Below are positions 1-64,000 of a stretch of DNA of 64,000 nt, in pieces. This stretch comes from Escherichia coli (GTDB taxonomy: Bacteria > Pseudomonadota > Gammaproteobacteria > Enterobacterales > Enterobacteriaceae). The stretch is from assembly GCF_036507355.1 (NCBI RefSeq), contig NZ_AP027877.1. One strand, written 5' to 3'. Numbering within the stretch: the first letter of the stretch is position 1; each line of letters opens with the position of its first letter. A program made the position numbers and the translations under genes. The notes under the pieces were generated by a model, which worked only from the letters and a program-made list of their open reading frames with translations, made no database searches and had not been told where the DNA came from.

Positions 1-741
1 CTGAAAATGCTCGGCGTACCGCGCGCAGAGCTGAAAGCCCGCGTCAAAGAGGCGTTGGCGATGGTGGATGTGGAAGGATTCGAAGACCGCTTTGTCGATC
101 AGATCTCCGGCGGGCAGCAGCAGCGCGTGGCGCTGGCCCGCGCGCTGATCCTCAAGCCGAAAGTGCTGCTGTTTGATGAGCCGTTGAGTAACCTCGACGC
201 CAACCTGCGTCGCAGCATGCGCGACAAGATCCGCGAGTTGCAAAAGCAGTTTGATATCACCTCGCTGTACGTCACCCACGATCAGAGCGAAGCCTTTGCG
301 GTTTCTGATACTGTGCTGGTGATGAACAAGGGACACATCATGCAGATCGGCTCACCGCAGGATCTTTACCGCCAGCCCGCCTCCCGCTTTATGGCGAGCT
401 TTATGGGCGATGCCAACCTGTTCCCGGCAACCTTCAGCGACGGATACGTTGATATCTACGGCTATCATCTGCCGCGCCCGCTGCACTTTGGTACACAGGG
501 TGAAGGGATGGTCGGTGTGCGCCCGGAAGCGATCACGCTCAGCGATCGCGGCGAAGAGAGCCAGCGCTGCGTGATCCGCCATGTCGCCTATATGGGGCCG
601 CAGTATGAAGTGACGGTGGAATGGCACGGGCAGGAGATATTATTGCAGGTCAACGCTACGCGTCTGCAACCGGACGTCGGCGAGCAGTATTATCTTGAAA
701 TCCATCCGTACGGCATGTTTGTTCTGGCGGATGCGGCATAA
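1..741 (+). CDS. afuC: ABC transporter ATP-binding subunit, C-terminal ~246 aa (5' end lies outside window)
   Basis: ABC signature LSGGQQQRVALARAL and Walker B LLFDEPLSNLD in ORF 7..741; symbol assigned from position next to mmuM as in E. coli. Confidence 0.65.
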   Translation: MKMLGVPRAELKARVKEALAMVDVEGFEDRFVDQISGGQQQRVALARALILKPKVLLFDEPLSNLDANLRRSMRDKIRELQKQFDITSLYVTHDQSEAFAVSDTVLVMNKGHIMQIGSPQDLYRQPASRFMASFMGDANLFPATFSDGYVDIYGYHLPRPLHFGTQGEGMVGVRPEAITLSDRGEESQRCVIRHVAYMGPQYEVTVEWHGQEILLQVNATRLQPDVGEQYYLEIHPYGMFVLADAA

Positions 742-759
742 CGTTTTGTGGTTTTGTAG

Positions 760-830
760 GCCGGATAAGGCGCTTGTGCCGCCATCCGGCAATGCCTGAT
801 GCGCTGCGCTTATCAGGCCTACAATGAACG
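760..830. repeat. REP-like palindromic element downstream of afuC
   Basis: gccggataaggcg / gcctgatgcgctgcgcttatcaggcctac motifs typical of enterobacterial REP units. Confidence 0.5.
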
Positions 831-849
831 ATGTAGACCCGATAAACCC

Positions 850-1782
850 TCAGCTTCGCGCTTTTAACGCGGCGATATCCGCAGGCGTGGTGCGACAGCA
901 CCCGCCAATCAACCGTGCGCCAGCGGCCTGCCACTGCGGCAGATAATCCGCCAGCTGCGCGCAATGTTCACCGTGATGATGCCAGGTTTTGCTCACGGCA
1001 TCGTAATGCTCGCCCGAGTTCGGATACACCACCAGCGGCAGCACCGTTAAACCGTGTAAATGCTGCAACGCAGCAGTGGTGTTTTCCAGCGCAATACAGT
1101 TAATGCCTAGCGCCACCACCTGCGGATAACCCGCCAGCAACGCAACCACGTCACGCAGCGGCGTACCGTCGCTCAGGTGTTCGCTGTCGCGCAGGGTAAA
1201 TGAGAACCACGCCCGCGCACGCGGATATGCGGTCAACAGCTCGGCCAACGCCTCAATCTCGGAAAAATTCGGCAGGGTTTCGCAGGCCAGCAGATCGGCC
1301 CCGGCATCCAGCAAGGCTTCCACGCGCGGGCGATGAAACGCCTGAAATGCCTCAACGCTACAATGATAATCGCCACGGTATTCAGAGCCATCCGCCAGAT
1401 ACGCGCCGTAAGGCCCGACGGATCCCGCCACCAGAAGCGTTCCCGCCTGCGGGTTCTCTGCCAGATACGCTTCACGGGCTTTACGCGCCAGCTCCACGCT
1501 TTTGCCAATCAGCGCTTTCGACTGCGCTTCATCCAGACCTCGCGCGGCGAAGCCCGCCGGCGTCGCCTGATAGCTGGCAGTGATCGCGCATTGCGCCCCC
1601 GCCCGGTAGTAATCAAGATGCACTTCGCGGATAAGCTCCGGGTTTTCTACCAGCACTTTGGCTGACCACAGGCTGTCGGCTAAGTTACACCCTCGCGCTT
1701 CCAGCTCCGTCGCCATCGCGCCATCCAGCAGCAGGATATCCTGTTTATCAAGAAGAGCGCGTAACGGATTATTCTGCGACAT
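850..1782 (-). CDS. mmuM: homocysteine S-methyltransferase (310 aa)
   Basis: ORF 850..1926; start placed at internal [28 protein letters not shown], which matches the MmuM N-terminus. Confidence 0.85.
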
Positions 1783-3172
1783 GTTCTGGCTCCTGTTTTG
1801 CGTTTCGGGGTTGAGTAAGGAAATAAGCACCATAGCACAACGCAACAAACGGTAACCCGCACCACAACGCAATTCTCTGCGCTGGATCGAATGCCAGCCC
1901 AACACAGGCCACCAGGCACAGCACAAAACCTAATACTGGCACCAGCGGATACCACGGCGCGCGATAATGTAATTCACTCAATGCCTTACCTTGTTGCAGA
2001 TGACGGCGACGAAAAACAAAATGCGAGGCGCAGATACTCAGCCACACCGCTACCACCGCAAACCCGGAGATTGCCGACAGCGCAACAAATACCGTGTCCG
2101 GGGCCACCACGCTGGAAAACAGCGCCAGCACACCACCGAGCATACTGACCGACAGCGCCGTCAGTGGCACGCCGTTTTTCGTTACTCGCGCAAAACAGGC
2201 CGGTAGCGTACGTTCATTCGACAACGACCACAGCATGCGCCCGGAGGCATATAACCCGGAGTTCGCTGCAGAAAGAATAGCCGTCAGGATCACGAAGTTA
2301 AAAATATCAGCGGCGTACGGGATCCCTACTTTCTCAAATACCAGCACAAACGGGCTTTTCTCCACGCCCGCCTGCTGCATCGGGATCAGCGCTGCCAGCA
2401 CAAACACGGTGCCGATAAAGAAAATAATCAGTCGCGCGATGGTAGTACGAATCGCTACCGGGATAACTTTGCGCGGGTTTTCCGTTTCACCGGCGGCAAT
2501 GCCGATAAGCTCGGTACCCGAAAAAGCAAAGTTCACTGCCACCATAGTCATCAAAATCGGTAAGCCACCGTGCGGGAACCAGCCTTCTGCCGTGATATTA
2601 CTCAGCCCCGGCGCGGGCGAGCCATCCTGCATCGGAATAAAGCCGAAAATCGCCGCCCCACCGAGGATGATAAAGGCGATGATAGTGACCACTTTGACCA
2701 GCGAGAACCAGAACTCCCCTTCGGCAAAAAAGCGCGTGGAGATAACATTCAGACCAAAAATAATCGCGCAGAACACCACGCACCAGACCCATACCGGCAC
2801 CTGTGGAAACCAGTACTGCATACAGAATCCAGCGGCGGTAAAGCTCGAACCCAGCGCCACGGTCCAGGTCAGCCAGTAAAGCCAGGCCACGGTATACCCG
2901 GTAGCCGGACCAAGATAGCGCGCGGCATAAACGTGAAACGCTCCGGTCTCCGGCATCGCGACCGACAGCTCGCCCAGACACTGCATAACCAGCCAGACCA
3001 CCAGCGCACCAATCAGATAGGCCAGCAGCGTTCCCGCCGCTCCAGTGGTGGAAATGATGTACCCGGTATTGAAGAATAATCCTGTGCCAATCACGCCGCC
3101 CAAGGAAAGCATAATCAGGTGACGCGTTTTCATTGTGCGCTTCAGTGGCGCATTTTGTTGTGTTGTTTGCAT
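1769..3172 (-). CDS. mmuP: S-methylmethionine permease, APC family (467 aa)
   Basis: ORF 1769..3196; start placed at [33 protein letters not shown]; polytopic amino-acid permease; overlaps mmuM start. Confidence 0.85.
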
Positions 3173-3347
3173 ATAACCTTCTAAACGCATGGACATCTAA
3201 ACATCCAAAGAAGGTTTGTTATACCGCGTTTGTTAACAGAATGCAAAGTCAACCCTGCACCAGACGCAGATGCCCGCGCCGGGCGCTTAATAGCGGGTGG
3301 GGATTAATAATCAGATACAAAAAGGGCCGCCAGCTCATAACGCCTCC

Positions 3348-4542
<1,195 letters not shown>

Positions 4543-4659
4543 CAAGAGAACGCAACAGCGCACTTGCTTTGCCACAGTTGAATTTTGTGCCGTAACGATG
4601 TGCAAGCATGTAAGCATAAGGAGTCAAGGTATAGCGTGTTACTTAGTTACTCGGATTAA

Positions 4660-5137
4660 CAATCCCAACGTACAGAGCGGCGGATTTACAGAGTCAGCGC
4701 AGTCCCTGCTCCGGCAGTCAGTGGCAGGCGGCGTACTGAAGCAAACCATTATCGATACCGGCATCGGCGATACCATCGGCATGCTGATGTCACACGGCAA
4801 TATTTCTCCCTACATCATGGCGTGGTTGATAACCGTGCTGATCCGTCTGGCAACGGGTCAGGGCGTGGTCTCAGCCATGACGGCGGCGGGGATTATTAGC
4901 GCAGCAATCCTCGACCCGGCAACCGGTCAACTGGTGGGCGTCGACCCGGCGTTGCTGGTGCTGGCAACAGCGGCTGGCTCCAACACGCTGACCCATATCA
5001 ACGATGCTTCGTTCTGGCTGTTCAAAGGCTACTTTGATCTGTCGGTGAAGGATACGCTGAAAACCTGGGGTCTGCTGGAGCTGGTAAACTCCGTGGTTGG
5101 CCTGATAATCGTGTTGATCATCAGCATGATTGCATAA
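4660..5137 (+). pseudogene. 3' fragment of a GntP-family permease gene, 5' part replaced by IS5
   Basis: Only the C-terminal ~150 aa remain (..[71 protein letters not shown]..); the track ORF 4271..5137 reads through the IS5 terminus. Confidence 0.5.
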
Positions 5138-5186
5138 CGTTGATACCGCTCTGGCCCACAGCGCCAGAGCGGTTTTCCATCCTGCC

Positions 5187-5882
5187 TCAACAATCCTCAA
5201 TAATCAGATATACCGCCTTCACCGGACCATGCACCCCAACCACCTTGATAAGCTCAATATCCGCCGTCGAGCTGGGTCCACTGATGATATTAATGCACGA
5301 TGGCATACGCTCACCGGCCTGTGCTTTCTGATGCAGTTTTTCTGCCAGCTGCGCCACGCGCGGCAGGATGGTGCTTTTACGCAGCACGAAAATAGAGGAC
5401 TCCGGCAACAGGCTCAGGGAGCGCCCGCGCTCCGGTGCGGAAAACAGCACCACGCCGCCGGACTCGGTCAGGCCATATTCGGCATACACCACGCCGACTT
5501 TCGCCTGCTCGGCCTGGGTAATATTTTCGCTACCACGCGCCGGATCCCAGACCACGGCGTTGCATTCCTGCTGCAAGCGTTCGGTGATGCCCAGCTCCAC
5601 CAGCCGGCTGTCGCCGCTCAGCACCACCGGCTGCTGACCCAATTCTTCGCACAGGCGCAGTGCCGCGTCTGCGGCCTGGTCCTCGCTGGTCAGTTCGCAG
5701 CGGGCCAGCATCACTTCGCTGGCAAACTGGATAAACGCAGAGCAGCGCTGCTCGGGGCTAAGCTCGGTCAGGCGCTCGTTGGCATAGTTGTTAACCGGTG
5801 CGGCATCCGCTTGCGGTTCGAAGCGCAGCGGGCGACCCAGCGCCTGGGCGATGGTGTTTAAAAACGCGGTACGGTTATCCAT
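5187..5882 (-). CDS. lutC: LutC/YkgG-family lactate utilisation protein C (231 aa)
   Basis: ORF 5187..6029 with internal start MDNRTAFLNTIAQALGRP; 8-nt overlap with upstream lutB end. Confidence 0.75.
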   Translation of the reverse strand: MDNRTAFLNTIAQALGRPLRFEPQADAAPVNNYANERLTELSPEQRCSAFIQFASEVMLARCELTSEDQAADAALRLCEELGQQPVVLSGDSRLVELGITERLQQECNAVVWDPARGSENITQAEQAKVGVVYAEYGLTESGGVVLFSAPERGRSLSLLPESSIFVLRKSTILPRVAQLAEKLHQKAQAGERMPSCINIISGPSSTADIELIKVVGVHGPVKAVYLIIEDC

Positions 5883-7302
5883 TCTTTTTCTCCTGCGCCT
5901 GATGTTTCTTAAACCAGCTGCGGAAGCTCTCGCCGTCAGCATCAGGCAGATCGCGCGCCTCCATCCAGTCACCAATCGCGCCAACCTTGAGCGGGGTTTT
6001 GCCGCCATTGATAAACCAGCTCGCCGCATGCGCGCCCGCCATCATCCCGACTTTCCACAGCCCCGGATGGCTATTGGCATAGGCGAACATCTTGATCGCC
6101 CGTCGCTCGGCTTTCGGCGTAATGCCCTCCTCGGCCATCACCCGGCGATGACGCAGGATCAGTTTTGACAACGGAATACGCACCGGGCAGACGCTGTCAC
6201 AAGCCGTGCACAAAGAACAGGCGTACGGCAGGTCTTTAAAATCTTTATAGCCGCCGAGCAGCGGAGAAATCACCGCGCCGATAGGGCCGGGATAGATAGA
6301 GCCATAGCCGTGCCCGCCGATGTGGCGGTACGCCGGACAGGTGTTCATACAGGCTCCGCAGCGGATGCAGCGCAGCACATCGCGAAACTCTGAGCCCAGC
6401 ACCTGCGAGCGACCGTTATCGACAATCACCAGATGGAACTCTTCCGGTCCGTCAACGTTGTCCGCCTCACGCGGGCCGGTCAGCCAGGTGTTGTAGCCCG
6501 TCAGACGTGCGCCCACGGCGCTGCGCGCCAGCATGGTAATCAGCACATCCACCTCGGCAAAGGTCGGCGCGATACGCTCCATGCCCATCACCGCAATGTG
6601 CGTTTTCGGTAGCGTGGTGCACATGCGCGCGTTGCCTTCGTTGGTCACCAGACACACCGAGCCGGTTTCCGCCACGGCAAAGTTACAGCCAGTAATACCG
6701 ATTTCGGCACTGAGGAAATCCTCGCGGATCTTCTGACGAATGAACAAGGTCATAGCTTCCGGGGTTTCCGGGCCGTCGTACCCCAGACGTTCGTTCAGCA
6801 CGCGGCGGATCTGGTAGCGATCTTTATGAATCGCCGGAACCACGACGTGCGAAGGCGGATCCTGATCCAACTGCAGGATATATTCCCCGAGATCGGTTTC
6901 GATCACCTGGATTCCGGCATCCTGCAACACATGGTTGACGCCGATTTCTTCGGTCACCATCGACTTGGACTTCACCACCTTCTGCGCATTTTTACTCTGC
7001 GCGACCTGCAAAATGTAGCGAGTGGCATCTTCTTTGGTTTTGGCGAAATAGACGTGTCCGCCGTTTTCCGTCACTTTCTCGGAGAGTTGGTACAGGTAAG
7101 CGTCGAGGTTGCTCAGAACGTGATCGCGGATCTGGCTGGCACGATCGCGCCATTCTTCCCAGTGGCCTAACTCATCGACCATTTTTTGCCGATTCGCGCC
7201 GATACGCTCCTGCGCATTAGCTACGGCTTTGCGCATAATCGGATCTTCTATCTGCTGACGAATACGCAGTTTAAATTCTACATCGCTGGTTTTTATCGAC
7301 AT
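5875..7302 (-). CDS. lutB: LutB/YkgF-family iron-sulfur lactate utilisation protein (475 aa)
   Basis: Two ferredoxin-type Cys clusters (CIRCGACMNTCP, CSLCTACDSVCP); length and order match LutB/YkgF. Confidence 0.85.
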   Translation of the reverse strand: MSIKTSDVEFKLRIRQQIEDPIMRKAVANAQERIGANRQKMVDELGHWEEWRDRASQIRDHVLSNLDAYLYQLSEKVTENGGHVYFAKTKEDATRYILQVAQSKNAQKVVKSKSMVTEEIGVNHVLQDAGIQVIETDLGEYILQLDQDPPSHVVVPAIHKDRYQIRRVLNERLGYDGPETPEAMTLFIRQKIREDFLSAEIGITGCNFAVAETGSVCLVTNEGNARMCTTLPKTHIAVMGMERIAPTFAEVDVLITMLARSAVGARLTGYNTWLTGPREADNVDGPEEFHLVIVDNGRSQVLGSEFRDVLRCIRCGACMNTCPAYRHIGGHGYGSIYPGPIGAVISPLLGGYKDFKDLPYACSLCTACDSVCPVRIPLSKLILRHRRVMAEEGITPKAERRAIKMFAYANSHPGLWKVGMMAGAHAASWFINGGKTPLKVGAIGDWMEARDLPDADGESFRSWFKKHQAQEKKNG

Positions 7303-7312
7303 CTCTTTCCCC

Positions 7313-8032
7313 TCAGCGGCTCATCAGCACTTCAGCAATATGCATCACTTTGACCGGCTGGCCTTCCCGTTGCAGTCGACCGCCAATGTTCAGCAGGCAG
7401 CTAACGTCTGCGCCAATCAAAAATTCCGGCTTTGCGTCCATCAGATGTAATACTTTCTCTTTCACCATCTCACCGGATATCTCGGCCATCTTGACCGAGA
7501 ACGTCCCGCCAAAGCCGCAACAGGTATCCTGATCGGCAAACGTCAACAGCTCCAGTCCGCGCACGTTTTTCAGCAGCGTAAGCGGCTCTTCCTTCACTCC
7601 CAGTTTGCGGGTCAGGCTACAGGAAGGATGATACACAGCGCGGCCCTGCAGGCTGGCACCAACGTCCACCACACCCAGTTTGTTGACGATAAAGGAGGTG
7701 AGATCCTGCATACGCGCGGAAACTTTCTCAGCACGCAGCGCCCATTCCGGTTCATCGGCCAGATACGTCGGGTAGCTTTTAACCGCGTAGGTGCAGGAGC
7801 CCGCCGGGGAGATAATCGGATCGTCGTTGTCTTCCAGCGCGGCGATCAGGTTTTTCATCCCGGGAATCGCCTCTTTGATGTAACCGCTGTTGATGGCTGG
7901 CTGACCGCAACACCCTTGCTTCTCGGGGAAATTAACGCGACAACCCAGTTTTTCCAGCAGCAATACGGAGTCTCGTGCCATCCGTGATTTCAGTGCGTCA
8001 CCAATACAGGTGACAAAGAAATTTACATTCAC
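7313..8032 (-). CDS. lutA: LutA/YkgE-family Cys-rich Fe-S oxidoreductase subunit (239 aa)
   Basis: CCG-type Cys-rich domain (FVTCIGD.., CCGQPA.., CCGFGG); first gene of the lutABC-like trio. Confidence 0.85.
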   Translation of the reverse strand: MNVNFFVTCIGDALKSRMARDSVLLLEKLGCRVNFPEKQGCCGQPAINSGYIKEAIPGMKNLIAALEDNDDPIISPAGSCTYAVKSYPTYLADEPEWALRAEKVSARMQDLTSFIVNKLGVVDVGASLQGRAVYHPSCSLTRKLGVKEEPLTLLKNVRGLELLTFADQDTCCGFGGTFSVKMAEISGEMVKEKVLHLMDAKPEFLIGADVSCLLNIGGRLQREGQPVKVMHIAEVLMSR

Positions 8033-8069
8033 AATAACTACTCCATTGCTTCATTTCTGTTTATTGCGC

Positions 8070-8087
8070 TTGATATCGCGATATCAA
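8070..8087. promoter_or_regulatory. Perfect 18-bp palindrome TTGATATCGCGATATCAA between the dld-like stop and lutA start
   Basis: Read directly from sequence; self-complementary; no T-run follows on either strand, so more likely an operator than a terminator. Confidence 0.3.
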
Positions 8088-8106
8088 ACAAATGTTCATT
8101 CGTATT

Positions 8107-9804
8107 TCATGCCCAGTTTTTATGTTTGCTGGTTTTACCAATACCTGGGTTCATAGTGTTGGTCGGATCATTTTCCTGATAAAAACGTGCCAAATTTTCC
8201 GGCGCTTTATACAGATGGCCGACATTGTGTTCCGCCGGATATTGCGCTCCGCGTTGGCGCAGTAATTCCAGCATCTGTTCTTTTAACGCGTGGGCATCTA
8301 CGCCTTTTTTAACGATATAATCCTGATGGAATACATGGCACATAAAATGGCCGTAATAGAGTTTATGCACCAACTGACTGTCAATTTCCGTCGGTAAATG
8401 CTCATACCATTCGGTATCATTGCGGCGTAATGGAATATCCAGCGCGAGAATATCCTCAACCTCGTCAGAATGAACAGCCTGATAACGAATGGCAGCACCC
8501 GCGGCGGCAAAACGATGCAGAAACGCCTTACTGCCCTCTTCCGCGGTACAGGTAAAGAACGCGCCCTCGGCCGATTTAAAATAGTCCGTTAACCATGCCT
8601 GGGCTTCGGCCACACCCTCACCGGACATTTTCAACATCAGATGGTGTTCATAGTTATCGCGCCAGGTCTTCATCCGCGCCGGGAGATGGCTCGGGAACAG
8701 ATGGCTAAAAGCCTGCATCGCGCGGTCGGTAAAGTGCGGGCGAAAGATCTTCACCTTCTCAAGTATGGCCTCGGTACGCCCCTTCAGGTTGAAGAAGAAC
8801 GGCATTTTGTCCGTGCCAAGTTTGTCGATCATCAGGAAGGTATCTTTGCTGTATTTCTCTGCAATATCATAGATATCGCGGTGCATATACTCCCCAGCAA
8901 CCGGCAGGTTTGTAAAATTCGCCAGGATGTGGCGGCGAATCTCAGTCAGGACATCAGTCTGATTGGTACCGATATAAAAGACCTGCTGGTTCTTCTCGGC
9001 TTCAAAGGTATCCAGACGTACGGCAAACACCGCTAACTTGCCCGCACAGCCAGAGGATTCAAACAGGCGATCCGGGTCAGCGTTGTAACGTGCTGGCGTG
9101 TCGGCATTGATGTCCCGCACGCGGCTAACATAGTCGTGATCGTGCGCGTGACGCCCGTCATGGTTGACGAGCACGGCTTCAATCGCATTGTTATCCAGCC
9201 GGGCAAGGATTTGCTCTGGCGTCTGACCTAGCTCAATGCCGAGGTGATTGACCAGCTGCAAGCGTCCCTGTTCATCAATACGGGCAAACAGCGACATCTC
9301 GGTATAAGCCGGGCCACGCTGGACCAGAGAACCGCCGGAGTTATTACAGATACCGCCGATAACCGACGCGCCGATGCACGAAGAGCCAATCACCGAATGC
9401 GGCTCACGGCCAAACGGCTTCAGCGCCTTTTCCAGCGAATACAGCGTGGTGCCCGGATAAGCCAGCACCTGCTTACCCTCATCTAGCACATGCAGACTGT
9501 CCAGCCGCAGCGTGCTGATAATGACGATCTCGCGGTCGTAATCATTACCATTGGGCGTCGAACCCTCAGTCAGGCCAGTGTTCGACGCCTGCATCAGGAT
9601 TATTTTATCGGCCTCAACGCAGGCGCTAAGGACTTTCCAGAGTTCAAGCAAAGAGCCGGGGATAACCACCGCCAGAGCATCACCCTGACCCGAGCGAAAA
9701 CCCTTACGGTAACGCGCAGTTTTTGACGGTTCGGTGAGGATATGAGCAGGGCCAACCAATTGGGTAAGAGTTGTCAAAAAGGTCTTATTATCAGTATGTT
9801 TCAT
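8107..9804 (-). CDS. dld: FAD-dependent D-lactate dehydrogenase, Dld paralogue (~565 aa)
   Basis: Collinear full-length similarity to E. coli Dld (..ARYRKGFRSGQGDALAVV.PGSLLELW.., ..RHILANF.NLPVAGEYMHRDIYDIAEKY..); start chosen at MKHTDNKTFL inside ORF 8107..9852; many substitutions versus K-12 Dld as recalled. Confidence 0.8.
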   Translation of the reverse strand: MKHTDNKTFLTTLTQLVGPAHILTEPSKTARYRKGFRSGQGDALAVVIPGSLLELWKVLSACVEADKIILMQASNTGLTEGSTPNGNDYDREIVIISTLRLDSLHVLDEGKQVLAYPGTTLYSLEKALKPFGREPHSVIGSSCIGASVIGGICNNSGGSLVQRGPAYTEMSLFARIDEQGRLQLVNHLGIELGQTPEQILARLDNNAIEAVLVNHDGRHAHDHDYVSRVRDINADTPARYNADPDRLFESSGCAGKLAVFAVRLDTFEAEKNQQVFYIGTNQTDVLTEIRRHILANFTNLPVAGEYMHRDIYDIAEKYSKDTFLMIDKLGTDKMPFFFNLKGRTEAILEKVKIFRPHFTDRAMQAFSHLFPSHLPARMKTWRDNYEHHLMLKMSGEGVAEAQAWLTDYFKSAEGAFFTCTAEEGSKAFLHRFAAAGAAIRYQAVHSDEVEDILALDIPLRRNDTEWYEHLPTEIDSQLVHKLYYGHFMCHVFHQDYIVKKGVDAHALKEQMLELLRQRGAQYPAEHNVGHLYKAPENLARFYQENDPTNTMNPGIGKTSKHKNWA

Positions 9805-10239
9805 GGAGGGCGGCTCTCCGCTCCTTATATCAGGGCCAGTGAAAATGGCCATAAGTTCATTTGTACGACAAAACAGAATATTCCCTCAATCAATATCCAC
9901 ATGCAATACCCCATTTTATTTCTTTCGGCACCGCTCACATTTTTTAATGAAATTACCACTACCACATAATTCATACTCCGTTCTTTTACTGGATGCCAAA
10001 ACGCTTATTTCATTTATTGCAAAGACCATTTCATACCTATTAATGATTAACTCTAATGGGTATTATTATATTTAGTGGTTATTCATATTTAATAAAAAAA
10101 TAACATTATTTATACAATTATTAACCTTTGTAACTTTATTTCACTGAAGCGATTCAGTTTGCATTTTTTATTTTATTATTAAGGTAGCCTCCTTCCCCCT
10201 AAATATAGTTAAGTCTAAAAAAGTAAATCGAGAATTGTA

Positions 10240-11793
10240 ATGCACGAATATTTAATGTTTGCCCTGGCACTCTCTCCTTTGCTGCTGATGGTATTTTTAA
10301 TACTGAAATTAAAAATGCCCATCCATTATTCCGTACTGATCTCTTTGGTATTCACCGCTGCACTATCGGCAATATTCTGGGAAATGCCCACACAGAATCT
10401 GAAAGCCGCGATAGGCTATGGTGCACTGAAGGGACTATGGCCGATCGTAATTGTTATCCTCGGCGCTATCTTCAGTTATAACGTCATGCAGGCGACCAAA
10501 GCGCTGGATATTCTGCGCGATATTCTCGCCAGCATTAGCGAAGATAAGCGTATTCAGGTGCTGCTGATTTCATGGTGTTTTGGTGGATTTCTTGAAGCCG
10601 CTGCGGGCTATGGCACGGCGGTCGCTATTCCGATCGGTATTCTCATTGCGCTGGGATTCAACCCGTTGAAGGCGGCGATTGCTTCCCTCGTAGCAAATAC
10701 CGTTCCGACCGCATTTGGCGCGGTTGGGATCCCAGTTTCTATTCTGGCAGAGCAGGTTAATCTGCCGGTTTATACCTTAGGCGGAACCATTATTTTGCAG
10801 CTCGCGCTGTTTAATATCCTGCTGCCGTTTGTGATTGTCTGCATTATTGGCGGTGGCCTGAAAGCCATTCGCGGCGTATTTCTGATCACGTTGATTTGCG
10901 GCATTTCCACGCTGGTTCCGCAATATTTTGTCGCCATCCATCTTGGCGCGGAATTACCCGCCTTTGCCGGTAGCCTGGTCAGCCTGTTTGCCGTGGCGAT
11001 GGTCAGTCGCCTGCGCAAAGGGAAAACCGATCCCGAGTGGCGCATTGAGGTCAGCCATACCCGCGAAACCACGCCGCGCTCGGCAAAAGTGTTGTTCCGG
11101 GTTGGCTCTATTTATCTGTTTATTTTTGTGTTTATCCTGCTGTGTTCGCCGCTGTTCCCGACAATAAAAAGCGTGGCATCCCAACTGGCTTCGGTGCTGC
11201 ATTTCACGTTGGCTGACGGCAAAACGATGGCGCTGAAAGTTGAATGGGCGACCACACCGGGGATGCTGATCATCTTTGCGACCATTATCGGCGGTTTTAT
11301 TCAGGGAGCGTCCGCACGTGGGATGCTGGAAGTATTTATCAAAACGATTTTCCAGCTTAAAAACTCTATCGTCGCAATTATGGCGATCGTCGCGCTGGCC
11401 ACGGTGATGGATCTCAGCGGGATTATCTCCACGCTGGCCCAGTCGATTGTCGATCTGACCGGCAGCTCGTACGTCTTCCTCGCCCCGGTGATTGGCGCGC
11501 TGGGCACGTTCGTGACCGGCAGCGATACCAACTCGAACATTCTGTTCGGCAAGCTGCAAACCATTGCCGCCAGCAAGTTACATATCGATCCTAACTGGCT
11601 GGCGGCGGCCAATACCTCTGGCGCTACGGGGGGGAAAATGATTTCGCCGCAAAGCATCGCCATCGCAGTTTCTGCCACCAAAATGGACGGTCAGGCCAAC
11701 CAGATTATGTCTGGCACCATGAAATACTGCTGCGCCTACATTGTGATCCTCGGCCTGAAAGTCGGTCTGTTTTATTACTGGTTTATGGCGTAA
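10240..11793 (+). CDS. L-lactate permease, LctP family (517 aa)
   Basis: Polytopic membrane protein with the LctP-family N-terminus; divergent from the dld-like operon across a 435-bp AT-rich region. Confidence 0.8.
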   Translation: MHEYLMFALALSPLLLMVFLILKLKMPIHYSVLISLVFTAALSAIFWEMPTQNLKAAIGYGALKGLWPIVIVILGAIFSYNVMQATKALDILRDILASISEDKRIQVLLISWCFGGFLEAAAGYGTAVAIPIGILIALGFNPLKAAIASLVANTVPTAFGAVGIPVSILAEQVNLPVYTLGGTIILQLALFNILLPFVIVCIIGGGLKAIRGVFLITLICGISTLVPQYFVAIHLGAELPAFAGSLVSLFAVAMVSRLRKGKTDPEWRIEVSHTRETTPRSAKVLFRVGSIYLFIFVFILLCSPLFPTIKSVASQLASVLHFTLADGKTMALKVEWATTPGMLIIFATIIGGFIQGASARGMLEVFIKTIFQLKNSIVAIMAIVALATVMDLSGIISTLAQSIVDLTGSSYVFLAPVIGALGTFVTGSDTNSNILFGKLQTIAASKLHIDPNWLAAANTSGATGGKMISPQSIAIAVSATKMDGQANQIMSGTMKYCCAYIVILGLKVGLFYYWFMA

Positions 11794-11995
11794 ACCATTG
11801 TCAACCCCGTCAAATTCGCGGCAATCGAATTTGACGACATAGTGACCAAAAAGGTTTACACCGCCCCGGGAACGGAACGAGGCAACAGACTTTACGATTT
11901 GTCGGCGCTGACTAAAATAGCGCCGATGTTTCAAATCGAGGATTGTTGTTATGTTGTTCTGGAAAAAGATGGTGAAGAAGTTCGACGCCTTTTCC

Positions 11996-12350
11996 GGTGA
12001 TGCTGCCAACTTACTGATTTAGTGTATGATGGTGTTTTTAAGGTGCTTGCGTGGCTTCCATTTCCATCAGATGTCCTTCCTGCTCCGCTACTGAAGGCGT
12101 GGTGCGTAACGGCAAAAGCACTGCCGGACATCAGCGCTATCTCTGCTCTCATTGCCGTAAAACATGGCAACTGCAGTTCACTTACACCGCCTCTCAGCCC
12201 GGTACGCACCAGAAAATCATTGATATGGCCATGAATGGCGTCGGATGTCGCGCCAGTGCACGCATTATGGGCGTTGGCCTCAACACGATTTTCCGCCATT
12301 TAAAAAACTCAGGCCGCAGTCGGTAACCTCGCGCATACAGCCGGGCAGTG
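11996..12350 (+). mobile_element. IS1 left portion (~355 bp), truncated by an IS2 insertion
   Basis: IS1 terminus GGTGATGCTGCCAACTTACTGATTTAGTGTATGATGGTG at 11996; intact insA; sequence switches to the IS2 terminus at 12351. Confidence 0.85.
12051..12326 (+). CDS. insA: IS1 InsA (91 aa, variant allele)
   Basis: [68 protein letters not shown].. Confidence 0.9.
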
Positions 12351-12979
12351 TAGACTGGCCCCCTGAATCTCCAGACAACCAATATCACTTAAATAAGTGA
12401 TAGTCTTAATACTAGTTTTTAGACTAGTCATTGGAGAACAGATGATTGATGTCTTAGGGCCGGAGAAACGCAGACGGCGTACTACACAGGAAAAGATCGC
12501 TATCGTTCAGCAGAGCTTTGAACCGGGAATGACGGTCTCCCTTGTTGCCCGGCAACATGGTGTGGCAGCCAGCCAGCTATTTCTCTGGCGTAAGCAATAC
12601 CAGGAGGGAAGTCTTACTGCTGTGGCTGCCGGAGAACAGGTCGTTCCTGCCTCTGAACTTGCTGCCGCCATGAAGCAGATTAAAGAACTCCAGCGCCTGC
12701 TCGGCAAAAAAACGATGGAAAATGAACTCCTTAAAGAAGCCGTTGAATATGGGCGAGCAAAAAAGTGGATAGCGCACGCGCCCTTATTGCCCGGGGATGG
12801 GGAGTAAGCTTCGTCAGCCGTTGTCTCCGGGTGTCGCGTGCGCAGTTGCACGTCATTCTCAGACGAACCGATGACTGGAAGGAAGGCCGCCGCAGCCGTC
12901 ACACGGATGATACGGATGTGCTTCGCCGTATACACCATGTTATCGGAGAGCTGCCCACATATGGTTATCGTCGGGTATC
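12351..12979 (+). mobile_element. IS2 left ~630 bp, 3' part deleted
   Basis: IS2 terminus TAGACTGGCCCCCTGAATCTCCAGACAACCAATATCACTTAAATAAGTGATAGTC at 12351; insC intact; insD reading frame leaves IS2 after ..PTYGYRRV near 12979. Confidence 0.85.
12442..12807 (+). CDS. insC: IS2 OrfA / InsC (121 aa)
   Basis: [56 protein letters not shown]..; A7 slippery run at 12707-12713. Confidence 0.9.
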
Positions 12980-13235
12980 CGGTCCCACCTTGCAGGTTTT
13001 ACGTACCCGCCAGTCGCCCGATGGCTGCGAGGATGGCAGTTACTACTACCTCGTGGATATGCAGAGAAAAACCGTCCAGCCACTGATGAATGCGCTGTGT
13101 ATTGCCGATAACATCAAACTGGAATACCAGGAGGTGACGGACCCGTATACCAAAGAAAAATACTTTGAGTACGCCCATGACGGCAAACTGATGGGGCAGC
13201 TACTGATACCCTCGAACCCTGACAATCAGGAATAA
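12765..13235 (+). pseudogene. Chimeric ORF: IS2 InsD N-terminus fused in frame to the 3' part of a YafY/YfjS-family lipoprotein gene
   Basis: N-terminal half is InsD (..[21 protein letters not shown]); C-terminal half (..[39 protein letters not shown]..) parallels the intact lipoprotein at 55404..55856. Confidence 0.7.
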
Positions 13236-13258
13236 AAACAACGATAAAGGAAACAGAA

Positions 13259-13726
13259 ATGACAATACGTTCACTAAGTCGGTTTGTGCTGGTGGGTGTA
13301 CTGCTCGCGAGCTTTAATGCCTCTGCTATCCCGGGGTTCTGGCAGCAGGGTTACGGTCAGGGCAATACGGAATACAGTGTGACCGAAGCCAGCGGGAAGA
13401 CGTTTACCATCAACTGCACAGGGAACCCGGACCAGAATGGTTTTTATCAGCATTCAGTCTTTCTTACCCTTGCCGATGACAAGATGGTCAGTTCGCACGA
13501 TGACGACACTACTATCACCGTAGTGATGGATCACCAGCAGTACATTATTCCGTCCAGCCTGGGCTGGCGTAACGGCGATAACGCCTGGTTTGACTTCATC
13601 AGCAATATCTCTGAGGCCGGGCAGTTCGACGTCTACGTCAATGACCACAAAGCAGGGACCTTCACTGCGGACCGGAAGAACGCTGAGAAAGTTCTGTCCA
13701 CTCTCGGAGACTGCAGCAACGACTGA
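13259..13726 (+). CDS. Secreted protein of unknown function, prophage-remnant module (YkfB-position)
   Basis: N-terminal signal peptide [23 protein letters not shown]; position between lipoprotein fragment and DUF905 gene. Confidence 0.55.
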
Positions 13727-13802
13727 TAGTAGTATCTTCCCCAGCAAATCCACCCCGACAGCTAGCAGGCTGCCGGGGTTTTCTTTTATCAGGAGCCCGA
13801 AA

Positions 13803-14042
13803 ATGACCCAATCCGTGTTGCTGCCACCGGGGCCTTTCACCCGGAGACAAGCGCAAGCGGTCACTACCACGTACAGCAATATCACACTCGAAGACGACCA
13901 GGGCAGTCACTTCCGTCTGGTGGTTCGTGATACTGAAGGCCGGATGGTCTGGCGGGCATGGAACTTTGAGCCGGATGCCGGTGAAGGTCTTAACCGCTAT
14001 ATCCGCACCTCAGGCATCCGTACAGACACGGCCACCCGCTGA
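13803..14042 (+). CDS. Small DUF905-like protein (79 aa, YkfF-position)
   Basis: ATG at 13803 inside ORF 13590..14042; size and position as in CP4-6/CP4-57-type modules. Confidence 0.5.
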
Positions 14043-14139
14043 TCGCGAAGCATTTACCCGCATTCACCTCCCCGAACACACTTTATATCCCCATACGCCA
14101 GCCATCGCCGCTGGCGTTTTTATTGACGGAGACATACCC

Positions 14140-14598
14140 ATGACAACACAGACGCAGCACGACCTCGCACCCGCTAACCAACCCGAATTTGAACTGACCG
14201 TCACGCCGGTCCCCGATGAACAGCGTATCGATTTCTGGCCACAGTACTTTGGCGCTATCCCGCAGTGGCTACTCCTGGAGCCGCATATCTTCGCCTGGAT
14301 GGACCGCTTCTGTGAGGGCTACAGCGGTGGTATCTGGTCGTTCTACACCCTCAGCAATGGCGGCGCATTTATGTCCCCCGAGCCTGACAACGATGAGACA
14401 TGGCGTCTGTTTAACTGCCTGAACGGTAACGATGCCCAAATGAGTGCAGAAGCAGCAGGTATTGCTGTCTGCCTGATTGCGTATAGCCACCATGCCTGCC
14501 GTACAGAATGTGACGCGATGACCGCACACTATTACCGCCTGCGGGAGTATGCCATGCAACATCCAGAGGCTCACGCCATTCTGCGTATTATCGACTGA
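14140..14598 (+). CDS. Antirestriction protein, ArdB/KlcA-like (YafX/YfjX family)
   Basis: ..[51 protein letters not shown].. ; paralogue of 58068..58538. Confidence 0.75.
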   Translation: MTTQTQHDLAPANQPEFELTVTPVPDEQRIDFWPQYFGAIPQWLLLEPHIFAWMDRFCEGYSGGIWSFYTLSNGGAFMSPEPDNDETWRLFNCLNGNDAQMSAEAAGIAVCLIAYSHHACRTECDAMTAHYYRLREYAMQHPEAHAILRIID

Positions 14599-14613
14599 CC
14601 GAAGGAGCAACAG

Positions 14614-15090
14614 ATGAAACAGCTTTCCTTTTTACCCGGCGAGATGACGCCACAGGACCGGCGTCTCATTCAGCGGGCGCTCAGGGCTCTGGACCGCCAC
14701 CTGCATGAGCCCGGCGTAGCCTTCACCTCTACCCACGCCGTACGTGAATGGCTGCGACTGCATATGGCCGCGCTTGAGCGGGAAGAGTTCCGGGTGTTGT
14801 ATCTGGACAACCAGAATCAGTTGATTGCCCATGAAACGCTCTTCACCGGCACGATTAACCGCACCGAGGTGCATCCCCGGGAGGTGGTCAAACGTGCTCT
14901 GCACTTCAACGCGGCGGCGGTGATACTCGCGCATAACCATCCTTCCGGCGAGACGACACCTAGCCAGGCCGACAAAACCCTCACGCAGCGACTGGTTCAG
15001 GTGCTTCAGCTGGTGGATATCCGTGTCCCTGACCATCTGATTGTCGGTGGCAGGCAAATCTATTCGTTCGCAGAACACGGTCTGCTTTGA
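14614..15090 (+). CDS. RadC-like JAB-domain protein (YkfG/YfjY/YeeS family)
   Basis: JAMM-like motif ..AAAVILAHNHPSGETTPSQADKTLTQRL.. Confidence 0.8.
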   Translation: MKQLSFLPGEMTPQDRRLIQRALRALDRHLHEPGVAFTSTHAVREWLRLHMAALEREEFRVLYLDNQNQLIAHETLFTGTINRTEVHPREVVKRALHFNAAAVILAHNHPSGETTPSQADKTLTQRLVQVLQLVDIRVPDHLIVGGRQIYSFAEHGLL

Positions 15091-15098
15091 GGTATTAC

Positions 15099-15320
15099 AT
15101 GAAAATTATCAGTAAACGCAGGGCAATGACGATATACCGCCAGCATCCTGAGTCCCGAATCTTTCGCTACTGCACCGGCAAATACCAGTGGCACGGTAGC
15201 GTCTGTCATTACACCGGCAGGGACGTTCCGGATATCGCCGGAGTCCTCGCGGTATACGCCGAACGCCGCCAAGACCGCAATGGGCCCTATACCTGCCTGA
15301 TGAGCATCACCCTGAACTGA
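15099..15320 (+). CDS. DUF987 protein (YkfH/YpjJ/YeeT family)
   Basis: MKIISKRRAMTIYRQHPESRIFRYCTGKYQWHGSVCHYTG.. ; paralogue at 59050..59271. Confidence 0.7.
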   Translation: MKIISKRRAMTIYRQHPESRIFRYCTGKYQWHGSVCHYTGRDVPDIAGVLAVYAERRQDRNGPYTCLMSITLN

Positions 15321-15338
15321 CAATAGTGGAGAACTGTA

Positions 15339-16018
<680 letters not shown>

Positions 16019-16399
16019 ACATTGCGTACAACCTTCCCGATTTACATTTCTGAACTTCCTCCCTTGTTTACCTATTGCGTAATGCGCCTGCTACTACCCG
16101 GCAGGCGCGTTATCTTTTTACGGACAAACAATCATGCAACCAGAAGTTGAAGTATTAACCGATCATAATGAGCTAATTTGTTCGAGCTTTATTGAACACA
16201 TTGCCAACACATTAAATTTAGGAGTGGTGTACAACTAAACCTGCAGCCAAGGATGTATAGTGAGCGAAGCCCTATCAGGCCTTTTTGGTCAGTAGATAAG
16301 ATTGATCTTCGTTGATAGAATTTACTTACACCAGCTGTTACATTAAGATAATTTTTTGGTGGGAGAATGATAAGATCTTACGTAACAATTTGATTTTAA

Positions 16400-16475
16400 T
16401 GGTGCCGATAATAGGAGTCGAACCTACGACCTTCGCATTACGAATGCGCTGCTCTACCAACTGAGCTATATCGGC
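16400..16475 (-). tRNA. thrW: tRNA-Thr (anticodon CGU)
   Basis: Reverse complement reads GCCGATATAGCTCAGTTGGTAGAGCAGCGCATTCGTAATGCGAAGGTCGTAGGTTCGACTCCTATTATCGGCACCA. Confidence 0.9.
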
Positions 16476-16589
16476 CCTGAAAGGACATGTTCACGAACGT
16501 GAATCACGGTGGACAAGGTTAAAACTAACCGGGCGATGCGTCAATGGCCTTGTGAATCAAATGGCTACTTTTGCATCACCCGATTTTAT

Positions 16590-17843
16590 TTACGCACGAA
16601 TGGTGTAATCACCAATGCCGATCCACTTGTAAGTGGTCAGTGCTTCCAGCCCCATTGGGCCACGCGCGTGGAGTTTTTGTGTGCTTACCGCCACTTCCGC
16701 ACCCAGTCCAAACTGGCCGCCGTCGGTAAAACGCGTAGAGGCGTTAACGTAAACAGCGGACGAATCCACTTCGTTAACAAAACGCTGGGCGTTGCGCATA
16801 TCGCGGGTCAGGATCGCATCGGAGTGTTGTGTGCCGTGTTCACGAATATGGGCGATGGCATCGTCAAGATCGCTGACGATTTTGACGTTCAAATCTAATG
16901 ACAGAAACTCATCGTCATACTCTTCGGCTTTAACCGCCACCACCTTCGCGGGGCCTGCCTGCAACTGTGTCAGCGCAGCTGCATCTGCGTGTAATGTCAC
17001 GCCGCTTTCCGCCATTTGTTTGCTTAATACGGGCAGGAAGCTATCGGCGATGTTTTTATTCACCAGCAACGTTTCTACCGTATTACATGTGCTCGGACGC
17101 TGAGTTTTCGCATTGACGATTACTTTCAGGGCTTCAGCAATCTCTGCACTTTCATCAACATAAATATGGCATACGCCTATACCACCTGTGATCACCGGGA
17201 TCGTCGACTGCTCGCGGCACAGTTTATGCAAACCAGCCCCGCCGCGCGGGATCAGCATGTCGATGTATTTATCCATACGCAGCATTTCACTGACCAGCGC
17301 ACGGTCAGGATTATCAATCGCCTGCACGGCACCCGCCGGTAAGCCACAGGATTTCAGGGCGTCCTGAATCACCGCCACCGTTGCCGCGTTAGTGCGACAG
17401 GTTTCTTTGCCACCACGCAGGATCACCGCATTACCGGTTTTCAGGCACAGCGAAGCGACATCAACCGTCACGTTCGGGCGCGCTTCATAAATCACGCCAG
17501 TAACCCCCAGCGGTACGCGACGACGCTCAAGACGCAGGCCGCTGTCCAGTACGCCGCCATCGATTACCTGCCCCACCGGATCGGCGAGGTTGCACACCTG
17601 GCGCACATCATCGGCAATGCCTTTCAGCCGTGCGGGCGTCAGTGCCAGACGGTCAAGCATCGCTTCGCTAAGGCCATTGGCTCGCGCGTCAGCAACATCC
17701 TGGGCGTTAGCGTTGAGGATGATTTCGCTTTGTGCTTCCAGTTCATCGGCGATTTTTTCCAGCACGCGATTTTTTTCGCGGCTGGAGAGTTGCGCTAATT
17801 TATACGAGGCTTGCTTCGCGGCAATGCCCATTTGTTCCAGCAT
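16590..17843 (-). CDS. proA: gamma-glutamyl phosphate reductase (417 aa)
   Basis: Full-length match to ProA. Confidence 0.95.
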
Positions 17844-17854
17844 CGGCCAGCTCC

Positions 17855-18958
17855 TTAACGGGTAATCATGTCATCACGGTGAACGGCAACCGGGCCGTAT
17901 TCATATCCCAGTATTGCATCAATTTCTTGCGAGTGGTGTCCGGCAATACGGCGTAATGCATCGCTGTTGTAACGACTGACGCCGTGGGCGATATCGCGAC
18001 CTTCGAGGTTACAAATGCGGATGACTTCACCACGCGAGAAATTGCCAGTCACGCTTTTAATGCCTTTCGGCAACAGGGAGCTGCCGCATTCAAGAATGGC
18101 GGCAGTTGCCCCTTCATCTACCGTGATTTCACCCGCCGGCGGCGCACCGAAAATCCAGCGTTTACGGTTTTCAAGCGGAGTCGCCTGGGCATGGAACAGC
18201 GTACCGACGGAAATGCCTTCCATCACATCACCAATGACGCCCGGCTTGCTGCCCGCGGCAATAATGGTGTCGATACCCGCACGGCAAGCCACGTCCGCGG
18301 CCTGCAATTTGGTACTCATGCCGCCAGTTCCGAGGCCTGAAACGCTGTCACCGGCAATCGCGCGCAGTGCGTCATCAATACCGTAAACATCTTTAATCAA
18401 TTCTGCCTGCGGATTACTGCGCGGGTCAGCGGTATACAAACCTTTTTGATCGGTCAGTAACAACAGTTTATCGGCACCCGCCAGAATCGCCGCCAGTGCA
18501 GAAAGGTTGTCGTTATCGCCGACTTTAATCTCTGCCGTAGCGACAGCATCGTTCTCATTGATTACCGGAACGATATTGTTATCGAGCAACGCACGCAGGG
18601 TGTCGCGGGCGTTCAGGAAGCGTTCACGGTCTTCCATATCAGCACGGGTCAGCAGCATTTGCCCGACGTGAATGCCATAAATTGAAAACAGCTGTTCCCA
18701 CAGTTGAATCAGTCGACTCTGCCCTACCGCCGCCAGCAGTTGTTTCGAGGCGATAGTCGCTGGCAGTTCTGGGTAACCCAGGTGCTCACGTCCGGCGGCG
18801 ATCGCGCCCGACGTCACAATAACAATCCGATGCCCGGCGGCATGTAACTGCGCGCACTGGCGAACAAGTTCAACGATATGGGCACGGTTCAGGCGGCGCG
18901 ATCCGCCTGTTAGCACACTGGTGCCGAGTTTTACCACCAGCGTCTGGCTGTCACTCAT
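17855..18958 (-). CDS. proB: glutamate 5-kinase (367 aa)
   Basis: Start at [19 protein letters not shown] inside ORF 17855..19045. Confidence 0.95.
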
Positions 18959-19245
18959 GATTCTCTGCCATTCAATTTTAGGAAAAATGATATCAAACGA
19001 ACGTTTTAGCAGGACTGTCGTCGGTTGCCAACCATCTGCGAGCAAAGCATGGCGTTTTGTTGCGCGGGATCAGCAAGCCTAGCGGCAGTTGTTTACGCTT
19101 TTATTACAGATTTAATAAATTACCACATTTTAAGAATATCATTAATCTGTAATATATCTTTAACAATCTCAGGTTAAAAACTTTCCTGTTTTCAACGGGA
19201 CTCTCCCGCTGAATATTCGCGCGTTAATTAAAATCAGGAATGAAA

Positions 19246-20301
19246 ATGAAAAAGAGCACTCTGGCATTAGTGGTGATGGGCATTGTGGCATCTGCATCCG
19301 TACAGGCCGCAGAAATATATAACAAAGACGGTAATAAACTGGATGTCTATGGCAAAGTTAAAGCCATGCATTATATGAGTGATAACGACAGTAAAGATGG
19401 CGACCAGAGTTATATCCGTTTTGGTTTTAAAGGCGAAACACAAATTAACGATCAACTGACTGGTTATGGTCGTTGGGAAGCAGAGTTTGCCGGTAATAAA
19501 GCAGAGAGTGATACTGCACAGCAAAAAACGCGTCTCGCTTTTGCCGGGTTGAAATATAAAGATTTGGGTTCTTTCGATTATGGTCGTAACCTGGGCGCGT
19601 TGTATGACGTGGAAGCCTGGACCGATATGTTCCCGGAATTTGGTGGCGACTCCTCGGCGCAGACCGACAACTTTATGACCAAACGCGCCAGCGGTCTGGC
19701 GACGTATCGGAACACCGACTTCTTCGGCGTTATCGATGGCCTGAACTTAACCCTGCAATATCAAGGGAAAAACGAAAACCGCGACGTTAAAAAGCAAAAC
19801 GGCGATGGCTTCGGCACGTCATTGACATATGACTTTGGCGGCAGCGATTTCGCCATTAGTGGGGCCTATACCAACTCAGATCGCACCAACGAGCAGAACC
19901 TGCAAAGCCGTGGCACAGGCAAGCGTGCAGAAGCATGGGCTACAGGTCTGAAATACGATGCCAATAATATTTATCTGGCAACTTTTTATTCTGAAACACG
20001 CAAAATGACGCCAATAACTGGCGGCTTTGCCAATAAGACACAGAACTTTGAAGCGGTCGCTCAATACCAGTTTGACTTTGGTTTGCGTCCATCGCTGGGT
20101 TATGTCTTATCGAAAGGGAAAGATATTGAAGGTATCGGTGATGAAGATCTGGTCAATTATATCGATGTCGGTGCTACATATTATTTCAACAAAAATATGT
20201 CAGCGTTTGTTGATTATAAAATCAACCAACTGGATAGCGATAACAAATTGAATATTAATAATGATGATATTGTCGCGGTTGGCATGACCTATCAGTTTTA
20301 A
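19246..20301 (+). CDS. phoE: outer membrane phosphoporin PhoE (351 aa)
   Basis: [37 protein letters not shown].. ending ..VGMTYQF. Confidence 0.95.
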
Positions 20302-20309
20302 TGATTATT

Positions 20310-20330
20310 GCCGGATGTGATGCATCCGGC
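20310..20330. terminator. Shared hairpin between convergent phoE and crl
   Basis: gccggatg-tgatg-catccggc immediately after the phoE stop. Confidence 0.5.
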
Positions 20331-20339
20331 ACATTTCAC

Positions 20340-20798
<459 letters not shown>

Positions 20799-22043
20799 TT
20801 AACACAAGCGTTTTTCGATCCAGTCGGTGATTTCCTGAAGACCTTTGTCAAAATTCCGATACACCGGGTTAAATGGGATCTCTAATAATTTACCGTCAGC
20901 AGATGATGAGGTGATTAAGCGTGAGTCCTCTTCCGGGCTGAACGGATCGTTCTTCCAGTAGCCTGATAACATTGGCGTTGGGCAGCGACGTCCCAGCAAT
21001 CCTTGCACTTTTAATGAATAGCGATTCAGCTCCACGCGCAACGCTTCATCGGAAGCATCATGCATCCCCAAACGACTCGCCAGAACGTCAAGATACATTT
21101 CCGGCACCTGTTGCTGGCACTTAAAATCACTCAACAGGGTATGAACTACCGGACCAAGACAGGCAACCGCTTTCAGACGCGGCGATTCAAGATATGCCAG
21201 ACGCACGGCAACGTTAGCGCCGAAACGGAAACCAAAGGCCGCGACGCGAGTGTGATCCACCCACGGTACGTTAGGCAGAGCCTTTAAGACGTGCTGATGC
21301 AACAGGCTGGAGTCCTGGGTGAGCTTCCATTTTGATGAAAAGCCCACCGACGGCATATCAATAGTCAGCATCGCAATGCCGCGCGGCGCAAAATAACGTT
21401 CATACAGGCTGTAATAGTCCGTCTGCATCGCATCCAGACCACCACACATTAATACCGTCGGGAACGGGCCATCGCCTTTCGGCATATGCAAAAAGCCGGT
21501 GATGGGCGCACCGCCGGGTACGGTAAACTCCATCTGCCGCATCGTGCCCGGCAGACGCTGAGCGGCCTCTTCATAGGCGCGGTTTGACAAAGTCTGCGCT
21601 TGCTCGGCCAGGTCATCTCCTTTCAGATGAGGATAGGCGGCAATGTTGTACAACGTAGCCGCATGCAGCCAGTGACGACCACTGAGTTGCGGATCTTCTT
21701 CCGCACAGGCTTTTTGTTGCCACACCATCGCCTGGGTGGCCCACTCATAAATCCAGTTGCCGCCACGGTAGCCAATCACCGTATCGTATAAATCATCGTC
21801 GGTACGTTCGGCATCGCTCATCACAATACGTGCCTGGACGTCGAGGATTTCGCGTGGGTCAATGCCGCGCCAGATCCACATCAGACGGTTAATCATGCGA
21901 TACCAGTGAGGGATGGTTTTACCATCAAGGGCCGACTGCACAGGCGGTTGTGCGCCGTGATTAAAGCGGCGGACTAGCGTCGAGGTTTCAGGATGTTTAA
22001 AGCGGGGTTTGAACAGGGTTTCGCTCAGGTTTGCCTGTGTCAT
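20799..22043 (-). CDS. frsA: esterase FrsA (414 aa)
   Basis: Full-length match; alpha/beta hydrolase. Confidence 0.9.
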
Positions 22044-22134
22044 GGATGCAGCCTCCAGAATACTTACTGGAAACTATTGTAACCCGCCTGAAGTTAAAAA
22101 GAACAACGCCCGGCAGTGCCAGGCGTTGAAAAGA

Positions 22135-22593
22135 TTAGCGACCGGAGATTGGCGGGACGAATACGACGCCCATATCCCACGGCTGTTCGATCCAGGTATC
22201 TTGCGGGATATCAACAACATAATCATCAACCAGCGGACGACCAGCCGGTTTTGCAAAGATGGTGACAAAGTGCGCTTTTGGATACATTTCACGAATCGCA
22301 ACCGCAGTACCACCGGTATCCACCAGGTCATCAATAACGATGAAGCCTTCGCCATCGCCTTCTGCGCGTTTCAGCACTTTAAGCTCGCGCTGGTTGTCGT
22401 GATCGTAGCTGGAAATACAAACGGTATCGACATGACGAATACCCAGTTCACGCGCCAGTAACGCACCCGGTACCAGACCGCCACGGCTTACGGCAATAAT
22501 GCCTTTCCATTGTTCAGAAGGCATCAGTCGGCTTGCGAGTTTACGTGCATGGATCTGCAACATGTCCCAGGTGACGATGTATTTTTCGCTCAT
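22135..22593 (-). CDS. gpt: xanthine-guanine phosphoribosyltransferase (152 aa)
   Basis: [50 protein letters not shown].. Confidence 0.95.
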
Positions 22594-22853
22594 GTGAAGT
22601 GTCCCAGCCTGTTTATCTACGGCTTAAAAAGTGTTCGAGGGGAAAATAGGTTGCGCGAGATTATAGAGATCTGGCGCACTAAAAACCAGTATTTCACATG
22701 AGTCCGCGTCTTTTTACGCACTGCCTCTCCCTGACGCGGGATAAAGTGGTATTCTCAAACATATCTCGCAAGCCTGTCTTGTGTTGACAACATTTTCTGC
22801 TAACCCTGTGACCTGCAATACTGTTTTGCGGGTGATCGACAAGGAGACTTAAC

Positions 22854-24311
22854 GTGTCTGAACTGTCTCAATTATCTCCACAGCCGCTGTGGGATATTTT
22901 TGCCAAAATCTGTTCTATTCCTCACCCGTCCTATCATGAAGAGCAACTCGCTGAATACATTGTTGGTTGGGCAAAAGAGAAAGGTTTCCATGTCGAACGC
23001 GATCAGGTAGGTAATATCCTGATTCGTAAACCTGCTACAGCAGGTATGGAAAATCGTAAACCGGTCGTCTTGCAGGCCCACCTCGATATGGTGCCGCAGA
23101 AAAATAACGACACCGTGCATGACTTCACGAAAGATCCTATCCAGCCTTATATTGATGGCGAATGGGTTAAAGCGCGCGGCACCACGCTGGGTGCGGATAA
23201 CGGCATTGGTATGGCCTCTGCACTGGCGGTTCTGGCTGACGAAAACGTGGTTCACGGTCCGCTGGAAGTGCTGCTGACCATGACCGAAGAAGCCGGTATG
23301 GACGGTGCTTTTGGCTTACAGAGCAACTGGTTGCAGGCTGATATTCTGATTAACACCGACTCCGAAGAAGAAGGTGAAATCTACATGGGTTGCGCGGGGG
23401 GTATCGACTTCACCTCCAACCTGCATTTAGATCGTGAAGCGGTTCCAGCTGGTTTTGAAACCTTCAAGTTAACCTTAAAAGGTCTGAAAGGCGGTCACTC
23501 CGGCGGGGAAATCCACGTTGGCCTGGGTAATGCCAACAAACTGCTGGTGCGCTTCCTGGCGGGTCATGCAGAAGAACTGGACCTGCGTCTTATCGATTTC
23601 AACGGCGGCACACTGCGTAACGCCATCCCGCGTGAAGCCTTTGCGACCATTGCTGTCGCAGCTGATAAAGTCGACGCCCTGAAATCTCTGGTGAATACCT
23701 ATCAGGAGATCCTGAAAAACGAGCTGGCAGAGAAAGAGAAAAATCTGGCCTTGTTGCTGGACTCTGTAGCGAACGATAAAGCTGCCCTGATTGCGAAATC
23801 TCGCGATACCTTTATTCGTCTGCTGAACGCCACCCCGAACGGTGTGATCCGCAATTCCGACGTGGCAAAAGGTGTGGTCGAAACCTCCCTGAACGTCGGT
23901 GTGGTGACCATGACTGACAATAACGTAGAAATTCACTGCCTGATCCGTTCTCTGATCGACAGCGGTAAAGACTACGTGGTGAGCATGCTGGATTCGCTGG
24001 GTAAACTGGCTGGCGCGAAAACCGAAGCGAAAGGCGCATATCCTGGCTGGCAGCCGGACGCTAATTCTCCGGTGATGCATCTGGTACGTGAAACCTATCA
24101 GCGCCTGTTCAACAAGACGCCGAACATCCAGATTATCCACGCGGGCCTGGAATGTGGTCTGTTCAAAAAACCGTATCCGGAAATGGACATGGTTTCTATC
24201 GGGCCAACAATCACCGGTCCACACTCTCCGGATGAGCAAGTTCACATCGAAAGCGTAGGTCATTACTGGACACTGCTGACTGAACTGCTGAAAGAAATTC
24301 CGGCGAAGTAA
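22854..24311 (+). CDS. pepD: cytosol nonspecific dipeptidase (485 aa, GTG start)
   Basis: MSELSQLSPQPLWDIFAKICSIPHPSYHEEQLAEYIV.. Confidence 0.95.
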   Translation: MSELSQLSPQPLWDIFAKICSIPHPSYHEEQLAEYIVGWAKEKGFHVERDQVGNILIRKPATAGMENRKPVVLQAHLDMVPQKNNDTVHDFTKDPIQPYIDGEWVKARGTTLGADNGIGMASALAVLADENVVHGPLEVLLTMTEEAGMDGAFGLQSNWLQADILINTDSEEEGEIYMGCAGGIDFTSNLHLDREAVPAGFETFKLTLKGLKGGHSGGEIHVGLGNANKLLVRFLAGHAEELDLRLIDFNGGTLRNAIPREAFATIAVAADKVDALKSLVNTYQEILKNELAEKEKNLALLLDSVANDKAALIAKSRDTFIRLLNATPNGVIRNSDVAKGVVETSLNVGVVTMTDNNVEIHCLIRSLIDSGKDYVVSMLDSLGKLAGAKTEAKGAYPGWQPDANSPVMHLVRETYQRLFNKTPNIQIIHAGLECGLFKKPYPEMDMVSIGPTITGPHSPDEQVHIESVGHYWTLLTELLKEIPAK

Positions 24312-24322
24312 TTATTTGATTT

Positions 24323-24358
24323 GCTGCCGGATGGCGTTTAATCGCCTTCCGGCAGTTT
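24323..24358. terminator. Hairpin between convergent pepD and prfH remnant
   Basis: ctgccggatggcg..cgccttccggcag inverted repeat followed by TTTCA. Confidence 0.45.
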
Positions 24359-24367
24359 CATCCTTCA

Positions 24368-24925
24368 TTATCCTTCGATAAAAGCCATCCCTGTGAACGT
24401 TCGTCGCGGGTTGCCACGTTCAATCTGGTGATGGAACATTCGCCGCTGCGATTTCAGCGCCGCGCTATTTTCCTGTTGCTGCTGCCCCAGCTTCCAGGCA
24501 ATCAGCAATCGCGCCAGCCGTTTGTTAGCATGCTGGCTGCGCTCTGACTGAACCTTCACGCTAATACCGGATGCCAGATGCGTGGCGCGTACCGCCGAGT
24601 CGGTTTTATTGACATGTTGACCGCCCGGCCCCGACGAACGCAGCGTCTCATAACGGATTGCATCCGATTGTTCCTGCTCATCAGCGGTAAAACGCCCAAT
24701 GCCCAGAAACCAGTTTTTGCGCCCATGATGAGGCCGATACGGACTCGGACAAATCCACTGAATAGTGCCGCACCAACTTTCGCTTAATGCCCATGCGTTA
24801 TCGCCATCCAGAGAAATCAGCGCCGAACGCAGCGTGTCAGAGTAGCGGCCTGTTTCTGTTTCCAGCACCGTTACCGCGACGTCTTGTCGGGTAAAAACGA
24901 CCAACAGAGAAGAACGCTGCGCCAA
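24368..24925 (-). pseudogene. prfH: peptide chain release factor H homologue, N-terminally truncated
   Basis: Carries the GGQ motif (..[21 protein letters not shown]..) but lacks the N-terminal segment of full-length PrfH. Confidence 0.75.
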
Positions 24926-25103
24926 TCGGGTAGCCGCGTCCGGGGTGTAAATCTGGCATCCCCACTACGCGCTGCATGTTGGGTAAATTTGCCGTGGTGT
25001 GTAATTGTTGGATCGCTAAACTCTCGATCCACAGGTCATCAGATGCGATAATAAATACCGCATCGGATAAGGGACGAATATATTTGCCCATGTACCATTC
25101 CAT
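24837..25103 (-). pseudogene. ykfJ: RtcB-family RNA ligase N-terminal fragment
   Basis: ..[31 protein letters not shown] then out of register; abuts the prfH remnant. Confidence 0.7.
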
Positions 25104-25408
25104 TTATACTCGTCATACTTCAAGTTGCATGTACTGCGACTGCGTTCGTTCACCCCAGTCACTTACTTATGTAAGCTCCTGGGGATTCACTCGCTTGTCG
25201 CCTTCCTGCAACTCGAATTATTTAGAGTATATAAATATAAAAATCAGGAAATGGCAGACGAATCCAGGGCAAGAAAAAAAGAATTAATCCTGGAAAGATC
25301 TGCAAAGAGTCATTGATAAAGGATTTGTCATGATTTACCTCCTTGCAGTTTGTGGAATAAGAAAACGCGCACATACCAGGCGGGCGTTATTTTCATTGCA
25401 AGCTGGAT

Positions 25409-25861
25409 TTAATGTTGCGGTTTATATCGCATATAAAAATTAGTAAACCAAGCTCCACGGCATTCAACGCGCTGCTGCTTAACTGTCTGAAAACCATAAC
25501 GTTCAAAAAAGGGTTTTGCGGTTATGCTGGCGTCCACCGTAAGTTCGGATTCAGACTTAATCAAAGGTTTTAACAAAGCGCTGGCAACCCCACGGCGGGT
25601 GTATTCAGGGTCAACAAATAACATATCGATATAATGTTCAATGCGGGAAATAAAACCAACCGGTTGTGCATTAATGACTGCAACCCGCACTTGTGATTTC
25701 GCGAGTTTCTCCTTCCAGCGAGATTCGTCAATCTGCGCCCAGGCGGCAATTTGTTGTGGTGAATAATGCTGACTGGCGGTCATCGTAACCGCTCTAATGA
25801 AAATAGCGCATAGTTGCTGAAAATCGCCAGGCTGATAGTTTCTTATTTGTATGTTATTCAT
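25409..25861 (-). CDS. yafP: GNAT-family acetyltransferase YafP (150 aa)
   Basis: [25 protein letters not shown]..; start codon overlaps the dinB stop (ATGA). Confidence 0.8.
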
Positions 25862-26913
25862 AATCCCAACACCAGTTGTCTTTCCATTTGCGGGTCAAGC
25901 AACGTCACGTGCAGCCCCACCAGACGCACACCTCGCCCGCCGCGGCGTTCATCCCAGGTTTTACGCGCGGTGGCGATTAAGTCAGCTTTATTCAGCCGCG
26001 GCCAGACGTGCTCCTGAGTGGTTTGCTGAAAATCGTCGAACTTTAATTTCACTCCCTGGCGAGCAATCAGTAAATCAGGTTTTACCTTTGCCAGACGGCG
26101 TTCAAGTTCCGGATACAGCCGCTCGATAATCGCTTCACATTCAGACCAGTGATGAATATCTTCCGCCATCGTGCGTTCCACGCCGACGGATTTTCGTAAC
26201 CGTTCGCTGTTAACGTCGCGCTCGTCAATCCCCTGACTACGCTCCCACAAAATGCGGCCAAATTTGCCAAAGCGTTTAAGCAGAATCACCAGATCACACT
26301 TTTGTACATCACCGCAGGTCCGCAGCCCCATCGCTTCCAGCTTTGCCGCTGAGACTTTGCCAACACCGGGAATTTTTGCCAGCGGTAAGGTTTGCAGAAA
26401 TGCCGGAACTTCTGCCGGCGTAATCACAAACTGGCCGTTGGGTTTATTCATGTCGGAGGCGATTTTGGCGAGAAACTTTACTGGTGCCACGCCCGCAGAC
26501 GCCGTCAGTTGCAGCTCGCTGAAAATCGTCTGGCGGATTTCCTGGGCGATGAGGGTCGCAGAACCGTGGCAATGGACGCTATCGGTGACATCGAGATAAG
26601 CCTCATCCAGTGACAACGGTTCAATGCGCGAGGTGTAGCGCGAGAAGATTTCACGGATATGATTTGAGGCTTCTTTGTAGGCGTCAAAGCGCCCCGGAAG
26701 CAAGGTGAGATGTGGGCATAATTTGAGCGCCATCCCTGTCGGCATAGCGCTGCGTACGCCAAATTTACGCGCGGGATAATTGGCGGTGCTGATCACCCCC
26801 CGACGTTCGCGGCTGCCGCCAATAGCAATAGGGATATCGCGCAGGGCGGGATTGTCGCGCATCTCCACTGCGGCGAAAAAGCAGTCCATATCCACATGAA
26901 TGATTTTACGCAT
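25858..26913 (-). CDS. dinB: DNA polymerase IV (351 aa)
   Basis: [34 protein letters not shown].. Confidence 0.95.
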
Positions 26914-26983
26914 TACTCACCTCTCAACACTGGTAAAGTATACAGTGATTTCAGGGTTTGAGAAATGCGTAAAGATTCAGCAT

Positions 26984-27874
26984 TTAGCGCGTTCGCTGCG
27001 AAAGCACCTGCTGCTTATCCAGCTTTTGCACCAGCGGCTGCACCACTTTATCCCCATGCTGACCAAAGTATTGATACAGCGTATCGGACGCACTTTTGGT
27101 CAGCACCATAATCTCAATACGCCGATTGCCCGCGCTTTGCGGATTTTTGGCATCCAGCAGCATCTGGTCCGCCATTGCGCTTACCTGCATCACTTTATCT
27201 TCCGGCATTCCGGCCTCTTCCAGCACCCGACGAGCTGAAAGCGCGCGATCGCCCGAAAGGTTCCAGTTGTTGTAGATATTGTTTTTGTAGGCCATCGCAT
27301 CGGTATGCCCGGTAATAATAATTTTGTTATCGAGCGAGTCGAACACTGGCGCGAGCTCCACCAGCAAAGTTTTAAAGAACGGCATAATCTGCGCGCTGCC
27401 GCGTTCGAACATATTGCGATTCTGGTCGTCTTTAATCAGCACGCGTAATCCCTGCGGGACAATCTCCATCTCCAGATTCGCTTCCATATGCGCATCACGG
27501 GCAATGGTGTTGATACTGGTTGCCAACTCGCCAAGCTCGGTGGCGGATTTCTTCTTCAGCAGCGCCGTTTTCTCATTCACATCACGCGCTTTTTTCTCCG
27601 TCTCTTCCGGCACCGCCACGGTGGCAGGTTTTGGCGGATGAGACGGGCTGATTTTATTTAACGGCGACAGCCCACCACCGTTAAAAATCGACTGCCCGTG
27701 CAGCGCGGCGATAATGCTTTCACGCTCGGATTTACTGACGCTGTTGACAATCAACTTTATCGTCGTCACCAAAGGGGCCGAGCGTATTTCCGAGGTTTCT
27801 GCCCGCTTTACCCTGGACGCGATGCCCGGCAAGCAGATGGCGATTGACGCCGATCTTAACGCCGGGTTGATCAA
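26984..27874 (-). pseudogene. lafU: Flag-2 MotB-like LafU remnant (OmpA-like C-terminal domain only)
   Basis: C-terminal OmpA/MotB domain (..IIITGHTDAMAYKNNIYNNWNLSGDRALSARRVLEEAGMPEDKV..NRRIEIMVL); N-terminal part of the ORF is non-native and overlaps lfhA. Confidence 0.6.
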
Positions 27875-29453
27875 CCAGGCACAGGCGCAAACCCGGCGTA
27901 AAGATGTTGCCAGCGAGGCCGATTTCTACGGCGCGATGGACGGGGCATCGAAGTTTGTGCGCGGGGATGCCATCGCCGGGATGATGATTCTGGCGATCAA
28001 CCTAATCGGCGGCGTCTGTATCGGCATCTTTAAATACAACCTGAGCGCCGACGCCGCCTTCCAGCAATATGTGCTGATGACCATCGGCGATGGGCTGGTG
28101 GCGCAGATCCCTTCCCTACTGCTCTCCACCGCGGCGGCGATTATCGTCACCCGCGTCAGCGACAACGGCGATATCGCCCATGACGTGCGCCACCAACTGC
28201 TGGCAAGCCCGACGGTGCTCTACACCGCCACTGGGATCATGTTTGTGCTGGCGGTGGTGCCAGGAATGCCGCACCTGCCGTTTTTGCTGTTCAGCGCCCT
28301 GCTTGGCTTTACCGGCTGGCGGATGAGCAAACGCCCGCAGGCGGCGGAGGCGGAGGAGAAAAGCCTCGAAACGCTAACCCGCACCATCACCGAAACCAGC
28401 GAGCAACAGGTCAGTTGGGAAACCATTCCGCTGATCGAGCCCATCAGTTTAAGCCTCGGCTTCAAGCTGGTGGCGCTGGTCGATAAAGCGCAGGGTAACC
28501 CGCTCACCCAGAGGATTCGCGGCGTGCGGCAGGTGATTTCCGACGGCAACGGCGTGCTGCTGCCGGAGATCCGCATTCGGGAAAACTTCCGTCTCAAGCC
28601 GAGCCAGTACGCCATTTTCATCAACGGCATTAAGGCTGATGAAGCGGATATTCCGGCGGATAAACTGATGGCCCTGCCCTCCAGCGAAACCTACGGCGAG
28701 ATTGACGGCGTGCTGGGGAACGACCCGGCGTACGGGATGCCAGTGACCTGGATCCAGGCGGCGCAGAAAGCGAAGGCGCTGAATATGGGGTATCAGGTGA
28801 TCGACAGCGCCAGCGTGATTGCCACCCATGTGAACAAGATTGTCCGCAGCTATATTCCTGATTTGTTTAACTATGATGACATCACGCAGTTGCATAACCG
28901 TTTGTCGTCGATGGCACCGCGCCTGGCGGAGGATTTAAGCGCGGCGCTCAATTACAGCCAATTGCTGAAAGTGTACCGGGCGCTGCTGACCGAAGGCGTT
29001 TCCCTGCGCGATATCGTCACCATCGCCACCGTGCTGGTCGCAAGTAGCACGGTGACCAAAGATCATATTCTGCTGGCAGCTGATGTGCGCCTGGCACTGC
29101 GGCGCAGCATTACCCATCCGTTCGTTCGCAAGCAGGAGCTGACGGTGTATACGCTGAATAATGAGCTGGAAAATCTGCTGACCAACGTGGTGAATCAGGC
29201 GCAACAGGGCGGGAAAGTGATGCTCGACAGCGTGCCGGTCGACCCGAATATGCTCAACCAGTTCCAGAACACGATGCCGCAGGTAAAAGAGCAGATGAAA
29301 GCGGCGGGGAAAGACCCGGTGCTGCTGGTGCCGCCGCAGCTTCGCCCTTTGCTGGCGCGCTATGCGAGATTGTTTGCGCCGGGGCTGCATGTGCTGTCGT
29401 ATAACGAAGTGCCGGATGAGCTGGAGTTGAAGATAATGGGGGCGCTGATGTAG
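27714..29453 (+). pseudogene. lfhA: Flag-2 FlhA-like LfhA, missing ~130 N-terminal residues
   Basis: Begins mid-protein at ..VVTKGAERISEVSARFTLDAMPGKQMAIDADLNAGLI.. (FlhA family). Confidence 0.7.
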
Positions 29454-29454
29454 G

Positions 29455-29665
<211 letters not shown>

Positions 29666-29675
29666 CTGCGCACAA

Positions 29676-30173
29676 TTATGAAATGATACGCTCCCCGGCA
29701 CTAAAATCCGTTATGTCTCCCGCCCAACCAATGGGATATAACCCTCGCGCCACATCGCGATGGAACGTTGAGAATGGCCAATCACTCACTTGCTTTACCC
29801 AGCCATGTTTCACTGGATTTATATAAATATAATCAACATGATGTCGGTAATCTGTGGTATTGCGAATGGCATGCTCCCAAAAACGCGGTTGCCAGATATT
29901 TTTCAATCCGCAAGCATGGGTGAACTGCTTTTTAATCTCCCGCCAGCGAGAGGAAAAATCATCATCGCTTTCGGGTAATGTCCATATGCAATGCATATGC
30001 TCCGGCAAAACGACCCAGGCGTTAATTTCAAAAGGTCTGTCTCGCTTAACGTTAATAATGGCGTTACGGAGCGTCTGGAACTGGGTGGTCAGAAGATGGC
30101 TTCGACGATTCCGTAAATTTACCGTGAAAAACCATGTTCCCCCCTTGATGTAATACCGACGATATTCCGACAT
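29676..30173 (-). CDS. rayT: REP-associated tyrosine transposase (165 aa)
   Basis: MSEYRRYYIKGGTWFFTVNLRNRR.. ; flanked by REP units on both sides. Confidence 0.85.
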   Translation of the reverse strand: MSEYRRYYIKGGTWFFTVNLRNRRSHLLTTQFQTLRNAIINVKRDRPFEINAWVVLPEHMHCIWTLPESDDDFSSRWREIKKQFTHACGLKNIWQPRFWEHAIRNTTDYRHHVDYIYINPVKHGWVKQVSDWPFSTFHRDVARGLYPIGWAGDITDFSAGERIIS

Positions 30174-30249
30174 AGCGACTCCTTTTTCTCAACGGTAAGA
30201 GGAAAAGGAAAGGTCGGCAATGAGGTGATGGAATAACGGGAAAGCGGCT

Positions 30250-30350
30250 CGCAAAAACGCACAGATTTGTAGGCATGATAAGACGCGCCAGCGTCGCATC
30301 AGGCACCTGCGTACAACTGCCGGATGCGGCGTGAATGCCTTATCCGTCCT
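30250..30350. repeat. REP unit on the other side of rayT
   Basis: Same tgtaggcatgataagacgcgccagcgtcgcatcaggca..ccggatgcggcgtgaatgccttatccg motif. Confidence 0.65.
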
Positions 30351-31098
30351 ACAAAATCGTCTCTTCCGTCAAAATCCGTCGCGCGCCCAAAAAATGATCC
30401 TGCCAGAAAGGTTCAGCTAACCGACTTACCCGAATGGTTTCCCCGGTGCGCGGTGACTCAATAAACTGACCGTCGCCCAGATACACCCCCATATGGTCGG
30501 CAATCTCGCGGCTGTGGATATGGAAAAACAGCAAATCTCCCCGGCGCAGGTCGTTATTCGCCACAATCGTTGCCCGATGGTAGTGATACATCTCATTAGC
30601 CGTACGCGGGAGCTTCGCCTCGAGGATCTTGTTGTAGGCATAAAAAACCAACCCGCTACAGTCGAAGCCTTTATCGGGCCGCGTGCCACCCCAGACGTAA
30701 GGCTTGCCAAGCTGCTGCTCCAGGCGGTGAATCGCCACTTCGGTAATGTTATGCAGATGGTCGCTGCTTAAAAAGTGGTTGTTTTCCGCCAGCGCCTGCC
30801 AGCGTCTGTCACTCGCCTTGAGCGGCGCAGGAAACCATTCTGGATGCTGTTTTATCTGTTCGCGGTTGTGCTGGCGCAGCGCCCTTCTGCTTTCGGCATT
30901 GCCTTCCACAATATAGCTGGCCTGTTTTTTCAGATGGGTTTGGTACTGTTTTAATAAACGCGCACGGTTTTGCATCCGCTGGCGGGCGGCGTAGCTGAAA
31001 GAGATATGTGATGTGGTGGCGCTGGCAAATGAAGAAAACGGCAAACAAATCAACAGTAATCCCGACAATACAAAGGATGGAATCGACGGCAAGGACAT
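30349..31098 (-). CDS. yafL: NlpC/P60-family lipoprotein peptidase YafL
   Basis: NlpC/P60 motif ..GKPYVWGGTRPDKGFDCSGLVFYAY..; start taken at MSLPSIPSFVLSGLLLICLP inside ORF 30349..31158. Confidence 0.75.
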   Translation of the reverse strand: MSLPSIPSFVLSGLLLICLPFSSFASATTSHISFSYAARQRMQNRARLLKQYQTHLKKQASYIVEGNAESRRALRQHNREQIKQHPEWFPAPLKASDRRWQALAENNHFLSSDHLHNITEVAIHRLEQQLGKPYVWGGTRPDKGFDCSGLVFYAYNKILEAKLPRTANEMYHYHRATIVANNDLRRGDLLFFHIHSREIADHMGVYLGDGQFIESPRTGETIRVSRLAEPFWQDHFLGARRILTEETIL

Positions 31099-31307
31099 AC
31101 TCAATAATGGCTGGTCATGCTTTAATGTTGCAGTGTATCCCGGATCGTTTCTGAACAAACTTAATAAACCATTATTATAAAATTAACATATATATTTCAG
31201 TGGATTATGTAAATACATCAGTTTATTGAATTGCTCATGAATTGCCGCTGTTGCTCAATTGAGCTACAATTCAAGCTGAATATATATACAGCACAGGAGA
31301 TATCCCA

Positions 31308-31568
31308 ATGGCTGCAAATGCATTTGTTCGTGCCCGAATCGATGAGGATTTGAAGAATCAGGCGGCGGACGTACTGGCCGGGATGGGGCTGACCATCTCT
31401 GACCTGGTTCGCATAACCCTCACAAAGGTCGCGCGTGAAAAGGCATTGCCGTTTGATTTACGCGAGCCTAATCAATTAACCATTCAATCAATCAAAAACA
31501 GCGAAGCTGGCGTTGGTGTTCATAAGGCCAAAGACGCCGATGATTTATTTGATAAATTAGGAATTTAA
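31308..31568 (+). CDS. dinJ: antitoxin DinJ (86 aa)
   Basis: MAANAFVRARIDEDLKNQAADVLAGMGLTISDLVRITLTKVAREKALPFDLREPNQ.. Confidence 0.9.
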   Translation: MAANAFVRARIDEDLKNQAADVLAGMGLTISDLVRITLTKVAREKALPFDLREPNQLTIQSIKNSEAGVGVHKAKDADDLFDKLGI

Positions 31569-31570
31569 AT

Positions 31571-31849
31571 ATGATTCAAAGGGATATTGAATACTCGGGA
31601 CAATTTTCAAAGGATGTAAAACTTGCACAAAAGCGTCATAAGGATATGAATAAATTGAAATATCTTATGACGCTTCTTATCAATAATACTTTACCGCTTC
31701 CAGCTGTTTATAAAGACCACCCGCTGCAGGGTTCATGGAAAGGTTATCGCGATGCTCATGTCGAACCGGACTGGCTCCTGATTTACAAACTTACCGATAA
31801 ACTTTTACGATTTGAGAGAACTGGAACTCACGCGGCGCTCTTTGGGTAA
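31571..31849 (+). CDS. yafQ: mRNA interferase toxin YafQ (92 aa)
   Basis: MIQRDIEYSGQFSKDVKLAQKRHKDMNKLKYLMTLLINNTLPLPAVYKDHPLQGSWKGYRDAHVEPDWLLIYK.. Confidence 0.9.
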   Translation: MIQRDIEYSGQFSKDVKLAQKRHKDMNKLKYLMTLLINNTLPLPAVYKDHPLQGSWKGYRDAHVEPDWLLIYKLTDKLLRFERTGTHAALFG

Positions 31850-32004
31850 AGCCCGCTTCCGATGAAATTTGTAAACCCTGCGCCGACAGGCTTGCGTAAA
31901 ACTCTTTTGGTGATAATGTGAGCCTTCCAAATCCAGACTATTCCGATTTGGGATCCATTTTGCCGTCCTGGCGTGTGTAACCGTTTTATCAAGGAATAAG
32001 CAGT

Positions 32005-32745
32005 ATGCGTAAAATCGCATTAATTCTTGCGATGTTGTTGATCCCGTGCGTTTCGTTTGCCGGTTTGCTGGGCAGCAGTAGCTCGACCACGCCAGTGAGC
32101 AAAGAGTATAAGCAGCAGTTGATGGGATCCCCTGTCTACATCCAGATCTTCAAGGAAGAACGTACGCTCGATCTCTACGTCAAAATGGGCGAGCAATATC
32201 AACTGCTCGACAGCTATAAAATCTGTAAATATTCCGGCGGCTTAGGGCCAAAACAGCGTCAGGGCGATTTCAAAAGCCCGGAAGGGTTTTATAGCGTCCA
32301 GCGTAATCAATTAAAACCAGACAGCCGTTACTACAAAGCGATTAATATTGGTTTCCCCAATGCCTATGACCGTGCGCATGGTTATGAAGGGAAATACCTG
32401 ATGATCCACGGCGATTGTGTTTCCATCGGCTGCTACGCGATGACCAATCAGGGCATTGACGAGATTTTCCAGTTCGTTACTGGCGCACTGGTATTTGGTC
32501 AGCCGAGCGTGCAAGTGAGCATTTACCCGTTCCGCATGACCGACGCTAATATGAAGCGCCATAAATATTCCAACTTTAAGGACTTCTGGGAGCAGCTGAA
32601 GCCAGGCTACGACTACTTTGAGCAAACCCGTAAGCCACCGACCGTTTCTGTGGTCAATGGTCGTTACGTGGTCAGCAAGCCGTTAAGCCACGAAGTTGTG
32701 CAACCACAGCTGGCATCAAACTACACGCTCCCCGAGGCAAAATAA
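32005..32745 (+). CDS. yafK: L,D-transpeptidase-family protein YafK (246 aa)
   Basis: Signal peptide plus YkuD-like domain (..[23 protein letters not shown]..). Confidence 0.85.
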
Positions 32746-33483
32746 GCGCCATTCGCCTGGCATAATCTTTTGCCAGGTTTCATTGCCCGTCAGCGGCTGT
32801 GTTGCAATCACCGTGACCACATCATTCGGTGTGGTCTGCGAGCTGAAGTCGATTTCCACATCCTGATCCAGCAACGTTGCCACGCCAAACGGCGCGCGGC
32901 GGGTGATCCAGTGTAAATTAGTCGAGCAATACGCCATTACATAGCGCCCGTCAGAAAGCAGCATGTTGAAAACGCCCTTCTGCCGCAGTTCATCCGCCAG
33001 TGAGGCGATATATTTAAATACCGCCGCCATGTTGCCCGGTGTGCGCGGGTAACGCTGCGTTAATTTATGCAGGAGCCAGCAGAAGGCTTTTTCGCTGTCG
33101 GTTTCGCCTACCGGGCGGAAGTTGCCGGTTTCCAGTGATTTGTAGCCCGTCAGTTGTCCGTTATGGGCATAAGTCCAGTTACGCCCCCATAACTCGCGGG
33201 TAAATGGGTGAGTATTTTCCAGCGCCACCTCGCCCCGATTAGCCTGGCGAATATGAGCCACCACCGAACAGGATTTTATCGGGTAGTCCTGGACAAGTTT
33301 GGCGATGGGGGAATTAAAGCTGGGTTGTGGATCTTTAAATGTGCGACAGCCTTTACCTTCGTAAAAGGTAATGCCCCAGCCATCTTTATGTGGCCCGGTT
33401 CCACCACCACGCTGTACAAGCCCGGTGAAACTAAAGCAGATATCGGTAGGGACGTTGGCGCTCATCCCGAGCAATTCGCACAT
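32716..33483 (-). CDS. yafJ: class II glutamine amidotransferase YafJ (255 aa)
   Basis: Starts [12 protein letters not shown] (Ntn-hydrolase Cys2) inside ORF 32716..33498. Confidence 0.85.
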
Positions 33484-33544
33484 GGGTAACCTCCACAACA
33501 GCGGGAGCGCATGGCCCCCGGCGAAGATTGATTTAAGAATTTTC

Positions 33545-33585
33545 AGGTCGGATGCGGCGTGAACGTCTTATCCGGCCTACGCCAG
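33545..33585. repeat. REP unit between yafJ and gmhA
   Basis: gtcggatgcggcgtgaacgtcttatccggcctacgcc. Confidence 0.6.
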
Positions 33586-33587
33586 AC

Positions 33588-34166
33588 TTACTTAACCATC
33601 TCTTTTTCAATTAACTGGATCAGGATATGGATCACTTTAATATGGATCTCCTGAATGCGGTCGGCATAACCAAAGTGCGGAACGCGAATTTCGATATCCG
33701 CCGTGCCAGCCATTTTGCCGCCGTCTTTACCGGTCAGGGTGATCACTTTCATCCCCTTCTCATGCGCCGCCGCGATCGCTTTGATCACGTTTGCAGAGTT
33801 ACCGGAGGTGGAGATCCCAAGCAGTACATCCCCTTCGCGACCTACCGCTTCAACGTAACGGGAGAAAATATCATTGAAACCGAAATCGTTACCGACGCAT
33901 GAAATATGACTAACGTCAGAAATAGCAATCGCCGGGTAGCCCGGACGGTTTTCACGGTAGCGACCGGTCAACTCTTCGGCAAAGTGCATGGCGTCGCAAT
34001 GGGAGCCGCCGTTGCCGCAGGAAAGCACTTTGCCACCGGCTTTAAAGCTATCTGCTAACAGGACCGCCGCGCGCTGAATGGCGTGAATATTGGCGTCATC
34101 TTTTAAAAAGTTAGCCAGCGTTTCCGCCGCTTCGTTCAGTTCGTTACGAATAAGATCCTGGTACAT
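33588..34166 (-). CDS. gmhA: phosphoheptose isomerase (192 aa)
   Basis: Start at [21 protein letters not shown] inside ORF 33588..34328; SIS domain. Confidence 0.9.
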
Positions 34167-34405
34167 GAGGATATCCTTCAGCATAAATGTAATAGACAAA
34201 ATGCAGTGTACCGGATACCGCCAAAAGCGAGAAGTACGGGCAGGTGCTATGACCAGGACTTTTTGACCTGAAGTGCGGATAAAAACAGCAACAATGTGAG
34301 CTTTGTTGTAATTATATTGTAAACACATTGCTAAATGTTTTTACATCCACTACAACCATATCATCACAAGTGGTCAGACCTCCTATAAGTAAGGGGCTTT
34401 TCGTT

Positions 34406-36850
34406 ATGATGATTTTGAGTATTCTCGCTACGGTTGTCCTGCTCGGCGCGTTGTTCTATCACCGCGTGAGCTTATTTATCAGCAGTCTGATTTTGCTCGC
34501 CTGGACAGCCGCCCTCGGCGTTGCTGGTCTGTGGTCGGCGTGGGTACTGGTGCCTCTGGCCATTATCCTCGTGCCATTTAACTTTGCGCCTATGCGTAAG
34601 TCGATGATTTCCGCGCCGGTATTTCGCGGTTTCCGTAAGGTGATGCCGCCGATGTCACGCACTGAGAAAGAAGCGATTGATGCGGGCACCACCTGGTGGG
34701 AGGGCGACTTGTTCCAGGGCAAGCCGGACTGGAAAAAGCTGCATAACTATCCGCAGCCGCGCCTGACCGCAGAAGAGCAAGCGTTTCTCGACGGCCCGGT
34801 AGAAGAAGCCTGCCGGATGGCGAATGATTTCCAGATTACTCATGAGCTGGCTGATTTGCCGCCGGAGTTGTGGGCGTACCTTAAAGAGCATCGCTTCTTC
34901 GCGATGATTATCAAAAAAGAGTACGGCGGACTGGAGTTCTCAGCTTATGCCCAGTCTCGCGTGCTGCAAAAACTCTCCGGCGTGAGCGGGATCCTGGCGA
35001 TTACCGTCGGCGTGCCGAACTCATTAGGCCCGGGCGAGCTGCTGCAACATTACGGCACTGACGAGCAGAAAGATCACTATCTGCCGCGTCTGGCGCGTGG
35101 TCAGGAGATCCCTTGCTTTGCACTGACCAGCCCGGAAGCGGGTTCCGATGCGGGCGCGATTCCGGACACCGGGATTGTCTGCATGGGCGAATGGCAGGGC
35201 CAGCAGGTGCTGGGGATGCGTCTGACCTGGAACAAACGCTACATTACGCTGGCACCGATTGCGACCGTGCTTGGGCTGGCGTTTAAACTCTCCGACCCGG
35301 AAAAATTACTCGGCGGTGCAGAAGATTTAGGCATTACCTGTGCGCTGATCCCAACCACCACGCCGGGCGTGGAAATTGGTCGTCGCCACTTCCCGCTGAA
35401 CGTACCGTTCCAGAACGGACCGACGCGCGGTAAAGATGTCTTCGTGCCGATCGATTACATCATCGGCGGGCCGAAAATGGCCGGGCAAGGCTGGCGGATG
35501 CTGGTGGAGTGCCTCTCGGTAGGCCGCGGCATCACACTGCCTTCCAACTCAACCGGCGGCGTGAAATCGGTAGCGCTGGCAACCGGCGCGTATGCTCACA
35601 TTCGCCGTCAGTTCAAAATCTCTATCGGTAAGATGGAAGGGATTGAAGAGCCGCTGGCGCGTATTGCCGGGAACGCTTATGTAATGGATGCTGCGGCATC
35701 GCTGATTACCTACGGCATTATGCTCGGCGAAAAACCTGCCGTGCTGTCGGCTATCGTTAAGTATCACTGTACTCACCGCGGGCAGCAGTCGATTATTGAT
35801 GCGATGGATATCACTGGTGGCAAAGGCATTATGCTCGGGCAAAGCAACTTCCTGGCGCGTGCTTACCAGGGCGCACCGATTGCCATCACCGTTGAAGGGG
35901 CTAACATTCTGACCCGCAGCATGATGATCTTCGGACAAGGAGCGATTCGTTGCCATCCGTACGTGCTGGAAGAGATGGAAGCGGCGAAGAACAATGACGT
36001 TAACGCGTTCGATAAACTGCTGTTCAAACATATCGGTCACGTCGGTAGCAACAAAGTTCGCAGCTTCTGGCTGGGCCTGACGCGCGGTTTAACCAGCAGT
36101 ACGCCAACCGGCGATGCCACTAAACGCTACTATCAGCATCTTAACCGCCTGAGCGCCAACCTCGCCCTGCTTTCTGATGTCTCGATGGCGGTGCTGGGTG
36201 GCAGCCTGAAACGTCGTGAGCGTATCTCGGCACGTCTGGGTGATATTTTAAGCCAGCTTTACCTCGCCTCTGCCGTTCTGAAGCGTTATGACGACGAAGG
36301 CCGTAATGAAGCCGACCTGCCGCTGGTGCACTGGGGTGTACAGGATGCGCTGTATCAGGCAGAACAGGCGATGGACGATTTACTGCAAAACTTCCCGAAC
36401 CGCATGGTTGCCGGGCTGCTGAATGTGGTGATCTTCCCGACCGGACGTCATTATCTGGCACCTTCTGACAAGCTGGATCATAAGGTGGCGAAGATTTTAC
36501 AAGTGCCGAACGCCACCCGTTCACGTATTGGTCGCGGTCAGTACCTGACGCCGAGCGAGCATAATCCGGTTGGTTTACTGGAAGAGGCGTTGGTGGATGT
36601 GATTGCCGCCGACCCGATTCATCAGCGGATCTGTAAAGAGCTGGGTAAAAATCTGCCATTTACCCGTCTGGATGAACTGGCGCACAACGCGCTGGCGAAG
36701 GGGCTGATTGATAAAGATGAAGCCGCTATTCTGGTGAAAGCTGAAGAAAGCCGTCTGCGCAGTATTAACGTTGATGACTTTGATCCGAAAGAGCTGGCGA
36801 CGAAGCCGGTAAAGTTGCCGGAGAAAGTGCGGAAAGTTGAAGCCGCGTAA
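34406..36850 (+). CDS. fadE: acyl-CoA dehydrogenase FadE (814 aa)
   Basis: Start at [24 protein letters not shown] inside ORF 34328..36850. Confidence 0.95.
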
Positions 36851-36858
36851 TTGAATAA

Positions 36859-36883
36859 CGGAGCCGAAAGGCTCCGTTTCTTT
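36859..36883. terminator. Intrinsic terminator between convergent fadE and ivy
   Basis: cggagccgaaaggctccg hairpin followed by TTTCTTT. Confidence 0.65.
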
Positions 36884-36892
36884 ATCCGCTAA

Positions 36893-37366
36893 TTATTTAA
36901 AATTAAAGCCATCCGGATGGTTTTCCAGGCTGCCGGTCAACGCCGCGAACAGCACCGTTTTACCATCAATCGAAAGCGCATCGTTCACATTCAGCCAGGT
37001 GAGTTTCTCTTGCGACGTTTTCTCATCAATAGTCGAGAACAGCCCCGTCATCTGATTAGATTTCTCGGACCACATCACAGCGATACGTTGCGAGCCACAG
37101 TCATGCGGTTTGCACGCGCTCATCACCTGATACGTCTCATCTCCCAACGTTACGGTTTGTGCGGGAGTATAAGTACCGCCTTTCATCACCCATGCAGGTA
37201 GCTTATGCCCTTGCACCATCTGATTAAACGCAGCTTTGGTGGTTTCGCCCTTTGCCAGGCTGCTAATGGTTAAATCATCCTGCGCCATTGCACTGGTGGC
37301 GATGACCAGAGCGGCGACTGTCGTTATTGCCTTAAACATCATTCCTCCCGAGCTTATCCTGCCCAT
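36893..37366 (-). CDS. ivy: inhibitor of vertebrate lysozyme (157 aa)
   Basis: Signal peptide plus ..CKPHDCGSQRIAVMW.. motif. Confidence 0.9.
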   Translation of the reverse strand: MGRISSGGMMFKAITTVAALVIATSAMAQDDLTISSLAKGETTKAAFNQMVQGHKLPAWVMKGGTYTPAQTVTLGDETYQVMSACKPHDCGSQRIAVMWSEKSNQMTGLFSTIDEKTSQEKLTWLNVNDALSIDGKTVLFAALTGSLENHPDGFNFK

Positions 37367-37519
37367 GTTATTAACCTCCTAAAGCCTGGCGATAACACGA
37401 TAATTTGCAAATCAGATATTTCCAATATCAGCATTTGTTATCAATTTATTCTGCGCTAAGGCAACTGCCTGATAAGGTGTTAAAGTTATAAAACCCTTCG
37501 CATAAAGGAGTTGTACACC

Positions 37520-38287
37520 GTGCCTGGTTTGAAGATTACGCTTTTGCAGCAACCACTGGTGTGGATGGATGGCCCTGCCAACCTGCGTCATTTTGATCGT
37601 CAACTGGAAGGTATTACCGGGCGCGATGTGATCGTTCTACCGGAGATGTTTACCAGCGGCTTTGCCATGGAAGCGGCTGCTTCGTCGCTAGCACAAGATG
37701 ACGTAGTGAACTGGATGACAGCCAAAGCGCAGCAGTGCAATGCGCTGATTGCAGGCAGTGTTGCATTACAAACGGAGTCTGGTTCGGTTAACCGCTTTTT
37801 GCTGGTTGAGCCGGGCGGCACGGTACATTTTTATGATAAGCGTCATCTGTTCCGCATGGCAGATGAGCATCTGCATTATAAAGCGGGCAATGCGCGAGTG
37901 ATTGTGGAATGGCGCGGCTGGCGTATTTTGCCGTTGGTGTGCTACGACTTACGTTTTCCGGTGTGGTCGCGCAATCTCAACGATTATGACCTCGCCATCT
38001 ACGTTGCCAACTGGCCTGCTCCGCGCTCTCTGCACTGGCAGGCATTGCTGACGGCCCGCGCGATTGAGAATCAGGCGTATGTGGCGGGATGCAATCGCGT
38101 CGGCAGCGATGGCAACGGCTGCCATTATCGCGGTGACAGCCGGGTGATTAATCCACAGGGCGAGATTATCGCTACTGCCGACGCGCATCAGGCAACGCGC
38201 ATTGATGCGGAGCTGTCGATGGCGGTGTTAAGGGGATATCGCGATAAGTTTCCGGCATGGCGGGATGCGGATGAGTTTAGGTTGTAG
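37520..38287 (+). CDS. yafV: nitrilase-superfamily omega-amidase YafV (GTG start)
   Basis: [31 protein letters not shown].. inside ORF 37511..38287. Confidence 0.9.
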
Positions 38288-38289
38288 TG

Positions 38290-38530
38290 AGTGGGTGTTG
38301 TGTTTAGGGCTGGGGAGAGTCGGGGAAGACTACGAAAGCCCGCTCTCCTGCGACCACTTTTATCATAGGAGTGTGGAAGTGCTTTTCCATCAATCGCGAT
38401 GACGTCTTTGTCATTTGATGAATGGCAGTCACGCATCCAGTTAATAAAGCATTCGTGAAATTATACTGAACGGATACAAGACATAACTCTAATTATGGTG
38501 CCGTGAACAGGATTACCATTTTCAAAATTA
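38290..38530 (-). pseudogene. H-repeat (ISAs1-family) transposase fragment, yafF-like
   Basis: Minus-strand reading ..[27 protein letters not shown].. matches the mid-region of H-rpt transposases (YhhI-like); ~85% identical to a second copy at 40301..40455. Confidence 0.5.
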
Positions 38531-38560
38531 CGATATTATTTGCAGTAATTATGTTATTAA

Positions 38561-39040
38561 TCATTGTGATATTTCCATCTCTGTGATTAATACCGGATAA
38601 GCATTTAATTGCAGAGTTTGCACGAAATTATCGCAGATAACTGGCAATAACAATAACCCATCAGCCCGCTGCTGTAATACCTCCATTCGTTCTACTGATT
38701 CAACATTAACAACCAAACCAAGGGCATTTAGCGATTTAAGGATCTCCAGATGTTCACTCATCCAGCGCAGAGAAAAAGGATCATCACCAATTATAAAAAC
38801 AGGCCCCCAGCCGGTTAATAACTGGCGTTTCATTACGGAGCCAGGATGAAGTCGAGTACATATTACAGGAAATACCCCCTGTTGCGATGGTTCCGATGAT
38901 GTGGATAATTCAGAAATATTTTGCATTGTTAGTGAAGAATTAACATCCATTAATAATGGTGAAACAACCTCACTTTCCTTGCTAGTAATGGCTGCACTAA
39001 TCTGAAAGGAAAATAACAATATTATTACGTATAAACTCAT
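38561..39040 (-). CDS. Small secreted or membrane protein of unknown function (159 aa from MSLYVIILLFSFQISAAITS)
   Basis: ORF 38561..39073; N-terminal hydrophobic signal-like segment; possibly the counterpart of K-12 ykfM by position (uncertain). Confidence 0.45.
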   Translation of the reverse strand: MSLYVIILLFSFQISAAITSKESEVVSPLLMDVNSSLTMQNISELSTSSEPSQQGVFPVICTRLHPGSVMKRQLLTGWGPVFIIGDDPFSLRWMSEHLEILKSLNALGLVVNVESVERMEVLQQRADGLLLLPVICDNFVQTLQLNAYPVLITEMEISQ

Positions 39041-39139
39041 TTTTAACATAACACATTCAATCCGTTTATTCATGTTATAGAATAATGATGCTATAAATCA
39101 TCATTAATGTTCAATTATTTAATCACACAATTTAAAAAA

Positions 39140-39571
39140 TCATTGACCAATGTGAATTGGCAATGTACCACTCAAGTTAAAATCACTGAATATTTTATCA
39201 ATTTCTCTTGCAGTTTCTATATATTTAACCTCTTTCGTACTTGCATTATAAATAGCCCAAGCCTCGGAATGGGATGTTTCACCAAACCTTACAAAAAAAC
39301 TTGATTTCATATTATTATATAAATTAACATCAGGAAAAGGATCTTCTCCAAAATTAGTAGTATTGAATAATGAAAGTTCGTATCGCTTAGAAAATTCTAT
39401 TGGTAGGATAGCTTCACTGCCATCAATAGCATTCATCCAGAGTTTGTTACCATTATATTCCAACAATAATCTCTGTTTTGCATGTGTCTTATCTCGTTCT
39501 TTAACGACAGCGAATACCTTTTTAACAACTTGCTGTGCGGATGGTCCTATTGTATTACCAAAAGCTGGCAA
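39140..39571 (-). CDS. Hypothetical protein, start uncertain (TTG start in track; out-of-frame ATG with strong SD just upstream)
   Basis: ORF 39140..39571; AT-rich; lies between two H-rpt fragments. Confidence 0.35.
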   Translation of the reverse strand: MPAFGNTIGPSAQQVVKKVFAVVKERDKTHAKQRLLLEYNGNKLWMNAIDGSEAILPIEFSKRYELSLFNTTNFGEDPFPDVNLYNNMKSSFFVRFGETSHSEAWAIYNASTKEVKYIETAREIDKIFSDFNLSGTLPIHIGQ

Positions 39572-39799
39572 CCCGATTTTGCCATAAACACTCTCCTAAA
39601 TGAAATAAATATCCGTTTTATCGGCCTCGACAATATCTACCATTTATCCCTCCAAACAAGACCTGACTCCAGGACAAGAGCATAGTGTGTAGTAAACACT
39701 TCATGCTCTTGCCCTGACCATTGAAATAACAACTTTCGTTTGTTTACTGTACGCTGTCTAAATAGCTGCGTGGAATAAAGTTGCACTTTTTATCATCCC

Positions 39800-40640
39800 T
39801 TGCAGAGCAAGATTACGAAAGCCCGCCCCCGCAAGGACTGACGCGAGGTAGTCTCTGTCCGCAGCTGCTTTTCACATCTTACATCTTGCCCCTGCCATGA
39901 GTATCTTATCTTTCGTTAAAATATTAATAGCGATCTTCCGTATCCCTGAAAATAATTCTGCTGCATTTCCTCTTCTTATTTTGAAGTCATCTTTATTCAT
40001 TACCACGTCCAGATGCCAGTGCAATTTATTCTCCACTTGCCAGTGATTTCGGTTCGCTGTGGCGAACTTCTCTGCGGTTAAATCAGCAGAAATGCTATAA
40101 TATCTGACCGTCATTTCGGGATTTTTCTTTTGTTCTGCTATTATTGAGCGAAATGAGACTGCCATGCATAATTTCTTCAGCCCTTTCCATTCAAACGTAA
40201 AATCAATAAATTCATCAGAGACATGCAAACAATATGAAGACGGATTTTAATGACATAAATTGCTCCCTTGTGACGACTCTTGTCATAAGAGTGCCGGAGC
40301 GTTTTTCCATCAATTGCGATGATGTCTTTATCATCTGAAGAATGACAGTCACGCATCCAGTTAATAAAGCACTCGTAAAATTTTGCAGGACTGATACAGG
40401 ATACAACTCTGGCAATGATATCGTGAACAGGAATACCATTTTCAAAATCACCATATCACTTCAAAAAATCGAGATGTGTTTCCCCAAATCCTCTATATCT
40501 TCCCAGCCTTATGCACCAGAAATAACGGCGCAAATAGTTAACAGATAGAATATCTGGCAATTTATGTTCCACTTTCCAGGCTTGCCTGTAATCGGGGATA
40601 ATAGAAATATGTTCCATCAATTTTTTAAGTTCCATTTTAC
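39800..40640 (-). pseudogene. H-repeat (ISAs1-family) transposase, disrupted by internal deletion and frameshifts
   Basis: N-terminus [26 protein letters not shown].. near 40640, mid part ..[11 protein letters not shown].., C-terminal part 39872..40228 (..[45 protein letters not shown]..). Confidence 0.7.
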
Positions 40641-40892
40641 CCCCCTTAATTATGCAATGAGTATTTGATCATGTATAAGCAATGAAAAACAGCTTTAGGT
40701 AATAAGGAACACCTCAATTATTGAACATAAAATGCGAATTATTTAGTACAAAAAAAGCAGTATTACGTGATTTTTCCCTGGGAGTACAGTGTGAAGTTTC
40801 CGGCATGGCGGGATGCGGATGGGTTTGAACTGGGGTGATTAGGCACTACATGTCTACATTTTCCCGGTCACCACCCCCTCAATCTTATGAAC

Positions 40893-42953
40893 TTAACCTC
40901 GGCTCACCGTTTTCGATTCCATCCAATAAATGACCCGGTTGGATGTGGGCTGATCGCCAACAACTTTGCCATCTGCAGAGATTAGCTTCAGCTCTTTATT
41001 AGCCTCATCACCGAAGTAAATCATACGGTAGCGAAAATAACCGCCCCAGGGTTCACGTCCACCCAGCGGACTTTGCATAAACCAGGCGCGGGAGTCGTGA
41101 ACCTGGTCATCATAGAGGGCCAGTAATTCAGCGCATGGCTGAGTACGCGTTCCCGTTCCCAGTGAATCAATAAAAAATTGTGGATAGAGTCCGTCTCCCA
41201 TAGCCTTAATTTGCTGATATTCTTTTGCTTCATCATCGCCATTAATCAGATACACCGGATATTTAGGAATGACATCCACAAGAATCTGAATGGCTTTCTC
41301 CATGACGCTGCCGTTAATATCGCGCGTCCATCCTTTATAATCGCTCTGAAATTCTCGGGCTGCCTCTCGCAACTGATACTGAGCATTGGTTGGGTCAAGG
41401 ATAGGAATGCCCTGATTACTTTCATCAAGTGTGCCATTCCCTTTCTGCTTGTTCGCCCGCTCTTTTTCAATATTTTCCATTTGTTCTTTACGCGCTTTAG
41501 CCTCTTTATCAAGTCCATCTTTATCCAGCTGTGGCGCCTTAATATAAAAAGGTTGCACAAGAAGGCTGTTATTCGCATAGCGACCGATACGCCAGGCGGT
41601 GATCCAGCCGATCTGATCGCTAATTGCGCTTTCAAGAACCTGGGCAAGTTGATAGGAGTGATAACCTTCCCTCGTATCAATCATTTCTTCTGTACCCTGC
41701 AAGGTGGTGTTCAGCAGCGTTTGTCGCCAGATGTTGAAGCGTTTTGTTAATGAATTAGCAATCGTAAATTCCTTTACACTAGAAGGACTCATAATTCGCA
41801 GAGGCGACACACCTTTTATTAATGGAGTAACAAATTTAGAATAAACAGCAAGTGGTGCTCCTGAATCAAATGCAGCAAGATACATATCATGCAGTGCTAT
41901 CTGAGAAAGAATTTCGCCTGAGTCACCACAGGACTTCCCCTGATCGCGAACGGGATAGCCACCACCGACATCAGAGTGCATCCCCGGATAGATAATTTCC
42001 TCTGCATTTAAAGGATAATTTCCGTCTGGACGACGGATTGAATCCAGCGGAAAGCACAGCCGCTGCTCATGCGCGGCAACGAAGTGGCGGCAGCATTTAA
42101 TCAGGCCGGGAAACTGCCTCTCATCAGGGAGTTGCTGAGTACTATCGGCCCATCCCATATGACCGGCAGCGCCCGGTAAAACATGCGCCGCCCCCACAGA
42201 AGCTACGGTATCCAGCAGCCCCAAAAACTCAATACTGACAGCTAACCCGGCCAGCATCACCTGTTGCTCCTGCGGGCAAGCTAACTGAGTCAACCAGTTA
42301 ACAAAAGTTCGTGCTTCCGCTGCGCCACGGGAAAATCCGTAGATAAACAGCTTTACGTTTAGCAGGCGCGGACTGGCTTGCTCTAACAGTCCCTGTAATT
42401 TTTCCAGGTAGGGGTTAATCACATTGCGACGATTCACTTCACCAGTCATAGGCCAGGGAGCGCGCATAAGAGGAATGTGCTCTTTTGCCACATTATCATC
42501 CAGTCGCTTATGGGAAGGGTCAATGGAATAGCTCAGGGCATCCACGAGGCGTAATAATGCCCAATTAATTCGATCTTCACCACCAGTAGCGAACTCCAGC
42601 CCGCTGTTGCTGTAATCCATTTCACCTATCTTGGGAAATGGTGTGCCTACACCCGGTATATAGTAGTTAAAATATCCCTGTTCTTCTGCGTTCTGATAGG
42701 TCGTATGAAACAGTTTGGCAATATTGGTTGGGTGTCCAGGAGTGTCATTATATTCATTATTATTTGTACCATCAAAAAACAGACTAATATGCAGACTTTG
42801 ATTACACGTAAAGCCAATTCTAAATCCAGCCTGTTTACTACAGTTGGTTTTGTGCTCTTCTGTTTTATTGATTTGTTTTAGGTAGTTCGCGTTTACCTGC
42901 GCTTCAGATAATATTAATCGCCCATCTTCAGGGAACACCGGGGGGCATAACAC
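40893..42953 (-). CDS. Tle1-family phospholipase effector, DUF2235 alpha/beta hydrolase (686 aa)
   Basis: DUF2235 hallmarks: N-terminal ..HISLFFDGTNNN.. and GxSxG nucleophile elbow IYGFSRGAAEARTF; sits downstream of a vgrG stub and a DUF4123-like gene. Confidence 0.75.
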   Translation of the reverse strand: MLCPPVFPEDGRLILSEAQVNANYLKQINKTEEHKTNCSKQAGFRIGFTCNQSLHISLFFDGTNNNEYNDTPGHPTNIAKLFHTTYQNAEEQGYFNYYIPGVGTPFPKIGEMDYSNSGLEFATGGEDRINWALLRLVDALSYSIDPSHKRLDDNVAKEHIPLMRAPWPMTGEVNRRNVINPYLEKLQGLLEQASPRLLNVKLFIYGFSRGAAEARTFVNWLTQLACPQEQQVMLAGLAVSIEFLGLLDTVASVGAAHVLPGAAGHMGWADSTQQLPDERQFPGLIKCCRHFVAAHEQRLCFPLDSIRRPDGNYPLNAEEIIYPGMHSDVGGGYPVRDQGKSCGDSGEILSQIALHDMYLAAFDSGAPLAVYSKFVTPLIKGVSPLRIMSPSSVKEFTIANSLTKRFNIWRQTLLNTTLQGTEEMIDTREGYHSYQLAQVLESAISDQIGWITAWRIGRYANNSLLVQPFYIKAPQLDKDGLDKEAKARKEQMENIEKERANKQKGNGTLDESNQGIPILDPTNAQYQLREAAREFQSDYKGWTRDINGSVMEKAIQILVDVIPKYPVYLINGDDEAKEYQQIKAMGDGLYPQFFIDSLGTGTRTQPCAELLALYDDQVHDSRAWFMQSPLGGREPWGGYFRYRMIYFGDEANKELKLISADGKVVGDQPTSNRVIYWMESKTVSRG

Positions 42954-43298
42954 GGAAAAGCCAGACCACTTATTTTGCTGGACATGTTGCTGGTTCTTTT
43001 ACTTTGAGAGATTTTAATTGATGGGTATTGTTTCTACGACAATAAAGTTTTGACAAAGAAGCAAATAAAATGCATATCTTTCGATTGTCACACATTGGAA
43101 TATCGACAGAGCATTGATGATATTACGCAAAATATATTGCAGCCAAGTGAACTGACATTACGATCGAACACAAATGCAACATGATGGATACTACCATTAC
43201 ATGTCGAGCTTGATTTTCCGTTTATTTCACGATTATCTCTTGATATTAACAGCTACGGACTTTTAAACAGATAAATCTCCCCGTACATCACCACAATA

Positions 43299-44069
43299 TT
43301 ATCCTTCGAAGTCCCGCAAAGCTCCGAAATATTTCGCGTCATTGGCTCTGAAAGCAATATCAAGACAGTGGGCAAAATAGCTTTCCTGACTGAGTTCACT
43401 GACTGCTTTCTCCTTCATCAGGACTTCAGCGTCGCAGATACAGCCCATCAATCCCACCTGTACATCATCCACCCGATTCATCTCCGGGTTGTCAGTAAGC
43501 CTGCGTTCTGGTGAAAAACTTCCTGATTTCCAGTTAATCTCACCATCACGGTCTAACCAGCTCCAGAACAACGCAATATCAGTAAATGTCGCCTGCTGCT
43601 CGTTAGTCAAAACATGTGTGAACAGTAAAGGGAACACCCGATTATCATAGTAACGCAGCAATCCGGTCTGTTCTTCCCACTGAACCTGTGACAATACCTG
43701 AAGATGCCGCCCCAGCAGGTCGAATGTAAGAGGGGATATCAACAAAGTAAGACGCGGCGTATCAGCAAATGACGCCATCAGTTGTGCCAGAAATTTGCGA
43801 TGGCTACTGAGCGCAAAGTACAGGCGTAACACTACAGGGGAATACTCCATCGTCTCAGCTTCAGGCGTTCCTTCAAACAGGGCATACCAGTGAATGGCTG
43901 GCGACAGATGAAGCATATCATTTTGCAAAGGTTGGTCGGTTCCAGCCTGGTCAACAAGCACATCTATGTAATCCAAACCAGCGGCAGAACAGAATGATTC
44001 AGCTTGCTTCAGCCAGATAATATATTTGTCTTGATCGGTAGCGTGTGGCGATACTGTTATCATTGTCAT
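43299..44069 (-). CDS. DUF4123-like T6SS effector adaptor/chaperone (256 aa)
   Basis: Size and position (between vgrG 3' end and effector) typical of DUF4123 adaptors; assignment from context and general sequence character. Confidence 0.5.
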   Translation of the reverse strand: MTMITVSPHATDQDKYIIWLKQAESFCSAAGLDYIDVLVDQAGTDQPLQNDMLHLSPAIHWYALFEGTPEAETMEYSPVVLRLYFALSSHRKFLAQLMASFADTPRLTLLISPLTFDLLGRHLQVLSQVQWEEQTGLLRYYDNRVFPLLFTHVLTNEQQATFTDIALFWSWLDRDGEINWKSGSFSPERRLTDNPEMNRVDDVQVGLMGCICDAEVLMKEKAVSELSQESYFAHCLDIAFRANDAKYFGALRDFEG

Positions 44070-44075
44070 TCTCCC

Positions 44076-44447
44076 TTATCCACGAGGCGCAAAAACGGCG
44101 GCGGCTTCTTGCGCCCTTTTCAGGCACTCCTTACACACCGATTTTTCTGGCGCTTCCTCACCCTCATCGTTGTTATCATTCTGATCGGACGATGCATTAC
44201 TATCATTTTGCTCAGCCGCTAAACTTTTATCATCTGCCAGCGCTTTCAGAACCGCCGGTTGCAGCGTCGGCACCGGCGTTCCCGGACTACCGCCGCTATT
44301 GAGATTGATTTTCGGCCCGACGATGTCCACGCTCCCTGAATGGATGACCACAAACGAGCCGCCCACCTTCAGGCTTATCCGGCTGCTGCTCTCCAGCACC
44401 ACATCGCCCTCCACCTTTAACCACGCCACCGCAGTCAATGGCATCAC
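44076..44447 (-). pseudogene. vgrG: vgrG 3'-terminal stub (123 aa)
   Basis: ..KVEGDVVLESSSRISLKVGGSFVVIHSGSVDIVGPKINLNSGGSPGTPVPTLQPAVL.. aligns to the C-terminus of the vgrG at 47531..49237; shared DNA segment 44366..44402 = 47916..47952. Confidence 0.75.
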
Positions 44448-44652
44448 CGGTTCTGGCGGTAGGTTTATCGTCGATAAAGGCGAAAGAGGTGTTTCCGGCT
44501 CTTAAGAAATATTTACGCACATGCACCAGCATTACAGAAAATAAAACCTGCGATACATTTTAATCAATAAGGTTGCTTTACCAAGCTTCCATCGATATTG
44601 ATGGAAAATTCATTAGACCTAATATGAACAGAATGTTGCTCATCATCTTTAT

Positions 44653-45339
44653 CTAATATTTGATTAACAAAAAAAACGTATTTTTATCAAATTCATAATT
44701 ATCACATCCCTCTCCACTAAATGATATAGCTCTAAAATCATATTCATTACATGAGTATCTTTTCATCAAAATAGAGAGGAATGTTTCATTAATTGATTTT
44801 AATACAAACCATTTTCTCCTAACAAGTTTGTAGTTTAATGTTTTTATATGATAATTATTTAAACTGGGGAGAAATGAATGCATATCATTCAATTTTACAT
44901 CAAAATATATTTTTTTACCTGCCGTAATTTCCACCCATCGGCTCAAATTCAAATCAAGCTCAAAGGGACAAAAGCCTCCTAGATAGTCTAAGCTAATATT
45001 TCCTGATGTAATCAAGAATTCGTCATCACACAAAGCATCAAATACATCTCCATTTCCTTTTTGGAAGTTCTTTGGATAATATATTCTGGGGAGAAAATAC
45101 GATTTAGTACTACTGTTATAAAAAGTTATAGTGGCTAAAATATTTTCAGCATGTGGCTTAACCACCAATTTAACAACAACATCATTTGTTAATTCATTAC
45201 TTATATTTTCCTCTGGCGCTAAATTATGGCTAAGATAAATAATTGGTTTCCCATTGTCACTTCTTCGTTCAAAACCGAATCTGTATTTTTTTACAAAAAG
45301 ATTCTCATTATCTATTGCAATTGCAATAGATAATGGCAA
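44653..45339 (-). CDS. AT-rich hypothetical protein, candidate immunity partner of the upstream HExxH protein; start uncertain
   Basis: ORF 44653..45339 begins at TTG; an ATG with signal-like peptide MKRLAFYNLNYVVLMVFFFVFC lies upstream in another frame across T-homopolymer runs. Confidence 0.35.
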   Translation of the reverse strand: MPLSIAIAIDNENLFVKKYRFGFERRSDNGKPIIYLSHNLAPEENISNELTNDVVVKLVVKPHAENILATITFYNSSTKSYFLPRIYYPKNFQKGNGDVFDALCDDEFLITSGNISLDYLGGFCPFELDLNLSRWVEITAGKKIYFDVKLNDMHSFLPSLNNYHIKTLNYKLVRRKWFVLKSINETFLSILMKRYSCNEYDFRAISFSGEGCDNYEFDKNTFFLLIKY

Positions 45340-45512
45340 AAAACAAAGAAAAAAACCATCAGTACAACATAATTTAGATTATAGAAAGCCAACCTCTTCA
45401 TCTTATTTCCCCGTCAACTCATCAAAACATTTTTCTATCTCTTTTATTTTATCCTCTACTTTTTTTGCTAACATATTCTCATCTTGAGCTTCAATATCTT
45501 CATTATTTAATT

Positions 45513-46205
45513 TTATATAAAATATCTTTCAACATTATATGCATTCTCAAATAACTGATCTTTACGCAATGTAACCAGATCATTAGCCACTGAAACATGT
45601 TTCTCATAGCTAACTTCATCCTTATTACTTGTTGCGAACTTATTAATACCCGTATAATCCTGAGTCCACATACCACCTTTTTGATTGTCACCCCAATACC
45701 AAAATATATGGGACATTTCATGGCAAAGTGTACTTACATGAGAGTCTCTACCTGTAACCGACTGTTTTATACCATGTCTGTATTCAAAATGCGCTCCGAT
45801 ATTTACAATGTAAGGAGGATCAAGATGTGGACTAATAAAAGCAGCAAATTCATTGCAGTTCGTATAATCTTTATAGCTTTCGATCGTCAAACCATTTGCA
45901 ATCGTCATTATTCGTCTGATGCCATCCATTATGAATAGTCTCGCTTGCATTCGTTTCCCAGTATCTTCCCCAACCTTTCTGATTTTTATAATGTCCTCGC
46001 CTTTAAGGCCAAAAACTTTAATAAAATCTCGTTGTTGCTCCCCCTCCCATGACATAATATCATCTGCTCTTTTCAATAAAACCATTTTCTGTGCTTTACA
46101 AGCCTTACTCATCATTATTTTAAATTTATTTGTAATTTTTTGCGGTACTACACATACTTGCGACTCGGGTTGTGAAGTCCCACTAGTATTATTATTCCCT
46201 GCCAT
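45513..46205 (-). CDS. HExxH zinc-metallopeptidase-like protein, candidate T6SS effector (230 aa)
   Basis: ATG at 46205 preceded by GGAGGGG; motif HEMSH followed by ..WTQDYTG.. (aspzincin-like spacing); N-terminal 16 codons of track ORF 45513..46334 come from the IS600-like terminus. Confidence 0.5.
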   Translation of the reverse strand: MAGNNNTSGTSQPESQVCVVPQKITNKFKIMMSKACKAQKMVLLKRADDIMSWEGEQQRDFIKVFGLKGEDIIKIRKVGEDTGKRMQARLFIMDGIRRIMTIANGLTIESYKDYTNCNEFAAFISPHLDPPYIVNIGAHFEYRHGIKQSVTGRDSHVSTLCHEMSHIFWYWGDNQKGGMWTQDYTGINKFATSNKDEVSYEKHVSVANDLVTLRKDQLFENAYNVERYFI

Positions 46206-46349
46206 AATGCCCCTCCGGCTCAATATAAAAAGCATCCGAAAATAACAATTGGACTTTAATTTCCTGTGCTGTATCTGTATAAAAGTGAGGTAGCCTGAGT
46301 TTAACGGACACTCCTTCCTGAAATAGAATGGCATCAGAAGGAGCTAATA

Positions 46350-46652
46350 ATGAGCAGAAAAACCCAACGTTACTCTAAAGAGTTCAAAGCCGAAGCTGTC
46401 AGAACGGTTCTTGAAAATCAACTTTCGATCAGTGAAGGCGCTTCCCGATTATCTCTTCCTGAAGGCACTTTAGGACAATGGGTTACCGCCGCCAGAAAAG
46501 GGCTCGGTACTCCTGGTTCCCGCACGGTGGCTGAACTGGAATCTGAAATTCTGCAACTGCGTAAGGCGTTAAATGAAGCTCGCCTTGAGCGAGATATATT
46601 AAAAAAAGCAACAGCGTATTTTGCACAGGAGTCGCTGAAAAATACGCGTTAA
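46350..46652 (+). CDS. IS3-family transposase OrfA (IS600-like)
   Basis: MSRKTQRYSKEFKAEAVRTVLENQLSISEGASRLSLPEGTLGQWV..; HTH plus leucine zipper. Confidence 0.85.
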   Translation: MSRKTQRYSKEFKAEAVRTVLENQLSISEGASRLSLPEGTLGQWVTAARKGLGTPGSRTVAELESEILQLRKALNEARLERDILKKATAYFAQESLKNTR

Positions 46653-46687
46653 TCGAACAATGGCGACAACAATTTCCCATTGAAGCG

Positions 46688-47506
46688 ATGTGTCAGGTAT
46701 TTGGTGTATCCAGGAGCGGTTATTACAACTGGGTACAGCATGAACCCTCAGACAGAAAACAAAGTGATGAGCGGCTAAAACTGGAGATTAAGGTGGCACA
46801 TATCCGCACTCGCGAAACATATGGAACCCGGCGGCTCCAGACGGAGCTGGCAGAGAATGGCATCATCGTTGGTCGTGACCGACTGGCACGTCTTCGTAAG
46901 GAGCTAAGGCTACGCTGTAAGCAGAAACGCAAGTTCAGAGCGACTACGAACTCGAACCACAATCTGCCAGTTGCGCCAAATCTGCTGAACCAGACGTTCG
47001 CTCCTACAGCACCAAATCAGGTCTGGGTGGCGGACCTGACGTATGTTGCCACACAGGAGGGATGGTTGTACCTCGCTGGCATCAAAGATGTTTATACGTG
47101 CGAAATTGTCGGCTACGCCATGGGAGAGCGCATGACAAAAGAGCTGACAGGTAAAGCCCTGTTTATGGCGCTCAGGAGCCAGCGCCCACCTGCCGGGCTA
47201 ATCCACCACTCTGATCGAGGTTCACAGTACTGCGCATACGATTACCGGGTCATACAGGAGCAGTTTGGTCTGAAAACATCAATGTCGCGTAAAGGTAACT
47301 GTTACGACAACGCTCCGATGGAAAGCTTCTGGGGAACGCTGAAAAATGAGAGCCTGAGCCACTATCGTTTTAATAACCGGGATGAAGCCATCTCAGTAAT
47401 ACGGGAATACATTGAGATTTTCTACAATCGTCAGCGTCGTCACTCTCGTCTGGGGAATATCTCCCCGGCAGCCTTCAGGGAAAAATATCATCAGATGGCT
47501 GCTTAA
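46688..47506 (+). CDS. IS3-family transposase OrfB, DDE integrase domain (IS600-like)
   Basis: ..WVADLTYVATQEGWLYLAGIKDVYTCEIVGYAM..HHSDRGSQYCAYDY.. Confidence 0.85.
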   Translation: MCQVFGVSRSGYYNWVQHEPSDRKQSDERLKLEIKVAHIRTRETYGTRRLQTELAENGIIVGRDRLARLRKELRLRCKQKRKFRATTNSNHNLPVAPNLLNQTFAPTAPNQVWVADLTYVATQEGWLYLAGIKDVYTCEIVGYAMGERMTKELTGKALFMALRSQRPPAGLIHHSDRGSQYCAYDYRVIQEQFGLKTSMSRKGNCYDNAPMESFWGTLKNESLSHYRFNNRDEAISVIREYIEIFYNRQRRHSRLGNISPAAFREKYHQMAA

Positions 47507-47530
47507 AAAAAGAATAAATGGTAGTGTCCG

Positions 47531-49237
47531 CTATTGCCAGTACACCTCAAATATTTCTGTATATCCCTCTCTGTCTGTTTCACCACGCGTCTGTGTGCCA
47601 TCCTCAAAAAAGGCAATATACTGCGTCTCTGAATACGGTATCCCGTCATCGTCCGTAAAATGGAACTGGAGGGTATATTTTTCAGGATCATCTTCATCGT
47701 CACCGCCATCACCTCCTCCGTCACTCCCTGCGGGATTGCCACTATCCTCTCCGGAGTCATCACTGCCATCATCACTGCTCTCATCCTCCGGAGCCTCCAG
47801 CACCGCCGGCTGCATCGTCCCCACCGGTGTCCCCGCACTGCCCCCACCGTTCAGGTTTATCTTCGGCCCGGCAATATCCACTCCGCCCGGCTGAATGACG
47901 ATAAACGAGCCACCCACCTTCAGGCTTATCCGGCTGCTGCTCTCCAGCACGATATCCCCGTCCACTTTTATCCCCAGCGCGCCACTCACCTTCTCCGCCA
48001 GGTCCCCCTTCACCACCAGGCTGTGTTTCCCCTCCACCAGACTGATATGGTTCCCCGTCGTCTTATGCTCCTGCTTCCCTTCCACCGTCACTTTACGGTC
48101 GTTTCTGACGTACAGACCGTCATCGTGACTCACGCTCACCGTCCGGTCATTCGTCACCTTCAGAGTCTGGTCATTACGTACCGTGATACGCCGGTCGTTC
48201 GCCACCGTGATACTCTGGTCGTGGCCCCCCTCTTTTTTTGTACCGACCTGAACCGTCTGACCCTTCACCACCGTTATCTTCTGGTCGTTACCGATGGTTT
48301 CCGTATGGTCATGTTTTACATCCGTTGTCCGGTCGTTGAGCACCTCCGTATCCATGTTCTTCTGCGCATGGATATACACCTGCTCATTACTGGTGGCGTC
48401 TTCAAACCGCAGCTCGTTAAATCCGCTTCCTTTATAGGTTTTTGACCGTATCGTCATCTGCGTCTTCGTTCCCGGCAGGTCGCCCGGGGAGCGGTTGTCC
48501 TCATGGTACGTCCGCCCCATGATTATCGGCTGGTCCGGGTCTCCGTTCAGAAAATCAACAATCACCTCCTGGCCCACCCGCGGTATCGCCAGATTACCGA
48601 ACCCCGGCCCCGCCCACGCCTGCGATACCCGCACCCAGCATGAACTCGCCTCCGTCATCCCGTGATAACGGTCCCAGTGGAACTTCACCCGTACCCGGCC
48701 ATGTTCATCGCAGAAGATTTCCTCTCCCGCAGGCCCGGTGACAATGGCACTCTGCGGCCCGTCCACCTTCGGTTTGCTTTGCAGCCGTGGACGCCACGTC
48801 CGGTCCGCCGGTATCACCTCTAACTGATTTCCCAGCGTGGTTCCTCTCCCTTGGCTGCCGTGCAGCGCCTGCGGCTGGCTTCCTGACAGTATGCTCTGTA
48901 CCACCTGCCATTCACGGTTCAGCATCTTCTGCGGATGCCCCGTCAGCGTAAACCGCGTTCCCGGCCACAGCCTCGGCGAATTACTCTGCCCTGTGGCCTT
49001 TTCCGCATCACTGCGCAGGCTCTCCATCTGGTACAGCGTGAAATCCTTGCCGTGCTGCTCATCCTTGAACCTTCCCGGATAATCAAATATTTCATACTGC
49101 GCCAGCTGTCCGTTCAGGTTCTCACCCTGCTGCTCATACATCCCCGGCCAGTCCGGCACCTTAAACGTGTAATCCTGGCTCTGCACCGACGACGGGCGGA
49201 CATGCGCCTCATACGCTACCGCCCGGGTTTCCGGCAT
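47531..49237 (-). pseudogene. vgrG: vgrG lacking ~270 N-terminal residues; 3' end runs into the IS600-like element
   Basis: Starts within the gp27-like region (..VRPSSVQSQDYTFKVPDWPG..), contains gp5 OB-fold segment (..VDGPQSAIVTGPAGEEIFCDEHGRVRVKFHWDR..) and Asp/Glu/Gly-rich C-terminal extension; last 6 codons are IS sequence. Confidence 0.8.
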
Positions 49238-49290
49238 CCGCCATCTCCCTCATGAAAGCGTAACTCCTTACTGACACTCATTTTTTACAC

Positions 49291-49330
49291 GTACAAAAAC
49301 AACATCCTGCACGAAGGCAGGATGTTGTTG
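49291..49330 (-). terminator. Intrinsic terminator downstream of hcp
   Basis: Minus-strand caacatcctgc-cttcgtg-caggatgttg followed by TTTTTGT. Confidence 0.6.
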
Positions 49331-49338
49331 ACTCAGAT

Positions 49339-49857
49339 TTATGCTTCCAGCGGTGCACGCCAGTCATCGGCACCAGAAGTACCGGATTTGATGTGCTCCC
49401 ACTCAACCTTACGGTATGCCAGTGATACTGCGAGCAATTGCGTAAACTCACGCTGTGCAGGGTCCTGGCAGTGCGGCATGTGCAGGTTCATGTCCACAAT
49501 CGTCGCGTCAGTAAGACGTGTGGTGAAGTAGTGCTCCTGCTTGCCTTCAACTGAAGTACGCCACCAGTGCAGCTCCACTTTCGGCAGCATTTCACCGGAG
49601 GCCAGCGCGTTGTACAGCAGCGGAACGGCTTTGTTCAGCGCCACGGTGAAAATGAACGGTTTGTGCGCGCGCTGCCCGGAAGGTTGACCAGACTGTGGAT
49701 CGGTTGGAACAGTAACGTTATGCAGAAACTCCTGCACCAGCATTTCATCTTCGTGTCCCTGCACGTAGATATTGCCGACAGAATCTGCGGTGAAAGCACC
49801 GGCAGTGATGTTCCCCTGGGTCTGACCTGTAATTGAAATGTAACATGGGGTTGGCAT
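49339..49857 (-). CDS. hcp: T6SS tube protein Hcp (172 aa)
   Basis: MPTPCYISITGQTQGNITAGAFTADSVGNIYVQGHEDEMLV..HKPFIFTVALNKAVPLLYNAL.. Confidence 0.9.
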   Translation of the reverse strand: MPTPCYISITGQTQGNITAGAFTADSVGNIYVQGHEDEMLVQEFLHNVTVPTDPQSGQPSGQRAHKPFIFTVALNKAVPLLYNALASGEMLPKVELHWWRTSVEGKQEHYFTTRLTDATIVDMNLHMPHCQDPAQREFTQLLAVSLAYRKVEWEHIKSGTSGADDWRAPLEA

Positions 49858-50559
49858 TTATGAACTCCTTGTGAAATTATCAACTGCTGTTTTACGAACA
49901 ACCCGTCGTTAATCCCCGACGGGTTAGAGTGTGATGCGGCTCACATCAGGAACCACACCCTTTTCTTTATTCGAGTTACAGGCACACGTAATTAGCACCT
50001 ACTGAAAAACTCTTTTATGGTGTTTAAATATATTTTTAGTCAATTTCAGAACACGGTCACATAAGCTAAAAATATATCAACTTCAACAGCAGAATTATCC
50101 ATAACGTATCTTCCCCCCCATAAAAATCCACAGCCGCGTCAAAAACAAATTATTACGACACTTACTCCGCCATCGTTCCAGCACGCAATTAAGATATTCC
50201 TTAAAGGAATTCCTTATGATGTATTGCCAGCAATTAATTAATTGATAAAACCATACATAAAACTTATTAATCAATTTAATAAATGCATATAAATCAATAT
50301 ATTATTGTATTTGATTGACCGTAAAATCATATTCATCAAGTCTATAAATACCAAAATCTATTTCACTATAATATATTAGCAAGGAAGAATGCATCTCTTT
50401 CTAAAATATAAATAGTTCTTTTAATATTTTATTTCATGAGTAGAATACTGATCACAACAGAAGGAAGGTTACATTATCTAACTGCCACTGAAACGGTATC
50501 TTCGGTATTTTTATGCAGTACGAAAATGCTGTGCTCATGGTCTGAACGGGAACATTTTT

Positions 50560-50715
50560 ATGAGCAAAATGAACAACAATGGCGGCAGTGTCGCGCCGAA
50601 AGAAAGAATCAGCGTTCGGTATACACCAAAAGTTGATGGGGTGGCTGCTGATATCGAATTGCCGCTGAATTTATTGATCACCGGCAATCTGAAAGGGAAA
50701 CCAGATAACACGCCG
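50560..50715 (+). pseudogene. tssB: tssB (sheath small subunit) 5' stub, ~52 codons, cut by IS3-family element
   Basis: MSKMNNNGGSVAPKERISVRYTPKVDGVAADIELPLNLLITGNLKGKPDNTP then IS terminus; TssB N-terminal pattern; too short for the ORF track. Confidence 0.55.
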
Positions 50716-50772
50716 TGAATCGCCACGGGTTTAACAGACACCTCAGAGTCATTTAAGATGGCTTAAAGAGAG

Positions 50773-51057
50773 GTGCCCATGAGCGGTAAGCGTTATCCCG
50801 AAGAGTTTAAAATTGAAGCAGTCAAACAGGTTGTTGATCGCGGTTATTCTGTTGCCAGCGTTGCAACACGTCTCGATATCACCACCCACAGCCTTTACGC
50901 CTGGATAAAGAAGTACGGTCCGGATTCTTCCGCTAATAAAGAACAGTCAGATGCTCAGGCCGAGATCCGCCGTCTCCAGAAAGAGCTGAAGCGGGTTACC
51001 GACGAACGGGACATATTAAAAAAAGCCGCGGCGTACTTCGCAAAGCTGTCCGACTGA
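50773..51057 (+). CDS. IS3-family transposase OrfA
   Basis: MPMSGKRYPEEFKIEAVKQVVDRGYSVASVATRLDITTHSLYAWIKKY.. Confidence 0.85.
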   Translation: MPMSGKRYPEEFKIEAVKQVVDRGYSVASVATRLDITTHSLYAWIKKYGPDSSANKEQSDAQAEIRRLQKELKRVTDERDILKKAAAYFAKLSD

Positions 51058-51113
51058 GGTACGCCTTTATCCGTGACAACACCTGTTGCTGGCCTGTTCG
51101 CCTGCTCTGTCGG

Positions 51114-51926
51114 GTGCTGGATGTTCATCCCAGTGGTTTTTACGCCTGGCTTCAGCAGCCGCATTCACAACGCCATCAGGCAGACCTGAGGCTGACAGGG
51201 CAGATTAAACAGTTCTGGCTGGAATCGGGATGCGTCTATGGTTATCGCAAAATCCATCTGGATCTGCGGGACAGCGGGCAACAGTGCGGAGTGAACAGAG
51301 TCTGGCGACTGATGAAACGTGTCGGGATAAAGGCTCAGGTCGGATACCGGAGCCCGCGGGCACGTAAAGGCGAGGCCAGTATCGTGTCGCCCAACAGGCT
51401 CCAGCGACAGTTCAATCCGGATGCTCCGGATAAGCGTTGGGTAACGGACATAACCTACATCAGGACCCACGAAGGCTGGCTGTATCTTGCCGTGGTTGTT
51501 GATCTGTTCTCACGCAAAATTATCGGCTGGTCCATGCAATCCCGGATGACAAAGGACATTGTCCTGAACGCACTGCTGATGGCTGTATGGCGCCGTAATC
51601 CCCAAAAACAGGTGCTGGTTCATTCGGATCAGGGCAGTCAGTACACAAGCCATGAGTGGCAGTCGTTCCTGAAATCACACGGCCTGGATGGCAGCATGAG
51701 CCGTCGCGGTAACTGCCATGATAATGCGGTTGCAGAAAGCTTTTTCCAGTTGTTGAAACGCGAACGGATAAAGAAAAAGATCTACGGAACGCGGGAAGAA
51801 GCCCGCAGCGATATTTTTGATTACATCGAAATGTTTTATAACAGTAAGCGTCGGCATGGTTCCAGCGATCAGATGTCACCGACAGAATATGAAAACCAGT
51901 ATTATCAACGGCTCGGAAGTGTCTAG
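51114..51926 (+). CDS. IS3-family transposase OrfB (DDE integrase domain)
   Basis: ..WVTDITYIRTHEGWLYLAVVVDLFSRKIIGWSM..VHSDQGSQYTSHEW.. Confidence 0.85.
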   Translation: MLDVHPSGFYAWLQQPHSQRHQADLRLTGQIKQFWLESGCVYGYRKIHLDLRDSGQQCGVNRVWRLMKRVGIKAQVGYRSPRARKGEASIVSPNRLQRQFNPDAPDKRWVTDITYIRTHEGWLYLAVVVDLFSRKIIGWSMQSRMTKDIVLNALLMAVWRRNPQKQVLVHSDQGSQYTSHEWQSFLKSHGLDGSMSRRGNCHDNAVAESFFQLLKRERIKKKIYGTREEARSDIFDYIEMFYNSKRRHGSSDQMSPTEYENQYYQRLGSV

Positions 51927-52198
51927 ATTATCCGTGGCGATTCAGTTGTCAAGCAGATAGAAGCCATCTAGGTCAGGGGGAATGACTAGGAATTACTCCC
52001 CAAGGGTAGCGTACGTCTACACACATCAAATTACCTCCCGGACAGGGACATAGTAGAAATATTGTGTATTGCAATTATGGATACTGTCATCGTCTAGGTA
52101 GTTCGCCAGCTTTATAGTGTTTTACTGAATTTGGCCACCTGAGCAGAGGTGATATGGGAGAGTGATTTTCATACGCTCTCGTATGGTTTCCGGCCTGA

Positions 52199-52426
52199 AT
52201 GCAGTGTTCATCACGCGATCCGCACGGTGAAATTACAGCTCACAGACTGTGGGGAAACCCGGGGCGCTGGGTGATTGAAGACGACCTGTCCAGTTACTTC
52301 GACACCGTACACCATCGACTGCTGATGAAAGCCGTACGCCGCAGGATCAGTGACGCACGTTTTATGGCCCTCCTGTGGAAAACCATCAAGGCGGGCACAT
52401 CGAGGTCGGTCTCTTTCGGGCGGTAA
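52199..52426 (+). pseudogene. Reverse transcriptase fragment (ykfC-like)
   Basis: ..VIEDDLSSYFDTVHHRLLMKAVRRRISDARFMALLWKTIKAG.. resembles RT finger/palm motifs; no continuation. Confidence 0.45.
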
Positions 52427-52429
52427 GTG

Positions 52430-52684
52430 ACGCCGCGCCAGCTGACGTTGCCACGAATATTCGCCAATACGCTGCCAGACTTCGGTATGAAAGCGCAGAA
52501 TCAATGACCGGTAATCGGCCATGCTTTCGCGGTACGGCAGCGTCAACGTAAAGCAGAACACCACGAGTCGTGGGTAATGGTCAACGGCCTGTTGCAGAAA
52601 GGCTCGTGTATTTGTCGTGTCAGTCGAATTGCCGGAGACGATGGAGGGAGAATAAGGATTCATAACGGCGCTCTCAATGAACAC
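52430..52684 (-). pseudogene. Inovirus Gp2-family protein, N-terminal fragment
   Basis: ..AFLQQAVDHYPRLVVFCFTLTLPYRE.. resembles the N-terminus of Gp2-family proteins of CP4-type islands; remainder of the track ORF is antisense to the RT fragment. Confidence 0.4.
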
Positions 52685-52888
52685 TGGTGTGATGGACAGG
52701 AGTGTGATGTTGCAGGTGTGCTGCTCATCATCGATCCCATATCATTACGTTCGCTCACTAAGACGGAGTGCCTTTCGTCATTTAACCTGTCACAATCCAA
52801 ATAATTTCAGACAGATATTATCTCCGTGAATCCCCCGCCTCCTTAACCGGAGCGCGGGGATTTTTCTTTTTCACGTTGAGAACTCTGT

Positions 52889-53771
52889 ATGACTAAACCT
52901 CACGGCCTTCAGGCCCTTGAACAACCGCTGGCGTCGCTTCCCGATGCGCTTCGCCAGCTTATTCTTGAACGTATTCAGAATCTCACCCACTATGAGCCGG
53001 TGATTGGTATCATGGGCAAAAGCGGTGCCGGTAAGTCTTCGCTCTGTAACGAACTCTTCCGGGGTGAGGTCTCCCCCGTCAGTGATGTGAACGCCTGTAC
53101 CCGTGAAGTGCTGCGCTTCCGGCTGCGCAGCGGGCGTCACAGTCTGGTGATTGTTGATTTACCGGGTGTGGGAGAAAACGGGCAACGGGACCATGAATAC
53201 CGTGCCCTGTACCGGCGTATGCTGCCGGAACTGGACCTGGTTCTGTGGGTCATTAAGTCCGATGACCGGGCGCTGTCGGTGGACGAGCAGTTCTGGCGCG
53301 GTGTGATGCAGCCTTACCAGCAGCAGGTGGTGTTCGTGATTAACCAGGCCGACAAAATAGAACCCAGCCATGAATGGGATACCCGTTCTGGTACTCCCTC
53401 AGCACAGCAACAGAAAAATCTTCAGGAAAAGCAGGTTGCCATTACCACGATGTTTAAGCCACATCACCCGGTCTGCGTGGTATCCGCATGTACCGGATGG
53501 GGCGTGGAGGATATGGTAGCAACCATGATGCGCTGTCTGCCGGACCGCGCCACCAGCCCAGTAGCGACACAGTTGCACGGGAGGCTCTGCACGGAGCCGG
53601 TAAAGTCGCAGGCCCGTGACGGCTTCGGTGAGGCGGTGGGGCGGTGGGGCGGGTGTTCGATACGGCAGAATCATCGTTATTCCTGCCTGCGCCGCTGAAG
53701 ACGGTGATACGTACCGTGCGTGATGCTGTGGTGTCTGTAGCCCGCGCGGTCTGGGACTGGATCTTCTTCTG
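52889..53771 (+). pseudogene. YeeP/YfjP-family GTPase with 3' frameshift from an 8-bp tandem duplication
   Basis: P-loop GKSGAGKSSLCN; cggtgggg repeated in tandem at 53634..53649; removing one copy restores ..GEAVGRVFDTAESSLFLPAPLKTVIRTVRDAVVSVARAVWDWIFF. Confidence 0.65.
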
Positions 53772-54032
53772 AATGAGTAAAAGGTCATCAGGACTGTAGT
53801 GAATGACTCTGTTTATTCACCGCCTGGTAGATGATTATTTCCAGGCAGACATAACCTGTCCTGACCAGCAAAAGATACCACCAGTCATAAGCGCGTCACC
53901 ACTGCCGACGTTGCATCCACACAGTCTTCTTGCACCAGGCGTTTCGCTACGTATGACGGACACAACCTGTCAGTCCCATCCTTTACAGTAATACCTTCTT
54001 TATTAATCAATTACCCAACACGGAGATAATAC

Positions 54033-54736
54033 ATGTCTCAGGCTGAGCGTCGTTATGACCGCCTGTCTGTCCGGCTTTCTCTAATTATCAGCCGTCTGCT
54101 CGCGGGTGAAACGCTGAATATGCGCAAACTGGCCGCTGAGTTTGGCATCTCGGAGCGTACCCTACATCGTGATTTCCGCGAGCGTCTGATTTATCTCGAC
54201 CTCGAATATCAGGATGGCTGCTGCCGTCTGCTGACCGGAGGCCGTCAGGAGATTCGGGAGGAGGCCGCAATGCAGTTTGCCCGTCAGTCAGGCACTGGCG
54301 CGTTGTTTCCTGATATGGACCACCATCTGGTCAATTCATTGCTGAGCAGCAAGGACTCCTCGCCATGTCTTATCTGGCATCCGTAACGTCTTCCCGCCCA
54401 GGCATCTTCACACGACTGGTCAGGGCGGTATCAGAAAACAGGAAGGTAACCCTGCTGGCTGACGGATGCCGTTGCGACAACCTTGCCCCCTACCGACTGA
54501 TTTTCAGCACCGGTGGGTGGTTTCTGGTGGGGGAACACCTTGCCCGGATAACCGTTTTTGCACTGCACACAGTTCACTCCGTGACGTTTCACGCGGAAAC
54601 CTTCACACCAGACGGACATTTCACCCGCATTCTGTCACACCCGGATTTTTTACAGGCGTTACCTCATTTTCATGTTTTTCATTCACTACTCGCTGACGGC
54701 AGTTACGGGCAGCTTACCCATAAGGAACAGGCATGA
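54033..54736 (+). pseudogene. YfjR-like HTH/WYL transcriptional regulator split into two overlapping ORFs by a frameshift
   Basis: ORF 54033..54386 carries the HTH (..[20 protein letters not shown]..); ORF 54365..54736 carries a WYL-like segment (..APYRLIFSTGGWFLVG..); combined length ~233 codons. Confidence 0.55.
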
Positions 54737-55368
54737 AATTACTCACCTCGGCGGCGCTGGCCGCCAGCCTCTGCATTACCTCTGTGACCCCGGCCATCGC
54801 AGAAAATATCGTGGGTTCAGTTAAGGCCTGGCAGTACATGCAGGCTGATGGCTGGAAATCCGCTGATGGATACGATGATAACCGCATGCATAACGAGTTA
54901 TACCAGGCGGTCGTTCTTGATAATTATCCCTGGACGAATCACTTTCTGCTTCGTAGCAGAGGCGGTAGTTCGCTTTATCTGGCAGACAAGAAAGCTAAAA
55001 CTGTCAAATACATCGATATAAAACCTCGCGACGAGTATCCGTTACATCTTCAGGTTGTTTATCGGGGAATTGATGACGGGAGTGGCTGTTATTTCGCCAT
55101 TGTAGATGACCGAATGGCAAACTACTGGACGATTGTTGAAGATCGTCTTCTCTATCAGGACCCACCTGTTGAAGACGTCGATGCGAAAGCAGCTGAGCTT
55201 AGAAAACAACTCACGCCGGAAGTCGTGATGATGGTGAAGGATAATTGTATTGACAAACAGCAGCAGGCTGCACTGGCAGCTAAGCGTTCTGAAAAAGATC
55301 GAGAGTTGCAACAGTGGGTGGCGAAACAGAGCCTGGCGGAATTATGTCGTCGTACCGGCAACTGCTGA
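54733..55368 (+). CDS. Secreted protein of unknown function (211 aa)
   Basis: Signal peptide MKLLTSAALAASLCITSVTPAIA. Confidence 0.5.
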   Translation: MKLLTSAALAASLCITSVTPAIAENIVGSVKAWQYMQADGWKSADGYDDNRMHNELYQAVVLDNYPWTNHFLLRSRGGSSLYLADKKAKTVKYIDIKPRDEYPLHLQVVYRGIDDGSGCYFAIVDDRMANYWTIVEDRLLYQDPPVEDVDAKAAELRKQLTPEVVMMVKDNCIDKQQQAALAAKRSEKDRELQQWVAKQSLAELCRRTGNC

Positions 55369-55403
55369 CCCGCTGAAAACAACCATAACAGGGAGTTTTT
55401 AAC

Positions 55404-55856
55404 ATGAATATATTTACTACGCGTCTGACGACCTCTCTGGTGGTCATCGGCACTCTGCTGCTCTCCGGCTGCGACAGCAAGGAAGATGCAGGCGTGAAGA
55501 CGATTGCCCGATTTAAGGACCTGACTCCGCCGCCCTTCAGCGACGTGGTGGCGCATAAATCCGATATCGAGCAGGAATGGGTAAAAAAGGATGCCTTCGG
55601 CACACCGCTATACACGGTAATGAAAACTCGCCAGTCGCCGGAAGGCTGTGAGTCCGGCAGTTATTACTACATTGCTGATATGCAGCAGAAAACGGTGCAG
55701 CCGCTGATAGCCGCCCTGTGTCTCGCGGACAATATTACTCTGAGCTTCCGGATCGAGACCGACAGCTACACGGGTGAGAAATCGGTGGTGTATTCGCACG
55801 ATGGCAAGGAAATGGGGAAACTCTTGCTGCCGGATAACCAGGAGAACCATCCATGA
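55404..55856 (+). CDS. YfjS/YafY-family lipoprotein (150 aa)
   Basis: Lipobox LLLSGC; C-terminal half parallels the fragment at 12980..13235. Confidence 0.65.
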   Translation: MNIFTTRLTTSLVVIGTLLLSGCDSKEDAGVKTIARFKDLTPPPFSDVVAHKSDIEQEWVKKDAFGTPLYTVMKTRQSPEGCESGSYYYIADMQQKTVQPLIAALCLADNITLSFRIETDSYTGEKSVVYSHDGKEMGKLLLPDNQENHP

Positions 55857-56305
55857 AGAAGCTGAAAGGTGTTATCTCTGCTGCAGTCCTGAGTCTGTAT
55901 TTGCTGACACCGGCCCATGCTGATGGCGGTTTTCAGGGTGCCATCAAAGGCGGCATTCCGGCCTACACCCGCGATGTAAAACACAACAACCCCTTCTGGT
56001 GTAACCAGTACAAACTGGTGAGAAAGATGTGTGAAGTGGTTTCGCAATCGGAAAATGGGCGCGTTGCCATTGTCAGAATGGTCCCCACCGACTGGAAATG
56101 CCCCAACGGTATCTGGGGTGTGGTTGACCGTTCTAATGGTGACGCCATGGAGTTGGTCCCGACGGCGAAAATGTCCCTGGAGCAGTACTGCAGCAAGGCA
56201 TTCAGTGCAGGTTTTGTCAAACCACAGAACAGGAAATCACTGGCCGACGTCGTGATGTACTACAACGGCAAGCCAGTCGGTTCTTTCGAATACATTGAAG
56301 AGTGA
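55853..56305 (+). CDS. Secreted Cys-containing protein of unknown function (150 aa)
   Basis: Signal peptide MKKLKGVISAAVLSLYLLTPAHA. Confidence 0.55.
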   Translation: MKKLKGVISAAVLSLYLLTPAHADGGFQGAIKGGIPAYTRDVKHNNPFWCNQYKLVRKMCEVVSQSENGRVAIVRMVPTDWKCPNGIWGVVDRSNGDAMELVPTAKMSLEQYCSKAFSAGFVKPQNRKSLADVVMYYNGKPVGSFEYIEE

Positions 56306-56367
56306 ACTCCCCGCCTCAGGGAGAAGCTTCCCGTATTCATTTAACACATTAAAAATAAAGGAAAAGA

Positions 56368-56910
56368 ATGAACTGGCATTATGAGAAAAATGGCGTGCGT
56401 CACGACAATGTGACCGAAGCCGACATAACCGAACGTATTCAGCGCGGGGAGCTGAATGCCTCAACGCTGGTATGGCAACAGGGCATGACGGAATGGCAGC
56501 CGCTGTCAGCCACGCCGCTGGCAGATGTCCTGAAACAATGTGCGGTTCCCCCCGCGCTGCCCGGCAATCGTATCCCCGGAAGCATGGTCTGGACGCTGGC
56601 CTTTGCGCCCCTGATTGGGTATGCCCTGGAGATGTGGACGGCCGGGCTGAGCGGAATGGAATTTGAAGAGGCGTATGCCGCCGTGACGGAGGGGCAATAC
56701 TGGTTTATCACACTGATACTGAATATTGCGCTGGGGTATCTGGATGAACGACGGCTCCGTAAATCCGGCGTTGATACCGCCGCCTTTGGCTGGCTGGCCT
56801 GGCTGGTTCCGTTTTATCTGTGGCGTCGGGCAAAAGCCCTCGGACAGAAACCGGCTTACTTCTGGGTCTGGCTGGTCACGCTGACAGTGACAGTCCTGGG
56901 CGCAGGATAA
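56368..56910 (+). CDS. GYF/DUF4339-like N-terminal domain fused to a multi-pass membrane region (180 aa)
   Basis: ..LVWQQGMTEWQPLSATPLADVL.. followed by hydrophobic helices. Confidence 0.45.
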   Translation: MNWHYEKNGVRHDNVTEADITERIQRGELNASTLVWQQGMTEWQPLSATPLADVLKQCAVPPALPGNRIPGSMVWTLAFAPLIGYALEMWTAGLSGMEFEEAYAAVTEGQYWFITLILNIALGYLDERRLRKSGVDTAAFGWLAWLVPFYLWRRAKALGQKPAYFWVWLVTLTVTVLGAG

Positions 56911-56969
56911 CCGGCATCAGCGCTGTCCGGCCCGGATGAGCAGGCAAGTTAAATCAAGGAACAATATCA

Positions 56970-57800
56970 ATGAACAACATGCTGAAAAGTGTTATTTCCG
57001 CTGCGACCCTGAGTCTGTGTCTGCTGACACCCGCTCATGCAGAAGAGCAACGTTATATCAGTATTCCCAGCGTCTTCGGGGAAGGTAAGCACGTGTCCCG
57101 TTCAGACCATTACAGCTACATACCGACCATTACCCTGCTGGAGAACCTGCAGCGTGAAGGATTCCAGCCGTTCTTTGCCTGCCAGACCCGCGTCAGGGAC
57201 CAGAGCCGCCGTGAGCATACGAAACATATGCTGCGCCTGCGTCGCTCCGGGCAGATAACCGGTCAGCAGGTGCCGGAAATTATCCTGCTCAATTCGCATG
57301 ACGGTTCGTCCAGTTACCAGATGTTGCCGGGGTATTTCCGTGCCATCTGTACCAACGGTCTCGTCTGCGGGCAGTCATTTGGCGAGGTGCGAGTGCCACA
57401 CCGGGGAAATGTCGTGGAGAAAGTGATTGAAGGCGCTTACGAAGTCCTCGGTGTGTTCGACCGGGTGGAAGAGAAGCGTGATGCGATGCAGTCGCTTTTA
57501 CTCCCGCCACCGGCACAACAGGCTTTTGCCAGAGCCGCGCTGACGTACCGCTTCGGGGAAGAGCACCAGCCGGTGACGGAAGCGCAGATACTGACACCCC
57601 GCCGCTATGAAGACCGTCAGGATGACCTGTGGTCAGTTTTTAATCGGTGCCAGGAGAACCTGCTCAAAGGGGGGCTGCCAGGACGTACTGCCAAAGGCAA
57701 ACGCAGCCATACCCGCGCGGTGAAAGGCATCGACGGCGACGTTAAGCTCAACCGGGCACTCTGGGTGATGGCGGAAAAACTGCAGCAGGCGCTGAGCTGA
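56970..57800 (+). CDS. DUF932-family protein (YfjQ/YafZ-like) with an atypical signal-peptide-like N-terminus
   Basis: ..EIILLNSHDGSSSYQMLPGYFRAICTNGLVCGQSFGEVRVPHRGNVVEKVIEGAYEV..; first ~25 codons nearly duplicate the 5' end of the gene at 55853. Confidence 0.6.
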   Translation: MNNMLKSVISAATLSLCLLTPAHAEEQRYISIPSVFGEGKHVSRSDHYSYIPTITLLENLQREGFQPFFACQTRVRDQSRREHTKHMLRLRRSGQITGQQVPEIILLNSHDGSSSYQMLPGYFRAICTNGLVCGQSFGEVRVPHRGNVVEKVIEGAYEVLGVFDRVEEKRDAMQSLLLPPPAQQAFARAALTYRFGEEHQPVTEAQILTPRRYEDRQDDLWSVFNRCQENLLKGGLPGRTAKGKRSHTRAVKGIDGDVKLNRALWVMAEKLQQALS

Positions 57801-58067
57801 TGCCACCACTGCCTGATAACGCCCACCCGGCCGCCATTAATCCTGCCCCCTGGAGAACAACCCCGGCAGCCGCCCCATCTCCGATGACGACCTGTGCGCC
57901 TGTGCTCACACCTTCTTTATCGTCCCGGTGAACTCAGTTTCTGCCGGTTAAGTCTCGCTGACGGCCACTGGCCCTCACACTGTGATGAAGACGGCTATGC
58001 GCAGTCCTGTCCGTCACTCCGATTGAACCGGTATCCCCAACACAATGAATGAAAGAGGAAAAACAAC

Positions 58068-58538
58068 ATGACCGATAACACTCTGCCACTGTTCACACCC
58101 GCAGCAGATGCTCCTGCTGCGGCTCAGCATCAGATTATCGCTATACCGGTAACCGATGAGAACCGCATCAGCTTCTGGCCGCAGCACTTTGGCAGCATTC
58201 CGCAGTGGATAATCCTTGAGCCGACCATCTTCGCGTGGATGGACCGCTTCTGCACGGACTACAGCGGCGGCATCTGGAATTTTTACACGCTGAGCAACGG
58301 CGGCGCGTTTATGGCCCCGGAAGTGGAGAACGATGAACTCTGGTCGCTGTTTAACACGATGAACGGCAACGGCGGTGACATGAGTGCCGAAGCTGCAGGG
58401 ATTGCGGTCTGTCTGATGGCTTTCAGCCACCATGCCTGCCGTACCGAATGCGACGCCATGACGGAGCACTACTACCGCCTGCGGGACTACGCGCTCAACC
58501 ACGCGGAATGCAACGCCATCATGCACATCATCGACTGA
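58068..58538 (+). CDS. Antirestriction protein, ArdB/KlcA-like (156 aa)
   Basis: ..[51 protein letters not shown].. Confidence 0.8.
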
Positions 58539-58549
58539 GGTCAGCCGCT

Positions 58550-59029
58550 ATGGAGCAACAGTTACCGTTGTTTGCCCGTGAATTAGCCCCTGCCGACCAG
58601 CAGACAGTCAGGAAAGCCTTATCTCTGCTGGAGTGCCAGCTACGTGAAACCGGCGCGTCATTTACTTCCAGCCATGCTGTCCGCGACTGGCTGCGCCTGC
58701 AGCTCGCGTCACTGGAGCGGGAAGAGTTTACCGCGCTCTTTCTCGATAACCAGCATCGCCTGATAGCCCACGAAACGCTATTTACCGGCACCATCAACCA
58801 TACGCAGGTCCATCCCCGCGAAGTGGTGAAGGCCGGTCTGAAGCATAACTGCGCCGCTGTCATTGTCGCCCATAGCCATCCCTCCGGGGAGGCTGAACCC
58901 AGCAAGGCAGACCGTCAGGTCACTACGCGTATTCAGCAGGCGCTGGACCTGGTTGATATCCGCTTGCTGGACCACCTGGTGGTCGGCGGCATGGAGATCA
59001 CCTCGTTTGCAGATCGTGGCTGGCTGTAG
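58550..59029 (+). CDS. RadC-like JAB-domain protein
   Basis: Start [14 protein letters not shown] inside ORF 58448..59029; ..[27 protein letters not shown].. Confidence 0.8.
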
Positions 59030-59049
59030 CACAACAGGAGAATAACCGA

Positions 59050-59271
59050 ATGAAAATTATCAGTAAACGTCAGGCTATGGCGATATACCGCCAGCATCCG
59101 CAGTCCCGGTTGTTTCCCTTCTGCACGGGTAAATACAAATGGTCTGGCAGCATCTGCCACTACGCTGGGCAGGAGGTTCAGGATATCAGCGGTGTGCTCG
59201 CGGTCTTCGCTGAACGCCGTCAGAACCGCAACGGCCCCTATGTCGTATTACGCAGCGTCACGCTGAATTAA
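59050..59271 (+). CDS. DUF987 protein
   Basis: MKIISKRQAMAIYRQHPQSRLFPFCTGKYKWSGSICHYAGQEV.. Confidence 0.7.
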   Translation: MKIISKRQAMAIYRQHPQSRLFPFCTGKYKWSGSICHYAGQEVQDISGVLAVFAERRQNRNGPYVVLRSVTLN

Positions 59272-59294
59272 CACACGTTTAAGGAAGGCTAAAA

Positions 59295-59654
59295 TTGTCG
59301 AATAAAATACCGACAGTAAACCACGATATCACTGAACCCTGGTGGGGGCTTAAACGCAGTATCACGCCCTGTTTTGGCGCACGGCTGGTGCAGTCGGGCA
59401 ACTGTCTGCATTATCTCGCTGACCGGGCCAGCATCACCGGACAGTTCAGCGACGGGGATTTACGGCATCTCGACCAGGCATTTCCACTGCTGCTCAAACA
59501 GCTTGAACTGATGCTCACCAGCGGTGAACTCACTCCCCGCCATCAGCACTGTGTCACGCTCTATGCAAAAGGGCTGACCTGCGAGGCCGACTCCCTCGGC
59601 TCGCATGGTTACGTATACCTGGCGATTTATCCGACACCAGCGGCAACCGCGTAA
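59295..59654 (+). CDS. Type IV TA antitoxin, CbeA/YeeU family (TTG start)
   Basis: ..[79 protein letters not shown]; SD aaggaagg upstream. Confidence 0.8.
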
Positions 59655-59704
59655 AGCTTCTTACTACTTACCCTCGTTTTACCCATCAACAAAGAGATCC
59701 CACT

Positions 59705-60082
59705 ATGCAAACCCAACCACTATCCTCAACGCAGGAGGCTACATCACGCCCGTCACCGGTGGAGATCTGGCAACGGCTTCTGAGCCACCTGTTGGATCGT
59801 CACTACGGTCTGACGCTTAACGACACGCCGTTTGGCAACGACGGTGTGATTCAGGAGCATATCGACGCCGGTATATCACTGTGCGACGCCGTGAATTTTA
59901 TTGTGGAGAAGTACGATCTGGTGCGCATCGATCGTCACGGTTTCAGTACAGAAACACAGTTGCCGCGTCACACCAGTATCGATATTCTCCGCGCCCGCAA
60001 AGCCACCGGGTTGATGACTCGCAACGATTACAGAACGGTGACCGACATCACCACCGGTAAATACCGTGGGGGGCATCGATGA
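59705..60082 (+). CDS. Type IV TA toxin, CbtA/YeeV family (125 aa)
   Basis: ..[64 protein letters not shown].. Confidence 0.8.
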
Positions 60083-60570
60083 AGTTATCCCTGACGGTAG
60101 AAGCCGACGCCATCAACGTTCTGGCCCTGAATGCGGGCCGGATCGCTGTGGATATTGACGGCATTGAACTGGCTGCGCTGATCGATGTGGTCTGTGATAA
60201 CGGTTATTCCCTTCGCGTTGCTGACTCCCCCGGAAAGCTGGTCGTTGAAGATCCGCTTCCACCCGTCGCCCGCGTTAATGGCATCCAGTGCAGTACCGCG
60301 CATATTACGGAGAAAGACAACGCTCTGCTGTTTACTCTTTCACACCAGAATGAAGACTTTGGTGAGTCGGAATGGATTAGTTACACCGGGTCGGGTTATC
60401 TGCTCCACCTGGGTGCCTGGTCATTTCCGGTCTTACGCCTCAAACGTCTCGGTCTGTCGAAAGCCTGCCGTCGGTTAGTAGTGACGCTTATCCGTCGCTA
60501 CGCCGTTGGCATTGTTCATCTGGATGCCTTTGGCGAAGTGCTGCCGGGCTTTGACATTTTCGACTGGTAA
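60079..60570 (+). CDS. YeeW-like protein (DUF5983-type) downstream of cbtA
   Basis: Position and size typical of yeeW homologues in KpLE2/CP4-type modules. Confidence 0.5.
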
Positions 60571-60601
60571 ATCTTCTCACCAATAAGCACAGGATATTCT
60601 C

Positions 60602-60805
60602 ATGGAGAAATTAACCACCGAAGTGGCTCTCAACGTTCTGATTGACTGGCTGCAGGACAACATCGATTGTGGGAACATGATTATTTTCGACAACGACGAA
60701 GACAACACCGATTCAGCAGTGCTGTTGCCCTGGATTGAACGTGCGCGTCAGGACGTTCGCGATCTCCGTCATCTTCAACTTCTGCGACAGACCAGTACAG
60801 ATTAA
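60602..60805 (+). CDS. Small acidic protein (67 aa), DUF957-like by position
   Basis: ORF with ATG start; conserved slot after yeeW in such islands. Confidence 0.4.
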   Translation: MEKLTTEVALNVLIDWLQDNIDCGNMIIFDNDEDNTDSAVLLPWIERARQDVRDLRHLQLLRQTSTD

Positions 60806-60885
60806 CCACCGAACAGTACTCATCACTTACTCATAATCGCCAGCCCTCACCGGCTGGCGCTTTGCTTTATATAAGGAACGAAATA

Positions 60886-61730
60886 ATGTCAGAGCTTACT
60901 CTCACCAAACCCGAAGTATTAACCGGCCACACCGACGTGATTTGCTCCACCAGCATTGAGCGTATTGTCACGGGACGTAATGCCGCGCTGGCGCAGATTG
61001 AAGTGCTCATGCAACAACTGGACGATGTTTCGATGCTGACCCGCAGTCTCGGGGGAAAAACCGCGCTGGACTGGGCTATGAAGCAGGATTTCCGTTGCGG
61101 CTGCTGGTTGATGGAGAAACCAGAAACGGCGATGAAAGCTATTACCCGTAATCTCGATCGCAGCATATGGCGAGACCTGATGAAGAAGTCGGGCATGATT
61201 TCGCTCATGGATGCTCAGGCTCGTGACCAGTGGTACAACAGTCTGGAAAAGGATGACATTCCTGCCGTCAGCGAAGAGAATATTCTCAGCACGTTTGAGC
61301 AACTGCATCTGAACAAGGGCGAGGTGTTTGAGCGCGGAGTGATAAATGTGTTCAAAGGTTTAAGCTGGAATTTTAAGACAAATTCCCCTGCAAGTTTGGG
61401 GCGAAAATTATCGTTACCGGACTAGTCAAGTTCGATCGGTGGGGATTTGGGCTTAACTGGGGCTGGCAGCGTGACCGGTTAGCTGACCTTGAGCGTATGC
61501 TGATGCTTCTTGATGGCAAACCGGTTCCCTACAACCGCGCTGACGTTACCCGTCGTCTCAGCGATCATATCCATGAGAACAGGCACAGTAACCGTTACGA
61601 GGATGAGATGTTTGTGATTAAGTATTTTCAGAAGGGAACTGCACACATCGTATTCAAGCGACCTGAGTTGATTGATAAGCTGAACAACATCATCGCCCGA
61701 CACTATCCGGGAGCACTGCCAGCGAGATGA
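60886..61730 (+). pseudogene. DUF4942-like protein gene interrupted by a frameshift near 61400..61440
   Basis: ORF 60862..61425 (start MSELTLTKPE after SD aaggaa) and ORF 61497..61730 are joined by an alternative frame (..IIVTGLVKFDRWGFGLNWGWQRDRLADLERMLMLLDGK..). Confidence 0.45.
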
Positions 61731-61862
61731 GAGGTGAGTGAGTTGTCCGAAGCTATCTCAGGTGAGCCAGTGCAAGCCGGACGGCAATGGCATACTGGAT
61801 GGCATACCGAAAAAAACAAGCATAAAAAAGGCCATGCTAATCAATAGCATGGCCTCGAATAG

Positions 61863-61939
61863 TGGCGGAACGGACGGGACTCGAACCCGCGACCCCCTGC
61901 GTGACAGGCAGGTATTCTAACCGACTGAACTACCGCTCC
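61863..61939 (-). tRNA. aspV: tRNA-Asp (anticodon GUC)
   Basis: Reverse complement reads GGAGCGGTAGTTCAGTCGGTTAGAATACCTGCCTGTCACGCAGGGGGTCGCGGGTTCGAGTCCCGTCCGTTCCGCCA. Confidence 0.9.
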
Positions 61940-62071
61940 GCGTTGTGTTCCGTTGGGAACGAGGCGAATATTACGGATTGCCTCACCCTTCGTCAATGGT
62001 TTTTCTCATCTTTTGAATCGTTTGCTGCAAAAATCGCCCAAGTCGCTATTTTTAGCGCCTTTTACAGGTAT

Positions 62072-62803
62072 TTATGCCCGCCAGAGGCAGCTTCCGCCTT
62101 TCTTCTGCACCAGATCGAGACGGGCTTCATGTGCTGCAAGCTCTTCATCTGTCGCAAAAACAACGCGTAACTTACTTGCCTGACGTACAATGCGCTGAAT
62201 TGTTGCTTCACCTTGTTGCTGCTGTGTCTCTCCTTCCATCGCAAAAGCCATCGACGTTTGACCACCGGTCATCGCCAGATAAACTTCCGCAAGGATCTGG
62301 GCATCGAGTAATGCCCCGTGCAGCGTTCGTTTACTGTTATCTATTTCGTAGCGGGCACATAACGCATCGAGGCTGTTGCGTTTACCGGGAAACATTTTCC
62401 TCGCCACCGCAAGGCTATCGGTGACCTTACAGAAGGTGTTGGTCTTCGGAATATCACGCTTAAGCAACGAGAACTCGTAGTCCATAAAGCCGATATCGAA
62501 CGCTGCGTTATGGATCACCAACTCCGCGCCGCGGATATAGTCCATGAACTCATCGGCTACTTCGGCAAACGTGGGCTTATCGAGCAAAAACTCATCGGCA
62601 ATACCGTGTACGCCAAAGGCTTCCGGATCCACCAGCCGATCGGGTTTGAGATAAACATGGAAGTTATTGCCCGTCAGGCGACGGTTCACCACTTCAACGG
62701 CACCAATCTCAATGATCTTGTGGCCTTCATAGTGCGCACCAATCTGGTTCATACCGGTGGTTTCGGTATCGAGAACGATCTGGCGTGTAATTGCAGTGCT
62801 CAT
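62072..62803 (-). CDS. dnaQ: DNA polymerase III epsilon subunit (243 aa)
   Basis: Start [20 protein letters not shown] inside ORF 62072..62812. Confidence 0.95.
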
Positions 62804-62867
62804 AGCGGTCATTTATGTCAGACTTGTCGTTTTACAGTTCGATTCAATTACAGGAAGTCTACCAGAG

Positions 62868-63335
62868 ATGCTTAAACAGGTAGAAATTTTCACCGATGGT
62901 TCGTGTCTGGGTAATCCTGGACCTGGGGGCTACGGCGCTATTTTACGCTATCGCGGACGCGAGAAAACTTTTAGCGCTGGCTACACCCGCACCACCAACA
63001 ACCGCATGGAGTTGATGGCCGCTATTGTCGCGCTGGAGGCGTTAAAAGAACATTGCGAAGTCATTTTGAGTACCGACAGCCAGTATGTCCGCCAGGGTAT
63101 CACCCAGTGGATCCATAACTGGAAAAAACGTGGCTGGAAAACAGCAGACAAAAAACCAGTAAAAAATGTCGATCTCTGGCAACGTCTTGATGCTGCGCTG
63201 GGGCAGCATCAAATCAAATGGGAATGGGTTAAAGGCCATGCCGGACACCCGGAAAACGAACGCTGTGATGAACTGGCTCGTGCCGCGGCGATGAATCCCA
63301 CACTGGAAGATACGGGCTACCAAGTCGAAGTTTAA
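62868..63335 (+). CDS. rnhA: ribonuclease HI (155 aa)
   Basis: Start [26 protein letters not shown] inside ORF 62757..63335. Confidence 0.95.
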
Positions 63336-64000
63336 GCCTGTGGTTTACGACATTGCCGGGTGGCTCCAACCGCCTGGCGAATTCGTGGCTTGTTTTTACT
63401 CTGTTTCATCGGATTTAGCGTTAAAGGAATAGTCCGTTTCCGGGCAACAATAAGTTGTAAGCAACCAAGCGCAGGAATATGCGCATTCAAAAGTTTTCCT
63501 CCGTGTTTGTTCCATGGGAGAACGTGGAAACGGCTGGCGTGTAGCACTTCAAAATTCAACAAAGAGAGCCAGTCCAGTTGCCGCATCAGAGTAAACATCC
63601 GGCTGTTATAGGGCGAGGTTTTGCGCAATACCGGCACAAGTTTGCGTAATCCCATTAAACTAATGGGATTGAAGCCACTAATGACCAGCCAGCCATCATC
63701 AATCAATACCCGATCGGCTTCACGCAATAAACGATGCGGATCGGTGCACCACGGCAATGTATGTGCCAGTAGACAAACATCAACGGATTTATCGGCAAAA
63801 GGAAGATGAAGTGGATCCGCCTGCACCTGGACGGGCATTCCTTGCGCAGAAACATTCACTTGATGAGAAACCGCGCACGCTTCGCAATTGATTTCTGCGC
63901 TTAAATTGCCAATCTTAAGCAGATGAAAACCATACATTTTAGTGAACCACGGGTTGAGCTGGCGCTCCAGCGCCTTGCGATAAAGCTCTCCCCAGGGCAA
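63332..64000 (-). CDS. yafS: SAM-dependent methyltransferase YafS, 5' end beyond window
   Basis: ..[35 protein letters not shown]..; convergent with rnhA. Confidence 0.8.

What the first reader, a model, noticed from the sequence alone, without database searches (positions are those of the whole stretch)
45311..45330. Perfect 20-bp palindrome at the 5' end of the candidate immunity ORF
TCTATTGCAATTGCAATAGA is fully self-complementary and lies where the 228-aa ORF begins, between the HExxH gene and its partner. It could be an operator, a recombination or slippage hotspot, or an RNA hairpin controlling expression; it sits next to T-homopolymer runs that separate an upstream signal-peptide-like ATG ORF from the main reading frame.
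Basis: seen in the sequence. Interest (0 to 1): 0.35.

Follow-up and report, generated by a model that had tools for sequence, protein, structure and literature searches.

The report
Palindrome from an inverted duplication
The palindrome is real and is 30 bp long, but it is a lineage-specific by-product of a small inverted duplication inside the signal-peptide codons of a frameshifted type VI secretion immunity gene; I found no evidence that it is a regulatory site.

Summary
The 20-bp palindrome exists and is the core of a perfect 30-bp palindrome (45306-45335), far beyond chance.

- **Coding context.** It lies on the minus strand in the codons P-L-S-I-A-I-A-I-D-N. This is the signal-peptide cleavage region of the protein encoded just downstream of an M35-like HExxH type VI effector.
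- **The ORF is a remnant.** Intact E. coli alleles start at ATG 45401 and have T8 where the window has T7 (45349-45355). They have T9 where the window has T8 (44669-44676).
- **No conservation.** Four other lineages of the gene family lack the palindrome and any equivalent hairpin: Salmonella Moero, two run-assembled contigs and the E. coli UM146 type.
- **Origin.** Relative to those lineages, this lineage carries 12 extra nucleotides (TTGCAATAGATA). They are the exact reverse complement of the preceding 12. This is the signature of replication template switching, probably combined with a TTGCAA tandem duplication.
- **Population variants.** One strain has lost a TTGCAA unit. About a tenth of alleles have an uncompensated change in the outermost pair.
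- **Uniqueness.** The sequence occurs only at this locus, in 12 of 5426 E. coli genomes.

Operator, terminator and frameshift-stimulator readings each fail on position, spacing or conservation. Interest is low.

The parts
45306..45335 (.). Perfect 30-bp zero-spacer palindrome CATTATCTATTGCAATTGCAATAGATAATG. On the minus (coding) strand it encodes (P)LSIAIAIDN(E), the c-region and AxA cleavage site of the signal peptide.
   Evidence: As RNA it forms a 13-bp stem with a 4-nt loop, -15.7 kcal/mol, z -6.4.
45309..45320 (-). The 12 nt (TTGCAATAGATA, codons IAID) present in this lineage only. They are the exact reverse complement of the 12 nt immediately upstream (45321-45332, TATCTATTGCAA).
   Evidence: MAFFT protein alignment places a 4-residue gap at IAID in all four other lineages. 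DNA comparison. Reverse-complement identity checked.
45315..45326 (-). Tandem TTGCAA x2 at the centre of the palindrome. One unit is missing in strain GCA_018580695.1 (loci L018 and L019), which leaves a 24-bp perfect palindrome.
   Evidence: The L018 haplotype is otherwise identical to the common L003 haplotype, so this is a secondary contraction.
45349..45355 (-). T7 run (A7 on the plus strand), the frameshift site. Intact alleles have T8, one has T9. In the window this run disconnects the signal peptide from the mature protein.
45338..45343 (-). Second T run (T6). It is invariant in all 20 alleles examined and ends 2 nt before the palindrome.
45312..45401 (-). Short ORF from the true start codon. 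A GGGG Shine-Dalgarno-like stretch lies about 7 nt upstream, and in intact alleles the ATG sits 1 nt after the M35 stop. The ORF encodes the N-terminal part of the signal peptide. In the window it stops at TAG (45314-45312) inside the 3' arm of the palindrome.
44653..45339 (-). 228-aa ORF: the body of the periplasmic immunity-type protein, cut off from its start by the T7 frameshift and truncated at its C-terminus. The TTG start is only mechanical and has no Shine-Dalgarno sequence upstream.
   Evidence: The exact protein is BED23691.1 of E. coli.
44669..44676 (-). 3' T8 run. Alleles with T9 read on for 30 more residues to the family-conserved C-terminus ...IDGSLVKQPY.
45513..46205 (-). M35-like HExxH effector gene. 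In the window a T4 run (45519-45522) replaces the T5 found in all 12 E. coli genomes, giving a 230-aa product in place of 267 aa.
46286..47552 (+). IS600 inserted in the 3' end of the vgrG gene that precedes the M35 gene. This is context showing that the module is decayed.

Best explanation
The palindrome is a mutational product, not a signal. It lies in the codons for the signal-peptide cleavage region of a periplasmic immunity-type protein, encoded just after an M35-like type VI effector gene. In the ancestor this stretch probably read CAT TATCTA TTGCAA ATG (..S-I-A|N-E-N..), as it still approximately does in the other lineages. In the lineage of this E. coli locus, 12 nt were added that are the exact inverted copy of the preceding 12 nt. 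The most economical route has two in-frame 6-nt steps. First, slippage duplicated the self-complementary hexamer TTGCAA. Second, a quasipalindrome template switch occurred: the nascent strand folded back on TTGC-AATT-GCAA, copied TAGATA from its own left arm, and returned to the template at ATG. The product, ..S-I-A-I-A-I-D-N-E-N.., is still a workable signal-peptide end, so it was tolerated. The hairpin it forms in mRNA or single-stranded DNA is incidental. Shown: the coding context, the 12-nt lineage-specific insertion, its exact inverted identity, the lack of conservation, and its uniqueness in genomes. Inferred: the template-switch mechanism, the order of steps, and neutrality.
For: (1) Five lineages of the gene were compared. 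MAFFT places a 4-codon gap exactly at IAID in the other four, and their DNA reads xCT xTT GCA | AAy GAr, with UM146 more diverged. (2) The extra 12 nt equal the reverse complement of the preceding 12 nt, 12 of 12. The chance of this for a random insert is 4^-12. (3) Homologues have no comparable structure at the same place (z -0.7, -2.1, +1.5, -0.3, against -4.3 to -4.6 here), and the sequence with the 12 nt removed loses the hairpin. (4) Within the lineage the whole 1.75 kb is at least 99.4% identical, so invariance of the palindrome carries no information. The variants that do exist shorten it without compensation: a C>A change in the outermost pair in L020-L026, and loss of 6 bp in L018 and L019. 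(5) The 30-mer occurs only at this locus, in 12 of 5426 E. coli genomes. The 20-mer has one unrelated hit among 100,044 species representatives and two unrelated coding hits in viral contigs. (6) No Rfam family matches. (7) Template switching that makes imperfect inverted repeats perfect is an established mutational process in E. coli (PMC7202029, PMC5941160), and it changes several adjacent codons in coding genes of other organisms (PMC8604942).
Against: The outgroups are distant (37-54% protein identity), so the ancestral DNA is inferred rather than observed. No intermediate allele (0 or +6 nt) was found on an older haplotype; the only 24-bp allele is a recent contraction. A two-step path is needed, because a single switch at TTGCAA would give the 24-bp form. 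Absence of conservation does not exclude a function gained recently in this lineage. The hairpin is stable (-15.7 kcal/mol) and sits beside a slippery, polymorphic T run.
Confidence: 0.72

Rival explanations
1. Recoding module. The hairpin stimulates -1 ribosomal frameshifting (or acts together with transcriptional slippage) at the upstream U run. T7 alleles such as the window's would then still make full-length exported immunity protein, and T-run length would act as a dial.
For: In the T7 allele the zero frame contains U UUU UUC, a formal X XXY YYZ heptamer. A -1 shift there yields exactly the protein of the T8 allele. A stable hairpin follows. T7 recurs on at least three haplotypes. A homologue (L014) is also frameshifted in its poly-T tract.
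Against: The spacing is wrong. The stem starts 12 nt after the heptamer, and only 2 nt after the second run, whereas the known optimum is 5-9 nt. Most alleles are T8 and need no shift. The hairpin exists in those in-frame alleles too, where a -1 slip would be harmful. Homologues have T runs without any hairpin. The window's copy also carries a 3' frameshift, a frameshifted effector and an IS600-disrupted vgrG, which is what decay looks like.
Confidence: 0.05
2. RNA element acting on the transcript: an attenuator or terminator between the effector and immunity genes, or a stabilising stem-loop at a processed end.
For: The consensus scan flags it as the only terminator-like site in 44900-45700, on the coding strand. 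The 151-nt region folds better than shuffles, z -2.95.
Against: The stem has only 4 G-C pairs of 13. The U5 run begins 7 nt after the stem rather than next to it. It lies 67 nt inside the ORF, so termination there would abolish immunity. It is absent from all other lineages.
Confidence: 0.05
3. Operator for a dimeric DNA-binding protein, for example Fur, which controls some E. coli type VI clusters.
For: Perfect dyad symmetry. A 15 of 19 match to the Fur-box consensus overlaps the arm at 45294-45312, and only 3.4% of simulated AT-rich regions of this size reach that score.
Against: The site is inside the coding sequence, with no promoter-like site overlapping it. The palindrome is unique in E. 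coli genomes, so there is no regulon. It is not conserved in homologous loci. The Fur-box match is post hoc, has 4 mismatches, and uses only one arm.
Confidence: 0.03
4. DNA-level fragile site. The palindrome extrudes as a hairpin or cruciform during replication and raises indel rates locally, driving the nearby T-run changes and the loss of the hexamer.
For: Three of the four indel-polymorphic sites in 1.75 kb lie within 200 nt of it. The centre itself contracts by 6 bp in one strain.
Against: The 3' T run (660 nt away) and the M35 T run (about 190 nt away) vary just as much. The T6 run closest to the palindrome (2 nt away) never varies. Homologues without the palindrome are also frameshifted in their T runs. 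Homopolymer length alone explains the pattern.
Confidence: 0.08
5. Pure coincidence of codon choice for a repetitive peptide (SIAIAID), with no inverted duplication event.
For: ATTGCAAT (Ile-Ala-Ile codons) is self-complementary by itself. The same 20-mer turns up in unrelated viral genes encoding ..SIAIAIE...
Against: The nine flanking pairs on each side must also match. The expectation is about 8e-6 for this region. The extra 12 nt being an exact inverted copy is not explained.
Confidence: 0.05

Closest known systems
Quasipalindrome-associated template-switch mutations (E. coli thyA hotspot; lacZ QP5/QP6 reporters; Ripley model)
   Same: A short imperfect inverted repeat becomes perfect because the new sequence is copied from the opposite arm. 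The change is a multi-nucleotide, in-frame insertion, and the outcome is a perfect palindrome (PMC7202029, PMC5941160, PMC8604942).
   Different: Here the event is inferred from comparison with distant homologues, not observed. It needs an additional 6-bp tandem duplication. It is fixed in a natural gene lineage inside signal-peptide codons.
Programmed -1 frameshift cassettes (dnaX; IS3-family orfA-orfB such as the IS600 copy next door)
   Same: A U-rich slippery heptamer in the zero frame is followed by a stable stem-loop. The shifted product equals the full-length protein.
   Different: The spacer of 12 nt (or 2 nt) is outside the working range. Most alleles are in frame. The arrangement is not conserved in homologues.
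Homopolymer contingency tracts (phase-variable genes)
   Same: T7, T8 and T9 length polymorphism on several haplotypes switches the reading frame of a surface or periplasmic protein gene.
   Different: The tract is short and reversible switching within a strain has not been shown. The same locus carries other inactivating lesions, and losing immunity while keeping the toxin would be harmful.
Type VI metallopeptidase effector-immunity pairs (P. aeruginosa VgrG2b-PA0261; E. coli PAR M35-AKO63_2956, PMC10673891)
   Same: The order vgrG, HExxH toxin gene, then a gene for a signal-peptide protein is the same. In the published pairs the downstream protein neutralises the toxin.
   Different: Sequence identity of this pair to the published pairs was not tested. 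The Pfam match of the toxin to Aspzincin_M35 is below threshold (E 0.0014). The downstream protein belongs to no Pfam or NCBIfam family.

Membership tests
Template-switch / inverted-duplication mutation product | The new sequence is the exact reverse complement of adjacent sequence | tested here: met
   TTGCAATAGATA equals the reverse complement of the preceding TATCTATTGCAA, 12 of 12
Template-switch / inverted-duplication mutation product | Outgroups lack the new sequence (derived state) | tested here: met
   A 4-codon gap in all four other lineages. Caveat: the outgroups are only 37-54% identical.
Template-switch / inverted-duplication mutation product | A pre-existing short inverted repeat that can prime the switch and the return | tested here: met
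   The self-complementary hexamer TTGCAA and the flanking CAT...ATG are present in the sequence with the insert removed
Template-switch / inverted-duplication mutation product | The event is observed directly, or intermediates are recovered | tested here: not met
   The only shorter allele (24 bp, L018) sits on the common haplotype and is a secondary loss. Two metagenome scans found nothing.
Programmed -1 ribosomal frameshift signal | X XXY YYZ heptamer in the zero frame | tested here: met
   U UUU UUC in T7 alleles, including the window
Programmed -1 ribosomal frameshift signal | Stimulatory structure 5-9 nt downstream of the heptamer | tested here: not met
   The stem starts 12 nt after the heptamer and 2 nt after the second T run
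Programmed -1 ribosomal frameshift signal | The out-of-frame arrangement is conserved among homologues | tested here: not met
   Most alleles are in-frame T8 (110 + 93 contigs against about 25). The Salmonella and L013 homologues are in frame.
Intrinsic terminator | G+C-rich stem followed immediately by a U tract | tested here: not met
   4 G-C pairs of 13. The U5 run starts 7 nt after the stem, and the site passes the loose scan only marginally.
Transcription-factor operator | Located at a promoter and recurring or conserved | tested here: not met
   It is inside the ORF, no promoter-like site overlaps it, it is unique in 5426 E. coli genomes, and it is absent from homologous loci
Periplasmic type VI immunity protein | Encoded directly downstream of the effector on the same strand, in diverged loci | tested here: met
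   The M35-like gene precedes it in E. coli, Salmonella L011, L014, L013 (where the effector is split) and UM146 L027
Periplasmic type VI immunity protein | N-terminal export signal | tested here: met
   All full-length members of the family (55 sequences) begin with a basic n-region, a hydrophobic core and an AxA-type site. The AF2 model has helix 2-27. No dedicated signal-peptide predictor was available.
Periplasmic type VI immunity protein | Neutralises the cognate toxin | not testable with these tools
   [not shown]
Phase-variable contingency locus | Homopolymer length polymorphism that switches the reading frame, arising recurrently | tested here: met
   T7, T8 and T9, with T7 on at least three haplotypes
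Phase-variable contingency locus | Reversible high-frequency switching within a clone | not testable with these tools
   Needs read-level or experimental data

The most novel reading that the evidence does not exclude
The U run plus the newly made hairpin work together as a lineage-specific recoding or phase switch. This switch would set how much of the immunity protein receives its signal peptide, and so tune self-protection against the M35-like toxin. The recurrent T7 alleles would then be an 'off or low' state rather than decay.
Probability: 0.04. Interest if true: 0.5.

Novelty: new member of a known kind. Interest (0 to 1): 0.15.

Why it matters
It matters mainly as a correction and a caution.

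- **Annotation.** The 228-aa "hypothetical protein" with a TTG start is the stump of a 279-aa exported protein. Its true start is ATG 45401, and two homopolymer frameshifts have broken it.
- **Interpretation of palindromes.** This is a clean natural example of a statistically striking perfect palindrome that needs no regulatory explanation. Template switching and slippage can write one into permissive coding sequence, here a signal-peptide end, and alter four residues at once.
- **Locus context.** The whole M35 effector-immunity module is decaying in this strain, so the palindrome is unlikely to have any phenotype here.

Tried and rejected
- **Rfam.** A permissive scan of 44500-46400 gave only a spurious plant miRNA-precursor hit (E 0.53, 21 bits against an 85-bit gathering score).
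- **Terminator.** The site is flagged by the loose scan but fails on U-tract position and G+C content.
- **Fur box.** A 15 of 19 match lies at 45294-45312, local p about 0.03. It is post hoc, inside an ORF and not conserved.
- **Repeat family or REP-like element.** The 30-mer occurs only at this locus in 12 of 5426 E. coli genomes. The 20-mer gives one unrelated Muribaculaceae hit among species representatives and two unrelated viral coding hits.
- **Intermediate alleles.** Two metagenome scans, one with a variable gap and one with the downstream flank, found nothing, not even the known allele.
- **The 24-bp allele as an ancestral intermediate.** Rejected, because its haplotype equals the commonest modern one.
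- **Termination-reinitiation into the main frame.** The only nearby ATG (45308-45306) is in the wrong frame, read directly from the sequence.
- **Protein comparisons.** Sequence searches of both proteins against PDB gave nothing meaningful. NCBIfam gave nothing.
- **First AlphaFold run.** With 5 sequences the model was unusable (pLDDT 37.8). It was repeated with 52 sequences.

Full report
**1. Observation**

The 20-mer TCTATTGCAATTGCAATAGA is at 45311-45330. It is the core of a perfect, spacer-less 30-bp palindrome, CATTATCTATTGCAA|TTGCAATAGATAATG, at 45306-45335.

Nothing else in the window comes close. The next longest perfect palindromes have 9-nt arms. In 300 Markov simulations of the window the longest arm was 12. 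The analytic expectation is 6e-5 per window and about 0.005-0.02 per 5-Mb genome.

**2. Context**

All relevant genes are on the minus strand. In order of transcription they are:

- hcp (49339-49857);
- a vgrG that has lost its 5' end to a 738-bp deletion (junction 49212/49213) and carries an IS600 (46286-47552) in its 3' end;
- an HExxH gene (45513-46205) with a sub-threshold match to Aspzincin_M35, which RefSeq names "peptidase M35" in other strains;
- the 228-aa ORF (44653-45339);
- a vgrG fragment, a DUF4123 adaptor gene and a Tle1-type phospholipase gene.

The exact 228-aa protein is on record once, as E. coli BED23691.1 from a 4.64-Mb genome.

**3. The ORF is a frameshifted remnant**

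Twelve of 5426 complete E. coli genomes carry the same locus at 99.4-99.6% identity. Aligning ten of them, plus nine further loci recovered through protein variants, shows three homopolymer differences.

| Site (minus strand) | Window | Other alleles | Effect in the window |
|---|---|---|---|
| T run at 45349-45355 | T7 | T8 in most, T9 in one, T7 in several | Signal peptide disconnected from the mature protein |
| T run at 44669-44676 | T8 | T8 or T9, each in many | Last 30 residues lost |
| T run at 45519-45522, in the M35-like gene | T4 | T5 in all | Toxin shortened from 267 aa to 230 aa |

With T8 and T9 the gene is 279 codons long. It starts at an ATG one nucleotide after the M35 stop codon, which corresponds to window 45401. 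It begins MKRLAFYNLNYVVLMVFFLCFLPLSIAIAIDNEN....

The C-terminus of this 279-aa form (...IDGSLVKQPY) is the one conserved in distant homologues. So the 279-aa form is the intact one.

In the window, translation from ATG 45401 gives a 29-residue peptide. It stops at TAG 45314-45312, inside the palindrome. The TTG at 45339 is only the ORF finder's start and has no ribosome-binding sequence.

Allele counts in public data are about 110 contigs for T8/T8 (249 aa), 93 for T8/T9 (279 aa) and 11-25 for one T7 form. T7 occurs on at least three haplotypes.

**4. What the palindrome encodes**

In the intact frame the 30 bp read (C)CA TTA TCT ATT GCA ATT GCA ATA GAT AAT G, which is P-L-S-I-A-I-A-I-D-N. 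This is the end of the hydrophobic core and the AxA cleavage region of the signal peptide.

A profile search found about 100 clusters of this unannotated family. All 55 full-length members begin with a signal peptide followed by a (K)KYGYG-like motif.

**5. Conservation**

Within the E. coli lineage the palindrome is nearly invariant, but so is the rest of the 1.75 kb (14 SNP columns), so this carries no information.

The variants that exist all reduce the palindrome:

- A C>A change in the outermost pair (P>Q) in L020-L026, with no compensating change.
- Loss of one TTGCAA unit in one strain (L018 and L019). This leaves a 24-bp palindrome on a haplotype otherwise identical to the commonest one, so it is a recent contraction.

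Four other lineages of the locus were recovered:

- Salmonella Moero (L011, 52% protein identity);
- two contigs assembled from sequencing runs (L013 at 47%, L014 at 54%);
- the E. coli UM146 type (L027, present in about 518 genomes, 68% nucleotide identity in the M35 gene only).

None has the palindrome or any inverted repeat with arms of 7 nt or more there. Folding the equivalent 80 nt gives z-scores of -0.7, -2.1, +1.5 and -0.3, against -4.3 to -4.6 in this lineage.

**6. Origin**

MAFFT aligns the five proteins with a single 4-residue gap in all outgroups, exactly at I-A-I-D.

| Lineage | DNA around the cleavage site |
|---|---|
| Outgroups | GCT CTT GCA / AAC GAA AGT; ACT ATT GCA / AGA GAA AGT; UM146 more diverged |
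| This lineage | TCT ATT GCA [ATT GCA ATA GAT] AAT GAG AAT |

Written in the other equivalent register, the extra 12 nt are TTGCAATAGATA. This is the exact reverse complement of the 12 nt immediately before them, TATCTATTGCAA. The outer three pairs (CAT/ATG) were already there.

An exact inverted copy of adjacent sequence is the signature of replication template switching. That process is known to convert imperfect inverted repeats into perfect ones in E. coli (PMC7202029; genome-wide support in PMC5941160) and to rewrite several neighbouring codons at once (PMC8604942).

A single switch at the self-complementary hexamer TTGCAA would give the 24-bp form. The 30-bp form also needs a tandem duplication of TTGCAA. 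The coherent order is duplication first, which creates TTGC-AATT-GCAA, a sequence able to fold back. A fold-back then copies TAGATA and returns at ATG. Both steps are 6 nt and in frame. This pathway is inference, since no intermediate was found.

**7. Functional readings tested**

- **Operator.** The site lies 67 nt inside the ORF and no promoter-like site overlaps it. It is unique in E. coli genomes and absent from homologous loci. A 15 of 19 Fur-box match overlapping one arm is marginal (local p about 0.03) and post hoc.
- **Terminator.** The stem has 4 G-C pairs of 13 and the U run starts 7 nt downstream. Termination there would abolish immunity.
- **Frameshift stimulator.** T7 alleles do contain U UUU UUC in the zero frame, and a -1 shift would restore the protein. 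But the stem begins 12 nt after that heptamer and 2 nt after the second run, outside the 5-9 nt range that works in known cases (established knowledge of dnaX and IS3-family signals). Most alleles are in frame.
- **Fragile site.** The T6 run 2 nt from the palindrome never varies. Distant T runs, and T runs in palindrome-free homologues, do vary.
- **Known RNA family.** None matches.

**8. Is the partner an immunity gene?**

This remains an inference from context, but it is strengthened.

- The gene order toxin then signal-peptide protein holds in five diverged lineages.
- A published E. coli M35 toxin is neutralised by its downstream gene, and VgrG2b-PA0261 is an analogous pair (PMC10673891).
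- With a 52-sequence alignment, AlphaFold gave a confident model (pLDDT 85.2).

I infer, from my own knowledge of those entries, that the matched part of AsaP1 is its propeptide. The tools did not report which residues were aligned.

**9. Verdict**

The palindrome is real, 30 bp long and statistically exceptional. It is best explained as the fossil of a small inverted duplication in permissive signal-peptide codons of a gene that is itself inactivated in this strain. I put this at about 0.7. It is a new instance of a known kind of mutation and of low interest as a candidate regulatory element.

Noticed in passing
[not shown]
   Followed up: partly
window 44669-44676 (minus-strand T8): The 3' homopolymer is T8 or T9 in the population. 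The T8 form lacks the family-conserved last 30 residues yet is the commonest allele (about 110 contigs against 93 for the intact form). The UM146-type homologue is frameshifted at the equivalent place.
   Followed up: partly
window 45519-45522: The M35-like effector gene has T4 where all 12 complete E. coli genomes with this locus have T5. This removes its last 37 residues and uncouples it from the downstream start codon.
   Followed up: yes
window 46286-47552 and 49212/49213: IS600 is inserted about 90 nt before the end of vgrG. A 738-bp deletion, relative to E. coli FDAARGOS_943, removes the vgrG 5' end and the hcp-vgrG intergenic region. The whole spike-effector module is therefore inactivated in this strain.
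   Followed up: yes
L027 (E. coli UM146, NC_017632.1 2041250-2046903): About 518 complete E. coli genomes carry a diverged M35-like gene (68% nucleotide identity). In UM146 the downstream immunity homologue is split into 87-aa and 155-aa ORFs, with a further 3' frameshift. I did not check whether this holds for all 518.
   Followed up: partly
L014 positions about 1210-1250: A 54%-identical homologue from a sequencing-run assembly has a T10 run in its signal-peptide (poly-Phe) codons. The run puts the start codon out of frame. This is the same kind of lesion as the window's T7, in an independent lineage.
   Followed up: no
L015 2476-2541 (Muribaculaceae RIAZ01000026.1): The only hit to the 20-mer among species-representative genomes sits at the centre of a perfect 66-bp palindrome in an unrelated Bacteroidota genome. 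It could be coincidence, an assembly artefact or a real long hairpin.
   Followed up: no
window 45294-45312: A 15 of 19 match to the Fur-box consensus overlaps one arm of the palindrome. It is the best match in the window and marginally unusual for the AT-rich region (3.4% of simulations).
   Followed up: partly
window 44600-46340: The M35-immunity module has 32% G+C against 51% for the window. In 1.75 kb its population polymorphism includes 4 indel sites (three homopolymers and the hexamer) against 14 SNP columns, so an unusually large share of variation is frame-breaking.
   Followed up: partly

Follow-up and report, generated by a model that had tools for sequence, protein, structure and literature searches.

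A probable IS-linked deletion scar beside an older mosaic of decayed mobile elements on an Escherichia coli chromosome

Introduction

How did the start of a T6SS gene, an IS3-family element and an assortment of gene fragments come to lie side by side on an Escherichia coli chromosome? The window, i.e., the whole 64-kb stretch of DNA analyzed here, carries flhA, fadE, yafV, T6SS accessory genes, hcp, a truncated tssB, the IS, half of a cryptic island and the tRNA-Asp gene aspV, which is still present at 61863-61939 on the minus strand. The left part of the window is 95–99.7% identical to strain FDAARGOS_944 (locus L007), and the DNA from position 51945 rightward is 99–100% identical to 33 complete E. 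coli genomes. The original prediction, made from the letters of the window, described a reverse transcriptase (RT)-like fragment immediately to the right of the IS, overlapped in antisense by the N-terminal part of an inovirus Gp2-family gene, and proposed that the IS joined the T6SS remnant to a prophage-remnant module by deletion.

Results and Discussion

The IS3-family element and the truncated tssB gene

The IS (50716..51944, plus strand) is 1229 bp long and apparently intact; ISEc16 and ISEc31 (PMC3522654) are candidate names for it. It matches NF033516 (transpos_IS3) with an E-value of 8.5e-101, as well as rve, HTH_Tnp_1 and HTH_21. It has the organization of an IS3-family member. Two overlapping open reading frames, orfA coding for an HTH protein (50779-51057, plus strand; HTH_Tnp_1, E 4e-20) and orfB coding for a protein with an rve/DDE domain (ending at 51926, plus strand; rve, E 2e-33), are accompanied by a −1 frameshift at an A-rich slippery run, an A7G stretch read directly from the sequence at 51018-51025. 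The terminal inverted repeats are 13 bp long and perfect, and end in 5′-TG...CA-3′ (TGAATCGCCACGG / CCGTGGCGATTCA). The prediction of an IS3-family element adjoining the junction was therefore right, the element ending at 51944. Comparison with five other 1229-bp copies, in which PGAP annotates a programmed frameshift, uncovered a single base difference (at 51689, Asp for Glu). Three of these five full-length copies are flanked by a perfect 3-bp target duplication (cgc, ctt and ccg), and no target consensus was seen among the five. The window copy, preceded by ccg and followed by gtt, has no target duplication, as is expected after recombination.

The 1229-bp IS often hosts other elements. An E.c.I4-type intron is found at IS position about 744 in one locus (L006, 1456-3723), and IS30 sits at position 314 in another (L001, 7612-7699). 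This pattern mirrors the K-12 arrangement IS911::IS30 plus ykfC, with DNA similarity between the two IS types being undetectable.

To the left of the IS, the 5′ fragment of tssB (50560..50715, plus strand) is cut by the element after 52 codons. It matches PF05591 (VipA, E 1.2e-7) and TIGR03358 (E 4e-10), and the matches cover only profile positions 2-44 of about 155-160 rather than a full-length TssB/VipA. Up to position 50715/6, the DNA is 99.3% identical to the intact tssB locus of FDAARGOS_944, where past codon 52 the gene reads TTGGACGAG... and where tssC through tssM, VasL and hcp come next. The window tssB is a truncated remnant of the gene that is intact in FDAARGOS_944, and neither of the fragments to the right of the IS continues it, as had been stated. 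This T6SS cluster of E. coli lies between yafV and aspV. While FDAARGOS_944 shares hcp, vgrG and the start of tssB with the window at 98–99% identity and at the same chromosomal position, the window has lost the whole stretch that starts with tssB codon 53 and reaches the second hcp. The T6SS remnant was harmed at several other points, since IS600 (46286-47549) is inserted in a Vgr-family gene and a 739-bp deletion with respect to FDAARGOS_944, located at 49212/49213, takes away the 5′ end of vgrG.

A five-piece mosaic to the right of the IS

The DNA to the right of the IS is a five-piece mosaic and not two fragments. The RT fragment does not directly follow the IS, as had been supposed; 206 bp (51945-52150) intervene, and these consist of a remnant of the flank of a MADS island and an IS911-like terminal repeat. 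Positions 51945-52112 are 100% identical to strain 720632 (L002), and their identity to loci L003, L005 and L004 is 94.7%, 85% and 79%, respectively. Leftward from this flank, strain 720632 has a mads1-like HTH gene followed by helicase, DUF4391, methyltransferase and type III endonuclease genes. The first portion of the flank (51945..52025) is a non-coding remnant of the region upstream of mads1 in the MADS/type III R-M defense island. The second (52026..52112, minus strand) is the 3′ end of a small HTH gene that neighbors mads1, of which 29 codons and the stop codon are left. Its translation, IKLANYLDDDSIHNCNTQYFYYVPVREVI followed by the stop, could be aligned with the C-terminus of an 85-aa protein of L005 (..KKLAKYLDDDTIQNRITQDFYDVPVRELV..).

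Two other identities were considered for this stretch and rejected. An IS110 end or bridge RNA at 51945-52112 was discarded because the IS110 label given by PGAP in L003 belongs to other DNA, located past the breakpoint at 52112, and the part under that label that is common to L003 and the window (95% match) is the MADS-island flank. Position 51945 is not the 5′ end of a group II intron either, since the RT starts at codon 116 just 206 bp away and Rfam detected no intron RNA. A promoter and terminator scan of 51850-52950 returned nothing above chance.

Exactly where the MADS-flank homology ends, an IS911-like left terminal inverted repeat begins (52113..52156, plus strand). It retains 32 of 36 terminal bases, with a mutated TGA tip, and over 41 bp it is 95% identical to the terminus of an element whose insN transposase gene starts 72 bp further on, in a K-12-type strain (L013, 1768-1811). 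This element is presumably the IS911 of the K-12 annotation, and the layout in L013 is IS911-IS30-IS911-ykfC. Strain S43 (L003, 5167-5472) also has this IS911-like tip (TGAAGTG), placed identically, and carries an IS110-family fragment and IS5 where the window has the RT and Gp2-like pieces; the comparison suggests that the debris in S43 is the product of an independent decay path from a common ancestor.

The next piece (52151..52430, plus strand) comes from the interior of an E.c.I4-type group II intron RT/maturase gene and comprises its codons 116-210 of 502. The existence of a plus-strand RT-like fragment was borne out by both profile and nucleotide comparisons. NCBIfam TIGR04416 is matched at positions 89-169 of 353 in two frames (E 1.7e-6 and 1e-11), there are two 1-bp deletions at about 52264 and 52396, and over 282 bp the fragment shares 92.6% identity with ltrA in L005 and L006 and with ykfC in L013. 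In 33 genomes, this stretch carries a PGAP annotation as a frameshifted RT pseudogene. Because only codons 116-210 of 502 are left, the fragment is a pseudogene remnant and not a member gene of the RT/maturase family (TIGR04416; RT, X and En/D domains), and its matches, of 27 and 44 bits, fall short of the cut-off of 300. Only 280 bp of the open reading frame show DNA homology to the intron, and no Rfam match to group II intron ribozyme domains (e.g., V/VI) was obtained in 49800-53800 at E-values up to 0.1. The intron type was assigned from published work showing that E.c.I4 introns home into IS3-like transposase genes, including that of IS911, and that K-12 has an E.c.I4 fragment (PMC3522654).

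The ykfC/IS911 region of the K-12 CP4-6 prophage resembles the window in that an IS911 left end lies beside an E.c.I4-type RT in a cryptic island, adjoining a YkfA/YfjP-type GTPase module, with the RT and the IS911 tip at the identities given above. However, CP4-6 has kept 1.1 kb of the RT and the greater part of IS911, together with IS30. In the window, IS911 is reduced to 44 bp and the RT to 280 bp, the two being fused at GATATG, and the breakpoint on the right falls in a Gp2-like gene, as opposed to IS5 in CP4-6.

Identity of the Gp2-like fragment

The fragment to the right of the RT (52418..52684, minus strand) is the N-terminal 89 codons of a gene that probably belongs to UCP030791 (PF27752), judging from the precomputed labels of homologues that are 60–90% identical to it. 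The E-values of the relatives range from 7e-50 to 1e-20, and NCBI calls some of them 'DUF3296 / inovirus-type Gp2 protein, partial'. In the alignment, similarity to these relatives ends at residue 89, and full-length relatives have about 176-198 aa. A profile search of 1.8 billion representatives returned 82 relatives, and many of the longer ones have 176-198 aa. The window retains only 89 of roughly 176-198 codons, which sets it apart from the YagK/YfjJ proteins.

Several comparisons bear on the assignment to the inovirus Gp2 family. The fragment itself had no hit in Pfam, NCBIfam or PHROG, and extending the NCBIfam and PHROG scans to its relatives yielded nothing useful. When compared with PF11726 (YagK_YfjJ_C), the fragment had no hit at E-values up to 10, and the longer relatives scored 14-21 bits against a gathering cut-off of 25.8. 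Six relatives match this profile collinearly from profile position 2, below threshold, with E-values of 4e-4 to 3e-2. BLASTP and narrow-profile hhalign of the fragment against a true Gp2 protein were negative, and only hhalign of a broader, 30-sequence family profile against a true Gp2-family protein of L008 gave a collinear alignment, of 111 columns, with a probability of 71% (E 3.8e-5). The YagK/YfjJ (PF11726) proteins belong to E. coli cryptic islands, the same kind of island in which the window fragment is found, and the motifs YPRL..F.F.L, PPTLLRWxWE and MVLLxN of the relatives line up with a bona fide YagK/YfjJ member. Unlike in YagK/YfjJ, the HYH motif is replaced, the hits lie under the Pfam threshold and the family has its own entry, PF27752. 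The fragment thus appears to be a remote relative of YagK/YfjJ ('inovirus Gp2') rather than a demonstrated member, and its best label is UCP030791. The prediction of a minus-strand N-terminal gene fragment starting at 52684 stands, and that of its Gp2 family holds only in the remote sense given by the sub-threshold PF11726 matches and the hhalign comparison. The profile support that had been sought exists for the RT (TIGR04416); the Gp2-like fragment itself was matched by no Pfam, NCBIfam or PHROG model, and its longer relatives stay below the PF11726 threshold.

Among the close relatives, which come from Salmonella, Enterobacter, Klebsiella and Citrobacter, nearly all have a broken frame or a short length (49-152 aa). 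This Gp2-like subfamily appears to be widely pseudogenized beside the GTPase module.

Microhomologies at the joints and age of the mosaic

When the joints of the mosaic were judged against the parents, i.e., ltrA (L005/L006), IS911 (L013) and the Gp2-like gene (L011/L009), the overlaps turned out to be microhomologies of 6-13 bp. At the IS911/RT joint, GATATG is present in both parents (52151-52156). At the RT/Gp2-like joint (52418-52430), the window has GGGCGGTAAGTGA, compared with GGGCGGCCAGTGA in ltrA and GGGCG(G/C)TAAGTGA in the Gp2-like parent; the RT and Gp2-like homologies share only GGGCGG(TA)AGTGA. The internal joints are typical of deletions at microhomologies.

The 157-aa open reading frame at 52211..52684 (minus strand) is accordingly a chimera. 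This mechanically called frame starts with the Gp2-like N-terminus and continues into antisense read-through of the RT. Its residues 1-89 are Gp2-like, it diverges from the relatives after residue 89, and in tblastn its residues 79-157 find ltrA genes in the antisense direction only. The antisense overlap of RT and Gp2 that had been described is therefore nothing but read-through of the frame, and the two pieces (52151-52430 and 52418-52684) abut tail to tail. Both the RT-like and the Gp2-like frames are dead debris, and should not be scored as a retron, a defense RT or an overlapping gene pair.

The mosaic is present at 99–100% identity in 33 of 5426 complete E. coli genomes. In 15 of these 33 there is no IS, and the mosaic is continuous with the MADS island; the mosaic is for this reason older than the IS event. 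The RT/Gp2 joint is likewise older, and it is unconnected to the IS. In the proposed sequence of events, an IS911-like element with an E.c.I4-type intron would have sat in the small HTH gene by the MADS/type III R-M operon, in an island that had integrated beside aspV. A first illegitimate deletion, at GATATG, would have linked about base 44 of IS911 to RT codon 116, and a second one, at GGGCGG, would have linked RT codon 210 to codon 89 of the neighboring UCP030791/Gp2-like gene. The terminal repeat, a 280-bp piece of RT and a truncated Gp2-like gene beside its native GTPase neighbor would then have been left over. Read in this way, the region would be a small and clean example of the microhomology-mediated decay of nested mobile elements (an intron in an IS in an island).

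Origin of the junction between tssB and the MADS-island flank

Strain 720632 has the two flanks of the window IS in a collinear layout. In the orientation of the window, its order is hcp (minus), tssB (plus), the T6SS core, ykfM, an integrase, an intact Gp2-family gene, YfjI, IS1203, IS66, IS600, the MADS/type III R-M genes and then the window sequence from 51945. About 45.5 kb separate the two breakpoints in this strain, and the T6SS core, the MADS genes and the rest of that 45.5 kb are absent from the 64-kb window. The flanks of the IS are non-contiguous but co-oriented in relatives, and the target duplication is missing. The layout of 720632 together with the missing duplication supports an IS-mediated loss. 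The proposal that the IS joined the T6SS remnant to the prophage-remnant module by deletion thus found support in this layout, in the ccg and gtt flanks and in the cut tssB; the IS does connect what is left of the T6SS with the right-hand half of the island, the intervening DNA having been lost. Our explanation for the region as a whole, to which we assign a probability of about three in four, is that older microhomology decay was followed by the formation of an IS-linked deletion scar, and that the result is not a functional unit. Such a scar is ordinary genome decay.

As for the route, we infer that the 1229-bp element came to connect tssB codon 52 with a site 85 bp upstream of mads1 most likely through homologous recombination between two direct IS copies, of which one would have lain in tssB and the other at the MADS site. 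Such recombination would drop the T6SS core, the island integrase and the defense genes (about 45 kb in a 720632-like layout), and its outcome would be one hybrid IS without a target duplication. The strain would in this manner have lost a functional T6SS, the island integrase and the MADS/type III R-M defense in a single IS-linked event. The window agrees with what is known of deletions between direct IS copies in having one IS between co-oriented, non-contiguous flanks and no 3-bp duplication, and the intervening DNA of about 45 kb exists in the collinear reference 720632. It differs in that no two-copy intermediate was found and in that another lineage has the IS at the same site in reverse. 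The exact junction of the window was found in 0 of 5426 complete genomes, and these genomes have no simple insertion of the IS in tssB or, in this orientation, at the MADS site. Metagenome contigs scanned for the right junction gave no match.

The reversed IS counts against this route, as simple recombination between two copies fails to explain it. In 18 complete genomes the same IS is present at the same nucleotide in inverted orientation (51944/51945 in the window; 8013/8014 in L001). The five of these 18 genomes that were inspected all have one structure, consisting of IS1, the last 88 bp of IS30, IS bases 314 to 1 and then GTTGTCAAGC. This inverted copy, which meets the bond with its left end, is interrupted by IS30 and truncated by IS1, whereas the window copy, with its right end there, is intact. 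On the island side, the window shares three SNPs with the inverted-IS lineage when both are compared with L002. Because homologous recombination keeps each flank on the same IS end, the copies in the window and in the 18 genomes must be separate copies. As recombination cannot exchange the IS end that touches a flank, either the bond was hit twice independently or a second copy landed 3 bp from the end of a resident IS. Insertion close to the end of a resident IS (targeted insertion) is a property of IS911, and by analogy the second copy may have landed in an IS911-like manner. That the CCC/GTT bond 85 bp upstream of mads1 (51944/51945) is a preferred landing point for the IS3-family element is a tentative idea that we consider rather doubtful. 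An IR-like attractor at the empty site of L002 was discarded, since in Smith–Waterman comparisons of both IS ends the score was reached by 135-350 of 500 shuffles. An 18-bp extension of the IS into the flank, seen on plasmids, was dismissed as a chance gapped resemblance.

The first alternative to an in situ deletion is an import. Neither 720632 nor FDAARGOS_944 is the ancestor of the window, because the T6SS allele of 720632 is divergent (hcp 79.5%) and FDAARGOS_944, which has the T6SS allele of the window, has no island at aspV; this leaves room for an import anchored in the IS. A recipient of the FDAARGOS_944 type, with the IS in tssB and no island at aspV, would have taken up donor DNA with the arrangement IS-GTTGTC...island...aspV-dnaQ with the IS as the left and core genes as the right site of recombination, exchanging its T6SS core for the half-island. 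The two flanks do have different closest relatives, as FDAARGOS_944 represents the type found on the T6SS side, and over 51945-53631 the island side matches the L001-type lineage without a difference, including the three SNPs mentioned above. Nevertheless, the donor would need to carry the IS at this site and in this orientation, which none of the 5426 genomes does, and a mosaic ancestry is common in islands and needs no such route. We regard the import as unlikely.

Less probable still is a transposase-driven adjacent deletion, in which a single IS copy in tssB would have had its right end joined to a target at the MADS site. The same structure without a duplication would result, and the IS looks intact and potentially active. 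However, IS3-family elements transpose by a copy-out/paste-in mechanism via a circle (PMC2909936), a route that by itself deletes no neighboring DNA. Finally, it is highly improbable that the IS landed in a pre-existing deletion joint between tssB and the MADS flank and had no role in making it, since such an insertion should have produced a 3-bp duplication like those of three of the five other copies instead of the ccg and gtt flanks, and the empty MADS site (L002) and the intact tssB (L007) each run on in native sequence exactly from the ends of the IS. The route that we prefer is recombination between two direct copies. The value of these findings lies mainly in a correct annotation; they raise no new biological question, with the possible exception of repeated IS insertion at one nucleotide.

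The spacer and the GTPase gene

To the right of the Gp2-like gene, the window continues with a native divergent spacer (52685..52888) that leads to a GTPase gene. This divergent pair of genes recurs in L011, a Salmonella contig, whose 92% DNA identity to the window begins exactly at 52418 and is contiguous through the spacer. A strong hairpin followed by a T-run is located on the plus strand at about 52832-52870 (CCCCGCCTCC/GGAGCGCGGGG, then ATTTTTCTTTTT). It lies 18 bp ahead of the GTPase start codon and has a predicted fold of −27.6 kcal/mol (z −5.5). No Rfam family matched the hairpin, and the region 52779-52871 is conserved upstream of GTPase paralogues in more than 4000 E. coli genomes. 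The hairpin could be a leader/attenuator or an insulating terminator. The first gene of the surviving half of the island codes for a YfjP/YkfA-type GTPase (52889..53698, plus strand; MMR_HSR1, E 5.7e-16). An 8-bp tandem duplication at 53632-53639 (GGCGGTGG), visible in the alignment, shifts the frame at its C-terminus, and the protein has 269 aa versus 291 aa in L001 and L002.

Follow-up and report, generated by a model that had tools for sequence, protein, structure and literature searches.

The closest described relatives of the gene discussed here are YfjP and YkfA of Escherichia coli K-12, putative GTP-binding proteins that are encoded on the islands CP4-57 and CP4-6, respectively. They share their P-loop region with a gene in the window (a term that we use for the complete stretch of 64,000 nucleotides of E. 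coli DNA that was analyzed), and they end in the same C-terminal ...VVSVARAVWD(F/W)xFF tail as the intact allele of that gene. The likeness extends to the genomic context: the islands of YfjP and YkfA are likewise linked to a tRNA or tmRNA gene, and the neighbors that they have in common with the window gene comprise DUF932, a YfjR-type WYL regulator, antirestriction, RadC and DUF987 genes and a YeeU/CbtA-type toxin-antitoxin pair. The family also has a known decayed member, K-12 yeeP, which is annotated as a pseudogene and resides in a cryptic island (CP4-44) that has kept its CbeA/CbtA pair. A literature search for functional studies of yfjP, ykfA or yeeP returned none.

The locus described here nevertheless differs from these K-12 copies. 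YfjP and YkfA are intact proteins of 287 aa, whereas the window carries the 291-aa allele of a horizontally acquired, aspV-associated island, disrupted by a +8 frameshift that is private to it. The lesion in yeeP is a truncation of the 5' end, which has left the C-terminal 141 codons, whereas in the window gene it is the opposite end that has been lost, and the lesion is a small tandem duplication. We consider it very probable that a recent slippage event, private to the lineage, turned the island GTPase gene into what is probably a pseudogene, in the midst of a stepwise decay of the island.

The 8-bp tandem duplication and the reading frame of the GTPase gene

The first-pass annotation had described an 8-bp tandem duplication at 53634-53649 that would frameshift a YeeP-like GTPase gene, and the sequence as well as the 8-bp gap in alignments with intact alleles bear this out. 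Read directly from the window, 53634-53649 (plus strand) is CGGTGGGGCGGTGGGG, i.e. two perfect copies of CGGTGGGG, of which one unit represents the insertion relative to the intact allele. The period-8 register is perfect for the start positions 53632-53637, so that the perfect tract runs from 53632 to 53652, and the register of the inserted 8 bp is ambiguous within these limits. Tandem Repeats Finder extended the array to 53626-53652 on the same strand and reported 3.4 copies of CGGTGGGG at 94% match, in the arrangement CGGTGAGG CGGTGGGG CGGTGGGG CGG. The intact allele reads CGGTGAGGCGGTGGGGCGG at this site, and already contains 2.4 copies of the imperfect 8-mer (CGGTGAGG CGGTGGGG CGG); alternatively, its repeat can be described as a GGCGG that recurs at 8-bp spacing. 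In itself, a perfect tandem 8-mer is not a rare feature: one was observed in the 64 kb, and shuffling the window 100 times with a first-order Markov model gave 0.87 +/- 0.91. The significance of the one described here has to come solely from comparison with other sequences.

That comparison was straightforward. A megablast search of 52889-53772 against 5,426 complete E. coli genomes yielded 17 records at 99% identity or more, and the best of these matched at 876 of 884 positions, the 8-bp gap being the sole difference. In these genomes the annotation gives an intact "GTPase family protein" (WP_001743066.1). Indeed, removal of the 8 bp from the window sequence gives an 876-bp gene of 291 codons that is base-for-base identical to the gene of WP_001743066.1, which is intact in many E. 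coli. In a three-way alignment of the same interval between the window, NCTC9008 and RCAD0514, the 8 bp were again the only difference of the window. The claim that loss of one repeat copy would restore an in-frame C-terminus ending in ..RAVWDWIFF was thus confirmed by BLAST, by alignment and by tblastn, and in fact the restored protein is an exact 291-aa allele.

The consequence for the reading frame is clear. When the intact protein was used in a tblastn search of the window, residues 1-252 and residues 249-291 were found in two different frames, each segment at 100% identity. The frameshifted ORF (52889-53698, plus strand) encodes 269 aa, of which the first 252 are native and include the whole G domain, whereas the last 17, WGGCSIRQNHRYSCLRR, are read out of frame up to a TGA stop. 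The frame breaks after Arg252, at 87% of the gene length, and the last 39 native residues (253-291) have been replaced by the 17 aberrant ones. The displaced 3' end of the gene lies at 53641-53772 (plus strand), in the -1 frame relative to the main ORF, and encodes the native residues 249-291 with the tail ...VVSVARAVWDWIFF; the ORF list accordingly gives a second ORF at 53644-53772, in the -1 frame relative to 52889-53698, with the terminus ...RAVWDWIFF. In the window copy, the conserved amphipathic and aromatic tail is no longer in frame with the G domain, and the gene is therefore to be regarded as a disrupted member of the YeeP/YfjP/YkfA-type family. The assignment to this family is in line with the earlier one, as the protein is 53-54% identical to YfjP, YkfA and the YeeP remnant of K-12; with YfjP and YkfA the similarity is colinear over the full length once the 8 bp are removed. 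A 250-aa protein (P0096, 100% identical) was considered as a case of truncation at the same site and was rejected, because the gene call is shortened at its N-terminus and the tail is intact.

The GTPase family and its C-terminal tail

The G domain (residues 38 to 220, approximately), which is of the TRAFAC type and has a P-loop, is unaffected by the frameshift. The MMR_HSR1 model scored 59 bits at residues 39-152, with a cut-off of 21.9, in the intact and truncated product alike, and the Era and Der models matched the G domain only, up to about residue 220, again without a difference between the two proteins. Moreover, G43, G48, K49 and S50 are invariant among 45 relatives. A screen with PADLOC gave a partial match of the G domain to LeoBC only, and an assignment of the GTPase to a defense system was rejected.

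As the G domain remains in frame, an effect of the frameshift on function has to be judged from the conservation of the tail. By sequence comparison, the tail is the best-conserved segment of the family outside the nucleotide-binding motifs. The stretch VVSVARAVWD is identical among paralogues that are only 53% identical overall, and the aromatic, hydrophobic motif at the C-terminus (WDWIFF in the native protein) has been kept by many relatives, down to about 30% identity. The helical hydrophobic moment reaches its maximum for the whole protein, 0.70, at residues 266-285. An AlphaFold2 model of the GTPase, built from 45 sequences, had a mean pLDDT of 93.9 and showed confident helices at residues 236-258, 265-284 and 286-290. 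According to this model, the frameshift cuts the first of these helices in the middle and deletes the helices between 265 and 290. The family has been kept at about 291 aa across the Enterobacterales; an intact example is found in NCTC9008 (L002, 3958-4833).

The predicted fold, with the G domain placed between N- and C-terminal helices, is similar to that of the IRG (Irga6/IIGP1), GIMAP, Toc34 and EHD membrane-associated GTPases. In a Foldseek search of the PDB, the nearest folds were those of Irga6/IIGP1, EHD2, Era, Toc34 and GIMAP. With a TM-score of 0.57 on the query for Irga6, and only 12-24% identity to the structural neighbors, this similarity may give a hint of what the tail does but does not classify the protein. 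The terminal helix of the window GTPase is amphipathic and the structural neighbors often have membrane-binding helical extensions; by analogy, the lost tail may have a role in docking to the membrane or to a partner.

Considering that the tail is the best-conserved segment and that it is built into the helical domain in the model, the truncated protein is most likely non-functional or mislocalized, and a loss of function is probable. An unlikely alternative is that the duplication is real and neutral or modifying, such that the 269-aa G-domain product is made and active while the tail is dispensable or merely tunes the localization. The identical G-domain family matches of the truncated product would fit this alternative, as would the late position of the frameshift (at the said 87% of the gene length). 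It is, however, difficult to reconcile with a tail that forms the most conserved non-catalytic segment among the paralogues and in many distant relatives, with the conservation of the 291-aa frame across genera, and with the model, in which the lost helices belong to a confidently predicted helical domain and the break would fall in the middle of helix 236-258. A probable loss of function consequently remains our preferred reading.

The aspV-associated island and the order of its lesions

The GTPase gene heads a tRNA-linked module, the chromosomal anchor of which is the gene for tRNA-Asp, aspV (61863-61939, minus strand), with dnaQ and rnhA beyond. The first part of the module comprises the genes for the GTPase, the WYL regulator, a hypothetical protein, a YfjS/YafY lipoprotein, DUF4339, IrmA, DUF905 and DUF932; toward aspV it continues with antirestriction, RadC, DUF987, YeeU, CbtA, DUF5983, DUF957 and DUF4942. 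The gene order agrees with that of the islands of RCAD0514, NCTC9008 and 720632 and with that of CP4-57 and CP4-6 of K-12.

The first-pass annotation had proposed that this module is decaying while its toxin-antitoxin core remains intact, and had listed a split YfjR-like regulator and a frameshifted DUF4942-like gene in support. Each of these observations stands. The HTH-WYL regulator (54033-54736, plus strand) is split into ORFs of 117 and 123 aa by a 10-bp deletion (GGCATCCGGG) at 54375/54376, which is flanked by 8-bp direct repeats GGCATCCG and separates the HTH from the WYL half; in its intact form the protein is 53% identical to YfjR. The DUF4942 gene (60886-61730, plus strand) carries a 1-bp deletion near 61378, which it has in common with NCTC9008 and RCAD0514, whereas the gene of strain 720632 is intact at 852 bp. 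The genes of the toxin-antitoxin pair, on the other hand, are of full length: the YeeU/CbeA-type antitoxin gene (59295-59654, plus strand) encodes 119 aa with 76% identity to K-12 CbeA, and the CbtA-type toxin gene (59705-60082, plus strand) encodes 125 aa with 69% identity to K-12 CbtA.

Two observations go beyond the earlier description: the lesions differ in age, and the module contains an additional deletion of 870 bp. As a result of the latter, at 57063/57064, irmA has lost the greater part of its length, the DUF905 gene is gone and the DUF932 gene lacks its 5' end, and the deletion has produced an in-frame ORF (56970-57800, plus strand) in which the signal peptide of IrmA is fused to DUF932. 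The microhomology at the junction is only 1-3 bp. The deletion is private in comparison with NCTC9008, RCAD0514 and 7 public contigs, and a look-up of the exact 276-aa fusion product returned no record. For the 117-aa product of the WYL deletion allele, by comparison, 23 or more public contigs are on record. Seven of these WYL-deletion contigs were read, and in each of them the 8-mer is in single copy, the GTPase gene encodes 291 aa and the 870 bp are present. From these differences in sharing (DUF4942 with NCTC9008 and RCAD0514, WYL with at least 23 contigs, the other two private) the order of events can be reconstructed: the 1-bp deletion in the DUF4942 gene was followed by the 10-bp deletion in the WYL gene and then by the private 8-bp duplication in the GTPase gene and the private 870-bp deletion.

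The WYL gene of RCAD0514 has a lesion of its own, in the form of a 23-bp tandem duplication between GGAGGCCG repeats (around 10340-10390 of L001). The WYL/YfjR-like regulator has thus been struck independently by repeat-mediated indels in two lineages, and its loss seems recurrent.

Over its 9.9 kb (51932-61862), the island has just 6 SNPs relative to that of NCTC9008 (99.94% identity) but three indels, namely the 8 bp gained in the GTPase gene, the 10 bp lost from the WYL gene and the 870 bp lost from the IrmA/DUF932 region. So few SNPs beside three indels speak for a recent origin of the duplication. The flank that carries aspV, dnaQ, rnhA and yafS (61863-64000) shows 34 SNPs in 2.1 kb versus the same genome (98.4%). 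Given this contrast in identity, the island is much younger than the backbone, which suggests that it has spread horizontally or has been recombined in recent times.

Other mobile or decayed elements are found elsewhere in the window. To the left of the module lie the remains of a type VI secretion island (approximately 40900-49860), with genes for Hcp (49342-49857, minus strand), for the Tle1 chaperone Tla1 (43302-44069, minus strand) and for a VgrG (47534-49237, minus strand) whose similarity to the VgrG models is confined to their C-terminal part. An IS3/IS600-like element (at about 46.3-47.5 kb) adjoins the VgrG gene, and a second IS3-family element (50773-51926) and a fragment of a group II intron reverse transcriptase (52149-52426) are located between the type VI remnant and the GTPase gene. 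The match of an ORF at 38564-39073 (minus strand) to PFL_4695, a protein family of integrating conjugative elements (E = 2e-35), hints at a remnant of such an element between yafV and the type VI secretion remnant. Finally, a second and partial antirestriction-RadC-YeeU-CbtA module is present at 14206-15903, adjoining thrW (tRNA-Thr, 16400-16475). This copy shares 67% identity with 58146-59931, but a paralogue of the GTPase gene to go with it is absent from the window.

Distribution of the duplication and alternative explanations

The duplicated form was looked for in several collections. In a search of the 5,426 complete E. coli genomes with a 66-mer, the full-coverage matches listed all span 58 nt instead of 66 (the matches examined included a sample of 60 spread across the whole ranking), and the top match did not exceed 87.9%, which is the value expected from an 8-bp gap. 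Exact scans for the junction of the duplicated form (GGCGGTGGGGCGGTGGGGCGGG) did not find it in the GTDB species representatives, nor in metagenome contigs, in which the single-copy junction, as a positive control, was found 6 times. A look-up of the exact 269-aa product returned no record. The 7 closest public contigs carry the WYL-deletion allele of the island at a distance of 1-6 mismatches from the window; each of them has a single copy and the 291-aa gene. The same length was found for 115 of the 120 best-scoring homologues listed, a set that spans E. coli, Salmonella, Klebsiella, Citrobacter, Enterobacter, Serratia and Yersinia. The comparison with yeeP and yfjP alleles that had been proposed as a check is in line with this: the tail is in frame in the K-12 paralogues YfjP, YkfA and YeeP, and the 291-aa alleles do not have the extra 8 bp. 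Judged by this distribution, the extra copy is the derived state, and the duplication is private to this lineage and most likely recent.

A private allele in a single genome raises the question of an artefact of sequencing or assembly, in which case the genome would in truth have the 2.4-unit, single-copy form and the additional 8 bp would stem from assembly or consensus calling. Indeed, the duplicated allele was seen in this one sequence only, among all collections searched, which leaves some room for an error of assembly or cloning, and the site is G-rich and locally repetitive. The exact duplication of an 8-bp unit, however, is an unusual type of error; sequencing platforms mainly produce 1-bp indels in homopolymers. 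Moreover, all 20 of the core K-12 orthologues in the window are of full length and free of gaps, and a neighboring indel of the same class, the 10-bp deletion in the WYL gene, is independently present in the public contigs mentioned above (23 or more). Private alleles are, in addition, sufficiently explained by the poor sampling of the backbone lineage. The core chromosome (16000-38000, proA to yafV) reaches a best identity of only 97.5-98.3% versus the 5,426 complete genomes, and the exact ProA protein occurs in only 12 short draft contigs, which diverge from the window just past thrW; DnaQ, by comparison, is too widespread to be informative. Among the complete E. coli genomes there was also none that matched the island together with its left flank. 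The backbone would thus belong to a poorly represented lineage of Escherichia or a Shigella-like one, the latter having been considered on account of the IS600-like elements and the decay. We rate an artefact as quite improbable and regard the duplication as most likely genuine.

The short tandem array could also be thought of as a contingency locus, at which the copy number of the 8-bp repeat toggles the full-length GTPase on and off, since slippage could, in principle, also remove the additional unit of a tandem duplication exactly. Contingency loci, i.e. phase-variable simple sequence repeats, typically have long tracts and are frequently polymorphic. The array in the GTPase gene goes from just 2.4 to 3.4 copies and is imperfect, and its copy number does not vary among the full-coverage E. 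coli matches listed, the 6 metagenome contigs and the 7 closest contigs, which makes such a switch highly improbable. A hotspot or phase variation was rejected for the same reason, as variation in copy number was nowhere seen among the sequences examined. Recoding, by a programmed -1 ribosomal frameshift that would yield the full-length protein or by initiation of a separate tail ORF at the GTG of 53644, is hardly credible, because, despite a downstream frame that is indeed -1 relative to the main ORF and a GAGG 10 nt upstream of that GTG, a codon-by-codon reading of 53633-53698 showed no in-frame slippery heptamer of the type X XXY YYZ, the two-frame arrangement is conserved in no homologue (the homologues are single-frame and nearly all of 291 aa), and a tail of 42 aa that is made separately would have no link to the G domain. 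Programmed frameshifting was discarded for want of both a slippery site and conservation.

Discussion

The recent inactivation of the island GTPase gene by slippage is the reading that we prefer over these alternatives. A slipped-strand event would have added one 8-bp unit to a short, G-rich and imperfect repeat, thereby extending it from 2.4 to 3.4 copies, close to the 3' end of a GTPase gene of the YeeP/YfjP/YkfA type in the aspV-associated island. The additional 8 bp shift the frame past Arg252, leaving the Era/IRG-like G domain complete, at the expense of half of the helix 236-258 and of the C-terminal amphipathic helices (265-290), and with a gain of 17 aberrant residues. The resulting protein, being most likely non-functional or mislocalized, would make the gene a fresh pseudogene. 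The lesion would then represent one step in the stepwise decay of the non-essential genes of the island, whereas the toxin-antitoxin pair, which is able to favor its own retention, is still intact.

The first-pass annotation had seen a visible mechanistic cause of the frameshift in a slipped-strand duplication, and this is supported as plausible by the imperfect 2.4-copy repeat that the intact allele already contains. The inserted 8 bp duplicate the adjoining unit exactly, the homologues are without the extra copy, and a direct repeat able to misalign was present before the event, as can be seen in the intact allele. On the basis of this signature, replication slippage is the most likely cause.

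The practical implications hardly go beyond annotation. There, the gene should be termed a pseudogene, i.e. a frameshifted "GTPase family protein", and the 8-bp lesion provides a useful private marker of the lineage. On a small scale, it also illustrates cleanly the decay of island cargo by slippage at short direct repeats, with a toxin-antitoxin pair that persists. The more interesting by-product may be the GTPase family itself, considering its predicted IRG/GIMAP-like fold and its strongly conserved amphipathic tail. The natural allele described here happens to delete this tail, and the family may merit a study of its own. There is only a very slim chance that the array acts as a reversible switch of low frequency, or that the tail-less G domain is a selected variant. 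If that were true, the loss of the amphipathic helices could uncouple GTP binding from the targeting to a membrane or a partner in an IRG/GIMAP-like GTPase that is encoded next to a WYL regulator, and the truncation would alter the behavior of a defense- and toxin-rich island rather than simply inactivate a gene.

In comparison with known systems, neither this type of event nor the gene family is new, and what is seen here is a case of ordinary pseudogenization. The duplication carries the same signature as that described for slipped-strand mispairing at short direct repeats, and there is no difference in kind. The same holds for the indels in the neighboring WYL genes, since both the 10-bp deletion and the 23-bp duplication likewise lie between direct repeats of 8 bp, as in slipped-strand mispairing.

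Follow-up and report, generated by a model that had tools for sequence, protein, structure and literature searches.

A strain-specific 870-bp in-frame deletion very probably fused the 5' end of an irmA-family gene to a DUF932 gene in a CP4-type genomic island of Escherichia coli

How a protein of the DUF932 family could come to begin with a sequence that resembles a Sec signal peptide is the question raised by an open reading frame (ORF) at positions 56970..57800 of the analyzed 64-kb stretch of Escherichia coli DNA (64,000 nucleotides; hereafter the window). This chimeric ORF encodes 276 aa with the N-terminus MNNMLKSVISAATLSLCLLTPAHAEEQ and lies, like all window features described below, on the + strand. 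A sequence-only reading had noticed that its 5' end was much like that of a neighbouring secreted-protein gene at 55853, and had proposed either a chimeric 5' end made by recombination or an unusual exported variant. The ORF belongs to a CP4-type genomic island (52642..61939) next to tRNA-Asp (61863-61939), the only match of an Rfam search over 50000-64000, and the island is collinear with that of E. coli ATCC 8739 and >99.4% identical to it apart from indels. Comparison of the two makes it highly probable that 56970-57800 is a fusion gene derived from one strain-specific 870-bp in-frame deletion in the CP4-type island at tRNA-Asp. The feature is real, and it is an ordinary strain-specific gene-fusion scar rather than a new kind of secreted DUF932 protein.

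The chimera starts with IrmA-like residues 1-31, continues through a hybrid codon 32 (Ile, ATT) and ends with DUF932 residues 29-272; its DUF932-derived part begins at chimera residue 33, equal to residue 29 of the parent. At the DNA level, a predicted Sec-type signal peptide of 24 residues (MNNMLKSVISAATLSLCLLTPAHA), inherited unchanged from the irmA-family gene, is encoded at 56970..57041; the mature IrmA-like start, comprising seven codons (EEQRYIS) and the first base of codon 32, follows at 57042..57063; the deletion junction is a single T at 57064..57064, which can be assigned to either parent and is the only microhomology at the site of the missing 870 bp; and the coding part of DUF932 (YfjQ/YafZ-type, aec71-like), running from parent residue 29 through the stop codon, occupies 57065..57800 without a single difference (100% identity) from the ATCC 8739 gene. 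Thus, the DUF932 sequence does not begin directly after the signal-like part, as had been supposed at first; eight mature IrmA-like residues, EEQRYISI, stand between the two. The N-terminus looks like a Sec signal peptide, with K6 in the n-region, a hydrophobic core, A-H-A at -3 to -1 and a predicted cleavage region between A-H-A and EEQ, and it is identical to the signal peptide of intact, widespread IrmA-family proteins. Pfam assigned the 276-aa chimera to DUF932 (PF06067) alone, by a full-length domain match (residues 41-265, model positions 2-227 of 227, E = 3.3e-50). It is not a member of the IrmA family (PF18673), of which only IrmA-like residues 1-32 are kept, and it also lacks the N-terminal segment without a signal peptide that is typical of DUF932 proteins, as parent residues 1-28 are absent. 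Compared with YfjQ/YafZ-type DUF932 proteins, residues 33-276 of the chimera are identical to residues 29-272 of the standard 272-aa protein and the Pfam domain is complete; the difference is that a predicted Sec signal peptide replaces the native 28 residues, including their P-L-T-x-E-E-L segment.

The origin of this arrangement was resolved by megablast of positions 56300-57900 against 5,426 complete E. coli genomes. In the best 30 of 859 matching records, the 1.6-kb query (1,601 bp) was 100% covered in two pieces spread over ~2,470 bp, indicating that ~870 bp more are present there than in the window. The ATCC 8739 locus (L001) contains, in order, genes for a YfjS/YafY lipoprotein, a hypothetical protein (homologue of the 55853 gene), DUF4339, an IrmA family protein, DUF905 and DUF932, in which the IrmA family protein is annotated with 150 aa and DUF932 with 272 aa; beyond DUF932 it continues with an antirestriction protein, RadC, DUF987 and the YeeU/CbtA toxin-antitoxin pair, on to tRNA-Asp. 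Base by base, the chimeric ORF agrees fully with the irmA-family gene of ATCC 8739 over its first 95 nt and with the DUF932 gene of that strain over its last 737 nt, and the two identical stretches overlap by one T at window position 57064. The 59-nt spacer 5' of the chimeric start also equals the upstream region of the ATCC 8739 irmA-like gene except for one inserted T at 56926. Opposite 57064, the missing 870 bp correspond to L001 4764-5633 or 4765-5634; the left junction flank reads ...ATCAGTA followed by TCCGCAAT, and the right one ...CAGGTTG followed by TTCCCAGCG. In ATCC 8739 the irmA-like and DUF932 start codons are 882 bp apart, so that a deletion of 870 bp leaves the fusion in frame. 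The microhomology of 1 nt marks the event as illegitimate rather than repeat-mediated recombination. Lost with the deletion were irmA-like codons 33-150, the entire DUF905 gene, the ribosome-binding site of DUF932 and, from DUF932 itself, codons 1-27 and one or two leading bases of codon 28, along with a terminator-like hairpin after the irmA-like gene (L001 about 5147-5180, read directly) and a hairpin with a 13-bp stem (L001 5488-5517). The change is read as a deletion in the window, and not as an insertion in ATCC 8739, on grounds of parsimony and because both parental genes are conserved across their families. As one deletion in three would be expected a priori to stay in frame, the preserved frame carries little information on selection.

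The fusion allele is extremely rare. With a 301-nt query that had the junction at its centre, ≥80% coverage was reached nowhere in the 5,426 complete E. coli genomes; the best matches each cover half of the query. The exact 276-aa chimera occurs once among ~15 billion proteins, as BED23708.1 (VEE46_34760) on one 4.64-Mb contig, while each parental protein is found on at least 1,000 contigs. The idea of an unusual exported variant in the sense of a natural subfamily therefore finds no support, the allele being on record only once. A single occurrence, with the chimeric protein having no contig in the exact-gene index, would also be expected if the 870-bp gap had arisen in assembly or sequencing and the strain were truly ATCC 8739-like. 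This is quite unlikely: assembly collapses fall between repeats, and these breakpoints have 1 nt in common; the contig is of chromosome scale (4.64 Mb); and two nearby small indels bear the signature of replication slippage, not that of homopolymer errors.

The 150-aa ATCC 8739 protein, the counterpart of which in the window was truncated by the deletion, belongs to Pfam PF18673, which makes the undeleted gene an IrmA-family member, and its residues 23-147 match the IrmA crystal structure 5EK5 (E = 7.6e-54). IrmA (interleukin receptor mimic protein A, Aec69) of uropathogenic E. coli is predicted to have a signal sequence and occurs as a ~13-kDa protein in the culture supernatant, independent of Ag43, YeeR and TAM (PMC4807369). 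From such a gene the chimera keeps the upstream region, start codon, signal peptide and eight mature residues; the fibronectin-III-like fold of 5EK5, residues 33-150, is gone. The irmA cluster has been published as flu-yeeR-irmA(aec69)-aec70-aec71, and in the window a DUF4339/GYF_2 membrane-protein gene (56368..56910) holds the position of yeeR in the yeeR-irmA cluster (PMC6480617). The parental gene order fits this cluster of CP4-44-type islands, with a yeeR-like DUF4339 gene, irmA, two further genes and radC/yeeS. For this fit, aec70 and aec71 are taken by us to be DUF905 and DUF932. A signal of the type M-x-K-L-K-G-x-I-S-x-x-A-L-S-L-C-L-L-x-P-A-x-A, then EEQRYISIR, is present nearly throughout the IrmA family in many Enterobacterales, and this sequence pattern identifies the M-x-K-L-K-G-x-I-S type signal peptide as native to the IrmA family.

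The likeness to the neighbouring gene has to be considered separately. The latter (55853..56305; WP_000734138 type, phrog_17072) encodes a predicted secreted protein of 150 aa with four Cys and the N-terminus MKKLKGVISAAVLSLYLLTPAHADGG, and its start codon overlaps the stop codon of a YfjS/YafY-family lipoprotein gene (55404..55856). Its signal peptide is encoded by 55853-55921, and its mature part is unrelated to IrmA. The signal-peptide-coding parts of the two genes form a direct repeat (copy 1, 55856..55923; copy 2, 56976..57043), 81% identical (55/68 nt, ungapped) with the copies 1120 bp apart. When the 68-mer was dinucleotide-shuffled 300 times and compared with both strands of the whole 64-kb window, the best ungapped match averaged 34.1 +/- 1.2 identities with a maximum of 39; blastn gave E = 5.6e-14, and BLASTP aligned 21 residues, 17 of them identical (81%), and nothing beyond. 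The claimed resemblance of the 5' ends is thus confirmed in both DNA and protein, at the DNA level clearly above chance, and the wording "nearly identical" overstates what is an 81% match.

From this resemblance one could suppose that homologous recombination or gene conversion between the signal repeats copied the 5' end of the 55853 gene onto DUF932, the more so as these repeats do recombine in other genomes (type B islands; crossovers in GCTGAAA and GCTGACACC, described below). Base-level comparison refutes this: over 95 nt, the chimeric 5' end agrees at every base (100%) with the irmA-like gene of ATCC 8739, with a spacer one T off, and it is only 81% identical to the 55853 gene; the junction lies ~20 nt downstream of the repeat end and shares 1 nt with the DUF932 side; and DUF932 has no homologous signal-peptide sequence for pairing. 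Such an exchange is therefore extremely improbable. Of the proposed recombination-made chimeric 5' end, the foreign origin of the 5' end is borne out; the donor was irmA-like instead of the 55853 gene, and the event was an 870-bp illegitimate deletion instead of a homologous exchange. The likeness to the 55853 gene has a separate cause, older than the 870-bp deletion.

As to this older cause, the 55853 family is narrow (10 clusters, phrog_17072) with a conserved mature part, and it carries at least three signal peptides, namely the IrmA type, MYSIQKKQ... and MQQVKRIF.... The hhalign comparison of the IrmA and 55853 family alignments aligned only 26 signal-peptide columns; the two proteins fall into different PHROGs or none, and the 55853 gene is not an IrmA-family member by mature-domain homology. 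Phmmer of the 55853 protein against PDB sequences returned weak partial matches only, and NCBIfam offered no useful family for the IrmA-like protein, the 55853 protein, a 211-aa protein or the lipoprotein. In an island of Salmonella (L006), a 55853-family gene has a different signal, and its homology to ATCC 8739 starts at L001 3614, close to the 3' end of the signal-coding segment, which makes the shared signal a transferred 5' module rather than a sign that the two genes diverged uniformly as paralogues. The 55853 gene and irmA were also considered as diverged tandem paralogues; this reading was rejected, as the 81% DNA identity is confined to the signal while the mature parts have no profile similarity, and it is further disfavoured by the other signals that the 55853 family has where the upstream context differs. 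On the sequences compared, the IrmA-type signal is also borne by one branch of the unrelated 55853 family.

Recombination between the two repeats has taken place elsewhere in this island family. In the type B islands (L002-L005), irmA directly follows the lipoprotein gene, and its product (P0018) begins MKKLKSVISAAT; the DNA equals the 5' end of the 55853 gene up to ATGAAGAAGCTGAAA and then continues as irmA-like sequence, which puts the crossover inside the GCTGAAA common to both. These islands have a deletion of about 1.12 kb that took away the mature part of the 55853-type gene together with the DUF4339 gene. A second crossover, located at GCTGACACC towards the distal end of the repeat, is seen in a metagenomic scaffold (L007; protein P0168). 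Among complete genomes, the lipoprotein-irmA junction is present in 40 and the DUF4339-irmA arrangement in 39. Thus, signal-peptide repeats recombine in the CP4-type island family, and the outcome is hybrid irmA genes, not the DUF932 fusion. A broader proposal is that the IrmA-type signal segment serves as a portable recombination handle, by which secreted cargo genes are repeatedly swapped or deleted and which here led to accidental Sec export of DUF932, a protein that is normally cytoplasmic. The three or more signal types on the 55853 family and the two independent crossovers between the repeats speak in its favour; we nevertheless regard it as improbable. If it were true, the fusion would be a natural experiment on the function and toxicity of DUF932.

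The DUF932 parent, with 272 aa, is a common protein. YfjQ and YafZ, its relatives in K-12 encoded in the cryptic prophages CP4-57 and CP4-6, are still listed as uncharacterised (PMC11551758), and the literature on DUF932, yfjQ and yafZ yielded no functional study. In PHROGs, both DUF932 and DUF905 fall into families without an assigned function, NCBIfam gave only a sub-threshold TIGR03299 match for DUF932, and phmmer of DUF932 against PDB sequences gave only weak partial matches. A phmmer search of the DUF932 parent against 1.84 billion representatives recovered 5,478 relatives. In the best 150 of these, the 12-residue Kyte-Doolittle maximum over the first 40 residues has a median of 0.75, compared with 2.31 in the chimera and 0.91 in the native parent; a hydrophobic N-terminus is absent from 148 and present in two, both of them long fusion proteins (398 and 447 aa; maximum >1.9). 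The N-terminus of the chimera is thus not common to other DUF932 proteins, and the earlier statement that such proteins are not normally secreted agrees with these sequences, by which DUF932 proteins normally lack a signal peptide.

The segment that was lost is itself conserved. In an alignment of 64 full-length DUF932 homologues, parent residues 12-28 are ungapped, P18 (61%) and L19 (89%) are conserved, hydrophobic residues occupy positions 24, 27 and 28, and P29 does not vary; the family N-terminal pattern before P29 is R/S-x-x-P-L-T-D/E-D/E-x-hydrophobic. An AlphaFold2 model of the parent, built from the 64-homologue alignment, reached pLDDT 93.8 and pTM 0.88, with residues 11-30 at pLDDT ~95, a strand at 12-14 and a helix at 21-27. 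The deletion cut falls directly before the invariant P29, and the fusion lacks a conserved N-terminal strand and helix that are ordered in the model. Missing such a conserved and ordered element suggests loss of function. A functional, selected and exported DUF932 variant with a new periplasmic or extracellular role could be argued from the in-frame fusion with its complete Pfam DUF932 domain, and from a signal identical to that of an intact and widespread IrmA-family protein, IrmA itself reaching the supernatant (PMC4807369). It is very unlikely, in view of (i) the allele being a singleton among 5,426 complete genomes and ~15 billion proteins; (ii) the missing conserved and ordered strand and helix; (iii) full-length DUF932 representatives not being secreted; and (iv) two other frameshifts in the same island copy, indicating relaxed selection.

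These frameshifts are among the differences from the collinear ATCC 8739 island over 52642-61900, which comprise ten substitutions, an 8-bp insertion, a 10-bp deletion, one extra T and the one 870-bp gap. The insertion is an 8-bp tandem duplication of GGCGGTGG at 53632..53639, which frameshifts a GTPase gene to give 269 aa instead of 291 aa. The 10-bp slippage deletion at 54375..54376, by which one GGCATCCGGG copy was lost, splits the gene for a 237-aa helix-turn-helix regulator into two ORFs (54033-54386 and 54365-54736). At the 8-bp site, 4/4 type B islands of other E. coli assemblies have the ATCC 8739 allele and none has that of the window; at the 10-bp site, the deletion allele of the window is found in 0/4 type B islands, with the exact ATCC 8739 flank in one only. 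Two slippage frameshifts and the 870-bp deletion, that is, three disruptive lesions, indicate that this copy of the prophage-like island is decaying. Deletion-derived fusion ORFs and pseudogenes are known from decaying cryptic prophages and genomic islands. The fusion resembles them in its illegitimate deletion with minimal microhomology, its occurrence in one strain and the slippage frameshifts nearby; it differs in being in frame, with an intact export signal placed on a normally non-secreted domain, and this gave it its unusual look. A second fused ORF was observed in the other CP4-type remnant of the 64-kb window.

Taken as a fusion by deletion, the locus would have had the following history. 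The ancestral order DUF4339 - irmA-family - DUF905 - DUF932, as kept in ATCC 8739, would have been changed by one 870-bp illegitimate deletion with 1-nt microhomology, joining the irmA-like 5' end to DUF932. The fusion, if transcribed at all, would probably be co-transcribed with the DUF4339 gene that precedes it, and translation would begin at the irmA-like start codon; a scan for consensus promoters gave no match within the 59-bp spacer 5' of the chimeric ORF, a result that is uninformative on expression. If translated, the 252-residue passenger would be targeted to the Sec translocon and cleaved after A-H-A, or it would misfold. Most likely, the fusion is a non-functional by-product of island decay, or its product is unstable; the preserved Pfam domain and frame may leave room for residual or altered function.

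The finding matters little except for annotation: BED23708.1 is best regarded as a fusion or pseudogene and does not count as evidence for secretion of DUF932 proteins. For the strain, the deletion means that the island-borne IrmA-like antigen and DUF905 are lost, and with them probably their function. The signal-peptide repeats are a small but clear example of short coding repeats shaping the gene content of CP4-type islands. Recombination between them explains the hybrid N-terminus (MKKLK-SVISAAT...) of some irmA genes, and such hybrid N-termini are relevant to typing or vaccine-antigen surveys that are based on the IrmA N-terminus or on island structure.

The two signal-peptide-coding repeats (window 55856-55923 and 56976-57043) bound a recurrent deletion of ~1.12 kb, in which the mature part of the 55853-type predicted secreted-protein gene and the DUF4339 gene are lost, and the hybrid irmA genes are the product of this repeat-to-repeat event. 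The corresponding repeat regions lie at L001:3524-3680 and 4640-4799 in the island locus of E. coli ATCC 8739, at L002:3971-4127 in a type B island locus and at L007:93-249 in a metagenomic scaffold. The crossover between the repeats occurred at two distinct points, within GCTGAAA and within GCTGACACC. Among the complete E. coli genomes, the deleted form is present in 40 and the undeleted form in 39.

A signal-peptide-like start (MKLLTSAALAASLCITSVTPAIAEN; window 54733-54810) is also present on the upstream 211-aa ORF; compared with the IrmA-type signal, roughly half of its positions are alike in protein, as judged by eye, and the DNA aligns weakly. Within the representative protein library, the DUF932-containing P0187 (398 aa) likewise has a signal-peptide-like N-terminus (MKLPVKLLMSLISLVSVIARA...), and the DUF932 part attached to it is limited to residues 79-244; this protein is probably either an independent fusion or a mis-called gene.

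In the window's island that carries the fusion ORF, the GTPase gene is frameshifted by an 8-bp tandem duplication (GGCGGTGG, 53632-53639) and the helix-turn-helix regulator gene is split by a 10-bp slippage deletion (54375-54376); judged against ATCC 8739 and those type B islands that were examined, both changes appear to be derived in this strain. Another island, CP4-6-like, survives as a remnant at window ~12000-16100, next to tRNA-Thr (16400-16475). This second remnant contains IS fragments, namely an IS1 InsA-like ORF (12051-12326) and an IS3-family ORF (12397-12807), a homologue (13803-14021; 62% identity) of the DUF905 deleted from the fusion locus, and antirestriction, RadC and toxin-antitoxin genes, and DUF932 is absent from this remnant. 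Its ORF at 12765-13235 looks like another fusion, of a transposase-like N-terminus to a YafY-like lipoprotein C-terminus.

Two terminator-like hairpins, located between the irmA-like gene and DUF932 in the ATCC 8739 locus (L001 ~5147-5180 and 5488-5517), are lost from the window with the 870-bp deletion that created the fusion ORF. With both hairpins gone, read-through from upstream genes may now reach DUF932, the antirestriction gene, radC and cbtA.
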